Assembly (NCBI GenBank): GCA_036794935.1
Contig: DAIRFU010000003.1
Coordinates: 1-36,589 of the forward strand
Source: Kofleriaceae bacterium
GTDB lineage: Bacteria > Myxococcota_A > Polyangia > Haliangiales > Haliangiaceae
Reading direction: 5' to 3'
DNA length: 36,589 nt
Shown here: positions 1 through 36,589 of the stretch, in pieces
Position numbering within the stretch: position 1 is the stretch's first letter
How the letters are laid out: every line of letters starts with the position of its first letter
Notes under the pieces: model-generated
Seen by the model: the letters and a program-made list of their open reading frames with translations, nothing else
Databases searched by the model: none
What the model was told of the DNA's origin: nothing
Made by a program: the position numbers and the translations under genes

Positions 1-729
1 ATCGAGCAGATCCGCGAGGAGGCGCGCGAGCCGCTCGGCGTTGCGGTGCAGGCCATCGACGAGCTTCGGCGCGATCTGGGGGTCGGCGTGTGCGCCCGCC
101 ATCAGGGTCTCCGCGTTGGCGCGGATCACCGCGACGGGCGTGCGCAGCTCGTGGGAGACGTTCGCGACGAAGTCGCGCCGCACGCTCTCGAGCCGGCGCA
201 CCGTCGTGACGTCCTCGAGCAGCAGCACGCGGCCGGCACGGCCCCACGTGCGCGCGGCGCGGATCAGAGCGCGCGGCCCGTGCGGCAGCTGGACCTCGGC
301 GCTCGCATCGTCGGGGCGCCCGATCAGCGCGGCCAGCTCCGGCACGCGAACGAACTCGAGCAGCGGCTCGCCGACGAGCGAGCTCTGGACGCCGAGCATG
401 CGGCGCGCGGCATCGTTGAGCATCTCGATGCGGCGCTCGTCGTCGATCGCGATCACGCCCTGGGTGAGCACGTCGGCGACCGACGCGAGCAGCGTCCGCT
501 CGTGGCCGAGCGCGCGCCGGTTGCGTTGCCCGTCCTCGGCGAGCGCGTTGATCCAGCCCGCCAGCTCGCGCAGCTCACCGGGCAGCGACAGCATCGAGAT
601 CCGGCGCGTCGGATGGCGTGCGAGGTCGTGGGCCGCGCGCGCGAGGCGGTCGACCCGGCGGCGCATCACGACCGTGGTCACGAGCACCGCGACGCCGACC
701 AGCACGAGCGTGACCAGCGCGTGCATCAT
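1..729 (-). CDS. Sensor histidine kinase, N-terminal part (TM helix, HAMP/PAS-like region, HisKA H-box); the 3' end runs off the window
   Basis: This gene is absent from the ORF track because it has no in-window stop. My reverse-strand translation from the ATG at 729 reads MMHALVTLVLVGVAVLVTTVVMRRR... and continues through ...RRDFVANVSHELRTPVAVIRANAETL (classical H-box) with no stop down to position 1. Its ATG overlaps the TGA of the upstream regulator (ATGA at 726-729). Confidence 0.85.
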   Translation of the reverse strand, partial: MMHALVTLVLVGVAVLVTTVVMRRRVDRLARAAHDLARHPTRRISMLSLPGELRELAGWINALAEDGQRNRRALGHERTLLASVADVLTQGVIAIDDERRIEMLNDAARRMLGVQSSLVGEPLLEFVRVPELAALIGRPDDASAEVQLPHGPRALIRAARTWGRAGRVLLLEDVTTVRRLESVRRDFVANVSHELRTPVAVIRANAETLMAGAHADPQIAPKLVDGLHRNAERLARLLADLLD

Positions 730-1433
730 GTATCGCCCTCGTCGGGGGAGCTCTTGAACCGATAGCCGACGCCGCGCAGCGTCTCGATGTACGCGCCGGC
801 GTCGCCGAGCTTCTCGCGCAGCCGCTTGACGTGCGTATCGACGGTGCGCGTCGTGACGTCGGCATCGATGCCCCACACGTCGCCGAGCAACGTCTCGCGC
901 GTCTGCACACGGCCGCGGCGCGACATGAACGCGTGGAGCAGCTTGAACTCGAGCGCGGTCAGCGACAGCTCGGCCTTGTCGACCCACGCGCGGTGCCCAT
1001 CGCGATCGAGCTCGAGGCGGCCGAACCGTAGCAGCGCCGGCTCGCCCTCGGCGCGCTGCGCGCGGTGCCGGAGCTGGGCGCGGATCCGCAGCACGAGCTC
1101 GCGCACGCTGAACGGCTTGACCACGTAGTCGTCGGCGCCGACCTCGAAACCGACGACGCGATCGATCTCCTCGCCCTTCGCCGTGCACATGATGACCGCG
1201 ACGTCGCGCGTCTTGTCCTGCTCGCGCAGGCGCCGGCAGAGCTCGGTGCCGCTGAGATCCGGCAGCATGAGATCGAGCACGATGATGTCGGGCACCGGCT
1301 CGGCGAGCGCGGCGGCGAGGCCATCGCGGCCGTTGTGCGCGACGCGCGTCTTGAAGCCCTCGGAGCGAAGGTTGTATTCGAGCGTCGTCGCGAGATCGAC
1401 CTCGTCTTCGATCACCAGGACCAGTCCGCTCAT
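726..1433 (-). CDS. OmpR/PhoB-family two-component response regulator (REC plus winged-helix DNA-binding domain)
   Basis: 235 aa. The receiver region reads VLVIEDEVD...IIVLDLMLPDLSG...KPF. The C-terminal part, LTALEFKLLHAF...VDTHVKRLREKL...IETLRGVGYRF, is a typical trans_reg_C domain. The gene is translationally coupled to the downstream kinase. Confidence 0.93.
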   Translation of the reverse strand: MSGLVLVIEDEVDLATTLEYNLRSEGFKTRVAHNGRDGLAAALAEPVPDIIVLDLMLPDLSGTELCRRLREQDKTRDVAVIMCTAKGEEIDRVVGFEVGADDYVVKPFSVRELVLRIRAQLRHRAQRAEGEPALLRFGRLELDRDGHRAWVDKAELSLTALEFKLLHAFMSRRGRVQTRETLLGDVWGIDADVTTRTVDTHVKRLREKLGDAGAYIETLRGVGYRFKSSPDEGDT

Positions 1434-1478
1434 GTCCTGCGTTTAGCACGTCGTGTGTGACGGCCGCGTGACGGTGGC

Positions 1479-2624
1479 GTGGCCAGCGAGAAACAGCGGT
1501 GTATGGTGCGCCGGATGAGTGTTTCCGAGTGGATGCCCGAATGGTTGTTAGTCATGGGCCCAGGCGGACTTGCCGCGTGGCAGTGGATCGGACTCGCGAT
1601 CGTCATCCTGCTTGCCTGGATCATCGGCCGGACCGGCGCCTGGGTGATCGCCTGGACCGCCGCGAGGATCGCCGGCCGCACGTCGACCTCGGTCGACGAC
1701 GAGCTCCTCGTCAAGCTGCGGTCGCCGATGCGGATGCTCGCCTCGGTCGGCCTCATGCGCCTCGGCATCCTCGCGCTCGCGCTGCCGGCGAAGCCGAACA
1801 AGCTCGCGATCTCGATCTTGCTCGCCCTGTTCGCGCTCGCGCTGGTGTGGGGAGCGCTGCGCTCGATCGACGTGATGTCGGCGCACCTGACCCGGGCGTC
1901 GTGGGCCATCGAGCGGCCGAGCGCACGTTCGCTGCTCGCGCTGGTCACGCGCGTCGCGAAGGTCGTGATCATCGTGATCGCGGGCATCGGCTTCATGAGT
2001 GGCATCGGCCTACCCGTCGCCAGCTTGCTCGCCGGTCTCGGCATCGGCGGCATCGCGCTCGCGTTCGGCGCCCAGAAGACGGTCGAGAACGTGTTCGGCG
2101 CGGTCGCGATCGGCGTCGACCGGCCGTTCCGTGAGGGCGACTTCGTGCTCGTCGAGGCCGACACGATGGGGACGGTCGAGGCGATCGGCCTGCGCTCGAC
2201 GCGATTTCGCACCCTCGATCGCACGGTGGTCACGCTGCCGAACGGGCGGCTCGCCGACATGCGGATCGAGACGTTCGCGCTGCGCGACCGGATCCGGCTG
2301 CAGACCGTGCTGAACCTGGTCTACGAGACCACGGCGGCGCAGATGCGCGAGGTGCTCGCCGGCCTCGACGACGTGCTGCGCAAGCACCCGAAGATCGTGC
2401 CCGAGAGTGTGGAGCCGCGCTTCATCCAGCTCGGCCAGTCGTCGCTCGACGTCGAGGTCATCTGCTACTTCAAGGAGACTGATTTCGGCAAGTTCAAGGT
2501 GCTCCGCCAGGACGTGCTGCTCCAGCTCATGGAGGTCGTCGAGCGCGCCGGCACCCACTTCGCGATGCCGACCCGCACCGTGCACCTCGTCGGTGATACA
2601 ACCCGCGCCCATGTTGACCGGTAA
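1479..2624 (+). CDS. Mechanosensitive ion channel protein (MscS family)
   Basis: 381-aa ORF with N-terminal TM helices followed by the MscS core GIGGIALAFGAQKTVENVFGAV...GDFV...GTVEAIGLRSTRFRTLDRTVVTLPNG. The true start may be an internal Met or GTG. Confidence 0.88.
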   Translation: MASEKQRCMVRRMSVSEWMPEWLLVMGPGGLAAWQWIGLAIVILLAWIIGRTGAWVIAWTAARIAGRTSTSVDDELLVKLRSPMRMLASVGLMRLGILALALPAKPNKLAISILLALFALALVWGALRSIDVMSAHLTRASWAIERPSARSLLALVTRVAKVVIIVIAGIGFMSGIGLPVASLLAGLGIGGIALAFGAQKTVENVFGAVAIGVDRPFREGDFVLVEADTMGTVEAIGLRSTRFRTLDRTVVTLPNGRLADMRIETFALRDRIRLQTVLNLVYETTAAQMREVLAGLDDVLRKHPKIVPESVEPRFIQLGQSSLDVEVICYFKETDFGKFKVLRQDVLLQLMEVVERAGTHFAMPTRTVHLVGDTTRAHVDR

Positions 2625-2961
2625 GCAGCGCCGCCACCTCCGTGCCCTCGGGCACGAGCTCAAGCCGATCGTGCAGGTCGGCAAGGACGGCATCGACGAG
2701 GGCCTCGTGGCCGCCCTCGACCAGGCGCTCGCCGATCACGAGCTCGTGAAGATCAAGATCGGCGAGGGCGCCGGGCTCGACCGCCGCGCGGCGGCGGAGG
2801 AGCTGGCGAGCCAGACCCACAGCGAGGTCGCCCAGGTACTCGGCAACACCGTGCTGCTCTATCGCGCCGACCCGGAGGATCCGAAGATCAAGCTGGTGCG
2901 TGGTGCCTCGGTCCCCGAGTCGGGCGCGGACGATGACGACGACGAGGACGACGACGACTAG
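2611..2961 (+). CDS. yhbY: YhbY/CRM-domain RNA-binding protein with a poly-Asp/Glu C-terminal tail
   Basis: The start is taken at the ATG at 2611, inside track ORF 2407..2961. The product begins MLTGKQRRHLRALGHELKPIVQVGKDGIDEGLVAALDQALADHELVKIKI, which is the YhbY signature. The gene overlaps the MscS stop by 14 nt. The protein ends in ...ESGADDDDDEDDDD. Confidence 0.85.
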   Translation: MLTGKQRRHLRALGHELKPIVQVGKDGIDEGLVAALDQALADHELVKIKIGEGAGLDRRAAAEELASQTHSEVAQVLGNTVLLYRADPEDPKIKLVRGASVPESGADDDDDEDDDD

Positions 2962-2964
2962 CGC

Positions 2965-4236
2965 TCAGCGGCGGCGGCGGCGGCCGAGCACGGCGAGCAG
3001 GCCGAGCGCGAGGAGCGCGCCCGCGTGGCCACCGCCGGCATTGCAGCCACCGACGATGTCGCCGTTGTCGAGCGCGTCCTGATCGCCGTCACCGGTGCTG
3101 CTGCCTGCGCCCGAGCCGGTGTCGTCGCCCGGTGGGGGCGCGCCCTGCATCACGGTGACGGTGCGCGTCTCGGACTCGATGTTCTTGCCGTCGCTGATCT
3201 CGACGACGATCGTGTGCTGGCCCTCGGCCAGCGTCGACGACGTGACGAACGTGAACGGCCCGGCGCCGGCCTGCATGTCGGCCTGCGCGCCGTCGATCTT
3301 GAGCACCGCCCCGGCGACCGCGATGTTGTCGCTGCCGGACGCCTTGACCTCGAAGCCGGGCGGCACCGTCGCATTGTCCGACGGCGACGACCACACCATC
3401 GTCGGCGCGACCGCGTCCGAGGTGCCGAGCCGCTCGCGCAGCAGCGCGACCGAGTTCTGGTTCGCGCGGCACTGCGAGCCGTTGATGCCGCACACGCGCT
3501 GCGTGCTCTCGCCGCAGCTCGCGGTCTGATCCTGGAACGCGCGGTTGCCGTTGTACTGCAGGTACGTCATCGGATCCGACGCGAGCAGCTCGTGATCGAG
3601 GCCGTAGCTGTGCGCGACCTCCTGCGCCATGATCTCGCACGCCTCGCGCGGCGTGAAGTTGAACGCGCCGGTGAACGTGAACACGACCGAGTTCTCGATG
3701 ATCGAGCAATCGAGCGTGAACGGCGACACGCCGGCGACGTTCTGAGGCATGCCGACCTGCGTCGGCGAGCCGCCGAACACGGCCTCCATGTGCGGCACGT
3801 TGCCGGGATCGGTGTCGACGACCTGGACGTCGAACTGGGCGAACAGACCGCGGAAGCAGTCGACCGTGGTCTGCCAGTCCGCGGCGCTCACGGTCCACGG
3901 CTGGAACGTCGTCGTCTGCGTGACGATCGTCGAGCGGTTCGTGCGCGAGTCGTTGTTGCCTGGCGACAGCGTGACGCCGTTCTTGTTGAGATAGATGATG
4001 CGGCTCTGCGCGACGGCCTGGATGCCACCGCTGACGACCGGCGTGGACTCCTGCTGCGGCAGGACCTGGCGCGCCATGATGAGCCCGTCGCCGCGGACGT
4101 CGCCGACGAACTCGTGCATGGAGGCCCCTCCCACGCCGTCCTGCCAGACAGGCCGAAGGCCGTCCGCGGTTGCGAGGGAAGGAACCAGGAGGAGCGCGCC
4201 CATTACGCCGAGCTTCATGGGGCCGACAAAGATCAC
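2965..4236 (-). CDS. Secreted metzincin-like protein (variant QExxHxxGxxH motif) with an Ig-like domain and a MYXO-CTERM-type sorting tail
   Basis: 423 aa. It has an N-terminal signal peptide (..LLLVPSLATADG) and the motif AQEVAHSYGLDHE. An Ig-like segment (ATVPPGFEVKASGSDNIAVAGAVLKIDG...) follows. The C-terminus is GGCNAGGGHAGALLALGLLAVLGRRRRR. The start could instead be the Met at 4218. Confidence 0.8.
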   Translation of the reverse strand: MIFVGPMKLGVMGALLLVPSLATADGLRPVWQDGVGGASMHEFVGDVRGDGLIMARQVLPQQESTPVVSGGIQAVAQSRIIYLNKNGVTLSPGNNDSRTNRSTIVTQTTTFQPWTVSAADWQTTVDCFRGLFAQFDVQVVDTDPGNVPHMEAVFGGSPTQVGMPQNVAGVSPFTLDCSIIENSVVFTFTGAFNFTPREACEIMAQEVAHSYGLDHELLASDPMTYLQYNGNRAFQDQTASCGESTQRVCGINGSQCRANQNSVALLRERLGTSDAVAPTMVWSSPSDNATVPPGFEVKASGSDNIAVAGAVLKIDGAQADMQAGAGPFTFVTSSTLAEGQHTIVVEISDGKNIESETRTVTVMQGAPPPGDDTGSGAGSSTGDGDQDALDNGDIVGGCNAGGGHAGALLALGLLAVLGRRRRR

Positions 4237-4399
4237 GGAACATGCCAGCTAGGGCACGTTGTCCCCAGCAATGCGTTTGTCGAGGCGCTGCCAGGACTTG
4301 GCGCTCCAGAGGCCCGTTTGCGCGAATCGTGCAATCAGCTACTTGGCGCGTTTGCCTGGGGGAGCGCCTGGGGGCGGTGGCGACGCGGCCCCCGCCTGG

Positions 4400-5710
<1,311 letters not shown>

Positions 5711-5728
5711 GCCCCGGGTATAGCGCGT

Positions 5729-6403
5729 TCAGCGCAGCGGTACGAGCGTCGCTGCCGCGGCCTGCGCCGCCTGGAACAGCAGCTCGATGCGCGGCTCGCT
5801 CGCCTGTGCGCGCACGACGACCGTCTCCTGCTCGTCGAGCGGGACCGTGTAGAAGATCTGGCGCCACTGCTTGCCGTCGTGCTCGTACGCGCACTCGGTG
5901 AAGCTCATGTCCCCGACCCGGCCCTGCTTGACGAGCCGCTGGTACGGCGCCGGGTTGATCACGACCTCCTCGGCGGCCACCGAGCGCGGCAAGAACGCGA
6001 TGAACTCGTCGCGCGCGCCGACCGCGTGCAGCTCGAAGTACGGATCCGAATCGCCCGGCTGCGCCGGTACGAGCACGACGCCGACCGGCAGCTCGACCAT
6101 CACGCCCGCGGCGAGCGCCGACCACTCGACGTGCGGCAGCCCGGTGTCGACGCGCAAGAACACCGCCTCGAGCTCGACGCCGTCCGCCAGCTCGAGCAGC
6201 GGGCCCGCCTCGCCGTACTTCGCCAGGCTTCCCGCCAGCCAGCTCGCCGCGCCCTGGGCCGGCGCATCGCTCGGCGTGATCCGCGCGACCTCGCGCTCGC
6301 CGCGCAGCAGTACCAGCTCGCGATCCTCGGTCACCATCACGCGAATCGCGGGCGACGGCGACAGCAAGAACCCATGACCACCAATCCCGTACGTAGCTTG
6401 CAT
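5729..6403 (-). CDS. Hypothetical protein
   Basis: The start is taken at the ATG at 6403 (MQATYGIGGHGF...), inside track ORF 5729..6802. The upstream part of that ORF is Arg-rich and overlaps the preceding gene. Codon bias is good and I recognise no motif. It probably shares an operon with the genes at 6454..7167 and 4400..5710. Confidence 0.6.
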   Translation of the reverse strand: MQATYGIGGHGFLLSPSPAIRVMVTEDRELVLLRGEREVARITPSDAPAQGAASWLAGSLAKYGEAGPLLELADGVELEAVFLRVDTGLPHVEWSALAAGVMVELPVGVVLVPAQPGDSDPYFELHAVGARDEFIAFLPRSVAAEEVVINPAPYQRLVKQGRVGDMSFTECAYEHDGKQWRQIFYTVPLDEQETVVVRAQASEPRIELLFQAAQAAAATLVPLR

Positions 6404-6453
6404 ACCGGCGCGGACCTTGCGACCGGCCGGCCCGGAGGTCAACAGAAAATCGC

Positions 6454-7167
6454 CTACACGGCGAGCAGCTGGCGCATCGTCGCGATGACGTCGCGCAGGC
6501 GGACGGGCTTGTCGAGGAACACCGAGGCACCGGCCCTGAGCGCCGCGCTGCGTGCGCTGGGACCGCCGGCCGACATCGTGATGATCGGCAGCGTGGTGAG
6601 GCCGAGCGCGGTGCGGGCCTGCTGGATCAGGCTCGGGCCGTCGAGCACGGGCAGGTAGACATCGACGATCGCGGCGTCGAACGAGCGAGTCTTGAGCAGC
6701 TCGAGCGCGACCGCGCCGTTCTCGGCGGTCGCGAACGCGAACGTGACGTCGCGCAGCTCGCGGCGGGTCGAGCCGGCGAGACCCTGGCAGACCATCTCGC
6801 ACAGGTGCTTGTTGTCCTCGACGACGAGCACGTTGACGACCGGCGCGACGAGCTTGGGGTCGCGATCGCGCACGCGCTGCACGAGGGCCGCGAGGCGGGC
6901 CCGGCCGCCTTCGAGCAGCGCGAGGTCGAGGCCGCCCTCGGGAGTCTGCTGGACGAGCGCGTCGAGCACGATCGGCTGCAACAGCCCCGGAAACGCGAGG
7001 CCGATCTCGATGATCGTGCCGATCGCGACGGCGCGTGTGGTCTCGACGAACAGTGTCGAGCCGCGGAGGTTGTTCTCGTGATCGGCGAGGAAGTCGTCGA
7101 CCGTCGGGTAGTCGACGATGAGCCGGAGCAGCTCCTTGTGTGCGGGGCGGCGATCGAGCTGCCCCAT
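6454..7167 (-). CDS. PilZ-like (degenerate) domain fused to a canonical receiver (REC) domain
   Basis: The start is taken at the ATG at 7167 (MGQLDRRPAHKELLRLIVDY...NNLRGSTLFVETT...GTIIEIGLAFPG), which resembles the myxobacterial PilZ-like paralogous domain. The C-terminal REC reads VLVVEDNKH...AAIVDVYLPVLDG...ITMSAGG...FLDKP. Confidence 0.8.
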   Translation of the reverse strand: MGQLDRRPAHKELLRLIVDYPTVDDFLADHENNLRGSTLFVETTRAVAIGTIIEIGLAFPGLLQPIVLDALVQQTPEGGLDLALLEGGRARLAALVQRVRDRDPKLVAPVVNVLVVEDNKHLCEMVCQGLAGSTRRELRDVTFAFATAENGAVALELLKTRSFDAAIVDVYLPVLDGPSLIQQARTALGLTTLPIITMSAGGPSARSAALRAGASVFLDKPVRLRDVIATMRQLLAV

Positions 7168-7274
7168 CTTCGTCGTGCGTCTAGGACGTTCCAACTTCAG
7201 CTTTGAGCCAGCACGCGTGCGCGCCAGCGTTCCCCCGGTGGAGCATTGTAGACCAAGCGGGCAGGCGCGTGAAG

Positions 7275-8894
7275 CTACTTGATGCGGCGGCGGCGCATCG
7301 CACACAGCGCGACGAGTGCGATCACCAGCATACCGCGCGGGTTGCCGCCCGCCGAGCAGGCGTACTGGTGATCGAACCCGTCGTCGTACACACCATCGCC
7401 GTAGGGCTCATCCGCGCCGCAGGTCGCGAGCGTGGTGTCGCCGGTCGCGCCGATCGCCCGCAGGTTCGCGAGATACAGGTCGATCAGCGCGATATCGGCG
7501 GTGACATCCGGATCCTCGTGGGTCTCGTTCCACGCCACGGCGCTGGTGCGAGTGGCCTGGAGAGCCGCTGCCGCGCAGTCGGGGTCGGGGCTGCGCGTCG
7601 CGAAGCGCAGGCCGAGGAAGACGTTGTACATGGCGAGGCGCTCGGCCAGCTCTGGCATCGACAGGTACGTCTCGGCCGGCGTCTCGGCGGGGTCGCCAGG
7701 GTAGGCGAGCGTGATCCGTTGCGTCAGGATCTCCGACGATCCGGGCAGCCGGTACGTCAGCTCGAGATCGGCGACCGTGCCATCGCTGTTCGCGCCGGTG
7801 GGCGTCAGGTGGACGAACAGCATGCTGCCGCCGCCGCGGCGGTCCGGATCGGGGGCCTGCGAGGTGCGGCTGGCGACGAACACCGCCGGGATCGCGACCT
7901 CGCCGGCCGTCGGTGTCGCGGTCCACATCGACGTACCGACCACCTCGCCGAGCTGCCAGCCACTACCGGCGGCGGCCGTGACGTGGACGTCGAGCGCGAG
8001 CGGGGTGACGAAGTAATCGAGCTCCTGCTCGAACACCTCGGTCGCCGCCGCCGCGTCCTCGAGGAAGTAGAAGTTGCCGGCGCCGTGCTCGGCGAGGCCG
8101 CGCATCAGCGAGACGTCGAACGACAGGCCGACACCGATCGTGGTGAGGCCGATGCCTTGCTCGATGTAGCCGTCGGTCATCTCGATGATGGCGGGCGTGC
8201 TCGTGTTGCCCGCGGTCGCCATGCCGTCGGACAGGAAGATGACGCGGCTCTGGCGCTCGTTCGAGTGCACCTCGGCCGCGAGCGACAGACCGGCGGACAG
8301 GCCGTCGTAGATGTTCGTCGCACCGCGCGGCGTGAGGCTCGTGATGATCGCGTGCAGCTCGTCCTTGTTCGTCGTCTCGGCGAACGGCGCGAGCACGTCG
8401 ACCGTGTCGTCGAACTCGACGAGCGCGAGGCGATCGCCCTCGCCGAGGTTGTCGACGAGCGCGTGCAGGCCGACCTTGACCTTGTCGAGCCGCTGGTCGT
8501 CCCACATCGAGCCCGAGTGATCGACGACGACCACGAGGTCGAGCGGCCGGCGCACGATGGTGGTCGGATCGACGTTCGTGTTGACCGCGATCTGGAGCGT
8601 CGCCTGGTGCGCGCCGGTCAGCCAGTCGCGGCCGACCGCCACGCCGGGCGTCAGGCACAGGACGTCGGTGCACTCCGTCGCCGGCGGCGCGTTGAAGTGC
8701 TCGTTGAAGAAGCCGTTCGCGTCGAGGGTGTCGGGGCCGGGCAGCTCGCCGTTCTCGAGGATGCCGCGAAACTCGCCGATATCCTGCTGGCCGCCGAAGC
8801 TGACGCCGCCGCCGCCGTTCGAATCGCCGGAGGGCGCGCCACTGCCGGCGCACGCGGAGGCCGTGAGGAAGACAATGCCGAGCCATCTGGTCAT
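7275..8894 (-). CDS. von Willebrand factor A (VWA) domain lipoprotein with a MYXO-CTERM-type tail
   Basis: The start is taken at the ATG at 8894 (MTRWLGIVFLTASAC, lipobox), inside track ORF 7275..9581. The MIDAS motif is VVVVDHSGSM, followed by ...TPRGATNIYDGL...VIFLSDGMAT. The C-terminus is ACSAGGNPRGMLVIALVALCAMRRRRIK. Confidence 0.85.
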   Translation of the reverse strand: MTRWLGIVFLTASACAGSGAPSGDSNGGGGVSFGGQQDIGEFRGILENGELPGPDTLDANGFFNEHFNAPPATECTDVLCLTPGVAVGRDWLTGAHQATLQIAVNTNVDPTTIVRRPLDLVVVVDHSGSMWDDQRLDKVKVGLHALVDNLGEGDRLALVEFDDTVDVLAPFAETTNKDELHAIITSLTPRGATNIYDGLSAGLSLAAEVHSNERQSRVIFLSDGMATAGNTSTPAIIEMTDGYIEQGIGLTTIGVGLSFDVSLMRGLAEHGAGNFYFLEDAAAATEVFEQELDYFVTPLALDVHVTAAAGSGWQLGEVVGTSMWTATPTAGEVAIPAVFVASRTSQAPDPDRRGGGSMLFVHLTPTGANSDGTVADLELTYRLPGSSEILTQRITLAYPGDPAETPAETYLSMPELAERLAMYNVFLGLRFATRSPDPDCAAAALQATRTSAVAWNETHEDPDVTADIALIDLYLANLRAIGATGDTTLATCGADEPYGDGVYDDGFDHQYACSAGGNPRGMLVIALVALCAMRRRRIK

Positions 8895-9051
8895 GGGCTG
8901 GCCTTCAGCAACCGGGGTGCCAGTGTGGCCGCGCGACGATTCCGCGAGCACCCGCACGCAGTTGCGCGCCCCGGCCGGCACCGGGCCGCAGGGCGCGAGA
9001 TCCGGCGGGATCCGGCAAGCCACGACATCGGTGTCGTAGGATGCGCCGGTC

Positions 9052-10824
9052 ATGCGCCGCCTCCTCGTCCTCGCCCTCCTCGTCGCCTGCAAGCAACCCG
9101 CACCCCAGGAGAAGCCGCGCCAGGCGCCCGTCGTCGTCGCGAAGGACGCGCCGGCCGCCATTCCCGACGCCGGGCCGCCGCCGTTGCCGTATCGCACGGC
9201 CGCGTCGGACTTCGACGTCGATCCGGCGGTCGCGGGCACCGGCGCGACGTACCTCATCACGTCCGAGGACGAGCTCGCGACGAAGGTCGGCCGCGACGTG
9301 CTCGCGTCGGGAGGCAACGCGGTCGATGCCGCGGTCGCGACGGCGTTCACGCTCGCGGTGACGCGGCCGACGGCCGGCAACCTCGGCGGCGGCGGCTTCG
9401 CGGTCGTGCGCACGGCGAAGGGCAAGGCCAGCGCGCTCGACTTCCGCGAGACCGCACCGGCCGCGGCGACGCCCGACATGTACGAGCACGCCGGGCCGCA
9501 CGCGTCGCTCGTCGGCGTCAAGGCCGTCGGCGTGCCGGGCAGCGTCGCCGGGCTGTGGGCGCTGCACCGCAAGTGGGGCACGCAGAAGTGGGCAGCGCTG
9601 CTCGCGCCCGCGATCGGCTACGCGAAGGATGGCTACCCGGTGCCGCCGTACCTCGCGAACGCGATCGCGCGGCGGCAGGCGCGTGCGCCGCTGACCGGCG
9701 CGTTCGGCGAGCGGTTCGCGCCCGGCGGCACGCCGCTCGTGGCCGGCGCCATCCTCAAGAATCCCGAGCTGGCAGCGGTGCTCGAGCGGATCGCCGCGAA
9801 GGGACCGAACGGCTTCTACAAGGGGCCGACCGCCGCGGCGATCGCCGAGGTGATGAAGAAGGAGGGTGGCCTCATCACGAAGCAGGACCTCGCCGGCTAC
9901 AAGCCGATCTGGCGCGAGCCGGTGCGCTTCTCCTATCGCGGCAAGACGTTCATGACGATGCCGCCGCCGTCGTCGGGCGGCGTCGTGCTCGCGATGACCG
10001 CGAACATGCTGCGCGGCCTCGATCTCGCGAAGCTCGGCTGGCACTCCACCGAGCACGTGCACTGGGTCGTCGAGGTGTGGCGGCGCGCGTTCGCGGCGCG
10101 CAACGAGGTGCTCGGTGATCCGAAGTTCGTCAAGGACATGCCGATCGGCAAGCTGGTCTCGCAGGCGGAGGCCGACCGGCTCGTCGCCACGATCACCGAG
10201 CGGGCGACGCCGTCGCGTGAGGTGCCGGCGCTGCTCGGCGGCATGCACACGACGAACCTGTGCGTCGTCGACGCGAAAGGGATGGCCGTCGCGCTGACGA
10301 CCACGCTCAACACCTCGTTCGGCAGCGGAGTGATGGTCGACGGCGTGCTGCTCAACAACGAGATGGACGACTTCGCGACCAAGCCGGGGCAGCCGAACGT
10401 CTACGGCCTCGTGCAGGGCACCGCGAACAAGATCGAGCCGGGCAAGCGCATGCTGTCGTCGATGACGCCGACGATCGCCGAGGACGAGCAGGGCAAGCTG
10501 TTCATGGTCGTCGGTGGCCAGGGCGGACCGCGCATCATCACCGAGGTGTGGCAGGCGATCTCGAACGTCGTCGACTTCAACATGGCGCCGGATGCCGCGA
10601 TCGCGGCGCCGCGCTTTCACCACCAGCACCTGCCCGACGACGTCGCGCTCGAGGACGAGGCGATCACCCGCGAGGTCGCCGAGGCGCTGCGCGCACGGGG
10701 CTACGAGCTGGTGTGGAACAAGCCGGGCCGGATCTCCGGCGCGGCGAACGCGATCGTGCGCACCGCATCGGGCTGGGCGGGTGCCGCCGATCCGCGCGGC
10801 GGCGGTGCGGCGCTGGGCGACTAG
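9052..10824 (+). CDS. ggt: Gamma-glutamyltranspeptidase (lipoprotein signal)
   Basis: 590 aa with an N-terminal lipobox (LLVAC). GGT motifs are present: GNAVDAAVA, GNLGGGGFAVV, PPPSSGG, the autoprocessing/catalytic Thr context GGMHTTNLCVVD, and GGQGGPRII. Confidence 0.92.
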   Translation: MRRLLVLALLVACKQPAPQEKPRQAPVVVAKDAPAAIPDAGPPPLPYRTAASDFDVDPAVAGTGATYLITSEDELATKVGRDVLASGGNAVDAAVATAFTLAVTRPTAGNLGGGGFAVVRTAKGKASALDFRETAPAAATPDMYEHAGPHASLVGVKAVGVPGSVAGLWALHRKWGTQKWAALLAPAIGYAKDGYPVPPYLANAIARRQARAPLTGAFGERFAPGGTPLVAGAILKNPELAAVLERIAAKGPNGFYKGPTAAAIAEVMKKEGGLITKQDLAGYKPIWREPVRFSYRGKTFMTMPPPSSGGVVLAMTANMLRGLDLAKLGWHSTEHVHWVVEVWRRAFAARNEVLGDPKFVKDMPIGKLVSQAEADRLVATITERATPSREVPALLGGMHTTNLCVVDAKGMAVALTTTLNTSFGSGVMVDGVLLNNEMDDFATKPGQPNVYGLVQGTANKIEPGKRMLSSMTPTIAEDEQGKLFMVVGGQGGPRIITEVWQAISNVVDFNMAPDAAIAAPRFHHQHLPDDVALEDEAITREVAEALRARGYELVWNKPGRISGAANAIVRTASGWAGAADPRGGGAALGD

Positions 10825-10875
10825 CAACGGCGCCAACGCCTCCGCAGGAATTGCGAGAAGACGATCAGTGCGGAG

Positions 10876-11271
10876 TCAATCACAGGCCGTTGAACGAGCG
10901 GTAACATGCCCATCCGGACCGACGTCGAAGACCGCTTCCGCGACGCTGCCGGGGCCAAGAGTCGCCTCTATCGTGTACGCACCACTAGGCCGCAATGGAG
11001 CGCATCCGTGCATCGCGTAGCCTTCGACGGGCTCTCCATAGCGCCAACGCTCAGTCAGAGTCGCGGGACCAGTTGCCCACAATGTGCACTCAAAGGTTTC
11101 GGCGTCCGTAATACTGTGAACTTTTACAACGAGAACTGGCAATGGCTGCGCGGGCCTTGAGCAATTAACAAACACCAATTGTGGGGAACCATCACGGTCA
11201 CCAATGCTGACGCCCGGCTTTGGGTCACACGAAATCATCCAAACCGACAGGATAAAAACGATACGAATCAT
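10876..11271 (-). CDS. Small hypothetical lipoprotein in a low-GC patch
   Basis: 131 aa beginning MIRIVFILSVWMISCDPKPG (signal peptide plus Cys). The 5' half of the gene is about 50% GC against about 72% in the flanks. I recognise no family. Confidence 0.55.
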   Translation of the reverse strand: MIRIVFILSVWMISCDPKPGVSIGDRDGSPQLVFVNCSRPAQPLPVLVVKVHSITDAETFECTLWATGPATLTERWRYGEPVEGYAMHGCAPLRPSGAYTIEATLGPGSVAEAVFDVGPDGHVTARSTACD

Positions 11272-11314
11272 GGCCCAGCCACCGTCTTCACCACCTCATC
11301 GGCGAAGCGATCCG

Positions 11315-11461
11315 CTAGTTGGTCGAGTGTGTACGACCTGTCAATGACGTCCTGCTGTCCTCGGAGCCACCGCACGCGGATGCTGCACAGAAGAACACGA
11401 TCACCATGATCGTGGAGAGTGCTCGCCCTCGCGCGAGAGGAGGACGGCGAGGCTCATTCAT
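11315..11461 (-). CDS. Very short ORF encoding a lipoprotein signal peptide plus about 18 residues; possible gene remnant
   Basis: I translated this ORF by hand; at 48 aa it is shorter than any ORF in the track. It reads MNEPRRPPLARGRALSTIMVIVFFCAASACGGSEDSRTSLTGRTHSTN*. The lipobox is AASAC. It lies directly upstream of the 131-aa lipoprotein gene on the same strand. Confidence 0.3.
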   Translation of the reverse strand: MNEPRRPPLARGRALSTIMVIVFFCAASACGGSEDSRTSLTGRTHSTN

Positions 11462-11766
11462 GCACCTGTCCGTACCGCGATCGAGTGGACGCCGGCAAGC
11501 AAAAAGCGACGACGCTCCGGACCACGTGCTGCACTATGTAGCAGTCAGGAGTTGAGCACGTACACGAGGACAGGCGAGGCGATGACCGTCACTTCACTCA
11601 AACTGGCGCGATGCGCACGGGGTTGTCGCGCTCGCGACGATCGCGTCGACGGCGGGCACTGGCGTGTCGCGGGTAAAGACGCGCTCAGGGCGCCGGCGGA
11701 CGCGATAGGGTCAATCGCGCCCGTGATCGCTGCCCTGTGAGTGGGGGCAGCGACTAGCGTCTTTGA

Positions 11767-13488
11767 CTATGCGCCGACCGGCGCGAGCCACTGAACGAGG
11801 CGGTTGTCGGTGCTCACCGACTGCATCGGCAGGCGGAACGCGGGCGCCACCGCGCGCGTGGGGCAGGCGCCGGTCTGGGCCTCCGCGGCCGTGCACAGCC
11901 CCGTGCCGAGCACCGGGCGGTCCGGATAGAACGGCGTCGCCCACAGCTGGATCGTGCCGGTGCCCAGCTCGCCGAACGCGCGGTCGGACTCGAATGTGAC
12001 GTAGAACATGCGCTCGCCGCCGGTGGTCAGGGAGAGCGGCGCGAAACGCGCGTGGACATCGAGGTCAGGCGAGTCGTCGGTGAGCTGGACCGGCGTCGTG
12101 CTGCCATCGGCCTTCGCGATCCAGATCGAGGCCTTGGTCTCGAGCGTGCCCCAGCCGGTCGCGCGCGTGAACGCGATCCATTGACCATCGGGCGACCACG
12201 CCGGGGCGTAGGCCGACACGCCGGGGACGAGCGGCATGATCGCGTGCGCCGCGCCGAACGAGATCGTCGCCGCGGCGAACGGGCGGACCTCGATGGTGCC
12301 GCCGAGCGTCGGCGCGTTGCCCGTCGACAGCACGCTCGCGAGCGAGTGGCCATCGCGCGACAGCTGTGCGTCGAACATCGCGTAGCCGGATGCGGGCTCG
12401 AGCTTGGCGAGCGTCGCGCCGGCGTCCGTGATCACGTGGAGGTTGCCGTCGCGCGACGTGACGAGCGTCGAGCTGGCCGCGGTGAACGTCGCGGAGTCCC
12501 AGGTCTGGCCGGGGTCGGTGACCGTGTGCGACGCGATCTCGTAGATCGCGGCGTGCGTGCCCGAGGCGACCGCGAATCGCGAGCCGTCGCGCGACAGCGC
12601 GCAACCCATGCACGCCGCCGGGACCGGCCCGACGAGCGGCGACATCATCGCGTCCCAGGTCGCGGGCGACACGACGGGCGCCGCGCCGAGCATCGGCTGC
12701 GCGGCATCGTAGCGGGCGATGCCGCCGGCACTCATCACGTACAAGCCGCCGACGAGTGGCTGCTCGGTGACCTGCAGCAACCGCGGCAGGCTCCTGCAGG
12801 CGAGCTTCGGGTTGTCCTCGACGAGGCCGCTGACGCGCAGCTCGATCGACTCGTGCTGGCCGGCGAGGCGCGTCCAGTCCTCGGCGGCGAGCCGCGCGAA
12901 CGCGGACGGCACGCTGCCACGCCGGGTGTAGATCCGGGTCTCGAGGTACGTCGTCGCGAGCGACACCTCGAACAGGTCGTCGCGCGCGTCGGCCCACTGG
13001 ACATCGAGCGCGCCGAGGTTTTGCGGCAGCACGACGCCGTCGGCCGGGTACGAGATCGCGGGCGCACACGAGGTGTCGGCCATCGCGCGCTCAAACGTCA
13101 GGGCGGCGTCTACCGGCGCCGCGACGTAGCGCAGGTCGCGCGCGAACACCGTGAGGTCGGCCTGGGCGCGCAGCGCGCCGTAGGTGGCGGTCACCTGCAT
13201 CGGGCCGAGCACGTCGCCGCCGAGGCTCAGCGTGTCCGCCGACCACGAGCCGGCGCGGCGATCGGCGAGCGCGAACGCGGTCTCGGCGGTGACGTCGCGG
13301 GCGACGCCGTCGCTGTCGATCAGGGTCGCCCGGAACGTCTGCACGACCGGGACGCCGTCGACGACGGTCATCGCGAGCCGCGCGGGCTCGAGCTGGAGCT
13401 GGACCGGCGTCGCGTCCGGTCGGGGCTCGATGCATCCGACCAGCCCACACAGTGCGATGCCGAAGATTTTCGTTGGCCGCATGACCAC
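11767..13488 (-). CDS. Lipoprotein with a TolB-like beta-propeller C-terminal region
   Basis: 573-aa ORF. The likely start is the ATG at 13482 (MRPTKIFGIALCGLVGC, lipobox). Blade-like motifs recur: SRDGSRFAVAS, SRDGNLHVI, SRDGHSLASV and WSPDGQWIAFTRA (PD40/TolB-type). Confidence 0.78.
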   Translation of the reverse strand: MVMRPTKIFGIALCGLVGCIEPRPDATPVQLQLEPARLAMTVVDGVPVVQTFRATLIDSDGVARDVTAETAFALADRRAGSWSADTLSLGGDVLGPMQVTATYGALRAQADLTVFARDLRYVAAPVDAALTFERAMADTSCAPAISYPADGVVLPQNLGALDVQWADARDDLFEVSLATTYLETRIYTRRGSVPSAFARLAAEDWTRLAGQHESIELRVSGLVEDNPKLACRSLPRLLQVTEQPLVGGLYVMSAGGIARYDAAQPMLGAAPVVSPATWDAMMSPLVGPVPAACMGCALSRDGSRFAVASGTHAAIYEIASHTVTDPGQTWDSATFTAASSTLVTSRDGNLHVITDAGATLAKLEPASGYAMFDAQLSRDGHSLASVLSTGNAPTLGGTIEVRPFAAATISFGAAHAIMPLVPGVSAYAPAWSPDGQWIAFTRATGWGTLETKASIWIAKADGSTTPVQLTDDSPDLDVHARFAPLSLTTGGERMFYVTFESDRAFGELGTGTIQLWATPFYPDRPVLGTGLCTAAEAQTGACPTRAVAPAFRLPMQSVSTDNRLVQWLAPVGA

Positions 13489-13517
13489 CGCATCGGCCGG
13501 ATACGAAAGCTTGTTAT

Positions 13518-14456
13518 GTGGCGAAGAGTGGGAGTCCGCGCCGTGGCATGCTGGATACGATGTCGACGAAGGGTGACCCCAGCGGCATGGTCGTGTATCC
13601 GAAGCTGCCCGTCCCGGCGCCGAACCGCGCCAGCGACCCCAAGCTCAAGGCAAGCCGCGACGCCGCGTACAGCAAGCCGAAGATCGCCGCGGCGATCGGA
13701 CTCGTCGCGCTGATCGGCGGCGCGCTCGGCTTCTTGCTCGCGCCCGACAAGGCGGAGGAGGCCGCACAGGCCAAGAAGGTGGCGGCGGCGTCGCAGACGG
13801 CCGCGAAGGTCGAGAAGGACCGCGCCGACGGGATGGCGAAGCAGGTCGAGGTCCTGAAGAAAGATAACGACGAGCTCGAGAAGCAGCTCTCCGTCATGAC
13901 CGCGAAGGCCGGCGAGATGGAGAAGAAGGCGCAGGCCGCGAACGAGACCGCGCAGAAGAAGCTGTCCGCTGCGATCGACACCGCGACGGGCGAGGTGTCG
14001 ACCGAGGGCGAGGAGATCCACCTCAAGCTCGTCGACAAGGTGCTGTTCGCGATCGGCGACGATCAGCTGACCGACAAGGGCAAGACCGTGCTCGACAAGG
14101 TCGCCAAGGCGCTGAAGGACATCCCGGACAAGCAGATCTGGGTCCAGGGCCACACCGACGACACGCCGATCGTCGCGCCCGCGAAGCTGAAGGAGGCGAA
14201 GAAGAAGAAGAAGGGCAAGCCGGCCCCCGAGGAGCCGGCCGTGCGCTTCGCCTCGAACTGGGAGCTGTCGGCGGCGCGCGCGCTGCAGGTCGTCCACTAC
14301 CTCCAGGACCACGGCAAGATCGATCCGACCAAGCTCGCGGCGCTCGCGTTCGGCGAGTACCGGCCGGTCTCGAAGCGCAACAAGGCGGCGAACCGCCGGA
14401 TCGAGATCGTGCTGTATCCGCACCGCGCCGTGATCGAGCGGCGCAAGAAGCGCTGA
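13518..14456 (+). CDS. OmpA/MotB-family peptidoglycan-binding protein with a TM anchor and a coiled-coil
   Basis: 312-aa ORF with a TM helix (IAAAIGLVALIGGALGFLLA) and a Lys/Glu/Ala-rich coiled-coil. The OmpA-like domain reads LFAIGDDQLTDKGKTVLDKVAKAL...VQGHTDDTPI...NWELSAARALQV...NRRIEIVLYP. A Lys-rich insert (KEAKKKKKGKPAPEEP) sits inside this domain. The start is uncertain; several Met codons lie in the first 25 codons. Confidence 0.85.
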   Translation: MAKSGSPRRGMLDTMSTKGDPSGMVVYPKLPVPAPNRASDPKLKASRDAAYSKPKIAAAIGLVALIGGALGFLLAPDKAEEAAQAKKVAAASQTAAKVEKDRADGMAKQVEVLKKDNDELEKQLSVMTAKAGEMEKKAQAANETAQKKLSAAIDTATGEVSTEGEEIHLKLVDKVLFAIGDDQLTDKGKTVLDKVAKALKDIPDKQIWVQGHTDDTPIVAPAKLKEAKKKKKGKPAPEEPAVRFASNWELSAARALQVVHYLQDHGKIDPTKLAALAFGEYRPVSKRNKAANRRIEIVLYPHRAVIERRKKR

Positions 14457-14467
14457 ACGTCAGCGCT
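14449..14467. terminator. Perfect 8-bp inverted repeat with a 3-nt loop that contains the stop codons of both convergent genes; possible bidirectional hairpin
   Basis: The sequence is AGCGCTGA-ACG-TCAGCGCT. The TGA at 14454-14456 ends the + strand gene and TCA at 14460-14462 is the TGA of the - strand gene. There is no U-tract, so terminator function is uncertain. Confidence 0.25.
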
Positions 14468-15245
14468 GGCGCTCGACGAAGCTGACCAGGTCGCTATCGG
14501 CCGCGTGCTCGAGCGCGTCGAGATCGCTGGCGCCATCGACGTGGCCGCGCGCGAACACGAGGAGCGGCATCCGCTCGCCGTCCGCGTCCGACCGCAGCTC
14601 GCGTGCGATGTCCGGAACGCCCTCGCTCTTGAGCTCGAGCAGGATCGCGCGCGGACGCAGTGCCCGGGCCAGGCGCGAGAGCTGGCCGAGCGCGCGCGTC
14701 ATCGATACGACCGTGAAGCCGCGCTCGCTGAGCATGACGTCGAGCTGCTGGAGCCGCTTGCGATCGTGCTCGACGATCAGCACGACCCCGCGATCGACGG
14801 GCTCTTGCAGCGGCTCGCTCGGGCTCGCGATGTACGGCCCGTGCGAGAGCCGGTCGGCATCGCGCGAGCGATACACCGCGAGCGCGACCTTGTTGAGCAC
14901 GTCGTCAGCGTCGAAGGGCTTCTCGACGCCCTCGCTGGCGCCGATCGAGGCGAGATTGATCTCGAGCCCGTGCACCGCGATCATGATCAGGACCGGCCCG
15001 TCCTTGTAGACCGCGTCGTTGCGGAGCGCCTGGAGAAACTGCCGGCCGTTCATGCCGGGCATCATGAGGTCGAGCAAGATCGCGTCGGGCCGCGCCGCGT
15101 GGACCTTGTCGAGCGCGTCCTCGCCGTCGATCGCGACGTCCACGACGTAGCCGTCCTCGGCCAGGATCTGGGCGAGCGTGTCGCGGACCATCGGTTCGTC
15201 GTCGACGACCAACACGCGCCCGCCTTTCGAGGCAGCTCCCGACAT
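14460..15245 (-). CDS. Response regulator with one canonical REC and one degenerate (pseudo-)receiver domain, no output domain
   Basis: 261 aa. REC1 reads VLVVDDEPMVR...ILLDLMMPGMNG...EKPF. The second domain reads VLIVEHDRKR...AILLELKSEG...LLVFA and has Glu at the expected phospho-acceptor position. Confidence 0.85.
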   Translation of the reverse strand: MSGAASKGGRVLVVDDEPMVRDTLAQILAEDGYVVDVAIDGEDALDKVHAARPDAILLDLMMPGMNGRQFLQALRNDAVYKDGPVLIMIAVHGLEINLASIGASEGVEKPFDADDVLNKVALAVYRSRDADRLSHGPYIASPSEPLQEPVDRGVVLIVEHDRKRLQQLDVMLSERGFTVVSMTRALGQLSRLARALRPRAILLELKSEGVPDIARELRSDADGERMPLLVFARGHVDGASDLDALEHAADSDLVSFVERQR

Positions 15246-15297
15246 TCCGAGTTCACGGAGCGTACCACCCGTATTGGCTCCGAGGTACGATTGCGCG

Positions 15298-15768
15298 ATG
15301 TCGACGGCACCTCCGGTGGCCCGTGCCTACGACGCGTTGCGGGCGAGCGTGCTGCAGCGCTTGCTCGACATGCGCGCCACACTCGATCCATCGCTCGCGC
15401 GCGTGGACGAGGCGACCGCGCGCGCTCAGATCGGCGCCGTGCTCGATCACCTCGGCAACTTCATCGCGACCGGTGACCTCGGCATGCACCGCGCGTTCCT
15501 CCACACGTTTCTCGCGATGCGCGCCGCCGAGGCGCAGGGCCCGGCCCAGGTGCTCGCGATGCTGGTCGCGATTGGCGATACCGCGGCGCAGGTCGCGCAG
15601 GAGGAAGGCAGCGGCCCCGAGGGTGCCGAGCTGACGCTGCTGCTCACGCGGGTCACCGCCTCGACCGCGCGAGCGGTCAACGACCTGATCGCCGAGGAGC
15701 TCGAGCGGCGGCTCGCGCAATGGGCCGAGCTGTCGACGAAGGAGCGCGAGGGAGTGCCGCCGTCATGA
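15298..15768 (+). CDS. Hypothetical all-helical protein, first gene of the PP2C operon
   Basis: The start is taken at the ATG at 15298 (MSTAPPVARAYDALRASVLQRLL...), inside track ORF 15178..15768. Its stop overlaps the next start (ATGA at 15765-15768). Confidence 0.6.
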   Translation: MSTAPPVARAYDALRASVLQRLLDMRATLDPSLARVDEATARAQIGAVLDHLGNFIATGDLGMHRAFLHTFLAMRAAEAQGPAQVLAMLVAIGDTAAQVAQEEGSGPEGAELTLLLTRVTASTARAVNDLIAEELERRLAQWAELSTKEREGVPPS

Positions 15769-17654
15769 GCCAGCCGCTGCCGTCCAGCCGCCTGCGCGTC
15801 GCGGGCGACACCCACGTCGGCAAGGTCCGCACGACGAACGAAGACGCGATGATCTGTGACCCGGTGCGTGGGCTCTATGTCGTGCTCGACGGCATGGGCG
15901 GCGCGAACGCGGGAGATGTCGCGTCGCAGACCGCGCGCGACGCGATCCGTGACTTCGTGATCCAGCGCCGGCTCACGATGGAGCCCAAGGCGCTGCTCGA
16001 GGCGGCGATCCAGCACGGCTCGGCCGCGGTGTGGTCGGCGGCGCAGAATTCACCCGACCACCACGGCATGGGCACGACGGTGGTCGCGTGTCTGGTCGTC
16101 GATGCCGCCGGGCGGAGTGAATCCGCCACGCGCCCGCTCGGGCCCCAGCGCGTGATCATCGGTCACGTCGGCGACAGCCGCGCCTACGTGCTGCGCCAGG
16201 GCCGCCTCCAGCCGCTGACGCGCGACCACACGATCGTCGAGGAGCTCGTCGATCGCGGCGTGCTGTCGGCGGACGACGCCGAGCGCCACCCGTACAAGAA
16301 CGTGCTGTCGCGCAACCTCGGCGCGAAGCCCGACACGCGTGTCGACCTCGTCGAGCTCGAGCTCGAGCTCGGCGACCGGTTGCTGCTCTGCTCCGACGGC
16401 CTCTACGGCTACGCGTCGACCGAGGGCATGCAGTACCTGCTCGGCTCCGGTGATCCGCCCGACGCGGTCGCTCGCGATCTGATCGACCTCGCGCTGCGCG
16501 GCGGTGGCGGCGACAACGTCTCCGCGATCGTGATCGAGGCGCCGCAGGCCGCACCGACGTCGACCCAGGTCGTCCGCACCCACGGCGCGGTCGCGTGGTG
16601 GCAGAAGCGCACCCGGTTCTTCCAGCTCGCGAAGGAGCGCGGCATCACGAAGAACCCGATCTGCCGCGGCCTCGATCCCGACGAGGCGCTCGATCTGGTC
16701 GCGATGTCGCTGTGTCAGGCGATCTTTCACGACCTCGAGAAGTCGACCGGCGTCAACGTGTGGACGTTCGCGCAGAACGTCGCCGGCGGCTGGTTCGAGC
16801 GCGGCGGCGAATGGTCGGCGGTGCGCGGGCTGATGGATAGCCTCGCGTTCGCGGCGCGGGTCATCGTCGACGAGATCCGGACCGCGGACGCCAAGCTCGG
16901 CTTCTTGCTCGACGTCGCGGTGTCGCGCGCGCTCGTGGTCGCGGAGCTCGCACTCGGTGGCCTGCTCGCCGAGCGGCTGCGGCAGGTCGACGCCGATCTG
17001 ATCCAGATCCACAACACGATCCACGAGACGCTCGAGGGCGAGCCGACCGACGGCCCCGACACCGACGGGCGGTTCACCGAGCAGGCGACGATCCCGTTTC
17101 TGCGTCCGGATCGCCCGGTCACCCAGCCCGGCATCAGCACCGAGTTGATCGGCGCGATCGAGAAGACGCTGACGATCGCGCGGGCGCGCACCTCGCCCCG
17201 CGCCGAGATGGTCAAGCAGATCCTGTCGGCGCTGGAGTCGATCGCGATCGACGTCACCGGCAACTTCGCGTCGGCCGTGCTCGCCGCGCGCGAGATCTAC
17301 GGCACGCGCGGCCTCGACGACACCGGTGTCATGTCCGTGTTCGACGCGCTCGACGCCACCCGCATCGTGACCGCGTCGAGCGTGCACCAGACCTCGCTGC
17401 CCGACGCGATGCGCGCGAAGGTGCTGCGCGCGATCAGCTCGGCGCACCAGCGCCTCGTCGGTGCGATGACCGGCCTCGTGCTCGAGGCCGTCGCCCCGTA
17501 CTCGCGCAAGCTCGAGGAGGCGCAGCAGGTGACGGCCGAGCTGCGCGACAAGGTCGCGCGGGCCGAGCGCAACCGGGCCGAGCTCGAGAGCAAGCTCGCC
17601 GCGACCATCGATCAGAGCCTGCCGTGGGAGAAGCGCGGCGTGACGGAGTGGTGA
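15765..17654 (+). CDS. PP2C-family Ser/Thr protein phosphatase with a C-terminal extension of about 380 aa of unknown function
   Basis: The start is taken at the ATG at 15765 (MSQPLPSSRLRVAGDTHVGKVRTTNEDA). PP2C motifs are present: VLDGMGGANAGDVAS, GMGTTVV, GHVGDSRAYVL, LTRDHT, LLLCSDGL and GGGDNVSAIVIE. The remainder is helical and ends in a coiled-coil (AELRDKVARAERNRAELESKL). Confidence 0.9.
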   Translation: MSQPLPSSRLRVAGDTHVGKVRTTNEDAMICDPVRGLYVVLDGMGGANAGDVASQTARDAIRDFVIQRRLTMEPKALLEAAIQHGSAAVWSAAQNSPDHHGMGTTVVACLVVDAAGRSESATRPLGPQRVIIGHVGDSRAYVLRQGRLQPLTRDHTIVEELVDRGVLSADDAERHPYKNVLSRNLGAKPDTRVDLVELELELGDRLLLCSDGLYGYASTEGMQYLLGSGDPPDAVARDLIDLALRGGGGDNVSAIVIEAPQAAPTSTQVVRTHGAVAWWQKRTRFFQLAKERGITKNPICRGLDPDEALDLVAMSLCQAIFHDLEKSTGVNVWTFAQNVAGGWFERGGEWSAVRGLMDSLAFAARVIVDEIRTADAKLGFLLDVAVSRALVVAELALGGLLAERLRQVDADLIQIHNTIHETLEGEPTDGPDTDGRFTEQATIPFLRPDRPVTQPGISTELIGAIEKTLTIARARTSPRAEMVKQILSALESIAIDVTGNFASAVLAAREIYGTRGLDDTGVMSVFDALDATRIVTASSVHQTSLPDAMRAKVLRAISSAHQRLVGAMTGLVLEAVAPYSRKLEEAQQVTAELRDKVARAERNRAELESKLAATIDQSLPWEKRGVTEW

Positions 17655-17658
17655 GCCG

Positions 17659-18150
17659 ATGAGCGACGTCGATCTCGTCGAAGCGGTCAGCGTCCTGCGC
17701 GACGAGGTGCTCGACACCGTCGAGCACGGCGACCGCGATCCGCCCGGCGCCGAGGTGTTCGATGCGCTGATCCGTGCGCTCACGATCGGCGGCGAGTCGG
17801 TGCCCGGCCTCGACCTCACGCTGCATGACTCGGTCACGCGCCGGCTCGCCTGGGGCGATCTCGAGGAGGCCGTGCTCGCCGACGCCGAGCTCGTGTTCGA
17901 TCGCCTGATGATCGCCGTCGAGCGCGCGCTGCGCGATCCTGCCGATCGGCTGGTCGTGATCGAGGCGGCGACCCAGGTCGCGGTCACCGTCGCCCGCGTC
18001 GTGTCGCTCGCCGCGGTCGGTCGCGCCTCTCGTGACCGCGCCGAGCGGCTGCGCGAGGAGATGGCGCAGCGCCAGCTTCGCGAGGTCCTCGACAAGCAGC
18101 GGGCGACGATCGCGACGCTCGAGCGGCAGACCACGCAGCGCGATTCGTGA
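17659..18150 (+). CDS. Hypothetical all-helical protein, third gene of the PP2C operon
   Basis: 163 aa, beginning 4 nt after the phosphatase stop. Its size and helical pattern resemble the product of 15298..15768. I recognise no motif. Confidence 0.6.
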   Translation: MSDVDLVEAVSVLRDEVLDTVEHGDRDPPGAEVFDALIRALTIGGESVPGLDLTLHDSVTRRLAWGDLEEAVLADAELVFDRLMIAVERALRDPADRLVVIEAATQVAVTVARVVSLAAVGRASRDRAERLREEMAQRQLREVLDKQRATIATLERQTTQRDS

Positions 18151-18153
18151 CGG

Positions 18154-18840
18154 CTACGGCGCCGGCGTACCGAGGTTCGCGGTGACCGCGTCGAGCAGCG
18201 CCTCGAGACCCGAGTCGCGCTCGACATAGCGGTGGACGAGCGTGCTGTTCGTGCGTCCCGTGCCGCGGACGATACGGCGCGCCGCGGGCTGGGCCTTGCG
18301 CACGTCGTCCATGATCGGGGCGACGCGCGGATCGGTGGCATCGAGCTCGGCGATCACGGCGTCGAGCTTGATGTTCTCGAGTGCCTCCTGCACGGCGTAG
18401 TCGTCACTCGCGAACAGGACGTCCCAGCCGCTCGAGACATAGAGCGCCATCGCGCCGCGCTGGCGGTGGTCATCGCCGACGACGAGCACGCGCATGCGGC
18501 GGCCGGGCTTGTCGACCACGCCGGACTGCCGCGCCGCGTTCGCGACCAGCGCGTGCCACTCGGCCGGGGGCTCGATCAGCAGGACGCCCAGTGCCGGGTG
18601 GATGCCCGCGACCTCGCGGACGACATCGCCGATGACCTCCATCGCGGTGCCCGCGCGCGGATCGGTGAGCGCGAGCGAGACGCGTGTACCGACCGGGATC
18701 CACTCCGACACCTCGCTGGTGTCGAGGCAGATGCCGACGTCGGATACGTCACGCGTGTGGCAGACGGCCATCTTGCCGCCGAGCATGGGAGACACGGTGA
18801 CGTTCAGCGAGATGCGGTAGCGGGGCGCACGGCGCGACAC
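18154..18840 (-). CDS. PilZ domain (canonical c-di-GMP motifs) fused to a receiver-like domain
   Basis: This is the C-terminal part of track ORF 18154..20391. I propose a GTG start at 18840 (VSRRAPRYRISLNVTV...HTRDVSDVGICLDT), giving RxxxR and DxSxxG motifs. A receiver-like region follows: MRVLVVGDDHRQ...DAVIAELDATDP.... The upstream 500 aa of the track ORF is Arg/Gly-rich and antisense to real + strand genes. Confidence 0.7.
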   Translation of the reverse strand: MSRRAPRYRISLNVTVSPMLGGKMAVCHTRDVSDVGICLDTSEVSEWIPVGTRVSLALTDPRAGTAMEVIGDVVREVAGIHPALGVLLIEPPAEWHALVANAARQSGVVDKPGRRMRVLVVGDDHRQRGAMALYVSSGWDVLFASDDYAVQEALENIKLDAVIAELDATDPRVAPIMDDVRKAQPAARRIVRGTGRTNSTLVHRYVERDSGLEALLDAVTANLGTPAP

Positions 18841-18951
18841 CGTCGCCCATAGTATCCCAGCCGCACGCGCGGCGTACGAATCGCGGCATGATAGGTCCGG
18901 CCAGGCCCGGCCGCATTGACCCCCGGCGGGTAGAGAGGGAACGTAGCGCCC

Positions 18952-19635
18952 ATGAGAGTTGCTCTCGCCATCGCAGCGATGATCGCTGTCCCGATCAGCG
19001 CGGCCGCCGACGAGCCGCCGGCGCCGCCACCGACGCCGACGTCGACCTCGACGACATCCGGGCCGACCTTCGCACCCGGCGGGGTGCCACTCCCACCCTC
19101 GACGGCGCCCGGCAACACGCCCGCGCCGGCGGCGAGTACGGTCCCCCCGCCCGGCACGGCCACGCCGGGCGATACACCCGGGGCGGATCCGGCGTACCGC
19201 GGCACGCCCGATCCGGACGTCCGCACCTACCGCGCACCGCGCAGCAAGGACGTGGTGATCGTCGCGTATCCCGAGCGCAGCAAGTCCAACCTCATCATGC
19301 TCGGCGCCCTCGGCGGCGGCGGCGTGGTGCTCGGCGCGGTCGGCCTCTACTTTCACCTCGACTCGCGCTCGGCCTCCAGCGATGTCGCCTCGCACAAGCC
19401 GACCGGCCAGCCGTGGACGGCCGACAAGCAGGACACGTACGACCGCGCTCACCGCTCGTCGGTGATCGCCGGCGTGTTCTACGGCGTCGGCGGCGCGCTC
19501 GTGCTCGCCACCGCCGTCGCGTACATCATCACCGAGCCGAAAGCCGAGACGATGACGATCCACCCGCACACGGCGAGCGCGCTCGTCGCGCCGACGCGGG
19601 GTGGCGCGATCGTCGGCGGGACCTGGAGCTTCTAG
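18952..19635 (+). CDS. Secreted Pro/Thr-rich protein with two hydrophobic segments
   Basis: 227 aa with a signal peptide (MRVALAIAAMIAVPISAAAD) and a roughly 70-aa Pro-rich low-complexity region. It has two TM-like segments and ends ...GGTWSF. Its stop abuts the next start at 19636. Confidence 0.6.
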   Translation: MRVALAIAAMIAVPISAAADEPPAPPPTPTSTSTTSGPTFAPGGVPLPPSTAPGNTPAPAASTVPPPGTATPGDTPGADPAYRGTPDPDVRTYRAPRSKDVVIVAYPERSKSNLIMLGALGGGGVVLGAVGLYFHLDSRSASSDVASHKPTGQPWTADKQDTYDRAHRSSVIAGVFYGVGGALVLATAVAYIITEPKAETMTIHPHTASALVAPTRGGAIVGGTWSF

Positions 19636-20223
19636 ATGCGTGCCCCACTGCTCTGCCTCGCGCTCGCCGCCTGCACCCCCGAGGTCGTGTCCGGCGCATA
19701 CCTCTGCGGCCCCGAGTCGGCGTGTCCCGAGGGGCAGGCCTGCGACGGCGTCGACGACACCTGCGTGCTCGCCTCGATGGCGCGGCCGTTCTCGTGCATC
19801 ACGGACACTCCTACCGAGCCCGACGACACCGCGGACGAGGGCGCGCTGATCGAGGATCTCAGCTGCGTGTCGGCCATGGTCAGCATCCCGAACTGCATGC
19901 TGGAGGGCGACGGCGCGGACTGGGTGACGTTCGTCGCGCCCGCCGACTGCACCGCGCTCGCGGTGCAAGCCCGGGTGTCGTTCCCGACGGCGTACGAGGA
20001 CCTCGGGCTCGAGCTGTGGGACATCGACGCCGACATGGCGCTCGGCACCTCCGAGGAGTGCAAGCAGGGCGCAGGCAACGGCGAGAGCCAGCACTGCCTC
20101 GACATCGAGATCGTGCCCGGCGGGACCTACGGCGTACGGGTGCTGCCGAGCGGCGACGGCACCTGCGACGGTGAGTGCGCGTACAATCGCTACACGCTGT
20201 CCATGCAGCTCGCGACGCCCTGA
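19636..20223 (+). CDS. Cys-rich lipoprotein with a pre-peptidase-C-terminal-like beta-sandwich
   Basis: 195 aa with a lipobox (LALAAC). A Cys-rich stretch (CGPESACPEGQACDGVDDTC) is followed by DWVTFVAP...LGLELWDIDADMALG...VPGGTYGVRVLP...YTLSMQL. Confidence 0.6.
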   Translation: MRAPLLCLALAACTPEVVSGAYLCGPESACPEGQACDGVDDTCVLASMARPFSCITDTPTEPDDTADEGALIEDLSCVSAMVSIPNCMLEGDGADWVTFVAPADCTALAVQARVSFPTAYEDLGLELWDIDADMALGTSEECKQGAGNGESQHCLDIEIVPGGTYGVRVLPSGDGTCDGECAYNRYTLSMQLATP

Positions 20224-20249
20224 CGCGAGACGTGGGATAACCGGAGGCG

Positions 20250-22343
20250 GTGCTCGAGCTCGCGTGGAGCTGGCTGGCGACACCGTACGTGGTGTGTACG
20301 GTGCTGATCGTCGCCGTCGCGCTGGCGGCCGCACTGGTGCGCGGCGATCGGGTGCTGCGGCTCGGCGTGATCGCGGCCGCTGCGGCCGCACTGCCGTGGT
20401 CGGTCTGCCAGGCGCTCGCGGCGTGTACCCACGATCCGGCGCTCGCGACGCGGCTGCTCCGACTCGGGCAGGGGCCGGTCGCCGCGGTCGGTCCCAACCT
20501 CATGCTCGTCATGCTCGGCGTCAGCGGGCAGCTCGAGCGCTACCGCTGGATCGCGCGCTTCGCGTACGTGATCGGCTCGTTCTTCTTCATCGTGTGCTGG
20601 GCGACCGACTGGGTCGTGCCGGGCGTGCAGGTCGTGCCCGCCGGGATGTTCTACATCGAGCCCGGGCCGCTGACCGGCCTGCACCTGTCGCAGCTCGTGC
20701 TGTGGCTCATCGTCGGTGTCGTGATCGCGCGGCGTGCGAACCCGCGGGCGCGCGGCAACGGCACGATGCGGCTCCTGCTCGGCGTGCTCGTGCTCGGCGC
20801 CGTCGGCTCGGTCGACACGCTGCTGCTCTACCGGATCTGGGGCGTGTACCCGATCGCGTGGCTGTCGGCGTCGGCGGCCGCCGGCGTCGCGCTCTATCTG
20901 GTGTTCCGCACCGACCTGTTGCGGCCACAGGGGTTCGATCGCGGCGTCGCTGTCGAGCTCGGGCTGTTCGCCGCATCGGCGGCGCTGATCGCCGGCCTCG
21001 CGATGGTGCTCGGCACGGCGAGCCCGCTGCCGCTCGTCACCCTGTCCGCGATCGGCTGGGCGCTCCTCACCGGGCTCGCGTGGGCGTCGGCGAGGTCGCG
21101 GCCGACGCGCGTCAAGGGCGAGCGCGAGCTCGATCAGTTCGTCGCGCGCGTGCCGACGTACGAGACGGAGCGCAAGGTGCACGACAAGCTCGGCACGCTG
21201 TGGCAGCGCGCGATCGGCATCGAGGTGCGTGCGCTGTGGTGGCGCGATGGTGACGCGCTGACCACGCACGACGGCACGCGCTGGCGGCTCGACGCGGAGG
21301 TGATCGCGTGGCTGGTCGCGAACCCGACGGCCCTCGCGGCCGTCGATCTGGCGACGATGCGGCTCGGCCCCATCCGCGCGAAGATCGAGGCGCTCGTGGC
21401 CGCACACGATCCCGATCTGCTCGTCCCGCTGTGCGATCGCGACGAGCTGGTGGGGCTCGTCGAGGCCGATCACGACAAGGCGCTGCGCGAGTCGGAGCGC
21501 GCGCTCATCGAGGACTCGGCTCGTGCGGCGGCACGCGCGGTGACGTTCGTCGAGCTCGCGCGGGCGGCGTCGCGCGAACGCGAGACCGCGCGCCAGGTCG
21601 AGGTCGCCGACGCGCTGCGCGTGCAGGCGATCGCGAGCGGAGAGGCCGCGCTCGGTCGCTGGGCGGTCGCCGCGGAGTATCGGACCGCGCCGCGCACGAC
21701 CGGTGCGGGCTGGTCCGCGATCGAGCTCGCCGATGGCCGGCTCGCGCTGCTCGTCACCGAGGCGCAGGCCCACGGCGTGGCCGCCGCGCTCGCGACCGCT
21801 GCGCTCACCGGCGCGTTCGCGGCGGCGACCGCCGGCACCGCGCGCGTCACGCTCGACGACTTGCTGCGCACGATGCGCGCGAGCTCGGAGGGCGTGTTGC
21901 GCGGCGGCGAGCCGGTCGCCGCGTTCCTCGCGATCATCGACGCGGCGGCGCAGAAGCTCGACTGGGCGTGCGCCGGGCATCCGGGCGCGCTGCTCGTCGG
22001 CCCGATCGCCCCCGTCGATACCGACACGCCGCCGAGCCCGGCGACCGGGCCGCAGCTGGCGCTGGCCGGCCCCCCGCCGGCAGCGATCGCCCTCAGCGGC
22101 GGTGCGCGCGTGCGCGGGGCGAGCTTGCATGCCGCCCGCCGCGGCGAGGCCGCGTACCCACCCGACACGCTGCTCGTCGTCGCCTCTACGGCGCTACGGG
22201 GTGACGACGACGAGGCATGGCAGCAGAAGCTGGTCGCGGTCGCCCCCCTGCGTCCGCGCCTCGCCGTCGCGCTCGTCGAGGGTGCGCTCGAGCGCGGCGA
22301 GCCCGCCGAAGATCTGCTCGCCGTGGTGGTGCGCGCACATTGA
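20250..22343 (+). CDS. Polytopic membrane protein with a C-terminal SpoIIE/PP2C-like domain lacking the catalytic Asp residues
   Basis: 697 aa with a GTG start. The N-terminal 290 aa or so contain at least 7 hydrophobic helices. The C-terminal region reads GAGWSAIELADGRLALLVTEAQAHGVAAALATAAL...AAFLAIID...ACAGHPGALLV, which follows the SpoIIE pattern with GGD-x-YD and DVSGHG replaced. Confidence 0.7.
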   Translation: MLELAWSWLATPYVVCTVLIVAVALAAALVRGDRVLRLGVIAAAAAALPWSVCQALAACTHDPALATRLLRLGQGPVAAVGPNLMLVMLGVSGQLERYRWIARFAYVIGSFFFIVCWATDWVVPGVQVVPAGMFYIEPGPLTGLHLSQLVLWLIVGVVIARRANPRARGNGTMRLLLGVLVLGAVGSVDTLLLYRIWGVYPIAWLSASAAAGVALYLVFRTDLLRPQGFDRGVAVELGLFAASAALIAGLAMVLGTASPLPLVTLSAIGWALLTGLAWASARSRPTRVKGERELDQFVARVPTYETERKVHDKLGTLWQRAIGIEVRALWWRDGDALTTHDGTRWRLDAEVIAWLVANPTALAAVDLATMRLGPIRAKIEALVAAHDPDLLVPLCDRDELVGLVEADHDKALRESERALIEDSARAAARAVTFVELARAASRERETARQVEVADALRVQAIASGEAALGRWAVAAEYRTAPRTTGAGWSAIELADGRLALLVTEAQAHGVAAALATAALTGAFAAATAGTARVTLDDLLRTMRASSEGVLRGGEPVAAFLAIIDAAAQKLDWACAGHPGALLVGPIAPVDTDTPPSPATGPQLALAGPPPAAIALSGGARVRGASLHAARRGEAAYPPDTLLVVASTALRGDDDEAWQQKLVAVAPLRPRLAVALVEGALERGEPAEDLLAVVVRAH

Positions 22344-22399
22344 GCGGCCGATCACACGAAGCGGGCTCGCTTCGCGTCGACGCGTGGTTTGGGAGTATC

Positions 22400-23917
22400 A
22401 TGGGGAACATGCTTCGCCTGGGTTGTCTCGTGCTGCTCGTCGTGGCTGCCTGCAGTCCGGTCAAGGACGCCAGCAACGTCCCCGATGCGCCGGTCGACTC
22501 GACCGACATGCGGCCGCCGATGATCGCGTCGTCGGTGCCCGAGGACATGGCAACGAAGGTGAGCGTGCTCGCGCCGATCTCGGTGTTCTTCGACGAGGCA
22601 CTCGATCCGGCGAGCGTGACGGCCGAGACGGTGAAGCTCGGCTATGACGATTCCAACATACCGAGCGTGCTCACGGAGGGCCTTGTCATTCCACTTGGCC
22701 CGGTGCCGGCGGGACTGACACCGGTCCGCGGCACGGTCAGCTACGATCCGGGCCCCAGGAAGGTCTCGTTCGTGCCCGCGGTGCCGCTGCCGCGCGGCCG
22801 CGTGCTCACGCTCTCGCTCGACGTCAACGATACAGCGGGGATCGCGTTCACGGGCACCGTGCACTTCATCACGTACGTGAACGAGGACACGCGGCAGTAC
22901 TACTTCAACGGTGCCGGGTTGCCGAGCTCGTGGTCCGGCTACTCGACCGATATGGCCGGCTGGATCACCAAGCGGATCGCTGGCAGCCAGCCGGGGATCG
23001 ACACGATCTGGTTCTCTGCCGACGACCCGCGCTCGATCCGCTACGACTTCGATCATCATCCCGACGGCCGCATCTCCGAGGAGCGGTACTTCAACGCCGG
23101 TCCCGACGGCCGCTACGACACCCTCGATGACCCGATGACTCTCTGCATCAGCTACCGCTACGATGCCGAGCAGGTGCTGCAGGCGCGCACGTACTCGGTC
23201 ACGATCGGCCCCGACAACATGTGGTGCACGAGCGACGACGTGCCGTCGAACACCACGCGCTACACGTACGAGGGCACCAAACGGACCGGATTCGTTTACG
23301 ACACCGACCCGGGCGCGGACAACACCTGGCACACCACGGACGACCAGTGCGCCGTCTACTACGACTTCGAGTACGACGCGCAGGGCCGCAAGACGCGCGA
23401 GATCTATCGCAACTGCGGGGCGGATGGTTTCACGCACAGCGCAGACGATACGTACAACTACTATTATCAGTACGATTACGACGCGAACGGTTACGTGACG
23501 AGCACGACGTACTTCATCGGGCCGGGCGCGGATACGCAGTGGCTGACCGGTGACGACCAGCGATCCTATGTCGACACGTATCGGCGCGACCCCGATGGCC
23601 AGCTCACCGAGACGCTGCGCTCGACGGGCGCTGGTGCCGACCTGATCTGGGGCAACGCGGACGATTCCGGCGGCCCCCGCACCGTGCAGACGTACAACGC
23701 GCAGAAGCTGGTCCAGGACATCACGGTGTACTACATCCCTGGGCCCGACGGCCTCTGGGGCACCGACGACGACGTCATCTCGTACTACGACAAGCTGACC
23801 TACGACGTGAACGGCAACCGGGTCGACCAGAAGGAGTACGCGATCGGCGACGACGGCATCTGGAAGACGCCCGACGACCGCGTCACCGTCGACCACGACT
23901 TCGACCTCGTCAAGTGA
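22400..23917 (+). CDS. Lipoprotein with an SbsA-type Ig-like domain followed by about 9 tandem 35-36-aa repeats (YxYD...GPDGxWxTxDD)
   Basis: The start is taken at the ATG at 22400 (MGNMLRLGCLVLLVVAAC, lipobox), inside track ORF 22217..23917. The N-terminal part (PPMIASSVPEDMATKVSVLAPISVFFDEALDPASV) looks like a Big_5-type domain. The rest is repeats (see the repeat feature). Confidence 0.78.
   Translation: MGNMLRLGCLVLLVVAACSPVKDASNVPDAPVDSTDMRPPMIASSVPEDMATKVSVLAPISVFFDEALDPASVTAETVKLGYDDSNIPSVLTEGLVIPLGPVPAGLTPVRGTVSYDPGPRKVSFVPAVPLPRGRVLTLSLDVNDTAGIAFTGTVHFITYVNEDTRQYYFNGAGLPSSWSGYSTDMAGWITKRIAGSQPGIDTIWFSADDPRSIRYDFDHHPDGRISEERYFNAGPDGRYDTLDDPMTLCISYRYDAEQVLQARTYSVTIGPDNMWCTSDDVPSNTTRYTYEGTKRTGFVYDTDPGADNTWHTTDDQCAVYYDFEYDAQGRKTREIYRNCGADGFTHSADDTYNYYYQYDYDANGYVTSTTYFIGPGADTQWLTGDDQRSYVDTYRRDPDGQLTETLRSTGAGADLIWGNADDSGGPRTVQTYNAQKLVQDITVYYIPGPDGLWGTDDDVISYYDKLTYDVNGNRVDQKEYAIGDDGIWKTPDDRVTVDHDFDLVK
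22975..23914 (+). repeat. Tandem protein-level repeat array of about 9 units, each about 36 aa
   Basis: The unit ends are PGIDTIWFSADD, AGPDGRYDTLDD, IGPDNMWCTSDD, DPGADNTWHTTDD, CGADGFTHSADD, GPGADTQWLTGDD, GAGADLIWGNADD, PGPDGLWGTDDD and IGDDGIWKTPDD. Most are preceded by a YD-like element (YRYDAE, FEYDAQGR, YDYDANGY, YRRDPDGQ, LTYDVNGN). Confidence 0.8.
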
Positions 23918-26767
<2,850 letters not shown>

Positions 26768-26817
26768 GGCCGAACGGGCGGGGATTTACCGGCACGTCTC
26801 CTGCTGAGGCGCCGGCC

Positions 26818-29061
26818 ATGCGGATCGTGCTCCTTGCGTTGCTCCTGGCGGCGTGTGAAGGACCTGCAGGCCCGCAGGGTGAGGATGGAACCGACGGCGC
26901 CGATGGCGCGGACGGCAGCCACGGCGATCCGGGGCCCACGGGCGAGCCCGGCACCGTACCGCCCGTGCCGTGGCTGGTCGCCGACCAGGTCCAGATCGCG
27001 GTCACGGATCTGACCGTCGATGGCAGCGGCGCGCACGTCGCGTTCACGCTGAAGGACAAGGACGGCAAGCCGCTCGATCGCACCGGCAACCTGACCGACG
27101 GCAAGGTCACCGTCAGCTTCATTCTCGCCCAGCTCGGCACCGCGAGCGACGGCAGCGCCGCGCAGTACACGGCCTACACCAGGCGCAGCGTCAACGCGAC
27201 GCCGCCGTATCCGACCGCCACCGCCACCCAGGCGACGACCGAGGGCACCGAGTCGCGCTTCGAGGTCGTCGACGTGACCCAGGGTAGCTACCGCTACGAC
27301 TTCGAGGCACCGACCACCGGCTACGACGCGACCAGGACCCAGAGCGTGCTGGCCGTCGCGTCGCGCACCCTCGACGGCGTGCAGGCCTGGGACCGCGACC
27401 TGTTCCACGTCGGCACGGTTCGCCACGAAGAGGTGACCGACACGAGCTGCGGCAGCTGCCACGGCTCGTTCGCCGCGCACGGTGGCCGGTACACGAAGCC
27501 CGAGCACTGCGTGCTGTGCCACACCGCGCAGAGCTCGGATCCGGAGAGCGGCAACACCGTCGACTTCAAGGTGATGATCCACAAGCTCCACCGCGGCGAG
27601 AACCTGCCGAGCTTCGTCGCGGACTCGAGCAAGCCCTACGCGATCATCGGCTACGGCAACTCCGTGCACGACTTCTCGACGGTCGGCTTCCCCGGTCCGT
27701 CGACGGACGTCGCGGTCAACATCCGGCGCTGCGAGACGTGCCACGACGGCGCCCAGCAGACGAACTGGTACGCGCGGCCGAGCACGGCCGCCTGCACGTC
27801 GTGCCACGACACGACGGTGTTCACCGCGAACCCGGCGCCGCCACTCGTCGCGCACCAGGGTGGTGTCGATCCGGCGCTCGTCAACGACGGCACGTGCATC
27901 GTGTGTCACGGGCAGACCGCGGGCCCGGCGCCCGTGCCGGCCGCGCACTACACGGGTCTGCTCGATCCGAGCACGGGCACGATGCGCGTCGACATCCAGT
28001 CGGTGACGAACACCGCACCCGGCCAGCTGCCGACCGTTCGCTTCAAGGTGACCGTCGACGGCGCGCCGCGCGATATCCAGGCGTCGCCGCTATCGGCACT
28101 GACCGCGACGATCGCCGGTCCGACGACCGACTTCCGCGAGTTCTGGCAGGCGCGCGTGCAGGGCTCGGGTGCGGTCGGCACGCTGACAGCGGTCGATGCC
28201 GCGGCCGGCATCTTCGACTACACGTTCCCCGCGGCGACGGTCGCGAAGCCGACGCCGTGCACGGAGTCGACGGCCGCCCGCGAGTGCAAGATTCCCGACG
28301 ACGCGACCGGTAGCTACCAGATCGCGTTCGAGGCGAGCTGGACCCCGGCCGGTCAGCAGCGCATCGTCGCGCCGCCGCCGATCGCCGCGTTCGCGGTGAC
28401 CGACACGACCGCCGTGCCTCGCCGCACGATCGTCGCCAACGCGAGCTGCAACGGCTGCCACGTCGACCTCCAGTTCCACGGCGGTGGCCGCAAGGACGTC
28501 CAGTACTGCGTGATGTGCCACAACCCCAGCAACGCGAACGACGAGCGCATCTCTCGGCTCGAGGGCTCGGCGGTGTTCGCCGAGAGCGTCGACCTCCGCG
28601 TGATGGCGCACAAGATCCACATGGGCGAGGAGCTGTCGCAGCCGTACATCCTCGGCGGCAACCCGGCGCCGAGCACGTCGAATCCGCTCGGCGCCCCGGA
28701 GGACTTCTCCGAGCTCCGCTACCCGCGCGCGCGTACGGCGTGCAACGCCTGCCACACCGGCACGACGTGGCAGCTGCCGATGGCGGCGTCGGCGAAGTAC
28801 CTGCCGAGCACGACCGTCGAGCTGACCTGCAGCGAGGATCCGAGCGCGGACAGCGATAGCTACTGCACCGGCGCGTTCTGGGCGATCACGAAGACGACCA
28901 AGATCGCGCCGGAGAGCGCGGTGTGCACGAGCTGCCACGATGCGCCGTACACCGCGGCGCACGCGCTGCTCAACACCACCACGGGTGGCGTCGAGGCGTG
29001 CACGACGTGCCACGGCCCCGGCAAGGAGCTCGACGTCTCGCGCTACCACGGCACCCCGTGA
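26818..29061 (+). CDS. Decaheme c-type cytochrome lipoprotein with MtrC/OmcA-like four-domain layout (beta domain, 5 hemes, beta domain with CX8C, 5 hemes)
   Basis: The start is taken at the ATG at 26818 (MRIVLLALLLAAC, lipobox), inside track ORF 26686..29061. The CXXCH motifs are CGSCH, CVLCH, CETCH, CTSCH and CIVCH, then a heme-free segment of about 150 aa containing CTESTAAREC, then CNGCH, CVMCH, CNACH, CTSCH and CTTCH. Confidence 0.85.
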   Translation: MRIVLLALLLAACEGPAGPQGEDGTDGADGADGSHGDPGPTGEPGTVPPVPWLVADQVQIAVTDLTVDGSGAHVAFTLKDKDGKPLDRTGNLTDGKVTVSFILAQLGTASDGSAAQYTAYTRRSVNATPPYPTATATQATTEGTESRFEVVDVTQGSYRYDFEAPTTGYDATRTQSVLAVASRTLDGVQAWDRDLFHVGTVRHEEVTDTSCGSCHGSFAAHGGRYTKPEHCVLCHTAQSSDPESGNTVDFKVMIHKLHRGENLPSFVADSSKPYAIIGYGNSVHDFSTVGFPGPSTDVAVNIRRCETCHDGAQQTNWYARPSTAACTSCHDTTVFTANPAPPLVAHQGGVDPALVNDGTCIVCHGQTAGPAPVPAAHYTGLLDPSTGTMRVDIQSVTNTAPGQLPTVRFKVTVDGAPRDIQASPLSALTATIAGPTTDFREFWQARVQGSGAVGTLTAVDAAAGIFDYTFPAATVAKPTPCTESTAARECKIPDDATGSYQIAFEASWTPAGQQRIVAPPPIAAFAVTDTTAVPRRTIVANASCNGCHVDLQFHGGGRKDVQYCVMCHNPSNANDERISRLEGSAVFAESVDLRVMAHKIHMGEELSQPYILGGNPAPSTSNPLGAPEDFSELRYPRARTACNACHTGTTWQLPMAASAKYLPSTTVELTCSEDPSADSDSYCTGAFWAITKTTKIAPESAVCTSCHDAPYTAAHALLNTTTGGVEACTTCHGPGKELDVSRYHGTP
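26860..26952 (+). repeat. Collagen-like Gly-X-Y tract (10 triplets) starting one residue (Glu) after the lipobox Cys of the decaheme cytochrome
   Basis: The tract reads GPA GPQ GED GTD GAD GAD GSH GDP GPT GEP G, read directly from codons 15-45 of the gene. Confidence 0.85.
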
Positions 29062-29064
29062 ACC

Positions 29065-30157
29065 GTGAGGGCAATGCTCGTCATGCTCGCGCTCACTGGC
29101 TGCTCCGAGGAGCGTCTGCTGTCCGGACCGTGCGATGGCTGCGTCGTGACGCTTCACGACCAGGGCATCCTCGATCCGGGGAGCGACGCGTTTCACGGGA
29201 CGCTGCTCGCTCGCACGAACTGGGGCTTCGCGCGCTGCGCGGAGTGCCATGGCGAGGACTTCAGCGGCGGCACGAGCGGCGTGTCGTGCGTGAGCTGTCA
29301 CCAGCAGGGGCCGACCGCGTGCGTGACGTGTCACCGCGACGAGTCGCCGTCGCACGCGGTGCACCGCGCGGCGAGCCTGACGTGCGCGGAGTGCCATCGC
29401 GTGCCCGAGCGCTGGGACGCACCGGGCCACATCGTCGACGACGCGCTCCCCGCCGAGGTCACGTTCGGTGCACTCGCCGCGGCGACGCTCGATCCGGACG
29501 ATCGCGAGGGACCACCGGTGTTCGACGGCGCTCGCTGCAGCAACGTCTATTGTCATGGCGCGGTCCTCCACGCCGGTGGTGGCAGCGACACGCAGCCGAC
29601 GTGGGACGCGACCGCGACCGGCACGTGCGGCAGCTGTCACGCGGCACCACCGCCGAGCCACGCGCGTAGCGACTGCGCGACCTGTCATCCGCAGAGCGCG
29701 CCGCACATCGACGGTGCATTGCAGATCGGCACGACGAACGACTGCTCGGGGTGCCACGGCAGCGCGGCATCGCCGGCCCCGCCGTTCGATCTCGAAGGCA
29801 ACCAGTTCACGACCGCGATCGGCGTCGGCGCGCATCAGGCCCACCTCCAGGCACCGTCGGGATTGCGTGGGCCCATTCCGTGCGAGACGTGCCACGCGGT
29901 GCCGGCAACCGTGACCGCGGTCGGCCACCTCGACGCGTCGCCCGCCGAGGTCAACCCGGAGCTCGGCTGGGATCGCGAGAGCCAGACCTGCACGACGTGG
30001 TGCCACGGCGTGGCGCGGCCGAGCTGGACGTCGCACGGCGAGGTCGTGTGTGGCTCGTGCCACGGCGCACCGCCAGCGGATGCGAACCACGACGCCCAGA
30101 TGACGATCGCGACGTGCGTGAGCTGCCACGTCGGGACCCACATGGACGGAGTGCTCG

Positions 30158-30168
<11 letters not shown>
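29065..30168 (+). CDS. 12-heme c-type cytochrome lipoprotein with an internally duplicated CxxxxCH...CXXCH-type module
   Basis: 367 aa with a lipobox (LALTGC). It has ten CXXCH motifs (CAECH x2, CVSCH x2, CVTCH, CGSCH x2, CATCH, CSGCH, CETCH), plus CSNVYCH (CX4CH) and CTTWCH (CX3CH). The start is the GTG at 29065 or the ATG at 29074. Confidence 0.85.
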
Positions 30169-30774
<606 letters not shown>

Positions 30775-30778
<4 letters not shown>

Positions 30779-31065
30779 GGCTGCGGCTCACGGCGAGCGT
30801 GGGACTTCACCTCTCGGCGGTGCTCACGTTGATCGCGCTCGCGCTGATGGTGTGGTCGGTGGTCGAGCCGACGCCGCTGCCGGTGATGGTCGCGATGACC
30901 GTCGGCCAGGCGCTCGGTACGACCGCGTTCGGCATCTTCGTCTGGGTCGTGTTCGCGGACCTCACGCGCCAGCGCGCCGAGCGCAAGTCGCTCGAGCGGA
31001 TCTCGCTCGTCGACATCGAGGTGCCGAAGCGGGGGCCCGCCGGCGAGCCGAAAGAGCACGCGTGA
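30775..31065 (+). CDS. Small 2-TM membrane protein
   Basis: This is the C-terminal part of track ORF 30223..31065. The ATG at 30775 overlaps the previous stop (ATGA). The 96-aa product begins MRLRLTASVGLHLSAVLTLIALALMVWSVV...TTAFGIFVWVVFADL and has a charged tail. Confidence 0.6.
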
Positions 31066-32231
31066 TGAAGCGCGCGCTCGCGGCGATGCTCGCGATCGCG
31101 GCGTCTCGAGGTGCCTCTCCGGCGGGCGCCGATCCGCTGCGCCTGCGCGCCGACGCGCTCGCGACCACGCAGTCGCCCGCGGGCCTGCTCGTGCTCGAGG
31201 CGGACGGCAAGGCGAGCGCGACCGCGAACGCGGAGGCGATCGTATGGACCGCGAACGACTCGGCCGACGTGCTCGTGATCGCGCTGCGCGCACGCACGAA
31301 GGACGGTCGCGTCGGCGGCCGCGTCGGCCGGTTCGTCGCCTCGCTCGGTGCGCTGCGTCCGGTGCACGTCGACGGGCTCGCCGGGCGCATCCGGCTCGGC
31401 AAGCGCTTCGACATCGAGGCGTACGGCGGCATGCCTGTGGTCGCGTTCTCCGAGGGTACGAGCGCGCGTGCGTGGGACTGGGTGCTCGGCGGTCGCGTCG
31501 CGCGCCGGCTCGGGGACTACGGCTCGGTCGGCGTCGCGATGCTCGAGCAGCGCGATCACGGGCAGCTGGTGACCCGCGAGCTCGGTGTCGATGGCGGCCT
31601 CGCGCTCGGCAAGCACCACGACGCCGAGGCGCGCGTCGCGTACGATCTCGCGAACCCGGGCCTCGCCGACGTCCATGGCAGCGTGATCCGCCGCAAGGGC
31701 ACGTTGCGCGCCGAGGCGTACGGCGGCTACCGCGCGGCGTCGCACCTGCTCCCGGCGACGTCGCTGTTCACCGTGCTCGGCGACACGCCGTCGGCGCGCG
31801 GCGGCGTGCTCGTCAGCAGCAAGGTCGCGCCCCGGCTCGAGCTGTCGAGCGATCTGGGCCTGCGCGGCGCCGCCGACGAGCTCGGCGCGATGATCGTCGT
31901 GCGTGCGCGGCTCGCGCTCGACGATACGTTCGCGAGCGCGCTCACCGGCGAGCTGCGCCGCGACGGCGTCGGTGACGACGCGTGGACCGGCGCGCGCGGT
32001 GCCGCTCGCATCGCGCTGCCGCACGAGCTCGTCGCGAGCACCGAGCTCGAGCTCGTCGTGCCCGATACCGATCGCGGCCGTGGTCGCGTGTGGCCGTGGG
32101 CACTCGCCGCGCTCGGCTGGCAACGCGGTCCGTGGCAAGCGGCGGTCGCGGGCGAGGCGTCGGCGTCGGCGGAGTACACGCGGCGGCTCGACGTGCTGTT
32201 CCAGCTGGGCCGTCAGTGGAGCACGCCGTGA
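31065..32231 (+). CDS. Putative outer-membrane beta-barrel protein (candidate porin of the cytochrome conduit)
   Basis: This is the C-terminal part of track ORF 30852..32231. The ATG at 31065 overlaps the previous TGA (TGATG). The 388-aa product has a signal peptide (MKRALAAMLAIAASRGASPAGA) and no Cys or heme motifs. It has many short amphipathic alternating segments (FDIEAYGG, WDWVLGGRVARRL, GSVGVAMLEQR, AEARVAYDL, LRAEAYGGYR) separated by Gly/Asp turns. Confidence 0.55.
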   Translation: MKRALAAMLAIAASRGASPAGADPLRLRADALATTQSPAGLLVLEADGKASATANAEAIVWTANDSADVLVIALRARTKDGRVGGRVGRFVASLGALRPVHVDGLAGRIRLGKRFDIEAYGGMPVVAFSEGTSARAWDWVLGGRVARRLGDYGSVGVAMLEQRDHGQLVTRELGVDGGLALGKHHDAEARVAYDLANPGLADVHGSVIRRKGTLRAEAYGGYRAASHLLPATSLFTVLGDTPSARGGVLVSSKVAPRLELSSDLGLRGAADELGAMIVVRARLALDDTFASALTGELRRDGVGDDAWTGARGAARIALPHELVASTELELVVPDTDRGRGRVWPWALAALGWQRGPWQAAVAGEASASAEYTRRLDVLFQLGRQWSTP

Positions 32232-33259
32232 CGAAGCGCCGCGTCGCAGTCGCGCTCGCGCTCGTCGGGCTCGCCGCGTGTGCGGGCGTGCTCGGTCTTC
32301 GCCCGCGGGAGCCGAGCCCGTTTCCGCATCGCAAGCACGTGCTGAACGGTGTTGCATGCACGACGTGCCACGTCGGCATCGACACCGCGAGCGGTGACGC
32401 GGAGCTGCACCTGCCCGACGAGGCGTCGTGCCTGTCGTGTCATGACAAGCCGCACGATCCGAAGCCGTGCTTTCAGTGCCACTCGCGGCCGACCGCGCGC
32501 GCCGAGCTGATCGAGGCCCGCGAACATCTGCGCTTCGATCACGCGCGCCACGTACCGCGCACGCACGGCAACTGCATGCGGTGCCACGTCGGCGTGGGCG
32601 AGGGCGACGACCGGCTGCGCCCGGCGATGGCGACCTGCTTCAAGTGCCACGACGGCGAGCGGGACATGCGCCGGTGCGACAGCTGCCACCGAAGCCTCGA
32701 GGCCGGCACCGACATGCCGGCGAGTCACCTCGCGCACGATGGTGACTGGCTGCGCGATCACGGTGCGCGCGCCGCGTCGTCGGCGGATCTCTGCCAGACC
32801 TGCCACACCGAGCGCTCGTGCGCGACCTGTCACGGCGTCACGGTCCCGGTGCTGCCGGCGACCCTGCGGTTCGCCGATCCGTTCGCCGCGAGCGTGCACC
32901 GCGCCGGCTTCGCGTCGCGCCACAGCCTCGAGGCGAAGGCCGATCCGGGCGCGTGTCAGACCTGCCATCAGCCCGATCGCTGCGCGGCGTGCCACGTCGA
33001 GAGGGGCGTCGCCGGTCTCGATCGCGCGAGTCCGCACCCGCCGGGCTGGGTCGGCGTGACCGAGAACCTGCACGGGCGCGAGGCGCGTCGCGATCCGGCG
33101 TCGTGCGCGAGCTGTCACGGCGGTGCCGGCGAGCAGCTCTGCGTGACATGTCACAAGGTCGGCGGCATCGGCGGCAGCCCGCACCCACCGGGCTGGTCGA
33201 GCAAGCGATCGCTCGGCGCGATGCCGTGTCGGCTGTGTCACACGCTGGGGTCGCGATGA
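32228..33259 (+). CDS. 13-heme c-type cytochrome lipoprotein (c7/c3-like and paired-CXXCH segments)
   Basis: This is the C-terminal part of track ORF 31982..33259. A GTG at 32228 overlaps the previous stop (GTGA), and a GTG at 32216 is an alternative start. The lipobox is LVGLAAC. There are thirteen CXXCH motifs, including FPHRKH...CTTCH, FDHARH...CMRCH and the closely paired CQTCHTERSCATCH and CQTCHQPDRCAACH. Confidence 0.85.
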   Translation: MTKRRVAVALALVGLAACAGVLGLRPREPSPFPHRKHVLNGVACTTCHVGIDTASGDAELHLPDEASCLSCHDKPHDPKPCFQCHSRPTARAELIEAREHLRFDHARHVPRTHGNCMRCHVGVGEGDDRLRPAMATCFKCHDGERDMRRCDSCHRSLEAGTDMPASHLAHDGDWLRDHGARAASSADLCQTCHTERSCATCHGVTVPVLPATLRFADPFAASVHRAGFASRHSLEAKADPGACQTCHQPDRCAACHVERGVAGLDRASPHPPGWVGVTENLHGREARRDPASCASCHGGAGEQLCVTCHKVGGIGGSPHPPGWSSKRSLGAMPCRLCHTLGSR

Positions 33260-34896
33260 CGAGGCGCCTCGGGCTCGTCGCGTTCGCGCTGATGCTGCTC
33301 GGGGCCATCGGCGGCTTCGTCGCGTGCGGCATGTCGGAGCGGCCGCGCGCGTCGGAGCACGTGCCGGTCGCATACCGCCAGGCGCGCCTCGCGATCGGTC
33401 ACGTCAAGCACGTCGGCAAGGTCGCGTGCGCGGACTGCCACGGGCAGGCGTTCGAGAAGCCGGCCGCCGAGCTGTGCACGAGCTGCCACGCGAAGACGTC
33501 GTCGCTGCACCACGACGATCCGACGACGACCGACACGCCACCCGCGTGCATCGACTGCCACGGCTACACCGACGCGACGGCCACGCCGTGGAACTGCATG
33601 CGCTGCCACGACGAGAAACGCGGCCGCCACGCGGCGGTCGGCGCGCACGCCGAGGAGGACTGCAGCACGTGTCACCAGCCGCACGGCGAGCCGGCGACGC
33701 GGGCGCAAGGCTGCGAGAGCTGTCACCGCGGCCGCGAGACCACGCACGCGGGCCTGCACGGCTGCCTCGACTGCCACGCGATGCACGAGAGCAAGCTGCC
33801 GAACCTCGCCGGCCGCGAGGGCGGGGCGGCGGCCACCGGCTGCGAGCGCTGCCACGCGCAGCAGAAGGGCACGCTGCACGTCGACGCCCGCGCGCTATCG
33901 ACGGGCCACGACGCGTGCACGAGCTGCCACCAGCCGCATGACTTCGAGCCGCGCGCGTGCCTCGATTGCCACCGCGATCGCCCCGAGGGCAAGCAGCTGA
34001 TCGCGCCGGCCAGGCACCAGTGCGCGAGCTGCCACGACCAGCACGACATCGCCGAGCCGCGCGCGTGCGCGACGTGTCACCGCGACGAGGCGCAAGCGAT
34101 CGAGCACCCGGCCACGCCGCAGGGCGCGTGCATCGGCTGTCACCGCCCGCACCAGCCGCAGGCCGCGTGCGAGTCGTGCCACGCGCAGATCCCGCGCCAC
34201 TCCGCAGAGGCCCGGTGCCTCGACTGCCACGTGCCGCACGCCGGCAAGCCGAAGCCGAACGCCGCGTTCTGTGGCGCCTGCCATGCCGACAACGCCGCGC
34301 GCTCGGCGGGTCACGGCGAGTGCACCACGTGCCACGAGAACGCGGCGCACACGCCGAGCAAGCAGACACCCGCGTGCGCGACCTGCCACACCGACAAGGC
34401 GCGCGACATCGGCAAGCATGCACGCTGCGCGAGCTGCCACGCCGACGTGCACGCACCGGCCGCGCAGCCGCCCGCCTGCGCGACATGCCACGAGCGACAG
34501 GCGAGCTCGGTGCCCGCGGGCCACGCCGACTGCGCGAGCTGCCACACCCCGCACGCGCCGGGCACGACCCCGGCGTGCGCGACGTGCCACGCGAGCGAGG
34601 CGAAGACCCGCCACGGTGCGCTCGGCTGCGCGACCTGCCACCGCCCGCATGGCCCGAACGGCATCGCGAAGCCGCCGTCGTGCGTGACGTGTCACGTCGC
34701 GCGGACCGGACCGGCACCTGGTCCGCCGCCCCGGAAGCTCCACGCGGCGAAGGGGCACGCCGACTGCGCCACGTGCCACGTCTCGCACGAAGCCCGGCCG
34801 CGCGACGACCGCGCGAGCTGCCTCGCGTGCCACCAGGACCAGGTCCGCCACGAGCCGGCCGCCGCTCGCTGCGCGACCTGCCACCCGTTCCGTTAA
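33256..34896 (+). CDS. 27-heme c-type cytochrome lipoprotein built from tandem diheme units
   Basis: This is the C-terminal part of track ORF 32818..34896. The ATG at 33256 overlaps the previous stop (ATGA). The 546-aa product has a signal/lipobox (LLGAIGGFVAC). I counted 27 CXXCH motifs by hand, about one per 20 residues. Confidence 0.88.
   Translation: MTRRLGLVAFALMLLGAIGGFVACGMSERPRASEHVPVAYRQARLAIGHVKHVGKVACADCHGQAFEKPAAELCTSCHAKTSSLHHDDPTTTDTPPACIDCHGYTDATATPWNCMRCHDEKRGRHAAVGAHAEEDCSTCHQPHGEPATRAQGCESCHRGRETTHAGLHGCLDCHAMHESKLPNLAGREGGAAATGCERCHAQQKGTLHVDARALSTGHDACTSCHQPHDFEPRACLDCHRDRPEGKQLIAPARHQCASCHDQHDIAEPRACATCHRDEAQAIEHPATPQGACIGCHRPHQPQAACESCHAQIPRHSAEARCLDCHVPHAGKPKPNAAFCGACHADNAARSAGHGECTTCHENAAHTPSKQTPACATCHTDKARDIGKHARCASCHADVHAPAAQPPACATCHERQASSVPAGHADCASCHTPHAPGTTPACATCHASEAKTRHGALGCATCHRPHGPNGIAKPPSCVTCHVARTGPAPGPPPRKLHAAKGHADCATCHVSHEARPRDDRASCLACHQDQVRHEPAAARCATCHPFR
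33427..34884 (+). repeat. Protein-level tandem array of CXXCH-xxH-(6-10 aa)-CXXCH-(7-12 aa incl. His) units
   Basis: Example units are CSTCHQPHGEPATRAQGCESCHRGRETTHAGLHG, CTSCHQPHDFEPRACLDCHRDRPEGKQLIAPARHQ, CASCHDQHDIAEPRACATCHRDEAQAIEHP, CASCHTPHAPGTTPACATCHASEAKTRHGALG and CATCHVSHEARPRDDRASCLACHQDQVRHEP. At the DNA level TGCGCGAC(C/G/A)TGCCAC recurs. Confidence 0.8.
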
Positions 34897-35004
34897 GCAA
34901 CGCGTGCCGGCAACTGGAGCTGCCGGTCCGCGATTTGCCACGTGGGTTTTCGCACCCCAAGCGGCGCTACGCGCTGGCGCCCGCGTTGCAGTTGCCGCGA
35001 GCCG

Positions 35005-36159
35005 ATGCGGACGTGGTGCCTGGTGATAGCGATGATGGCCGGCTGTGCCTTCGCCGGCGGTGATGCGAACGACGAGTCGTTCGTCGTCGGTGGTCAGCCC
35101 GAGAGCGGCTACCCGCCGGTCGGCTACCTCCACAACACGCTCTACCCCGACTCCAGGACGTGGTGCGGCGTCACGCTGATCGCGCCGACCGTCGTGATCA
35201 CCGCGTCGCACTGCGTGGATGGGGTCGCGGCGGCAAACCTCGAGGTCGGCTTCGGCCTGGTCGACAGCTCGCCGCTCGTCGCGGTCGCCGCGGTCCACAT
35301 GCACCCGAGCTACGTCTACCGGCAGGAGGGCGACTTCCTGCCGTGGGACGACGTCGCGGTGCTCGAGCTCGCCCAGGCCGTCACGGCCGTCCCGCCGGCG
35401 ACGCTCGCCCGCGCGCAGACCGGTGGCTGCACCGCGCGCTACGTCGGCTACGGCCGCAACGTGCCCGGCGACGGCCACGTGACCGAGGGCTACGACGGCG
35501 AGCGGCGCAGCGCCACGATCTGCATCGACGCCGAGAACCCGCACGAGCTCTACGTCCACGGCGACGACGGCGGCCTGTGCTGGGGCGACAGCGGCGGCCC
35601 GCTGCTCGCCGATGGCACCACGCACGTGTTCGGCGTGCTGTCGCGCCACGCGCCGCGCATCGACTCGCACTACTCGTGCGAGACGGGCAACCGGATGATC
35701 TTCACGGCCGCCGCGACCTATCGCGACTTCATCACGCAGTGGGCGCCCGACGCGTTCGAGGCCGAGCCCGCGGCGACCGCGAGCGTGGGCTGGTGCAACG
35801 TGCAGTGGCCCGAGACGCTGGCCGCCCAGCCGTACGCGACGACCGAGCCGATCTACGGCCGCGTGTGGGCCGAGGGCGTGACGCCCGGCCGTGGCCAGGG
35901 CGCGGGCGTGACCGCGGAGGTCGGCTTCGGCCCGGCCGACTCGGCGCCCGACACCGCCGCCGGCTGGATCTGGTACGCCGCGCACTACAACGTCGACGTC
36001 GACGGTCTCGCCGCCGGCGATCTCGCGAACGACGAGTATATGGGGACCCTGTTCCCCTATGCCGCCGGCACGTACTCGCTCGCGTACCGGTTCTCGGCCG
36101 ACGGCGGCCAGACGTGGAAGACCTGCAGCAGCGGCTCGAAGCTGACCGTCGCGCCGTGA
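35005..36159 (+). CDS. Trypsin-like (S1) serine protease lipoprotein with an uncharacterised C-terminal domain of about 130 aa
   Basis: The start is taken at the ATG at 35005 (MRTWCLVIAMMAGC, lipobox), inside track ORF 34942..36159. S1 features are present: VVGG, the catalytic triad contexts TASHC, DDVAVLEL and GDSGGPL. The C-terminal domain reads WCNVQWPETL...IYGRVWAEGVT...YSLAYRFSADGGQTWKTC. Confidence 0.88.
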   Translation: MRTWCLVIAMMAGCAFAGGDANDESFVVGGQPESGYPPVGYLHNTLYPDSRTWCGVTLIAPTVVITASHCVDGVAAANLEVGFGLVDSSPLVAVAAVHMHPSYVYRQEGDFLPWDDVAVLELAQAVTAVPPATLARAQTGGCTARYVGYGRNVPGDGHVTEGYDGERRSATICIDAENPHELYVHGDDGGLCWGDSGGPLLADGTTHVFGVLSRHAPRIDSHYSCETGNRMIFTAAATYRDFITQWAPDAFEAEPAATASVGWCNVQWPETLAAQPYATTEPIYGRVWAEGVTPGRGQGAGVTAEVGFGPADSAPDTAAGWIWYAAHYNVDVDGLAAGDLANDEYMGTLFPYAAGTYSLAYRFSADGGQTWKTCSSGSKLTVAP

Positions 36160-36171
36160 TAGCAAGGACGG

Positions 36172-36589
36172 GTGCGCGCCGCCCTGATCCTCGTGCTGCT
36201 GGTCGCGCGCTCGGCATCGGCGCAGACGACCCCGTGTGATTCGCACGAGGCCGAGGAGCTGCGCGCGCACCTGACGCACGAGCAGCACCGCGCGCGCGTC
36301 TGGAACCTCGCGTGGGGCATCACGTTCACAGCGGCCGCGGTCGGCACGTTCGCGGTCGGCTACGCGAACCCGGTCCCCGAGCTGCAGGACGGCTTCTTCG
36401 TCAGCGCGGGCAAGGCCACGATCGGTGCCCTCGGCCGGTGGGTCGTGCCGCTGCGCATCGAGGTGCCGCCGGCCACCGGCGACGCGTGCGCCGACCTCGC
36501 GCTGCTGCGGCGCGCGCTCCGCAGCGCGGCCAGACGCGAGAAGGGCAACTTCTGGCTCAACCACGTCGGCGGCTTGCTCGTGAACGGAG
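36172..36589 (+). CDS. Hypothetical secreted/membrane protein, 5' part (runs off the window)
   Basis: This gene is absent from the track because it has no in-window stop. A GTG at 36172 is preceded by AAGGA. The translation is VRAALILVLLVARSASAQTTPCDSHEAEELRAHL...WNLAWGITFTAAAVGTFAVGY... with no stop to 36589 and strong third-position GC. Confidence 0.5.
   Translation, partial: MRAALILVLLVARSASAQTTPCDSHEAEELRAHLTHEQHRARVWNLAWGITFTAAAVGTFAVGYANPVPELQDGFFVSAGKATIGALGRWVVPLRIEVPPATGDACADLALLRRALRSAARREKGNFWLNHVGGLLVNG

Follow-up and report, generated by a model that had tools for sequence, protein, structure and literature searches.

The window analysed here is a stretch of 36,589 nucleotides from a Kofleriaceae bacterium. 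Between positions 26818 and 34896 of its + strand lie seven genes, g1 to g7, separated by one 3-nt gap and otherwise joined by five start/stop overlaps. All seven translate as clean open reading frames (ORFs). g1 stops with TGA at 29061 and g2 starts with GTG at 29065; g2 and g3 overlap by 11 nt (g3 start 30158, g2 end 30168); the remaining junctions share ATGA at 30775 (g3/g4), TGATG at 31063-31067 (g4/g5), GTGA at 32228 (g5/g6) and ATGA at 33256 (g6/g7). Translation thereby reproduces every junction coordinate of the coupling claimed in a sequence-only reading of this DNA, and public gene calls, made independently, give identical starts for g1, g3, g4, g5 and g6. The coupling is kept in relatives, with median junction gaps of -17.5 to +5 nt (53-81 related loci per junction). 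On either side lie genes with no relation to the cluster: upstream, on the - strand, one for an Hsp70-like DUF3731 protein, and downstream one for a trypsin-like protease. The seven genes make up one operon, which is probably sigma-54-dependent.

Five of the products are multi-heme cytochromes with 66 heme sites in total, 63 CXXCH and 3 CX3-4CH, the same numbers as had been counted by hand. g1 and g2 contain 10 CXXCH each, g3 three, g6 13 and g7 27; variant sites are CSNVYCH and CTTWCH in g2 and CASEGCH in g3, none being present in g1, g6 or g7. g4 and the Cys-free g5 have neither type of motif. In all six frames of the 36.6-kb window, 63/63 CXXCH matches fall within 26818-34896 and none outside, and the 16 other genes of the window (7686 aa) encode none. 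Shuffling the residues of the five cytochromes yielded a mean of 0.6 CXXCH and a maximum of 4; the clustering is not due to chance. Among homologues, heme counts are kept down to 40% identity. CXXCK is absent from the seven genes, and no catalytic reductase is found in the cluster or among the genes conserved across 82 Kofleriaceae/Polyangiaceae-type loci, in agreement with the earlier claim that a catalytic signature is missing.

g1 (26818..29061, + strand, 747 aa) is a decaheme lipoprotein of the OmcA/MtrC family. Residues 69-744 match TIGR03507 with 373 bits (cut-off 209.3), two matches to Pfam MtrC-MtrF_II-IV_dom are present, and the nearest solved structure is OmcA (4LMH, E 3e-22). Ten CXXCH are found in 50/51 homologues; the lipobox Cys is invariant and followed by a collagen-like Gly-X-Y tether in 49/51. 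g1 is predicted to be the terminal cytochrome at the cell surface. g2 (29065..30168, + strand, 367 aa) is a 12-heme lipoprotein with 10 CXXCH, one CX4CH and one CX3CH. It matches TIGR01904 (49 bits, cut-off 27) as well as Pfam GSu_C4xC__C2xCH, the Geobacter-type CxxxxCH/CxxCH domain; its motif count is kept in homologues (10-11 + 2) and its lipobox (LTGC) in 40 of 54. Atypical heme motifs characterise the outer-membrane cytochromes of Pcc systems (PMC4245776); our prediction for g2 is an outer cytochrome with an accessory role.

g3 (30158..30778, + strand, 206 aa) is a membrane tetraheme of the NapC/NirT family. Two hydrophobic helices lie at its N-terminus, and its heme sites include CGSCHVM and, as the fourth, CASEGCH. 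It scores 42 bits against PF03264 (cut-off 24.1) and matches NrfH (2J7A_C, E 4e-4); 75 homologues keep both the NrfH-type CXXCHxM motif and a fourth site of the CX4CH form, and relatives carry the JGI annotation NapC. We predict g3 to be an inner-membrane quinol dehydrogenase. The models thus uphold the sequence-only assignments of g1 as an MtrC/OmcA-like decaheme (well above the TIGR03507 cut-off), of g2 as a 12-heme lipoprotein with a Geobacter-type module and of g3 as a NapC/NirT/CymA-type tetraheme. g4 (30775..31065, + strand, 96 aa), with two hydrophobic helices, has no family match in Pfam or NCBIfam. It always follows g3 and stands beside it in 73 loci, including those in which the g3-g4 pair is inverted; it is predicted to be the membrane partner of g3.

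g5 (31065..32231, + strand) encodes a 388-aa signal-peptide protein with zero sequence matches in Pfam, NCBIfam and PDB. An AF2 model from a 90-sequence alignment (pLDDT 85.8, pTM 0.75) has 22 strands, whose hydrophobic alternation is 2.24 as compared to 1.23 +/- 0.19 in shuffles. Among the Foldseek matches listed, all are outer-membrane barrels (FimD/PapC, PqqU, LptD, OccK), the best being large barrels with an occupied lumen: FimD/PapC ushers (E 5e-8), LptD and TonB-dependent transporters. With only 388 aa there is no space for a plug. The barrel proposed from the residue pattern of 31065-32231 was therefore recovered by modelling, and g5 can be predicted confidently to be a plug-less 22-strand outer-membrane beta-barrel of an unannotated family. 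This family comprises 420 representatives at 50% identity and occurs in 197 species genomes.

g6 (32228..33259, + strand) is a 343-aa lipoprotein with 13 hemes; 74/75 homologues have 13 sites (or 12 + 1), and the lipobox Cys is likewise kept in 74/75. At its N-terminus, residues 30-193 form a module that can be aligned to pentaheme ActA (6LOD, E 2e-7; 6F0K, E 6e-6; 8K9E) and, weakly, to QrcA. g6 is predicted to lie inside the g5 lumen. g7 (33256..34896, + strand) is a 546-aa lipoprotein with one heme site per ~17 residues and 32 His in addition to its 27 CXXCH; homologues at 63 loci have 24-27 motifs. Weak similarities to the nine-heme cytochrome 19HC (E 1e-6) and to MtrA (6R2Q_A, E 2e-4) were found, and we predict that g7 acts as a long wire of hemes.

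The cluster is kept in the class Polyangia, and all relatives belong to the Myxococcota. Its hosts are about 200 uncultured myxobacterial species from soil and sediment, every relative found being a metagenome-assembled genome. Synteny comparison shows that it is no one-off but a large, lineage-wide and previously unannotated system. The conserved core is g3-g4-g5-g6-g7 (NapC-like, 2-TM, barrel, 13-heme and 24-27-heme proteins), and g1 and g2 are accessory genes; g1, found here and at most Kofleriaceae/Haliangiales loci, is lacking in Polyangiaceae-type clusters. The hybrid nature suggested earlier stands insofar as a Shewanella-like g1 and a Geobacter-like g2 are present, but since both are accessory to the core, modular describes the system better. 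Within the core, g6 adjoins g5 in 81/81 junctions (median gap -4 nt). The pair persists in a distant branch with ~30-36% identity to the query used, where it either stands alone as a two-gene unit (locus L085) or, with g3-g4 replaced, neighbours genes for an MtrC-like cytochrome, for a Rieske/cytochrome b complex or for a quinone complex of the Qrc/ACIII type (L084, L083). Its persistence with varied neighbours suggests that barrel and cytochrome are a unit fed by different quinone modules. Every g5-family gene with available flanking DNA had a 13-heme gene next to it; g5 and g6 are strictly co-inherited.

Concerning known systems, the cluster is neither MtrCAB nor a demonstrable member of the Geobacter Pcc group. 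It resembles Shewanella MtrCAB/OmcA/CymA in its logic (quinol dehydrogenase, barrel-sheathed cytochrome, surface decaheme), in g1, whose Gly-X-Y stretch after the lipid anchor is common to OmcA, and in g3, which like CymA belongs to the NapC/NirT family. In contrast to Shewanella, the quinol dehydrogenase gene lies within the operon, and heme numbers of 13 and 27 stand where Shewanella has 10. Family-model searches of the products gave no match to the 26-strand MtrB/PioB porins and none above threshold to MtrA/DmsE, as expected from the earlier claim that the canonical mtrCAB organisation is absent. The further claim that an MtrA-like decaheme is missing holds above threshold, but g7 contains a weak MtrA/DmsE-like stretch (34.5 bits, cut-off 192). 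A Shewanella-typical CX8C pair in domain III is present in the g1 of the window and absent from 48/52 clade members.

The published Pcc survey, which covers OmbB-OmaB-OmcB, ExtABCD and a two-gene Anaeromyxobacter pcc (porin plus 12-heme cytochrome, e.g. Adeh_3392), gives porins of 18-22 strands and periplasmic partners of 5-14 hemes (PMC4245776). No named family model matched g5 or g6, and the likeness lies in these ranges and in layout: a small barrel of 22 strands, a multi-heme gene (13 hemes) directly 3' of it, and outer lipoprotein cytochromes with atypical CX3-4CH sites, as in g2. The two-gene form of L085 resembles that of Anaeromyxobacter, a host of the same phylum. The present cluster further encodes its own NapC-type quinol dehydrogenase and the 2-TM protein that goes with it, a protein with 27 hemes and a decaheme of the OmcA/MtrC family, none of which is known from Geobacter Pcc clusters. 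As to ACIII/Qrc, the L083 pair adjoins a Qrc/ACIII-like gene set, whereas ActB-F and QrcB-D genes are absent from the window; g6 differs from ActA/QrcA in eight more hemes, its lipobox and its constant pairing with an outer-membrane barrel. The Desulfovibrio ferrophilus cluster DFE_0461-0465, implicated in extracellular electron exchange and used for FeGenie markers, is described as having several large multi-heme cytochromes with lipoprotein members, and a six-bladed beta-propeller protein (DFE_0463) where ours has a beta-barrel; an OmcA/MtrC-family member does not figure in that description (PMC8322314).

A barrel and five multi-heme cytochromes, among them the predicted quinol-oxidising g3, suggest that respiration is most likely wired to extracellular acceptors. 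On balance, we favour the operon as a lineage-specific porin-cytochrome conduit that would span the whole envelope from quinol pool to cell surface. The proposal of such a variant in a myxobacterial-type genome thus gains support from family, barrel-model and synteny tests, from which we infer its function. g3 and g4 would oxidise menaquinol at the inner membrane and pass electrons to outer-membrane multi-heme lipoproteins. g6 would fill the lumen of g5, as MtrA does in MtrB and the lipoprotein LptE in LptD, and g7 might lengthen the chain of hemes on the periplasmic side, the outer side or both. Finally, g1 on its collagen-like tether and g2 could, under oxygen scarcity, deliver electrons to acceptors outside the cell, for instance humic matter or Fe(III)/Mn(IV) oxides. 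Against this conduit count the predicted lipoprotein nature of all four large cytochromes (g1, g2, g6, g7), the barrel-inserted cytochrome of Mtr and Pcc systems being soluble (periplasmic in Pcc), and the aerobic lifestyle of cultured Kofleriaceae and Haliangium, which makes a dedicated role in metal respiration not obvious.

That lifestyle would suit the same hardware run in reverse, with electrons drawn from outside the cell (Fe(II), Mn(II), reduced humics, minerals or other cells) and passed to the quinone pool or oxidases. Such flow has been proposed for MtoAB/PioAB with a CymA-like protein, and NapC/NirT-family proteins are established to be reversible in principle. One relative (L002) lies directly downstream of cbb3-oxidase maturation genes, and distant relatives adjoin a Qrc/ACIII-like complex, a Rieske/cytochrome b complex or monoheme c-type cytochromes; the cbb3 and Qrc/ACIII-like neighbourhoods are equally compatible with inward flow. 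However, surface decahemes like g1 are typical of reducing rather than oxidising Mtr-type systems, Mto/Pio clusters are not known to contain MtrC, and markers of carbon fixation and iron oxidation are absent from the window, so that we regard the reverse direction as rather unlikely. Still less probable is a network of cytochromes in the periplasm that stores electrons or reduces a soluble substrate admitted by g5, which would then be a substrate channel. All four lipoproteins could face the periplasm, 66 hemes are a potentially large reservoir, g5 also resembles substrate-specific OccK/OprD- and AlgE-type channels, and g7 weakly matches ExtS of a selenite/tellurite operon (E 0.007). Yet a catalytic subunit and active-site motifs are missing, characterised members of the g1 family sit on the cell surface, an open barrel of 22 strands, plug-less and short-looped, would make a very large pore without regulation, and the 4-nt-coupled g5-g6 pairing is strict over deep divergence. 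A generic porin or assembly factor, merely co-transcribed, would explain why g5 lacks sequence similarity to MtrB/PioB or any annotated family; the 13-heme neighbour at every junction and in three distant-branch loci makes this highly improbable.

Alignment of upstream regions revealed two conserved blocks. Tandem palindromes GCGCA-N5-TGCGC occupy 26717-26731 and 26746-26760 (+ strand, span 26717..26760). Of 35 loci, most have such sites around positions -100 and -70 relative to the g1 start, ~30 bp apart. At least one site is present in 30/35 loci and at least two in 24/35; single sites being common in the background (0.65 per 220 nt), it is their conserved placement and spacing that count as evidence. 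We regard the palindromes as candidate sites for binding of a transcriptional activator. A sigma-54-like -24/-12 element, CGGCACGTCTCCTGC (GG-N10-GC; 26790..26804, + strand), lies 27 nt 5' of the g1 start codon. In 28/35 loci, GGCA[CT]G with (C/T)(G/T)TG behind it is found between -27 and -44 (background 0.13 per 80 nt). Its -12 half is non-canonical (CGTGA) in most loci, which counts against a sigma-54 promoter, and an alternative reading of the element is a palindromic operator (CACG-N3-CGTG). A search for sigma-70-like sites upstream was negative. In Polyangiaceae-type clusters, 12/16 loci have a canonical TGGC-N7-TCTTGCA 5' of g3 (background 0.03). Some relatives adjoin heme-based gas-sensor kinases or sigma-54 activators, which together with the sigma-54-type elements fits redox- or oxygen-controlled expression.

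We confirm the seven-gene operon on the + strand of the window (26818-34896) together with its heme motifs. Translation gave uninterrupted frames for all seven genes, here called g1 to g7, in a window of about 70% G+C, and the junctions are exactly those listed by the sequence-only reading. A 3-nt gap separates g1 (26818-29061) from g2 (29065-30168), which overlaps g3 (30158-30778) by 11 nt. Then follow ATGA between g3 and g4 (30775-31065), TGATG between g4 and g5 (31065-32231), GTGA, a 4-nt overlap, between g5 and g6 (32228-33259) and ATGA between g6 and g7 (33256-34896), the last operon gene. The starts of g1, g3, g4, g5 and g6 are those of independent public gene calls. The 63 CXXCH and three CXnCH motifs counted by hand in that reading were recovered as 10, 10, 3, 0, 0, 13 and 27 CXXCH in g1 to g7, with a CX4CH and a CX3CH site in g2 and a CX4CH site in g3; CXXCK, reported as absent, occurs in none of the seven products. 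All 63 six-frame CXXCH matches of the 36.6-kb window lie inside the 8.1-kb operon region, none of the 16 other window genes carries the motif, and the five cytochromes, when residue-shuffled, contain 0.6 CXXCH on average. The flanks are unrelated to the operon, with an opposite-strand gene for an Hsp70-like DUF3731 protein upstream, a trypsin-like protease downstream and ordinary regulatory and housekeeping genes in the remainder of the window.

The cysteine-free g5 product matches neither Pfam nor NCBIfam, and a profile search of PDB sequences at E <= 10 returned nothing. A first AlphaFold2 model, built on 42 close homologues (57-100% identity), reached a pLDDT of 66 and TM-scores of about 0.3 and was replaced. 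The second alignment comprised 90 sequences, including a 40%-identical Polyangiaceae branch, and yielded a model of 22 antiparallel strands with short connections (pLDDT 85.8, pTM 0.75). Foldseek found 210 PDB matches to this model at E <= 0.001, and all those listed are outer-membrane barrels. The best were the 24-strand ushers FimD and PapC (E 5e-8, TM-score up to 0.53); the 22-strand transporter PqqU, LptD and OccK/OprD channels came next. Hydrophobic and polar residues alternate in the predicted strands with a score of 2.24, as compared to 1.23 +/- 0.19 in shuffled controls. The putative beta-barrel of the sequence-only reading, for which a model without a barrel was the main counter-case, thus holds on the strength of the predicted fold, its structural matches and the strand alternation. 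With 388 residues the protein is too short to include a plug domain; left empty, the barrel would form a very wide, open pore, and we infer that a partner protein fills its lumen. Neither g5 nor ten distant family members match the MtrB/PioB models PF11854 and TIGR03509, and the only Pfam match among distant relatives is a weak one to LptD (E 3e-4) in a single member.

The gene following the barrel, g6, encodes a 13-heme protein. An N-terminal stretch of 160 residues in it aligns with ActA, a pentaheme subunit of alternative complex III (6F0K, 6LOD, 8K9E). Lipobox-type signal peptides are predicted from sequence for g1, g2, g6 and g7. For g6 we rejected a membrane-anchored ActA homologue with an uncleaved inner-membrane anchor: the lipobox cysteine is conserved in 74/75 homologues and in a distant branch, and its invariance across distant branches makes a lipobox the likelier assignment. 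Thirteen, or 12 + 1, heme sites are kept in 74/75 homologues. The g7 product carries 27 hemes, with sites about 17 residues apart and roughly 20 residues of protein per heme, and its 32 extra histidines would be enough for bis-His ligation of every heme. It resembles nine-heme cytochrome c, HmcA and MtrA (6R2Q_A, E 2e-4) only weakly, its Pfam matches are confined to the generic Cytochrome_C7, c3 and paired-CXXCH families, and it gave no match at E <= 0.01 to TIGR04257, the model of c7-type triheme repeats in GSU1996-like 'nanowire' proteins. Homologues of g7 contain 24-27 CXXCH, and the lipobox cysteine is present in 48/63 of them.

The MtrC/OmcA-like layout proposed earlier for g1 is borne out over its whole length by the curated OmcA/MtrC model TIGR03507 (373.3 bits, cut-off 209.3), residues 69-744 corresponding to model positions 5-672 of 672. 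The Pfam family MtrC-MtrF_II-IV_dom matches in two stretches (175 bits), which represent the two MtrC/MtrF pentaheme domains, and the closest solved structure is that of OmcA (4LMH, E 3e-22). The CXXCH motifs are arranged 5 + 5, at residues 211-360 and 544-728, and 50/51 homologues have ten. The lipobox cysteine (LAAC, residue 13) is invariant in 52/52 sequences of one comparison and conserved in 48/51 homologues of another. Directly after it follows a collagen-like Gly-X-Y run, CEGPAGPQGEDG..., at residues 14-45 (window 26857-26952; Pfam Collagen E 1e-4). Four to 14 such triplets are found in 49/51 homologues, and OmcA of S. oneidensis aligns a short GSDGKDGEDGKPG stretch of its own with the run, which could provide the surface cytochrome with a stalk or a trimerisation element. 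The OmcA/MtrC decahemes of the Shewanella clade share a conserved CX8C disulfide in domain III (PMC9973256). The corresponding C481-X8-C490 is present in g1 (window 28258-28287); it sits in an insertion carried by only 4/52 clade members, and we rejected it as a signature of the clade. The non-heme pair C671-X11-C683 in the second pentaheme domain (window 28828-28866) is invariant in 52/52 homologues and probably forms a structural disulfide.

Two further assignments of the sequence-only reading, a CxxxxCH...CXXCH module in g2 and a NapC/NirT-type membrane cytochrome in g3, agree with the domain models. The g2 product, with 12 heme sites and a predicted lipobox (cysteine conserved in 40/54 homologues), scores 49 bits against the CxxxxCH/CxxCH domain model (cut-off 27), and its homologues have 10-11 + 2 heme motifs. 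The g3 product matches PF03264 (NapC/NirT) at residues 35-189 with 42.2 bits (gathering score 24.1), shows two hydrophobic segments N-terminal of the first heme site and also matches NrfH (2J7A_C). Since all equivalog models for NapC, NrfH and TorC scored far below their cut-offs, g3 is a member of the NapC/NirT family and not a named orthologue. Next to its three CXXCH, a CX4CH (CASxGCH) occupies the fourth position as a putative heme site in 69/74 homologues; heme attachment at CX4CH occurs in other proteins. The CXXCHxM form marks the quinol-side heme of NrfH, and in g3 it appears as CGSCHVM, kept across 75 homologues. The 96-residue g4 product contains two hydrophobic helices and matches no Pfam or NCBIfam family.

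The family of g5, which is without annotation, comprises more than 710 clusters at 90% identity in the Kofleriaceae branch and more than 1356 in the Polyangiaceae branch, 420 representatives at 50% identity and 197 species-level genomes. Nearly all of the best 80 genome loci are labelled Myxococcota (Kofleriaceae, Haliangiales, Polyangiaceae, Nannocystineae). A synteny comparison across Myxococcota, called for in the sequence-only reading, was carried out on 82 loci, searched by tblastn with the seven proteins of the window, and found the cluster kept in two layouts. Loci of the Kofleriaceae/Haliangiales type are collinear with the window from g1 to g7. In the Polyangiaceae type, g3-g4 is inverted and divergent from g5-g6-g7, g1 is absent, and downstream, in convergent orientation, lie genes for a g2-like decaheme and for a pentaheme lipoprotein that carries a collagen-like tether; one such pentaheme lipoprotein, at 13311-14654 (- strand) of locus L076, has a Gly-X-Y tether like that of g1. 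The gene next downstream of g5 is g6 at 81/81 scorable junctions (median gap -4 nt); median gaps at all other junctions are near or below zero. The heme counts are kept across loci, with 10 in g1, 10-11 + 2 in g2, 3 + 1 in g3, 13 or 12 + 1 in g6 and 24-27 in g7. A 13-heme lipoprotein of about 350 residues again overlaps the barrel gene by 4 nt in a distant branch of the g5 family, whose identity to the query used is about 30-36%. There the pair stands alone (L085), occurs with MtrC-like and CxxxxCH cytochromes beside a Rieske/cytochrome b complex (L084, 11030-17260), or adjoins a Qrc/ACIII-like set of multiheme, molybdopterin-like, FeS and NrfD genes (L083, 10290-16840). The QrcA-like multiheme of L083 reached 70.6 bits (cut-off 180), and the QrcB-like, QrcC-like and NrfD-type subunits also stayed below equivalog cut-offs. 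Judged by these gene neighbourhoods, the Qrc/ACIII-like and Rieske/cytochrome b complexes suggest alternative couplings to the quinone pool. The constancy of the g5-g6 pair in such varied settings identifies barrel and 13-heme protein as the invariant unit, and the quinone module and the outer cytochromes as exchangeable.

By analogy, the locus would work like a porin-cytochrome conduit. As the sequence-only reading had held, it differs from the Shewanella conduit MtrCAB; it lacks both a porin of the MtrB/PioB family and a decaheme of the MtrA/DmsE family. The g5 model has 22 strands as compared to 26 in MtrB (PMC12133095). Against TIGR03508 (MtrA/DmsE, cut-off 192.2) the best score was 34.5 bits for g7, g1 reached 21 bits and g6 gave no match. 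Geobacter-type porin-cytochrome clusters (Pcc) have been described with porins of 18-22 strands, partners with 5-14 hemes and atypical motifs in the outer cytochromes (PMC4245776), and the 22 strands of g5 and the 13 hemes of g6, encoded by the adjoining gene, fit these ranges, as do the CX4CH and CX3CH sites of g2. However, the Pcc partner is a soluble periplasmic cytochrome, whereas g6 is a predicted lipoprotein, and g1-g7 also differs from Pcc in encoding its own NapC-type module together with a 2-TM partner, as well as a 27-heme protein and a member of the OmcA family. By its description, the two-gene cluster of a porin and a 12-heme cytochrome in Anaeromyxobacter, a member of the same phylum, resembles g5-g6. 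Among named NCBIfam and Pfam families none matched g5 or g6 above threshold, and our literature search returned only generic multi-heme counts for Myxococcota genomes and no description of this myxobacterial cluster.

A scan of 26500-35300 found neither sigma-70 promoters nor intrinsic terminators. An alignment of nine loci revealed conserved blocks upstream of g1. At 28/35 loci the g1 start is preceded, at a distance of 27-44 nt, by GGCA[CT]G and then (C/T)(G/T)TG (background 0.13 per 80 nt); in the window the element CGGCACGTCTCCTGC at 26790-26804 has a GG-N10-GC arrangement like that of a sigma-54 -24/-12 promoter. The strict form GG-N8-TTGC[AT] occurs at only 5/35 loci, the conserved element having CGTGA at the -12 position, and a loose search for TGG-N9-TGC gave chance level only. 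We therefore regard a sigma-54-type promoter as a candidate whose -12 half departs from the canonical form in most loci and might represent a palindromic operator instead. Most loci carry two GCGCA-N5-TGCGC palindromes near -100 and -70, with a spacing of about 30 bp (26717-26731 and 26746-26760 in the window). These show the paired layout usual for sigma-54 activator sites and are candidate sites of this kind. In the Polyangiaceae type a canonical TGGC-N7-TCTTGCA is found 51-82 nt upstream of g3 at 12/16 loci (background 0.03). In L064-L082 the divergent g3-g5 intergenic region holds a second conserved element, GGGACTTGCA, on the g5 strand with GCGCGC flanks and without GG at sigma-54 spacing. 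Sigma-54 activators adjoin the cluster in L002, L084 and L085. Heme-based gas-sensor kinases are also neighbours of the cluster in some relatives: in L002 a protoglobin-HisKA kinase and an NtrC-type sigma-54 activator lie beside it (13827-16402), and cbb3-oxidase maturation genes (FixG/H/I-like) immediately upstream; in L083 an HNOB with HNOBA-HATPase, an H-NOX-type sensor, is found at 3219-5192. The divergent Hsp70-like gene of the window (23918-26767, - strand) encodes 949 aa with a C-terminal DUF3731 'DnaK-related' domain (E 2e-86), and a neighbour of this kind is also present in the close relative L004. In the window, the longest ORF of this gene extends across the conserved motifs upstream of g1; judged by the IGIDLGTT motif, translation would really start near 26706, leaving an intergenic region of about 110 nt.

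Given the operon structure, the family memberships, the predicted barrel fold, the strict co-inheritance of g5 and g6 and the conserved heme numbers established here, an electron path can be proposed. At the inner membrane g3, together with g4, would oxidise menaquinol, g7 would lengthen the heme chain, g6 would occupy the lumen of g5, and g1 and g2 would act at the cell surface. LptE in LptD is a precedent for a lipoprotein within a barrel, and MtrA in MtrB the functional one. MtrA with its 10 hemes spans about 8 nm; speculatively, 13 hemes would protrude on both sides of the outer membrane and 27 could in principle span the periplasm. Outward, reducing electron flow is favoured because of the OmcA/MtrC-type head and the gas-sensor and sigma-54 context, while inward flow through the same conduit is a possible alternative, since some relatives adjoin cbb3-oxidase maturation genes or Qrc/ACIII-like complexes. 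The conduit of the sequence-only reading stands as a candidate; its view of a unique hybrid gives way to a modular, lineage-wide cluster with g3 to g7 as its core.

Whether the cluster amounts to a third, independently assembled conduit type beside Mtr and Geobacter Pcc is doubtful, though possible. Such a conduit would be built on a barrel family with no detectable annotated relative, and in it a lipoprotein 13-heme plug and a 27-heme wire would form one continuous insulated heme chain, starting at the quinol dehydrogenase of the inner membrane and ending in an OmcA-like head carried by a collagen-like stalk. If this were true, electroactivity controlled by sigma-54 and oxygen sensors would extend to a large share of the soil Polyangia (Kofleriaceae, Haliangiales, Polyangiaceae, Nannocystineae), which are nominally aerobic predators.

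Gram-negative bacteria use porin-cytochrome conduits to pass electrons to and from minerals, humic matter, electrodes and partner cells. The marker sets now in use rest on the systems of Shewanella, Geobacter and Desulfovibrio, and the barrel and most cytochromes described here match none of their models. As the cluster nevertheless occurs in about 200 species-level genomes of Polyangia from soil, sediment, glacier streams and sludge, the contribution of myxobacteria to iron, manganese and humic redox cycling is probably under-counted. An unannotated barrel family with cytochrome partners is widespread in environmentally abundant, nominally aerobic myxobacteria, and the conduit hypothesis can be tested directly. 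As a parts list the locus is compact and self-contained (quinol dehydrogenase, 22-strand sheath, putative 13-heme plug and 27-heme wire, OmcA-like head), which makes it suitable for structural studies and for transfer to other hosts, and it offers a test case for the assembly of conduits from exchangeable modules.

Long spurious antisense ORFs are a known artefact at about 70% G+C. The window contains many ORFs, some as long as 905 aa, that overlap real genes or lie antisense to them, e.g. at 24296-27013 (+), 28090-30321 (-) and 33895-36564 (-); third-position G+C content served to tell them from the real genes. Public calls of related loci give the 27-heme g7 homologue of L002 as a 551-aa wrong-strand ORF (12144-13799, - strand call), call that of L001 only partly (12282-13760) and replace the 13-heme g6 homologue of L083 (9377-10243) by three small antisense ORFs. 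With the heme-richest genes missed or mis-stranded in public calls of these high-GC genomes, heme-based surveys of such genomes will under-count the proteins. In some genomes the whole cluster is present twice, on different contigs (L015/L016, L010/L033, L007/L009). L007 and L009 come from a metagenome-assembled genome labelled Acidobacteriota; their genes are about 60% identical to those of Kofleriaceae and have the gene order in common, which mis-binning or horizontal transfer could explain.

Follow-up and report, generated by a model that had tools for sequence, protein, structure and literature searches.

An OmcA/MtrC-family decaheme cytochrome of the Myxococcota and its probable setting in a seven-gene electron conduit

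The gene at positions 26818–29061 of the 36,589-nucleotide stretch of Kofleriaceae DNA analysed here (the window) encodes a four-domain decaheme cytochrome of the OmcA/MtrC/MtrF/UndA type. Taken alone, the protein is a typical representative of an established family, under whose name it has already been annotated automatically. Taking the evidence together, we consider it rather probable that it is a lipid-anchored representative of a Myxococcota branch of the family, that it serves as the outermost surface module of a conduit encoded by seven genes, and that its non-heme cysteine pairs are structural and distinct from those of Shewanella. The seven genes are co-oriented, overlap at their starts and stops, span positions 26818–34896 and encode 66 heme motifs in total; their order is shared by about 20 Myxococcota loci. 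The operon is probably a variant of the porin–cytochrome electron conduit. A literature search found no papers on a Kofleriaceae decaheme or on extracellular electron transfer with multiheme cytochromes in the Haliangiales. The coordinates of the features are collected in Table 1.

Table 1. Features of the decaheme cytochrome gene and of the operon that it opens (positions in the window).
Feature	Position	Strand	Basis or remark
OmcA/MtrC-family decaheme c-type cytochrome lipoprotein gene, 747 aa	26818..29061	+	TIGR03507, PF22113, Foldseek
Signal peptide and lipobox MRIVLLALLLAAC	26818..26856	+	C13 as the lipidated Cys, Glu at +2; read from the sequence
Collagen-like Gly-X-Y tether, aa 15–45, predicted to be disordered	26860..26952	+	Pfam Collagen, E 1.2e-4
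Domain I, heme-free beta domain, aa ~52–205, without cysteines	26971..27432	+	AF2; weak PF22111 MtrC-MtrF_N match
Domain II, pentaheme block, CXXCH at aa 211, 231, 305, 326, 360	27433..27951	+	Motifs invariant in 81 sequences
Domain III, heme-free beta domain, aa ~379–535	27952..28422	+	AF2 strands 389–526
CX8C pair C481/C490 (CTESTAAREC, aa 481–490) in a loop insertion of ~16 aa	28258..28287	+	Alignments
Domain IV, pentaheme block, CXXCH at aa 544, 564, 642, 703, 728	28423..29058	+	Motifs invariant in 81 sequences
CX11C pair C671/C683 CSEDPSADSDSYC, aa 671–683	28828..28866	+	Beta-hairpin between hemes 8 and 9
12-heme lipoprotein cytochrome (10 CXXCH, one CX4CH, one CX3CH)	29065..30168	+	TIGR01904, 49 bits
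Membrane-anchored NapC/NirT-family tetraheme	30158..30778	+	PF03264, 42 bits; N-terminal TM segment, 4 heme motifs
Small 96-aa protein, two predicted TM helices	30775..31065	+	ATG overlaps the NapC stop codon
389-aa secreted protein, predicted outer-membrane beta-barrel of ~22 strands	31062..32231	+	AF2, Foldseek
13-heme lipoprotein cytochrome, c7-type modules	32228..33259	+	PF14522; GTG start overlaps the preceding stop codon
27-heme cytochrome, c3/c7-type modules	33256..34896	+	PF14537, PF14522; weak MtrA/DmsE similarity

Architecture of the decaheme cytochrome

An MtrC/OmcA-like four-domain architecture had been read from the motif layout in an earlier note, and the family model, the profile comparison with PDB sequences and the fold comparison all agree with it. 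TIGR03507 (OmcA/MtrC decaheme) matches over its full length with 373.3 bits against a cutoff of 209.3 (residues 69–744 aligned to positions 5–672 of a 672-position model), and PF22113 matches the protein twice (175 bits). When the family profile was compared with PDB sequences, MtrF (1.3e-67), OmcA (3.4e-54), UndA (1.4e-46) and MtrC (6e-22) were recovered. The AF2 model (pLDDT 83.2, pTM 0.75) comprises two beta domains and two helical heme domains, and its best Foldseek matches are all OmcA, UndA and MtrC structures (E 7e-28 to 1e-20 and TMq 0.52–0.60 for full-length structures, and E 2.5e-10 with TMq 0.27 for 9eov, a fragment of MtrC domains I–II); the matches ranking after them have a TM of 0.12. 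The whole chain thus matches the fold of Shewanella OmcA, MtrC and UndA with a TM of about 0.6, at a sequence identity of 15–20% in the structural alignments.

The reading frame runs from an ATG at 26818 to a stop codon ending at 29061, and its start is also that of an identical database protein of 747 residues (P0001). An upstream ATG at 26686 was considered and rejected as the start, as the product would be without a signal peptide and the database protein begins at 26818. The lipobox reads LLAAC, and C13 is the sole cysteine besides those of the heme motifs and the two cysteine pairs. In the cross-phylum alignment, which consists of the window protein and 80 genome loci (36 Myxococcota and 45 non-Myxococcota homologs), the lipobox cysteine and the Gly-X-Y linker are kept in 35 of the 36 Myxococcota homologs, and C13 is missing in the other phyla. 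The tether is modelled with a pLDDT below 50 (residues 9–44) and aligns with the GGSDGxDGxxGxPG linkers of OmcA, MtrF and UndA.

The earlier note had also divided the ten CXXCH motifs into two groups of five and put a heme-free, beta-rich segment ahead of each. Every position that it gave was correct: the motifs of the first block start at nucleotides 27448–27909 and those of the second at 28447–29013. Both heme-free segments are beta-rich in the AF2 model with a pLDDT mostly above 90 (~90–97 for the domain I strands, residues 59–198). All ten CXXCH motifs are invariant across the 81 aligned homologs from several phyla, as are ten further histidines (221, 255, 258, 346, 377, 554, 598, 601, 715 and 744). 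Ten is the number of distal ligands that ten bis-His hemes require, and the pattern is therefore not a matter of chance. The Shewanella proteins OmcA, MtrC, MtrF and UndA (TIGR03507; PDB entries 4LMH, 4LM8, 3PMQ and 3UCP) have the same beta–pentaheme–beta–pentaheme order, likewise carry ten CXXCH motifs and ten distal histidines, and at the N-terminus they, too, have a lipobox and then a Gly-rich, collagen-like linker.

Non-heme cysteine pairs and descent of the gene

As judged from the alignments, the CX8C pair of domain III is a lineage-specific loop insertion and not a homologue of the Shewanella redox-switch disulfide. The earlier note had rightly located the pair within the second heme-free segment; its further suggestion, that the pair occupies the position of the Shewanella domain-III disulfide, does not stand. 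The insertion precedes the long domain-III strand 499–508, whereas the CX8C pairs of MtrF (CAKDSVLVDC) and S. baltica MtrC (CSTGTSLTAC) begin where this strand ends in two independent alignments, which maps them to about residue 509 of the window protein. The residues found there are WTPAGQQRIV, without a cysteine. This placement agrees with the description by Edwards et al. (2015; PMC4486940), in which the Shewanella CX8-15C disulfide begins near heme 7, where the long beta strand of domain III comes to an end. Unlike the Shewanella proteins, the window decaheme therefore has no cysteine pair at the domain-III disulfide site, nor has it one in domain I; the inserted loop of its subclade sits one strand upstream. 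It is probably a recently inserted surface loop stapled by a disulfide.

A further difference from the Shewanella proteins is an additional hairpin with a cysteine pair, predicted to form a disulfide, in domain IV. The second pair that the earlier note had pointed out in the last pentaheme block is real: C671 and C683 are both kept in 81 of 81 close relatives (with CX11C spacing in 78), and the region is a gap in all 45 non-Myxococcota homologs, which confirms the CX11C pair as a conserved feature specific to the Myxococcota. In the AF2 model the hairpin is formed by strands 664–671 and 688–696, and the pair would staple this clade-specific element of domain IV. We infer that both non-heme pairs form disulfides, which would be structural disulfides of an oxidising extracytoplasmic protein.

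The presence of the gene in a myxobacterial-type cluster had been called unexpected, and a phylogeny had been proposed as a check for horizontal acquisition. Neither the surprise nor the acquisition was borne out. The OmcA/MtrC family is represented by 490 loci among species-representative genomes, and near-identical proteins from Kofleriaceae MAGs already bear the family name through automatic annotation. The sequences place the decaheme in an old Myxococcota-specific branch, with these MAGs as its nearest relatives. In a neighbour-joining tree with one Shewanella outgroup, which suits a test of monophyly and not deep rooting, the 32 Myxococcota sequences form a single clade (45/50 bootstrap), and the window protein lies at a corrected distance of 1.82 from MtrF, compared with a mean of 0.81 within the Myxococcota.

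Two alternative readings bear on these results. According to one, the CX8C pair would be a functional equivalent of the Shewanella switch, with a disulfide that is reduced under anoxia so that FMN or riboflavin binds and a flavocytochrome is formed. In spacing and domain the pair does agree with those of MtrC, MtrF and S. baltica MtrC; a flexible, exposed loop is predicted (pLDDT 65–69), and its cysteines are strictly co-inherited, as expected of a disulfide: among 81 close relatives the loop has either none (63 sequences) or exactly two (18), and never one. However, the pair lies in a different loop, before the strand and not at its end, and the insertion is missing from those same 63 relatives and, of the 80 genome loci, occurs in L001 alone, while the cysteine spacing varies from CX7 to CX13 within the subclade. 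Furthermore, the Shewanella site lacks a cysteine pair in each of 77 homologs from outside Shewanella (Myxococcota, Acidobacteriota, Binatia, Chloroflexi and other lineages), so the switch does not extend to the family as a whole; we regard an equivalent function here as very unlikely. The other reading holds that the gene was acquired recently from Gammaproteobacteria (Shewanella-like donors) and inserted into a myxobacterial cytochrome cluster. The characterised members of the family are gammaproteobacterial, and horizontal spread of mtrCAB has been documented (Baker et al., 2022). Against this stand the monophyly and the distances given above, and also the way in which similarity follows taxonomy: the best-segment identity (tblastn) is 45–77% for most Kofleriaceae loci, 36–45% for other Myxococcota and 32–36% for Acidobacteriota, while the Foldseek sequence identity to the Shewanella structures is 15–20%. 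The GC content of the gene (0.71) equals that of the flanking sequence and is flat across the region, the operon order is kept across the phylum, and the CX11C hairpin and lipobox are clade-specific features common to the Myxococcota copies. A recent transfer is extremely improbable and effectively refuted, while an ancient transfer between phyla is possible.

The operon and its proposed role

Downstream of the decaheme, the 12-heme lipoprotein contains a Geobacter-type CxxxxCH/CxxCH domain (TIGR01904), is syntenic in Myxococcota loci and gave no match among PDB sequences. The NapC/NirT-family tetraheme is a candidate quinol dehydrogenase, analogous to CymA. The 96-residue protein has no family match, and in 23 related loci tblastn finds a counterpart in the equivalent place. 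For the 389-residue protein there is no Pfam or NCBIfam match, and its 717 homologs are named 'hypothetical protein' in every source that gives a name. Its AF2 model (pLDDT 77.6) has 21–22 long antiparallel strands, and every Foldseek match with E ≤ 0.001 is a transmembrane barrel; MtrB, a protein of about 700 residues and 26 strands, is not among the top 50. The model thus makes this protein the candidate porin of the conduit, and the absence of a Pfam or NCBIfam match sets it apart as a barrel that appears to belong to no described family.

The 13-heme protein weakly matches three multiheme or c7-like cytochrome chains in the PDB (6lod, 6f0k and 8k9e), which are presumably ActA subunits of alternative complex III. 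The 27-heme cytochrome has weak matches to nine-heme and high-molecular-weight cytochromes among PDB sequences, and also to chain 6r2q_A of the MtrCAB entry 6r2q (333 aa, E 1.9e-4), which we take to be MtrA although the PDB table labels the chain otherwise. It also gives the best TIGR03508 score in the operon, at 34.5 bits against a cutoff of 192. No MtrA or MtrB was found in the window with Pfam or NCBIfam family models, and scans for tRNAs, Rfam families, promoters and terminators found nothing.

The operon resembles the MtrCAB system (S. baltica, 6R2Q; clusters of Baker et al., 2022) in combining an MtrC-family decaheme with further multiheme cytochromes, a predicted barrel and a NapC/NirT quinol dehydrogenase. 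It differs from MtrCAB in that no DmsE/MtrA-family decaheme is present, in that its barrel is smaller, with fewer predicted strands and no MtrB among its top 50 Foldseek matches, and in the addition of the 12-, 13- and 27-heme proteins and the small two-TM protein; the decaheme gene, in contrast to those of Shewanella, adjoins no genes of the MtrA or MtrB families. Acidobacterial homologs keep the order of mtrC, an mtrA-like gene and a gene for a large protein, and one acidobacterial locus does carry a DmsE/MtrA-family decaheme, with a TIGR03508 score of 190.4 bits (the cutoff being 192). Baker et al. (2022) report mtrCAB in Proteobacteria, Acidobacteriia and Gemmatimonadetes, with Myxococcota unmentioned.

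The Geobacter Pcc clusters (OmaB-OmbB-OmcB and ExtABCD) follow a similar logic, pairing a barrel of medium size with one multiheme cytochrome in the periplasm and another that is a lipoprotein, and the TIGR01904 domain is common to Geobacter and the 12-heme lipoprotein. The Ext and GSU2203 family models gave sub-threshold matches to the window proteins, none of them significant. To our knowledge, the Geobacter Pcc systems are without an OmcA/MtrC-family decaheme.

In the scheme that we favour, the decaheme would be the outermost, cell-surface module of an extracellular electron transfer conduit. Electrons from menaquinol would enter the inner-membrane NapC/NirT-type tetraheme and be carried on by the periplasmic 13- and 27-heme cytochromes. 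They would cross the outer membrane by way of the ~22-strand barrel, probably with the 12-heme lipoprotein, and reach the decaheme on its flexible, collagen-like tether, from which they could be handed to acceptors that are insoluble or lie outside the cell, such as Fe(III) and Mn(IV) oxides or humics. We infer the direction of electron flow and the assignment of partners, and the exposure of the decaheme at the cell surface is suggested by analogy with Shewanella. Since the operon has no MtrA-family decaheme, the route across the outer membrane is a conjecture.

The cultured members of the Kofleriaceae and of Haliangium are regarded as aerobic, which makes a role in dissimilatory metal reduction less obvious. 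The operon might instead serve electron uptake, in which the oxidation of Fe(II), Mn(II) or reduced humics feeds the quinone pool or a terminal oxidase, or it might form a periplasm-facing store or relay. Besides the aerobic habit of the known relatives of the host, such a role is favoured by the reversibility, in principle, of multiheme conduits, by the 27-heme cytochrome, which could act as a capacitor, and by the window being without secretion genes (none of the type II system was found in it). On the other hand, the glutamate at +2 and the long tether resemble those of surface-displayed Shewanella proteins, and the predicted outer-membrane barrel points to a function across that membrane. 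In addition, known oxidative conduits of the MtoAB/PioAB type are, according to a preprint, without an identified MtrC-type surface cytochrome. Uptake or storage is thus, in our assessment, unlikely, and an outward-facing surface module is the reading that we retain.

It is quite possible, if still tentative, that the operon represents an undescribed class of porin–cytochrome conduit that is widespread in Kofleriaceae, Haliangiales and other Myxococcota, in which an MtrC-type decaheme is combined with an unrelated barrel of ~22 strands and with 12-, 13- and 27-heme cytochromes that replace MtrA and MtrB. Within such a conduit, redox sensitivity might have arisen independently in the inserted CX8C loop.

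For the family, these results mean that the flavin-gating disulfide, often taken as a hallmark, is not family-wide, being absent from all 77 non-Shewanella homologs compared, and that the Shewanella domain-III disulfide should not be transferred by annotation. They also suggest that MtrC-type cytochromes are modular: the Myxococcota copy lies in a 66-heme operon with a barrel of an apparently novel family, whereas the Acidobacteriota copies have MtrA-like and MtrB-sized partners. This contrast offers a natural experiment on the docking of surface cytochromes to different modules that span the outer membrane. For the organisms, the operon points to an unrecognised potential for extracellular electron transfer in soil and sediment Myxococcota, which are abundant in metagenomes; if the proposed conduit class is real, nominally aerobic, predatory soil myxobacteria would be capable of extracellular electron transfer.

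Family membership and fold of the decaheme protein

The protein encoded by the first gene of the operon (listed in the table below) almost certainly belongs to the OmcA/MtrC/MtrF/UndA family, as every line of evidence agrees. It matches the NCBIfam model TIGR03507 end to end (373 bits; curated cutoff 209), and both of its heme blocks are matched by PF22113, the Pfam model for domains II/IV of MtrC/MtrF. A single-sequence search of the PDB retrieved OmcA (3e-22), MtrF (5.5e-18), UndA (2e-10) and MtrC (2e-5), and a 27-sequence family profile gave MtrF (1.3e-67), OmcA (3.4e-54), UndA (1.4e-46) and MtrC (6e-22). The AlphaFold2 model, built on 81 homologs (mean pLDDT 83.2, pTM 0.75), is β-rich at residues 59–198 and 389–526, with helical heme domains between and after these segments and a disordered Gly-rich tether. 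The only real matches to this model in the PDB (Foldseek) are OmcA, UndA and MtrC (E of 7e-28 to 1e-20 and TMq of 0.52–0.60 for the full-length structures); the next matches have a TM of 0.12. The MtrC/OmcA-like architecture proposed in an earlier note from the sequence alone is supported by the HMM, PDB-profile and Foldseek searches alike, and the heme-free segments are modelled as β-rich, as proposed there, rather than disordered.

In the first heme block CXXCH motifs begin at residues 211, 231, 305, 326 and 360, and in the second at 544, 564, 642, 703 and 728, in exact agreement with the nucleotide ranges read previously. All ten, together with ten further His residues, are invariant in the window protein and 80 homologs from genome loci, which fits ten bis-His hemes. 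A textbook lipobox (MRIVLLALLLAAC) ends at C13, and residues 15–45 after it form about ten Gly-X-Y triplets (collagen-like by Pfam). The start codon is that of the identical database protein P0001. The family name is already given by automatic annotation to near-identical proteins; many homologs are named 'OmcA/MtrC family decaheme c-type cytochrome' by NCBI/JGI, including HEU4610548.1 from a Kofleriaceae MAG, a cluster member of the database homolog P0002 (89% identical to the decaheme).

Features of the operon and its flanks in the window
Feature	Position	Strand	Remarks
DUF3731 protein	23918-26767	-	divergent; 949 aa; Hsp70/actin-like ATPase domain and DUF3731 'DnaK-related' domain
Decaheme ORF	26818-29061	+	ATG at 26818, stop at 29061; 747 aa
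C481/C490 pair	28258-28287	+	CTESTAAREC
C671/C683 pair	28828-28866	+	CSEDPSADSDSYC
12-heme lipoprotein	29065-30168	+	Geobacter CxxxxCH/CxxCH domain
NapC/NirT-family tetraheme	30158-30778	+	membrane-anchored
96-aa protein	30775-31065	+	two predicted TM helices; between NapC-like and barrel genes
389-aa protein	31062-32231	+	signal peptide; no Pfam/NCBIfam family
13-heme lipoprotein	32228-33259	+	
27-heme cytochrome	33256-34896	+	546 aa; 27 CXXCH, about 1 heme per 20 residues
Trypsin-family serine protease	35002-36159	+	extra ~140-aa C-terminal domain; directly downstream of operon

Cysteine pairs outside the heme motifs

Five Cys residues are not part of heme motifs: C13, C481/C490 and C671/C683. 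All Shewanella outer-membrane cytochromes have a CX8-15C in domain III (Edwards et al., 2015; PMC4486940), and the earlier note had placed C481/C490 at the position of this disulfide. The alignments place it one strand upstream. In the profile-to-PDB alignment the CX8C of MtrF (GGLAIQGRV-CAKDSVLVDC) sits right after the strand aligned to GSYQIAFEASW of the window protein (strand 499–508 of the model), as does that of S. baltica MtrC (FIGLEM-CSTGTSLTAC), and a second, independent MAFFT alignment including MtrF maps the MtrF pair to about position 509. At this site the decaheme reads WTPAGQQRIV, with no Cys. C481/C490 lie in the loop preceding the strand, within an insertion of about 16 residues that, among the window protein and 80 homologs from species-representative genomes, is found only in the window protein and at locus L001 (77% identical). 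As the loop precedes the strand and the Shewanella site follows it, C481/C490 was rejected as the conserved redox switch, and the matching CX8C spacing looks coincidental. No Cys pair occurs at the Shewanella site in 77 non-Shewanella homologs of the MAFFT alignment; the switch therefore appears, on these alignments, to be restricted to Shewanella-type clades rather than common to the whole family.

The same loop was surveyed in 81 closer relatives that share 54% identity or more with the decaheme. In the majority it has 14 residues and no Cys; in 18 of the 81 it is longer and has exactly two, spaced as CX8C in 11, CX9C in three and CX7C, CX10C, CX11C and CX13C in one each; a single Cys occurs in none. 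This strict none-or-two pattern argues that C481 and C490 form a disulfide, a putative staple on an inserted surface loop that is young, drifting and lineage-specific. The loop is modelled as coil (pLDDT 65–69), and it is very improbable that it represents a convergent flavin switch.

The second Cys pair, noticed earlier in the last pentaheme block, is real and conserved across Myxococcota relatives. C671/C683 is kept in all 81 close relatives (78 of them spaced as CX11C) and in 34 of 36 Myxococcota genome loci, and the entire segment is a gap in all 45 homologs from outside the phylum; MtrF has no Cys pair at this position in the alignment that includes it. In the model the pair spans a hairpin (strands 664–671 and 688–696) between hemes 8 and 9, and we read it as a putative structural disulfide within an insertion in domain IV that is specific to Myxococcota. 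A separate four-Cys insertion, CGNGTCEVGENKNSCAADC, was observed in the decaheme homolog P0089, precisely in the loop bearing the Shewanella CX8C; it may resemble a myxobacterial cysteine-rich repeat.

Distribution and history of the family

The family comprises 2146 proteins at E < 1e-5 in a 90%-identity database and 490 confirmed loci among GTDB species representatives; of the 50%-identity clusters, 2095 match at E <= 1e-3, and 472 of these still do at E <= 1e-30. Homologs with 41–77% identity come from Kofleriaceae, Haliangiales, Polyangiaceae, Archangiaceae, Bradymonadaceae and other Myxococcota MAGs, and those with 32–36% identity from Acidobacteriota (Thermoanaerobaculia, Terriglobia, Blastocatellia, Holophagae), Binatia, Chloroflexi and Nitrospinae. 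The gene had been considered unexpected in a myxobacterial cluster, with horizontal acquisition as a possible explanation. In a neighbour-joining tree with MtrF as the outgroup, the 32 Myxococcota sequences form one clade (45 of 50 bootstraps). The mean corrected distance from the window protein is 0.81 within this clade, compared with 1.25 for other phyla and 1.82 for MtrF, and the GC content of the decaheme region (70–72%) is the same as that of the remainder of the window. The clade, the distances and the flat GC together exclude that the gene was recently acquired from Gammaproteobacteria, an event whose probability we regard as negligible. With one Myxococcota clade, a widespread family and names already assigned, a decaheme in a myxobacterium is, judged from sequence comparison, no anomaly. 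A 2022 preprint already lists MtrC hits among Myxococcota MAGs, and Baker et al. (2022), whose systematic mtrCAB survey counted only cases in which mtrC lay beside mtrA and mtrB, do not mention Myxococcota; our literature search found no paper on the Myxococcota decaheme clade or its operon.

The operon and its predicted barrel

The genes downstream of the decaheme gene share its strand and are separated by 4-bp gaps or joined by start/stop codon overlaps, the ATG of the 96-aa ORF overlapping the NapC stop codon. The seven genes encode 66 heme motifs. Those of the 12-heme protein include one CX4CH (CSNVYCH) and one CX3CH (CTTWCH), and the NapC/NirT-like tetraheme has CASEGCH (CX4CH), not CXXCH, as its fourth motif. 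The 27-heme cytochrome is weakly similar to MtrA/DmsE, nine-heme and high-molecular-weight cytochromes. The 96-aa protein has no family match; 23 related loci encode it at the corresponding position. For the 389-aa protein there are 717 homologs, all 'hypothetical protein' where the source names them, and its family is always encoded within the cytochrome operon. Its AlphaFold2 model (pLDDT 77.6) has 21–22 long antiparallel strands, and all Foldseek matches at E <= 0.001 are transmembrane barrels (FimD/PapC pores, OmpU, Tom40/VDAC and LptD); we take it to be a predicted outer-membrane β-barrel of about 22 strands and a new family.

Identical gene order and orientation were found by tblastn beside the decaheme gene in about 20 Myxococcota loci. 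NapC is missing from four further loci that otherwise have the same order, and in three others the remaining genes are on the opposite strand, upstream of the decaheme gene. The same searches did not find this gene set beside decaheme homologs of other phyla. A tight operon conserved across the phylum is shown, comprising a lipid-anchored decaheme of MtrC/OmcA fold on a flexible tether, a NapC-type cytochrome of the quinol-dehydrogenase kind, three large multihemes and a predicted barrel. Of its neighbours, the DUF3731 protein is also encoded upstream of the decaheme at loci L001 and L007, though not at more distant loci, and the protease gene is not syntenic in related loci.

In the acidobacterial locus L041 (9815–19227) the layout is mtrCAB-like: the decaheme homolog comes first, then a full-length DmsE/MtrA-like decaheme (190.4 bits; cutoff 192.2), an MtrB-sized 653-aa protein without a family, a further multiheme cytochrome and finally a NapC-like one. 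The Myxococcota operon, in contrast, has no MtrA (best DmsE/MtrA score 34.5 bits; cutoff 192) and no MtrB/PioB match in Pfam or NCBIfam, which suggests that the partner set was swapped between phyla. The operon products together probably constitute a conduit for extracellular electron transfer. The NapC-type protein would take electrons from quinol and hand them to the periplasmic multihemes, from which they would travel through a barrel-associated cytochrome to the surface decaheme and on to an external acceptor. This route is analogous to CymA–MtrCAB–OmcA in Shewanella and to the Pcc systems in Geobacter, although the trans-outer-membrane parts differ from both. The same proteins might instead serve electron uptake or have a periplasmic role, which we consider unlikely. 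The novelty is modest: it lies in the decaheme protein as a Myxococcota-specific variant and chiefly in a conserved non-MtrAB operon with an uncharacterised predicted barrel.

Follow-up and report, generated by a model that had tools for sequence, protein, structure and literature searches.

A 27-haem cytochrome built of diheme units, a candidate periplasmic electron wire in a Kofleriaceae bacterium

To our knowledge, diffusing shuttles, for example PpcA, STC and FccA, are the only well-described means of electron transfer across the periplasm, a distance of about 20 nm. Static cytochromes that span the periplasm have been predicted since 2017 (PCC3) and are not known to have been demonstrated, and literature searches returned nothing specific on myxobacterial extracellular electron transfer (EET) or on an experimentally shown periplasm-spanning cytochrome. 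The DNA analyzed here (the window, a whole stretch of 36,589 nucleotides from contig DAIRFU010000003.1 of a Kofleriaceae bacterium) encodes a cytochrome with 27 haem-binding motifs, referred to below as h27. The locus raises the question of what such a protein could do in the cell envelope, and in which compartment.

RESULTS

Haem content of the 27-haem cytochrome

33256..34896, + strand: h27 coding sequence, 27-haem cytochrome, 546 amino acids plus stop

An earlier note on this DNA had counted 27 CXXCH motifs in 546 residues, with spacers of 8–23 residues, and had read the protein as an extended chain of haems rather than an enzyme. Translation of 33256–34896 (+) and a motif count gave exactly the same 27 motifs and spacer range. 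All but one of the 55 cysteines lie within these motifs, the exception being Cys24 of the lipobox FVAC, while 32 of the 59 histidines are located outside of them. The GC3 in the coding frame was 0.87, and shuffled sequences of the same composition contained on average 0.58 CXXCH motifs, with a maximum of five. In the whole window, the only ORFs with coding-like GC3 that contain CXXCH are those of cytochromes. The start codon at 33256 and the stop codon of the 13-haem gene just before it overlap as ATGA, and a start at this position gives a signal peptide resembling those of the homologues. Judged by translation, motif count, GC3 and homologues, h27 is confirmed as a real and extremely haem-dense cytochrome, with 27 haems in 546 residues.

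The peptide load of mature h27 is 2.05 kDa, or 19.4 residues, per haem (20.2 residues per haem overall). This is far under the limit of 5 kDa per haem for "peptide-minimised" electron-transfer cytochromes (PMC7096707), and supports the earlier reading of an extended chain. The AF2 model of h27, built without haems, had a pLDDT of 81.7 and a pTM of 0.47. Foldseek found no match for this model in the PDB at E ≤ 10, a search for which haem-free, coil-rich models are unsuited.

The diheme repeat

33352..33660, + strand: N-terminal c3/c7-like module, residues 33–135, haems 1–4
33661..34893, + strand: array of 11.5 diheme units, haems 5–27, 411 residues, 17.9 residues per haem
34375..34476, + strand: optional diheme unit within the array, residues 374–407, haems 18–19

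The N-terminal module matched Pfam Cytochrom_CIII at residues 33–118, and it contains the conserved motifs VPxxW/Y and G-H49-x-x-H52, in which H49 and H52 are invariant. We take the H-x-x-H-x5-CxxCH layout of this head to resemble that of cytochrome c7. From motif 5 to motif 26, units of type A (CxxCH-x-(P)-H) alternate strictly with units of type B (CxxCH-x6-18-H-x2-7), and the diheme units formed in this way are 34, 51, 35, 36, 29, 35, 35, 35, 32, 46, and 35 residues long. Spacer similarity was 0.62 between units of the same parity versus 0.14 between units of opposite parity, while by lag it reached 0.72–0.79 at lags 2, 4, and 8, and 0.12 at lag 3. Permutation of the unit order showed that the period of two haems is significant (p = 0.0004), which bears out the proposal in the earlier note of a tandem diheme array beginning at about the fifth motif. 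Each unit of about 35 residues is self-contained, with two haems and two distal histidines.

The pattern of indels in the family agrees with this arrangement, as haems are removed solely as adjacent pairs (18–19, 21–22, and 13–14), which suggests that ligation is local to each module, a pattern expected of a linear chain. The optional pair 18–19, with its own His388 and His399, is present in 45% of 112 homologues, and its coding sequence overlaps a twofold 51-bp DNA tandem repeat at 34344–34446. The array closes with the invariant C-terminus CxxCHPFR, of which P544 and F545 are invariant among the 14 closest sequences, and F545 in 112 of 112. A test for conservation of the ends was only weakly positive and is not counted as evidence here: leaving out Cys and His, conservation was 0.40 toward the N-terminus, 0.43 toward the C-terminus, and 0.38 in between.

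The family and its haem ligands

The h27 family is large and without an established name, and its more than 1300 matches are all annotated as "hypothetical" or in generic terms. It was found only in metagenome-assembled genomes of Kofleriaceae, Haliangiales, and Polyangiaceae. The best relatives in a genome scan with 14 close sequences were Kofleriaceae genomes, with 70% identity, and no proteobacterial locus was present among the close matches. The family was not seen in isolate genomes, a result that is no more than suggestive, since the scan patterns drawn from these 14 sequences were narrow. The Cys and His columns are invariant across the homologues, while other positions vary. Of the 25 or 27 haem sites in each family member, 25 are kept in at least 97% of the 112 homologues. 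Relatives with 33–34, 57, and 73 haems also exist, which suggests that the module is not tied to one length.

Twenty-seven histidines outside the CXXCH motifs are conserved across the 112 homologues, which corresponds to one per haem. No conserved methionine was found in the same set, as each of the five methionines of h27 is conserved in at most 24% of the family. These data suggest that all 27 haems of h27 are probably bis-His ligated, in agreement with what had been proposed before.

Relation to known multihaem cytochromes

Pfam scores of h27 exceeded the gathering thresholds of Cytochrom_c3_2 (61.2 versus 25 bits), Cytochrome_C7 (60.2 versus 24.8 bits), and Cytochrom_CIII (54.0 versus 22.9 bits), and these profile matches assign the protein to the class III multihaem cytochrome c superfamily. 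Pfam Paired_CXXCH_1 (PF09699) also scored above threshold (42 versus 20.6 bits), and most homologues carry a precomputed match to it, while TIGR01905, "doubled CXXCH," was not reported for h27 in the NCBIfam profile search. Both of these models describe a two-haem CxxCH-x2-H…CxxCH unit, as in h27. However, the Paired_CXXCH_1 model is 41 residues long, and the only stretch that passes individually is the unit at 169–204, with its 21-residue spacer; the remaining units have A-to-B spacers of 8–13 residues, which are short relative to the model. Membership of h27 in the MtrA/DmsE decaheme family (TIGR03508) was rejected, as the score of 34.5 bits lies far below the cut-off (192.2).

The c7 polymers of Geobacter consist of repeated triheme c7 domains of about 70–80 residues, with one His-Met haem per domain. 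The similarity of h27 to GSU1996 (dodecaheme, PDB 3OV0) and GSU2210 is that these are tandem-repeat, peptide-minimised class III cytochromes proposed as "nanowires," and GSU2210 has the same number of 27 haems. Nevertheless, membership of h27 in the c7 polymers was rejected, because its period is two rather than three, it has no conserved Met, and the profile search gave no match to TIGR04257 (nanowire_3heme). The 3OV0 entry was missing from a single-sequence search of the PDB at E ≤ 1, and the 58 bits obtained with the family profile against it represent a generic similarity, no better than that to Hmc or MtrA. Hence, the view that the diheme repeat is distinct from the Geobacter polymers is supported.

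The gene cluster

26815..29061, + strand: OmcA/MtrC-family decaheme lipoprotein, 748 residues
29065..30168, + strand: 10-haem lipoprotein with CxxxxCH/CxxCH domain
30158..30778, + strand: NapC/NirT-family membrane tetraheme cytochrome
30775..31065, + strand: 96-residue protein with two hydrophobic helices
31065..32231, + strand: predicted outer-membrane beta-barrel, 388 residues
32228..33259, + strand: 13-haem lipoprotein (h13), GTG start

The gene of h27 follows these six, in the order listed. It had been called the last and largest cytochrome of the operon; it is the last, and the largest by haem count, but not by length, in which the MtrC-like protein exceeds it. The latter protein matched TIGR03507 with 373 bits (cut-off 209) and Pfam Mtrc-MtrF_II-IV_dom with 1.4e-51, and its lipid Cys is followed by 11 collagen-like Gly-X-Y triplets, which are kept in homologues. 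The 10-haem lipoprotein, with a conserved lipobox, matched TIGR01904 (49 bits, cut-off 27). The NapC/NirT protein, presumed to be a quinol dehydrogenase, matched Pfam Cytochrom_NNT with 42 bits and contains three CXXCH motifs and a CX4CH motif, the latter found in 41 of 41 homologues. The 96-residue protein always travels with the NapC homologue. The barrel protein has an SPase-I-type signal peptide and gave no Pfam or NCBIfam match, but its AF2 model was all-beta, with about 22 strands and a pLDDT of 69, and Foldseek returned barrels of generic outer-membrane type, among them FimD, OmpU, and VDAC. The h13 protein matched Pfam Cytochrome_C7. All loci examined encode it as a lipoprotein, and about 50 loci share the conserved lipobox L-A-A-C-A-G-V-L-G.

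The genes of NapC, the small membrane protein, the barrel, h13, and h27 are joined by successive stop/start overlaps (ATGA, TGATG, GTGA, and ATGA). The complete seven-gene cluster is present in about 30 loci, while the barrel adjoins h13–h27 in about 45. The distant Polyangiaceae loci L002 and L004 contain the barrel–h13–h27 triad with NapC and the small membrane protein nearby, and a second triad in locus L003 has a barrel-like gene without a detectable match to the barrel of the window. The identity of h27 across loci (43–50%) was lower than that of h13, NapC, and the barrel (59–77%), so it evolves faster than they do. A downstream trypsin-like protease was rejected as an OmcZ-style processor of h27, as it is absent from all of the more than 70 related loci.

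The cluster resembles MtrCAB and the Geobacter Pcc systems, in which an elongated bis-His haem chain feeds a surface cytochrome through an outer-membrane barrel, and like MtrCAB it includes both a true member of the OmcA/MtrC family and a CymA-like protein, NapC/NirT. On the other hand, its barrel is not recognisably MtrB-like, and h27 has 2.7 times more haems than MtrA with about 60% of the residues per haem. MtrA is also soluble, while h27 is predicted to be membrane-tethered.

Anchor and location of the cytochrome

33256..33327, + strand: signal peptide with lipobox, MTRRLGLVAFALMLLGAIGGFVAC, by sequence pattern; Cys24 is the predicted lipidated residue

The N-terminus of h27 can be written as MTRR-LGLVAFALMLLGAIGG-FVAC, in which Phe at −3 is atypical compared with the lipobox consensus [LVI][ASTVI][GAS]C. 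The nearest homologues carry the same or a canonical lipobox. This pattern and the gene order support the earlier description of h27 as a predicted lipoprotein encoded by the last gene of the cytochrome cluster. Among 120 homologues, a lipobox is present in 43, including the closest ones, while 59 lack one and carry instead an uncharged helix of 19 or more residues at the N-terminus; the assignment as transmembrane or cleaved signal was made by the length of the hydrophobic run alone, and it left 18 sequences ambiguous. Both types of anchor precede the same VPxxW motif. An uncharged helix of this length without a lipobox can sit only in the inner membrane. In M. xanthus, Lys at +2 retains lipoproteins in the inner membrane, and Ala at +7 is an export signal (PMC3222651). 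The mature N-terminus of h27, CGMSERP, has neither, which suggests an outer-membrane location by default, and its anchored end may thus differ from that of the transmembrane-anchored homologues.

In the earlier note h27 was considered a possible distal, surface-exposed element, and it could be a lipoprotein wire similar to Geobacter OmcB or to the extracellular PCC3 cytochromes, which would extend about 20 nm outward from the outer membrane to minerals, with h13 in or below the barrel. This would be consistent with the lipobox in h27 and its closest relatives, and with its position after the barrel and h13, as in Geobacter ombB-omaB-omcB, where the last gene encodes an extracellular lipoprotein. 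The protein is also the least conserved of the cluster, and faster evolution is typical of exposed proteins as well. The lack of the +2 Lys retention signal (PMC3222651) and the existence of longer relatives, with 33–73 haems, point in the same direction. However, the transmembrane-like anchor in about half of the family argues against this placement, as it is incompatible with a lipid-anchored surface protein unless there is a separate secretion route, and h27 lacks the +7 Ala export signal. Furthermore, the family keeps closely to 25 or 27 haems, a number that matches the approximately 27 haems estimated to cross a periplasm of about 200 Å (PMC7096707), while the PCC3 cytochromes with a predicted extracellular location have anywhere from 10 to 85 (PMC5566968; 10.1101/2023.01.26.525709). 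The cluster also already encodes an obvious surface component, the OmcA/MtrC-type decaheme lipoprotein with its collagen-like stalk, and the second, 10-haem lipoprotein. Hence, a surface wire appears unlikely, and these data suggest that h27 is most likely periplasmic.

DISCUSSION

The reading to which we give an even chance is that h27 serves as a membrane-tethered, peptide-minimised periplasmic electron wire of a myxobacterial porin-cytochrome EET system. Extrapolation from a published fit to peptide-minimised cytochromes, at about 7.4 Å per haem, suggests that its haems would form one linear chain of about 200 Å. The N-terminus would be held at a membrane, by lipid in this protein and by a transmembrane helix in about half of the homologues. 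The NapC/NirT quinol dehydrogenase could pass electrons into one end of h27, from the other end of which they would exit into the outer-membrane module of the 22-strand barrel and the 13-haem lipoprotein, and then move on to the surface cytochromes, which are the MtrC/OmcA-like decaheme and the 10-haem lipoprotein. The direction of flow may be that of metal reduction or that of electron uptake. By this route the membranes would be hard-wired instead of connected by diffusing shuttles.

A rather improbable alternative is that h27 would chiefly store electrons in the periplasm, as a 27-electron capacitor of the kind proposed for Geobacter GSU1996. It would buffer respiration when external acceptors are absent, instead of linking the two membranes permanently. 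The many bis-His haems of low-potential type and the membrane tethering are compatible with this role, and storage is among the functions discussed for long cytochromes (PMC7096707; 10.1101/2024.01.05.574438). It would leave unexplained, however, the conserved haem number, the invariant termini (VPxxW..GHxxH and CxxCHPFR), and the tight translational coupling to the barrel and its cytochrome. Storage and bridging are not mutually exclusive. That the density of motifs is spurious, because the ORF is non-coding or wrongly framed in GC-rich DNA and no protein is made, as could be expected in a window of about 71% GC with long spurious ORFs in all six frames, is hardly conceivable given the GC3, the excess of motifs over shuffled sequences, the invariant Cys/His columns in more than 1300 homologues, and the conserved synteny, and it is already refuted by the conservation pattern.

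For the family as a whole, the periplasmic wire could tentatively be extended to a fixed-length ruler-wire, with 25 or 27 bis-His haems and a transmembrane or lipid tether, joining the inner-membrane quinol dehydrogenase to the outer-membrane porin-cytochrome module; we hold this proposal at somewhat below an even chance. If it is true, the haem count would be tuned to the width of the periplasm in diheme steps, and diffusing periplasmic shuttles would no longer be needed.

Among the closest parallels to such a wire is PCC3 (He et al. 2017; Hoover et al. 2023), the periplasmic cytochromes of which have 21–27 haems, enough by prediction to span the periplasm (PMC5566968; 10.1101/2023.01.26.525709). 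The candidate wire, characterised in neither case by experiment, is long, of low complexity, and built of repeats in both, and its gene lies beside those of another large cytochrome and an outer-membrane barrel. The two are set apart by published description rather than by sequence comparison, as PCC3 repeats are 59–66 residues long with three haems, at 26–27 residues per haem (PMC5566968), in contrast to the diheme units of about 35 residues in h27, at 17.9 residues per haem in the array. With its 2.05 kDa per haem, h27 is also denser than the PCC3 cytochromes, with 22–39 residues per haem overall, and than the described 86-haem example (2.86 kDa per haem). The PCC3 cluster further includes a putative di-haem-b inner-membrane protein of about 300 residues, with five transmembrane segments and two WX3HX13H motifs, and porins for which up to 42 transmembrane regions are predicted (PMC5566968). 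No five-transmembrane protein was found in the gene tables of the related h27 loci, and in the h27 cluster its place and that of the porins are taken by the NapC/NirT protein, the 96-residue two-helix protein, the 388-residue barrel of about 22 strands, and the MtrC/OmcA homologue. The hosts of PCC3 are Proteobacteria that oxidise iron, including Sideroxydans lithotrophicus ES-1 and Leptothrix cholodnii, while those of h27 are Myxococcota.

The h27 family is a compact candidate for a bridge across the periplasm: its haem count matches the number calculated for this distance, some 55 kDa of peptide carry 27 haems in strictly local diheme modules, and there are two alternative anchors. If the ruler-wire proposal holds, the apoprotein of 55 kDa would provide the first tractable test case for the prediction of periplasm-spanning cytochromes. 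The haem density, above that of the described examples, is of interest for the design of bio-electronic wires. Kofleriaceae, Haliangiales, and Polyangiaceae are usually regarded as aerobic predators. With the loci described here, complete porin-cytochrome clusters that include a true homologue of OmcA/MtrC are extended to uncultured members of these Myxococcota from soil and sediment.

Gene and haem motifs of h27

The h27 gene and its motif count are real. Translation of window positions 33256-34896 on the forward strand gave 546 aa followed by a stop, and the motif count was exactly 27 CXXCH with spacers of 8-23 residues, the same numbers as had been proposed in the earlier note. Shuffling of the h27 protein produced on average 0.58 and at most 5 such motifs, and none was present in the other long non-cytochrome ORFs, which are many, across the 71%-GC window. 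Among the 55 cysteines, 54 lie within motifs and one, Cys24, belongs to the putative N-terminal lipobox, MTRRLGLVAFALMLLGAIGGFVAC, while 32 of the 59 histidines are located outside the motifs. The frame has a GC3 of 0.87. It opens with an ATG (33256) that shares an ATGA overlap with the stop codon of the preceding gene, and the N-terminus defined by this ATG agrees with those of homologues.

In its mature form h27 comprises 523 aa (55.3 kDa), corresponding to 2.05 kDa or 19.4 aa per haem, and to 17.9 aa per haem in the repeat array. By definition, "peptide-minimised" electron-transfer cytochromes have <5 kDa per haem, and an 86-haem example has 2.86 kDa per haem (PMC7096707), while the cytochromes of PCC3, the predicted porin-cytochrome system of iron-oxidising Proteobacteria, have between 22 and 39 aa for each haem (PMC5566968).

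A diheme repeat follows a four-haem head

From motif 5 to motif 26 two types of haem unit alternate strictly, with zero exceptions:

Type A: CxxCH-x-(P)-H
Type B: CxxCH, then a His 2-8 residues ahead of the next motif

The resulting diheme units are 29-36 aa long, except for two of 46 and 51 aa. Scored on the spacers alone, alignments reached 0.62 between same-parity units versus 0.14 for opposite parity, and 0.12 at lag 3; permutation of the unit order gave p=0.0004. These data show that the repeat is diheme rather than triheme, as had been suggested from about the fifth motif onward. Haems 1-4 (residues 33-135) form a separate head, which matches Pfam Cytochrom_CIII and starts with G-H49-x-x-H52-x5-CxxCH, a layout that resembles that of cytochrome c7. 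At the DNA level, Tandem Repeats Finder detected a 51-bp sequence repeated twice (34344-34446, 77% matches) over haem units 17-19. Since gain or loss of a diheme unit in the family falls on this region, the repeat suggests that the array expanded through unit duplication.

Haem sites and putative ligands are conserved in the h27 family

At E<=1e-3, >1300 proteins were retrieved by a word-indexed search, the best 71% identical, nearly all of them "hypothetical protein" entries from Kofleriaceae or Polyangiaceae MAGs, and 150 clusters at E<=1e-30 came out of an exhaustive comparison with 1.84 billion cluster representatives. All genome loci recovered for relatives belonged to MAGs, under the labels Kofleriaceae, Haliangiales, Myxococcales or "Deltaproteobacteria".

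When 112 family members were aligned, 25 haem sites were kept in at least 97% of sequences, while haems 18-19 were present in 45%. Of the histidines outside the motifs, 25 were kept in at least 96% of sequences, and two more, His388 and His399, accompany the optional haem pair. The 27 conserved extra histidines for 27 haems, with no conserved Met in the same alignment, bear out the proposal of roughly one additional His per haem. In an apparent "24-haem" subfamily (~45 sequences), haem site 26 (aa 522-526 of h27) is CX3CH (CTGSCH, CTGTCH and similar), so that a plain CXXCH count is one haem too low, and haem number in the family is pinned at 25 or 27. The few other indels likewise delete adjacent haem pairs (21-22, 13-14). 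The conserved histidines and the paired indels indicate that each diheme unit holds its own two distal ligands, and can be inserted or lost while the others stay intact. Such self-contained units would be expected if locally ligated modules formed a linear chain. The AF2 model of h27 has a pLDDT of 81.7 and a pTM of 0.47, and a linear arrangement of the haems is what we infer from the sequence.

Longer relatives carry 33-73 haems, and two of them, P0351 and P0317 (57 and 73 haems), have the same 20-21 aa per haem. A 34-haem relative on a Polyangiaceae contig (L076, 2125-8418) lies in a different cluster with no barrel adjacent. Downstream of it come a NapC-like protein of 548 aa and a protein of 812 aa, both multihaem, the latter with a weak Pfam match to Ni_hydr_CYTB (cytochrome b).

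h27 closes a porin-cytochrome cluster

The h27 gene is the final gene of a forward-strand cluster, in agreement with its earlier description as the last cytochrome of the operon.

Genes of the cluster (window coordinates, strand, product, support)
26815-29061, +, OmcA/MtrC-family decaheme lipoprotein (TIGR03507, 373 bits)
29065-30168, +, 10-haem CxxxxCH-domain lipoprotein (TIGR01904, 49 bits)
30158-30778, +, NapC/NirT cytochrome (Pfam Cytochrom_NNT)
30775-31065, +, 96-aa two-helix protein (sequence)
31065-32231, +, 388-aa protein of no family (AF2, Foldseek)
32228-33259, +, h13, 13-haem lipoprotein (Pfam Cytochrome_C7)
33256-34896, +, h27

The last five genes are linked through stop/start overlaps (ATGA, TGATG, GTGA, ATGA). 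The 388-aa protein is predicted by AF2 to be an all-beta barrel of ~22 strands (pLDDT 69), and Foldseek matched it to outer-membrane barrels only. When the window proteins were compared by tblastn with 75 fetched loci, all seven genes of the cluster were found in ~30 loci, and the triad of barrel, h13 and h27 in ~45. Two distant loci from Polyangiaceae, L002 and L004, retain this triad and carry NapC and the small protein close by, in the opposite orientation. As a whole, the cluster encodes a porin-cytochrome system for extracellular electron transfer. The trypsin-like serine protease directly downstream (34942-36159, +) is absent from all related loci and is thus probably not part of the system; the remaining window contains unrelated regulators and housekeeping genes.

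Several other features were observed at these loci. A Polyangiaceae genome (L003, 8770-15912) encodes two long cytochromes of the family, one (555 aa) in a triad with a 461-aa protein of no family and a 344-aa h13 homologue, the other alone and divergent from NapC and a small TM protein; in tblastn, the window barrel did not match the barrel-like gene of this triad. The fourth haem site of the NapC/NirT homologue is CX4CH (CASEGCH) instead of CXXCH, as in 41/41 homologues, and its gene is always followed by the translationally coupled ~96-aa two-helix protein, which belongs to no family. The OmcA/MtrC-family decaheme has 11 collagen-like Gly-X-Y triplets right after its lipidated Cys (CEGPAGPQGEDGTDGADGADGSHGDPGPTGEPGT; N-terminus ~26854-26955), and the CEGPxGPxGP start is conserved in ~20 homologous loci; the triplets could form a trimeric stalk of ~10 nm raising the cytochrome off the membrane. 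Divergent from the cluster lies a gene (23918-26767, -) for an Hsp70-like protein of 949 aa, whose C-terminal domain is the "DnaK-related" DUF3731.

Comparison with known multihaem systems

As a probably bis-His, peptide-minimised chain, h27 would work like the Geobacter c7 polymers and MtrA. As a c7 polymer it failed on period 3, on a His-Met haem and on TIGR04257 (nanowire_3heme), which supports the proposal of a heme wire of diheme units independent of those polymers. As an MtrA/DmsE protein it scored 34.5 bits against a profile cut-off of 192. No NCBIfam model matched h27 at its cut-off, and Pfam Paired_CXXCH_1 covers one unit only. Searches of solved structures found none close to h27, with nine-haem cytochrome c at 1e-6, while the family profile matched Hmc, MtrA and GSU1996, the Geobacter dodecaheme c7 polymer, at a generic 58-73 bits. 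Set side by side through published descriptions, the PCC3 periplasmic cytochrome is conceptually the closest. PCC3 has 59-66-aa triheme repeats, a 5-TM membrane protein of haem-b type and porins of much greater size (PMC5566968), none of which was found in the h27 cluster.

Probable location of h27

N-terminus classes were counted among 120 homologues. A lipobox was present in 43; in 59 the N-terminus carried an uncharged stretch of 19-26 residues that lacked a usable Cys and frequently preceded WWPR or LWPR, and 18 were ambiguous. Whichever the class, VPxxW..GHxxH follows ~12 residues later in all 120. Judging by the length of the hydrophobic run, the uncharged helix is a predicted membrane anchor and not a cleaved signal, and an uncleaved anchor would leave the inner membrane as the only possible place. 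The haem number also fits, as ~27 haems would be needed to cross the ~200 Å periplasm according to a calculation by Edwards et al. based on solved structures (PMC7096707), and predicted periplasmic cytochromes of PCC3 have 21-27 haems versus 10 to 85 in extracellular ones (PMC5566968; 10.1101/2023.01.26.525709). Together with the OmcA/MtrC-type surface cytochrome already encoded in the cluster, the inner-membrane-type anchors and the 25 or 27 haems favour h27 as a tethered periplasmic wire, which would join NapC to the module of the barrel and h13, a lipoprotein with CAGVLG conserved in every locus examined. The same evidence disfavours the earlier suggestion that h27 is the surface-exposed distal element.

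Other observations count against the periplasmic wire. In M. xanthus a +2 Lys marks inner-membrane lipoproteins (PMC3222651), and the mature N-terminus of h27, CGMSERP, is without it, which suggests that the h27 of the window may be anchored on the outer membrane. h27 is also the fastest-evolving member of the cluster, and its relatives include those with 33-73 haems, one of 34 haems in a barrel-less context. The gene order in Geobacter is porin, periplasmic cytochrome, extracellular cytochrome, and that of the cluster resembles it.

Multihaem wires that are long and built from repeats are already known from porin-cytochrome clusters, and we count h27 among them. With its fixed length of 25 or 27 haems, alternative membrane anchors and small size, h27 would allow a direct test of the periplasm-spanning wire that has long been predicted.
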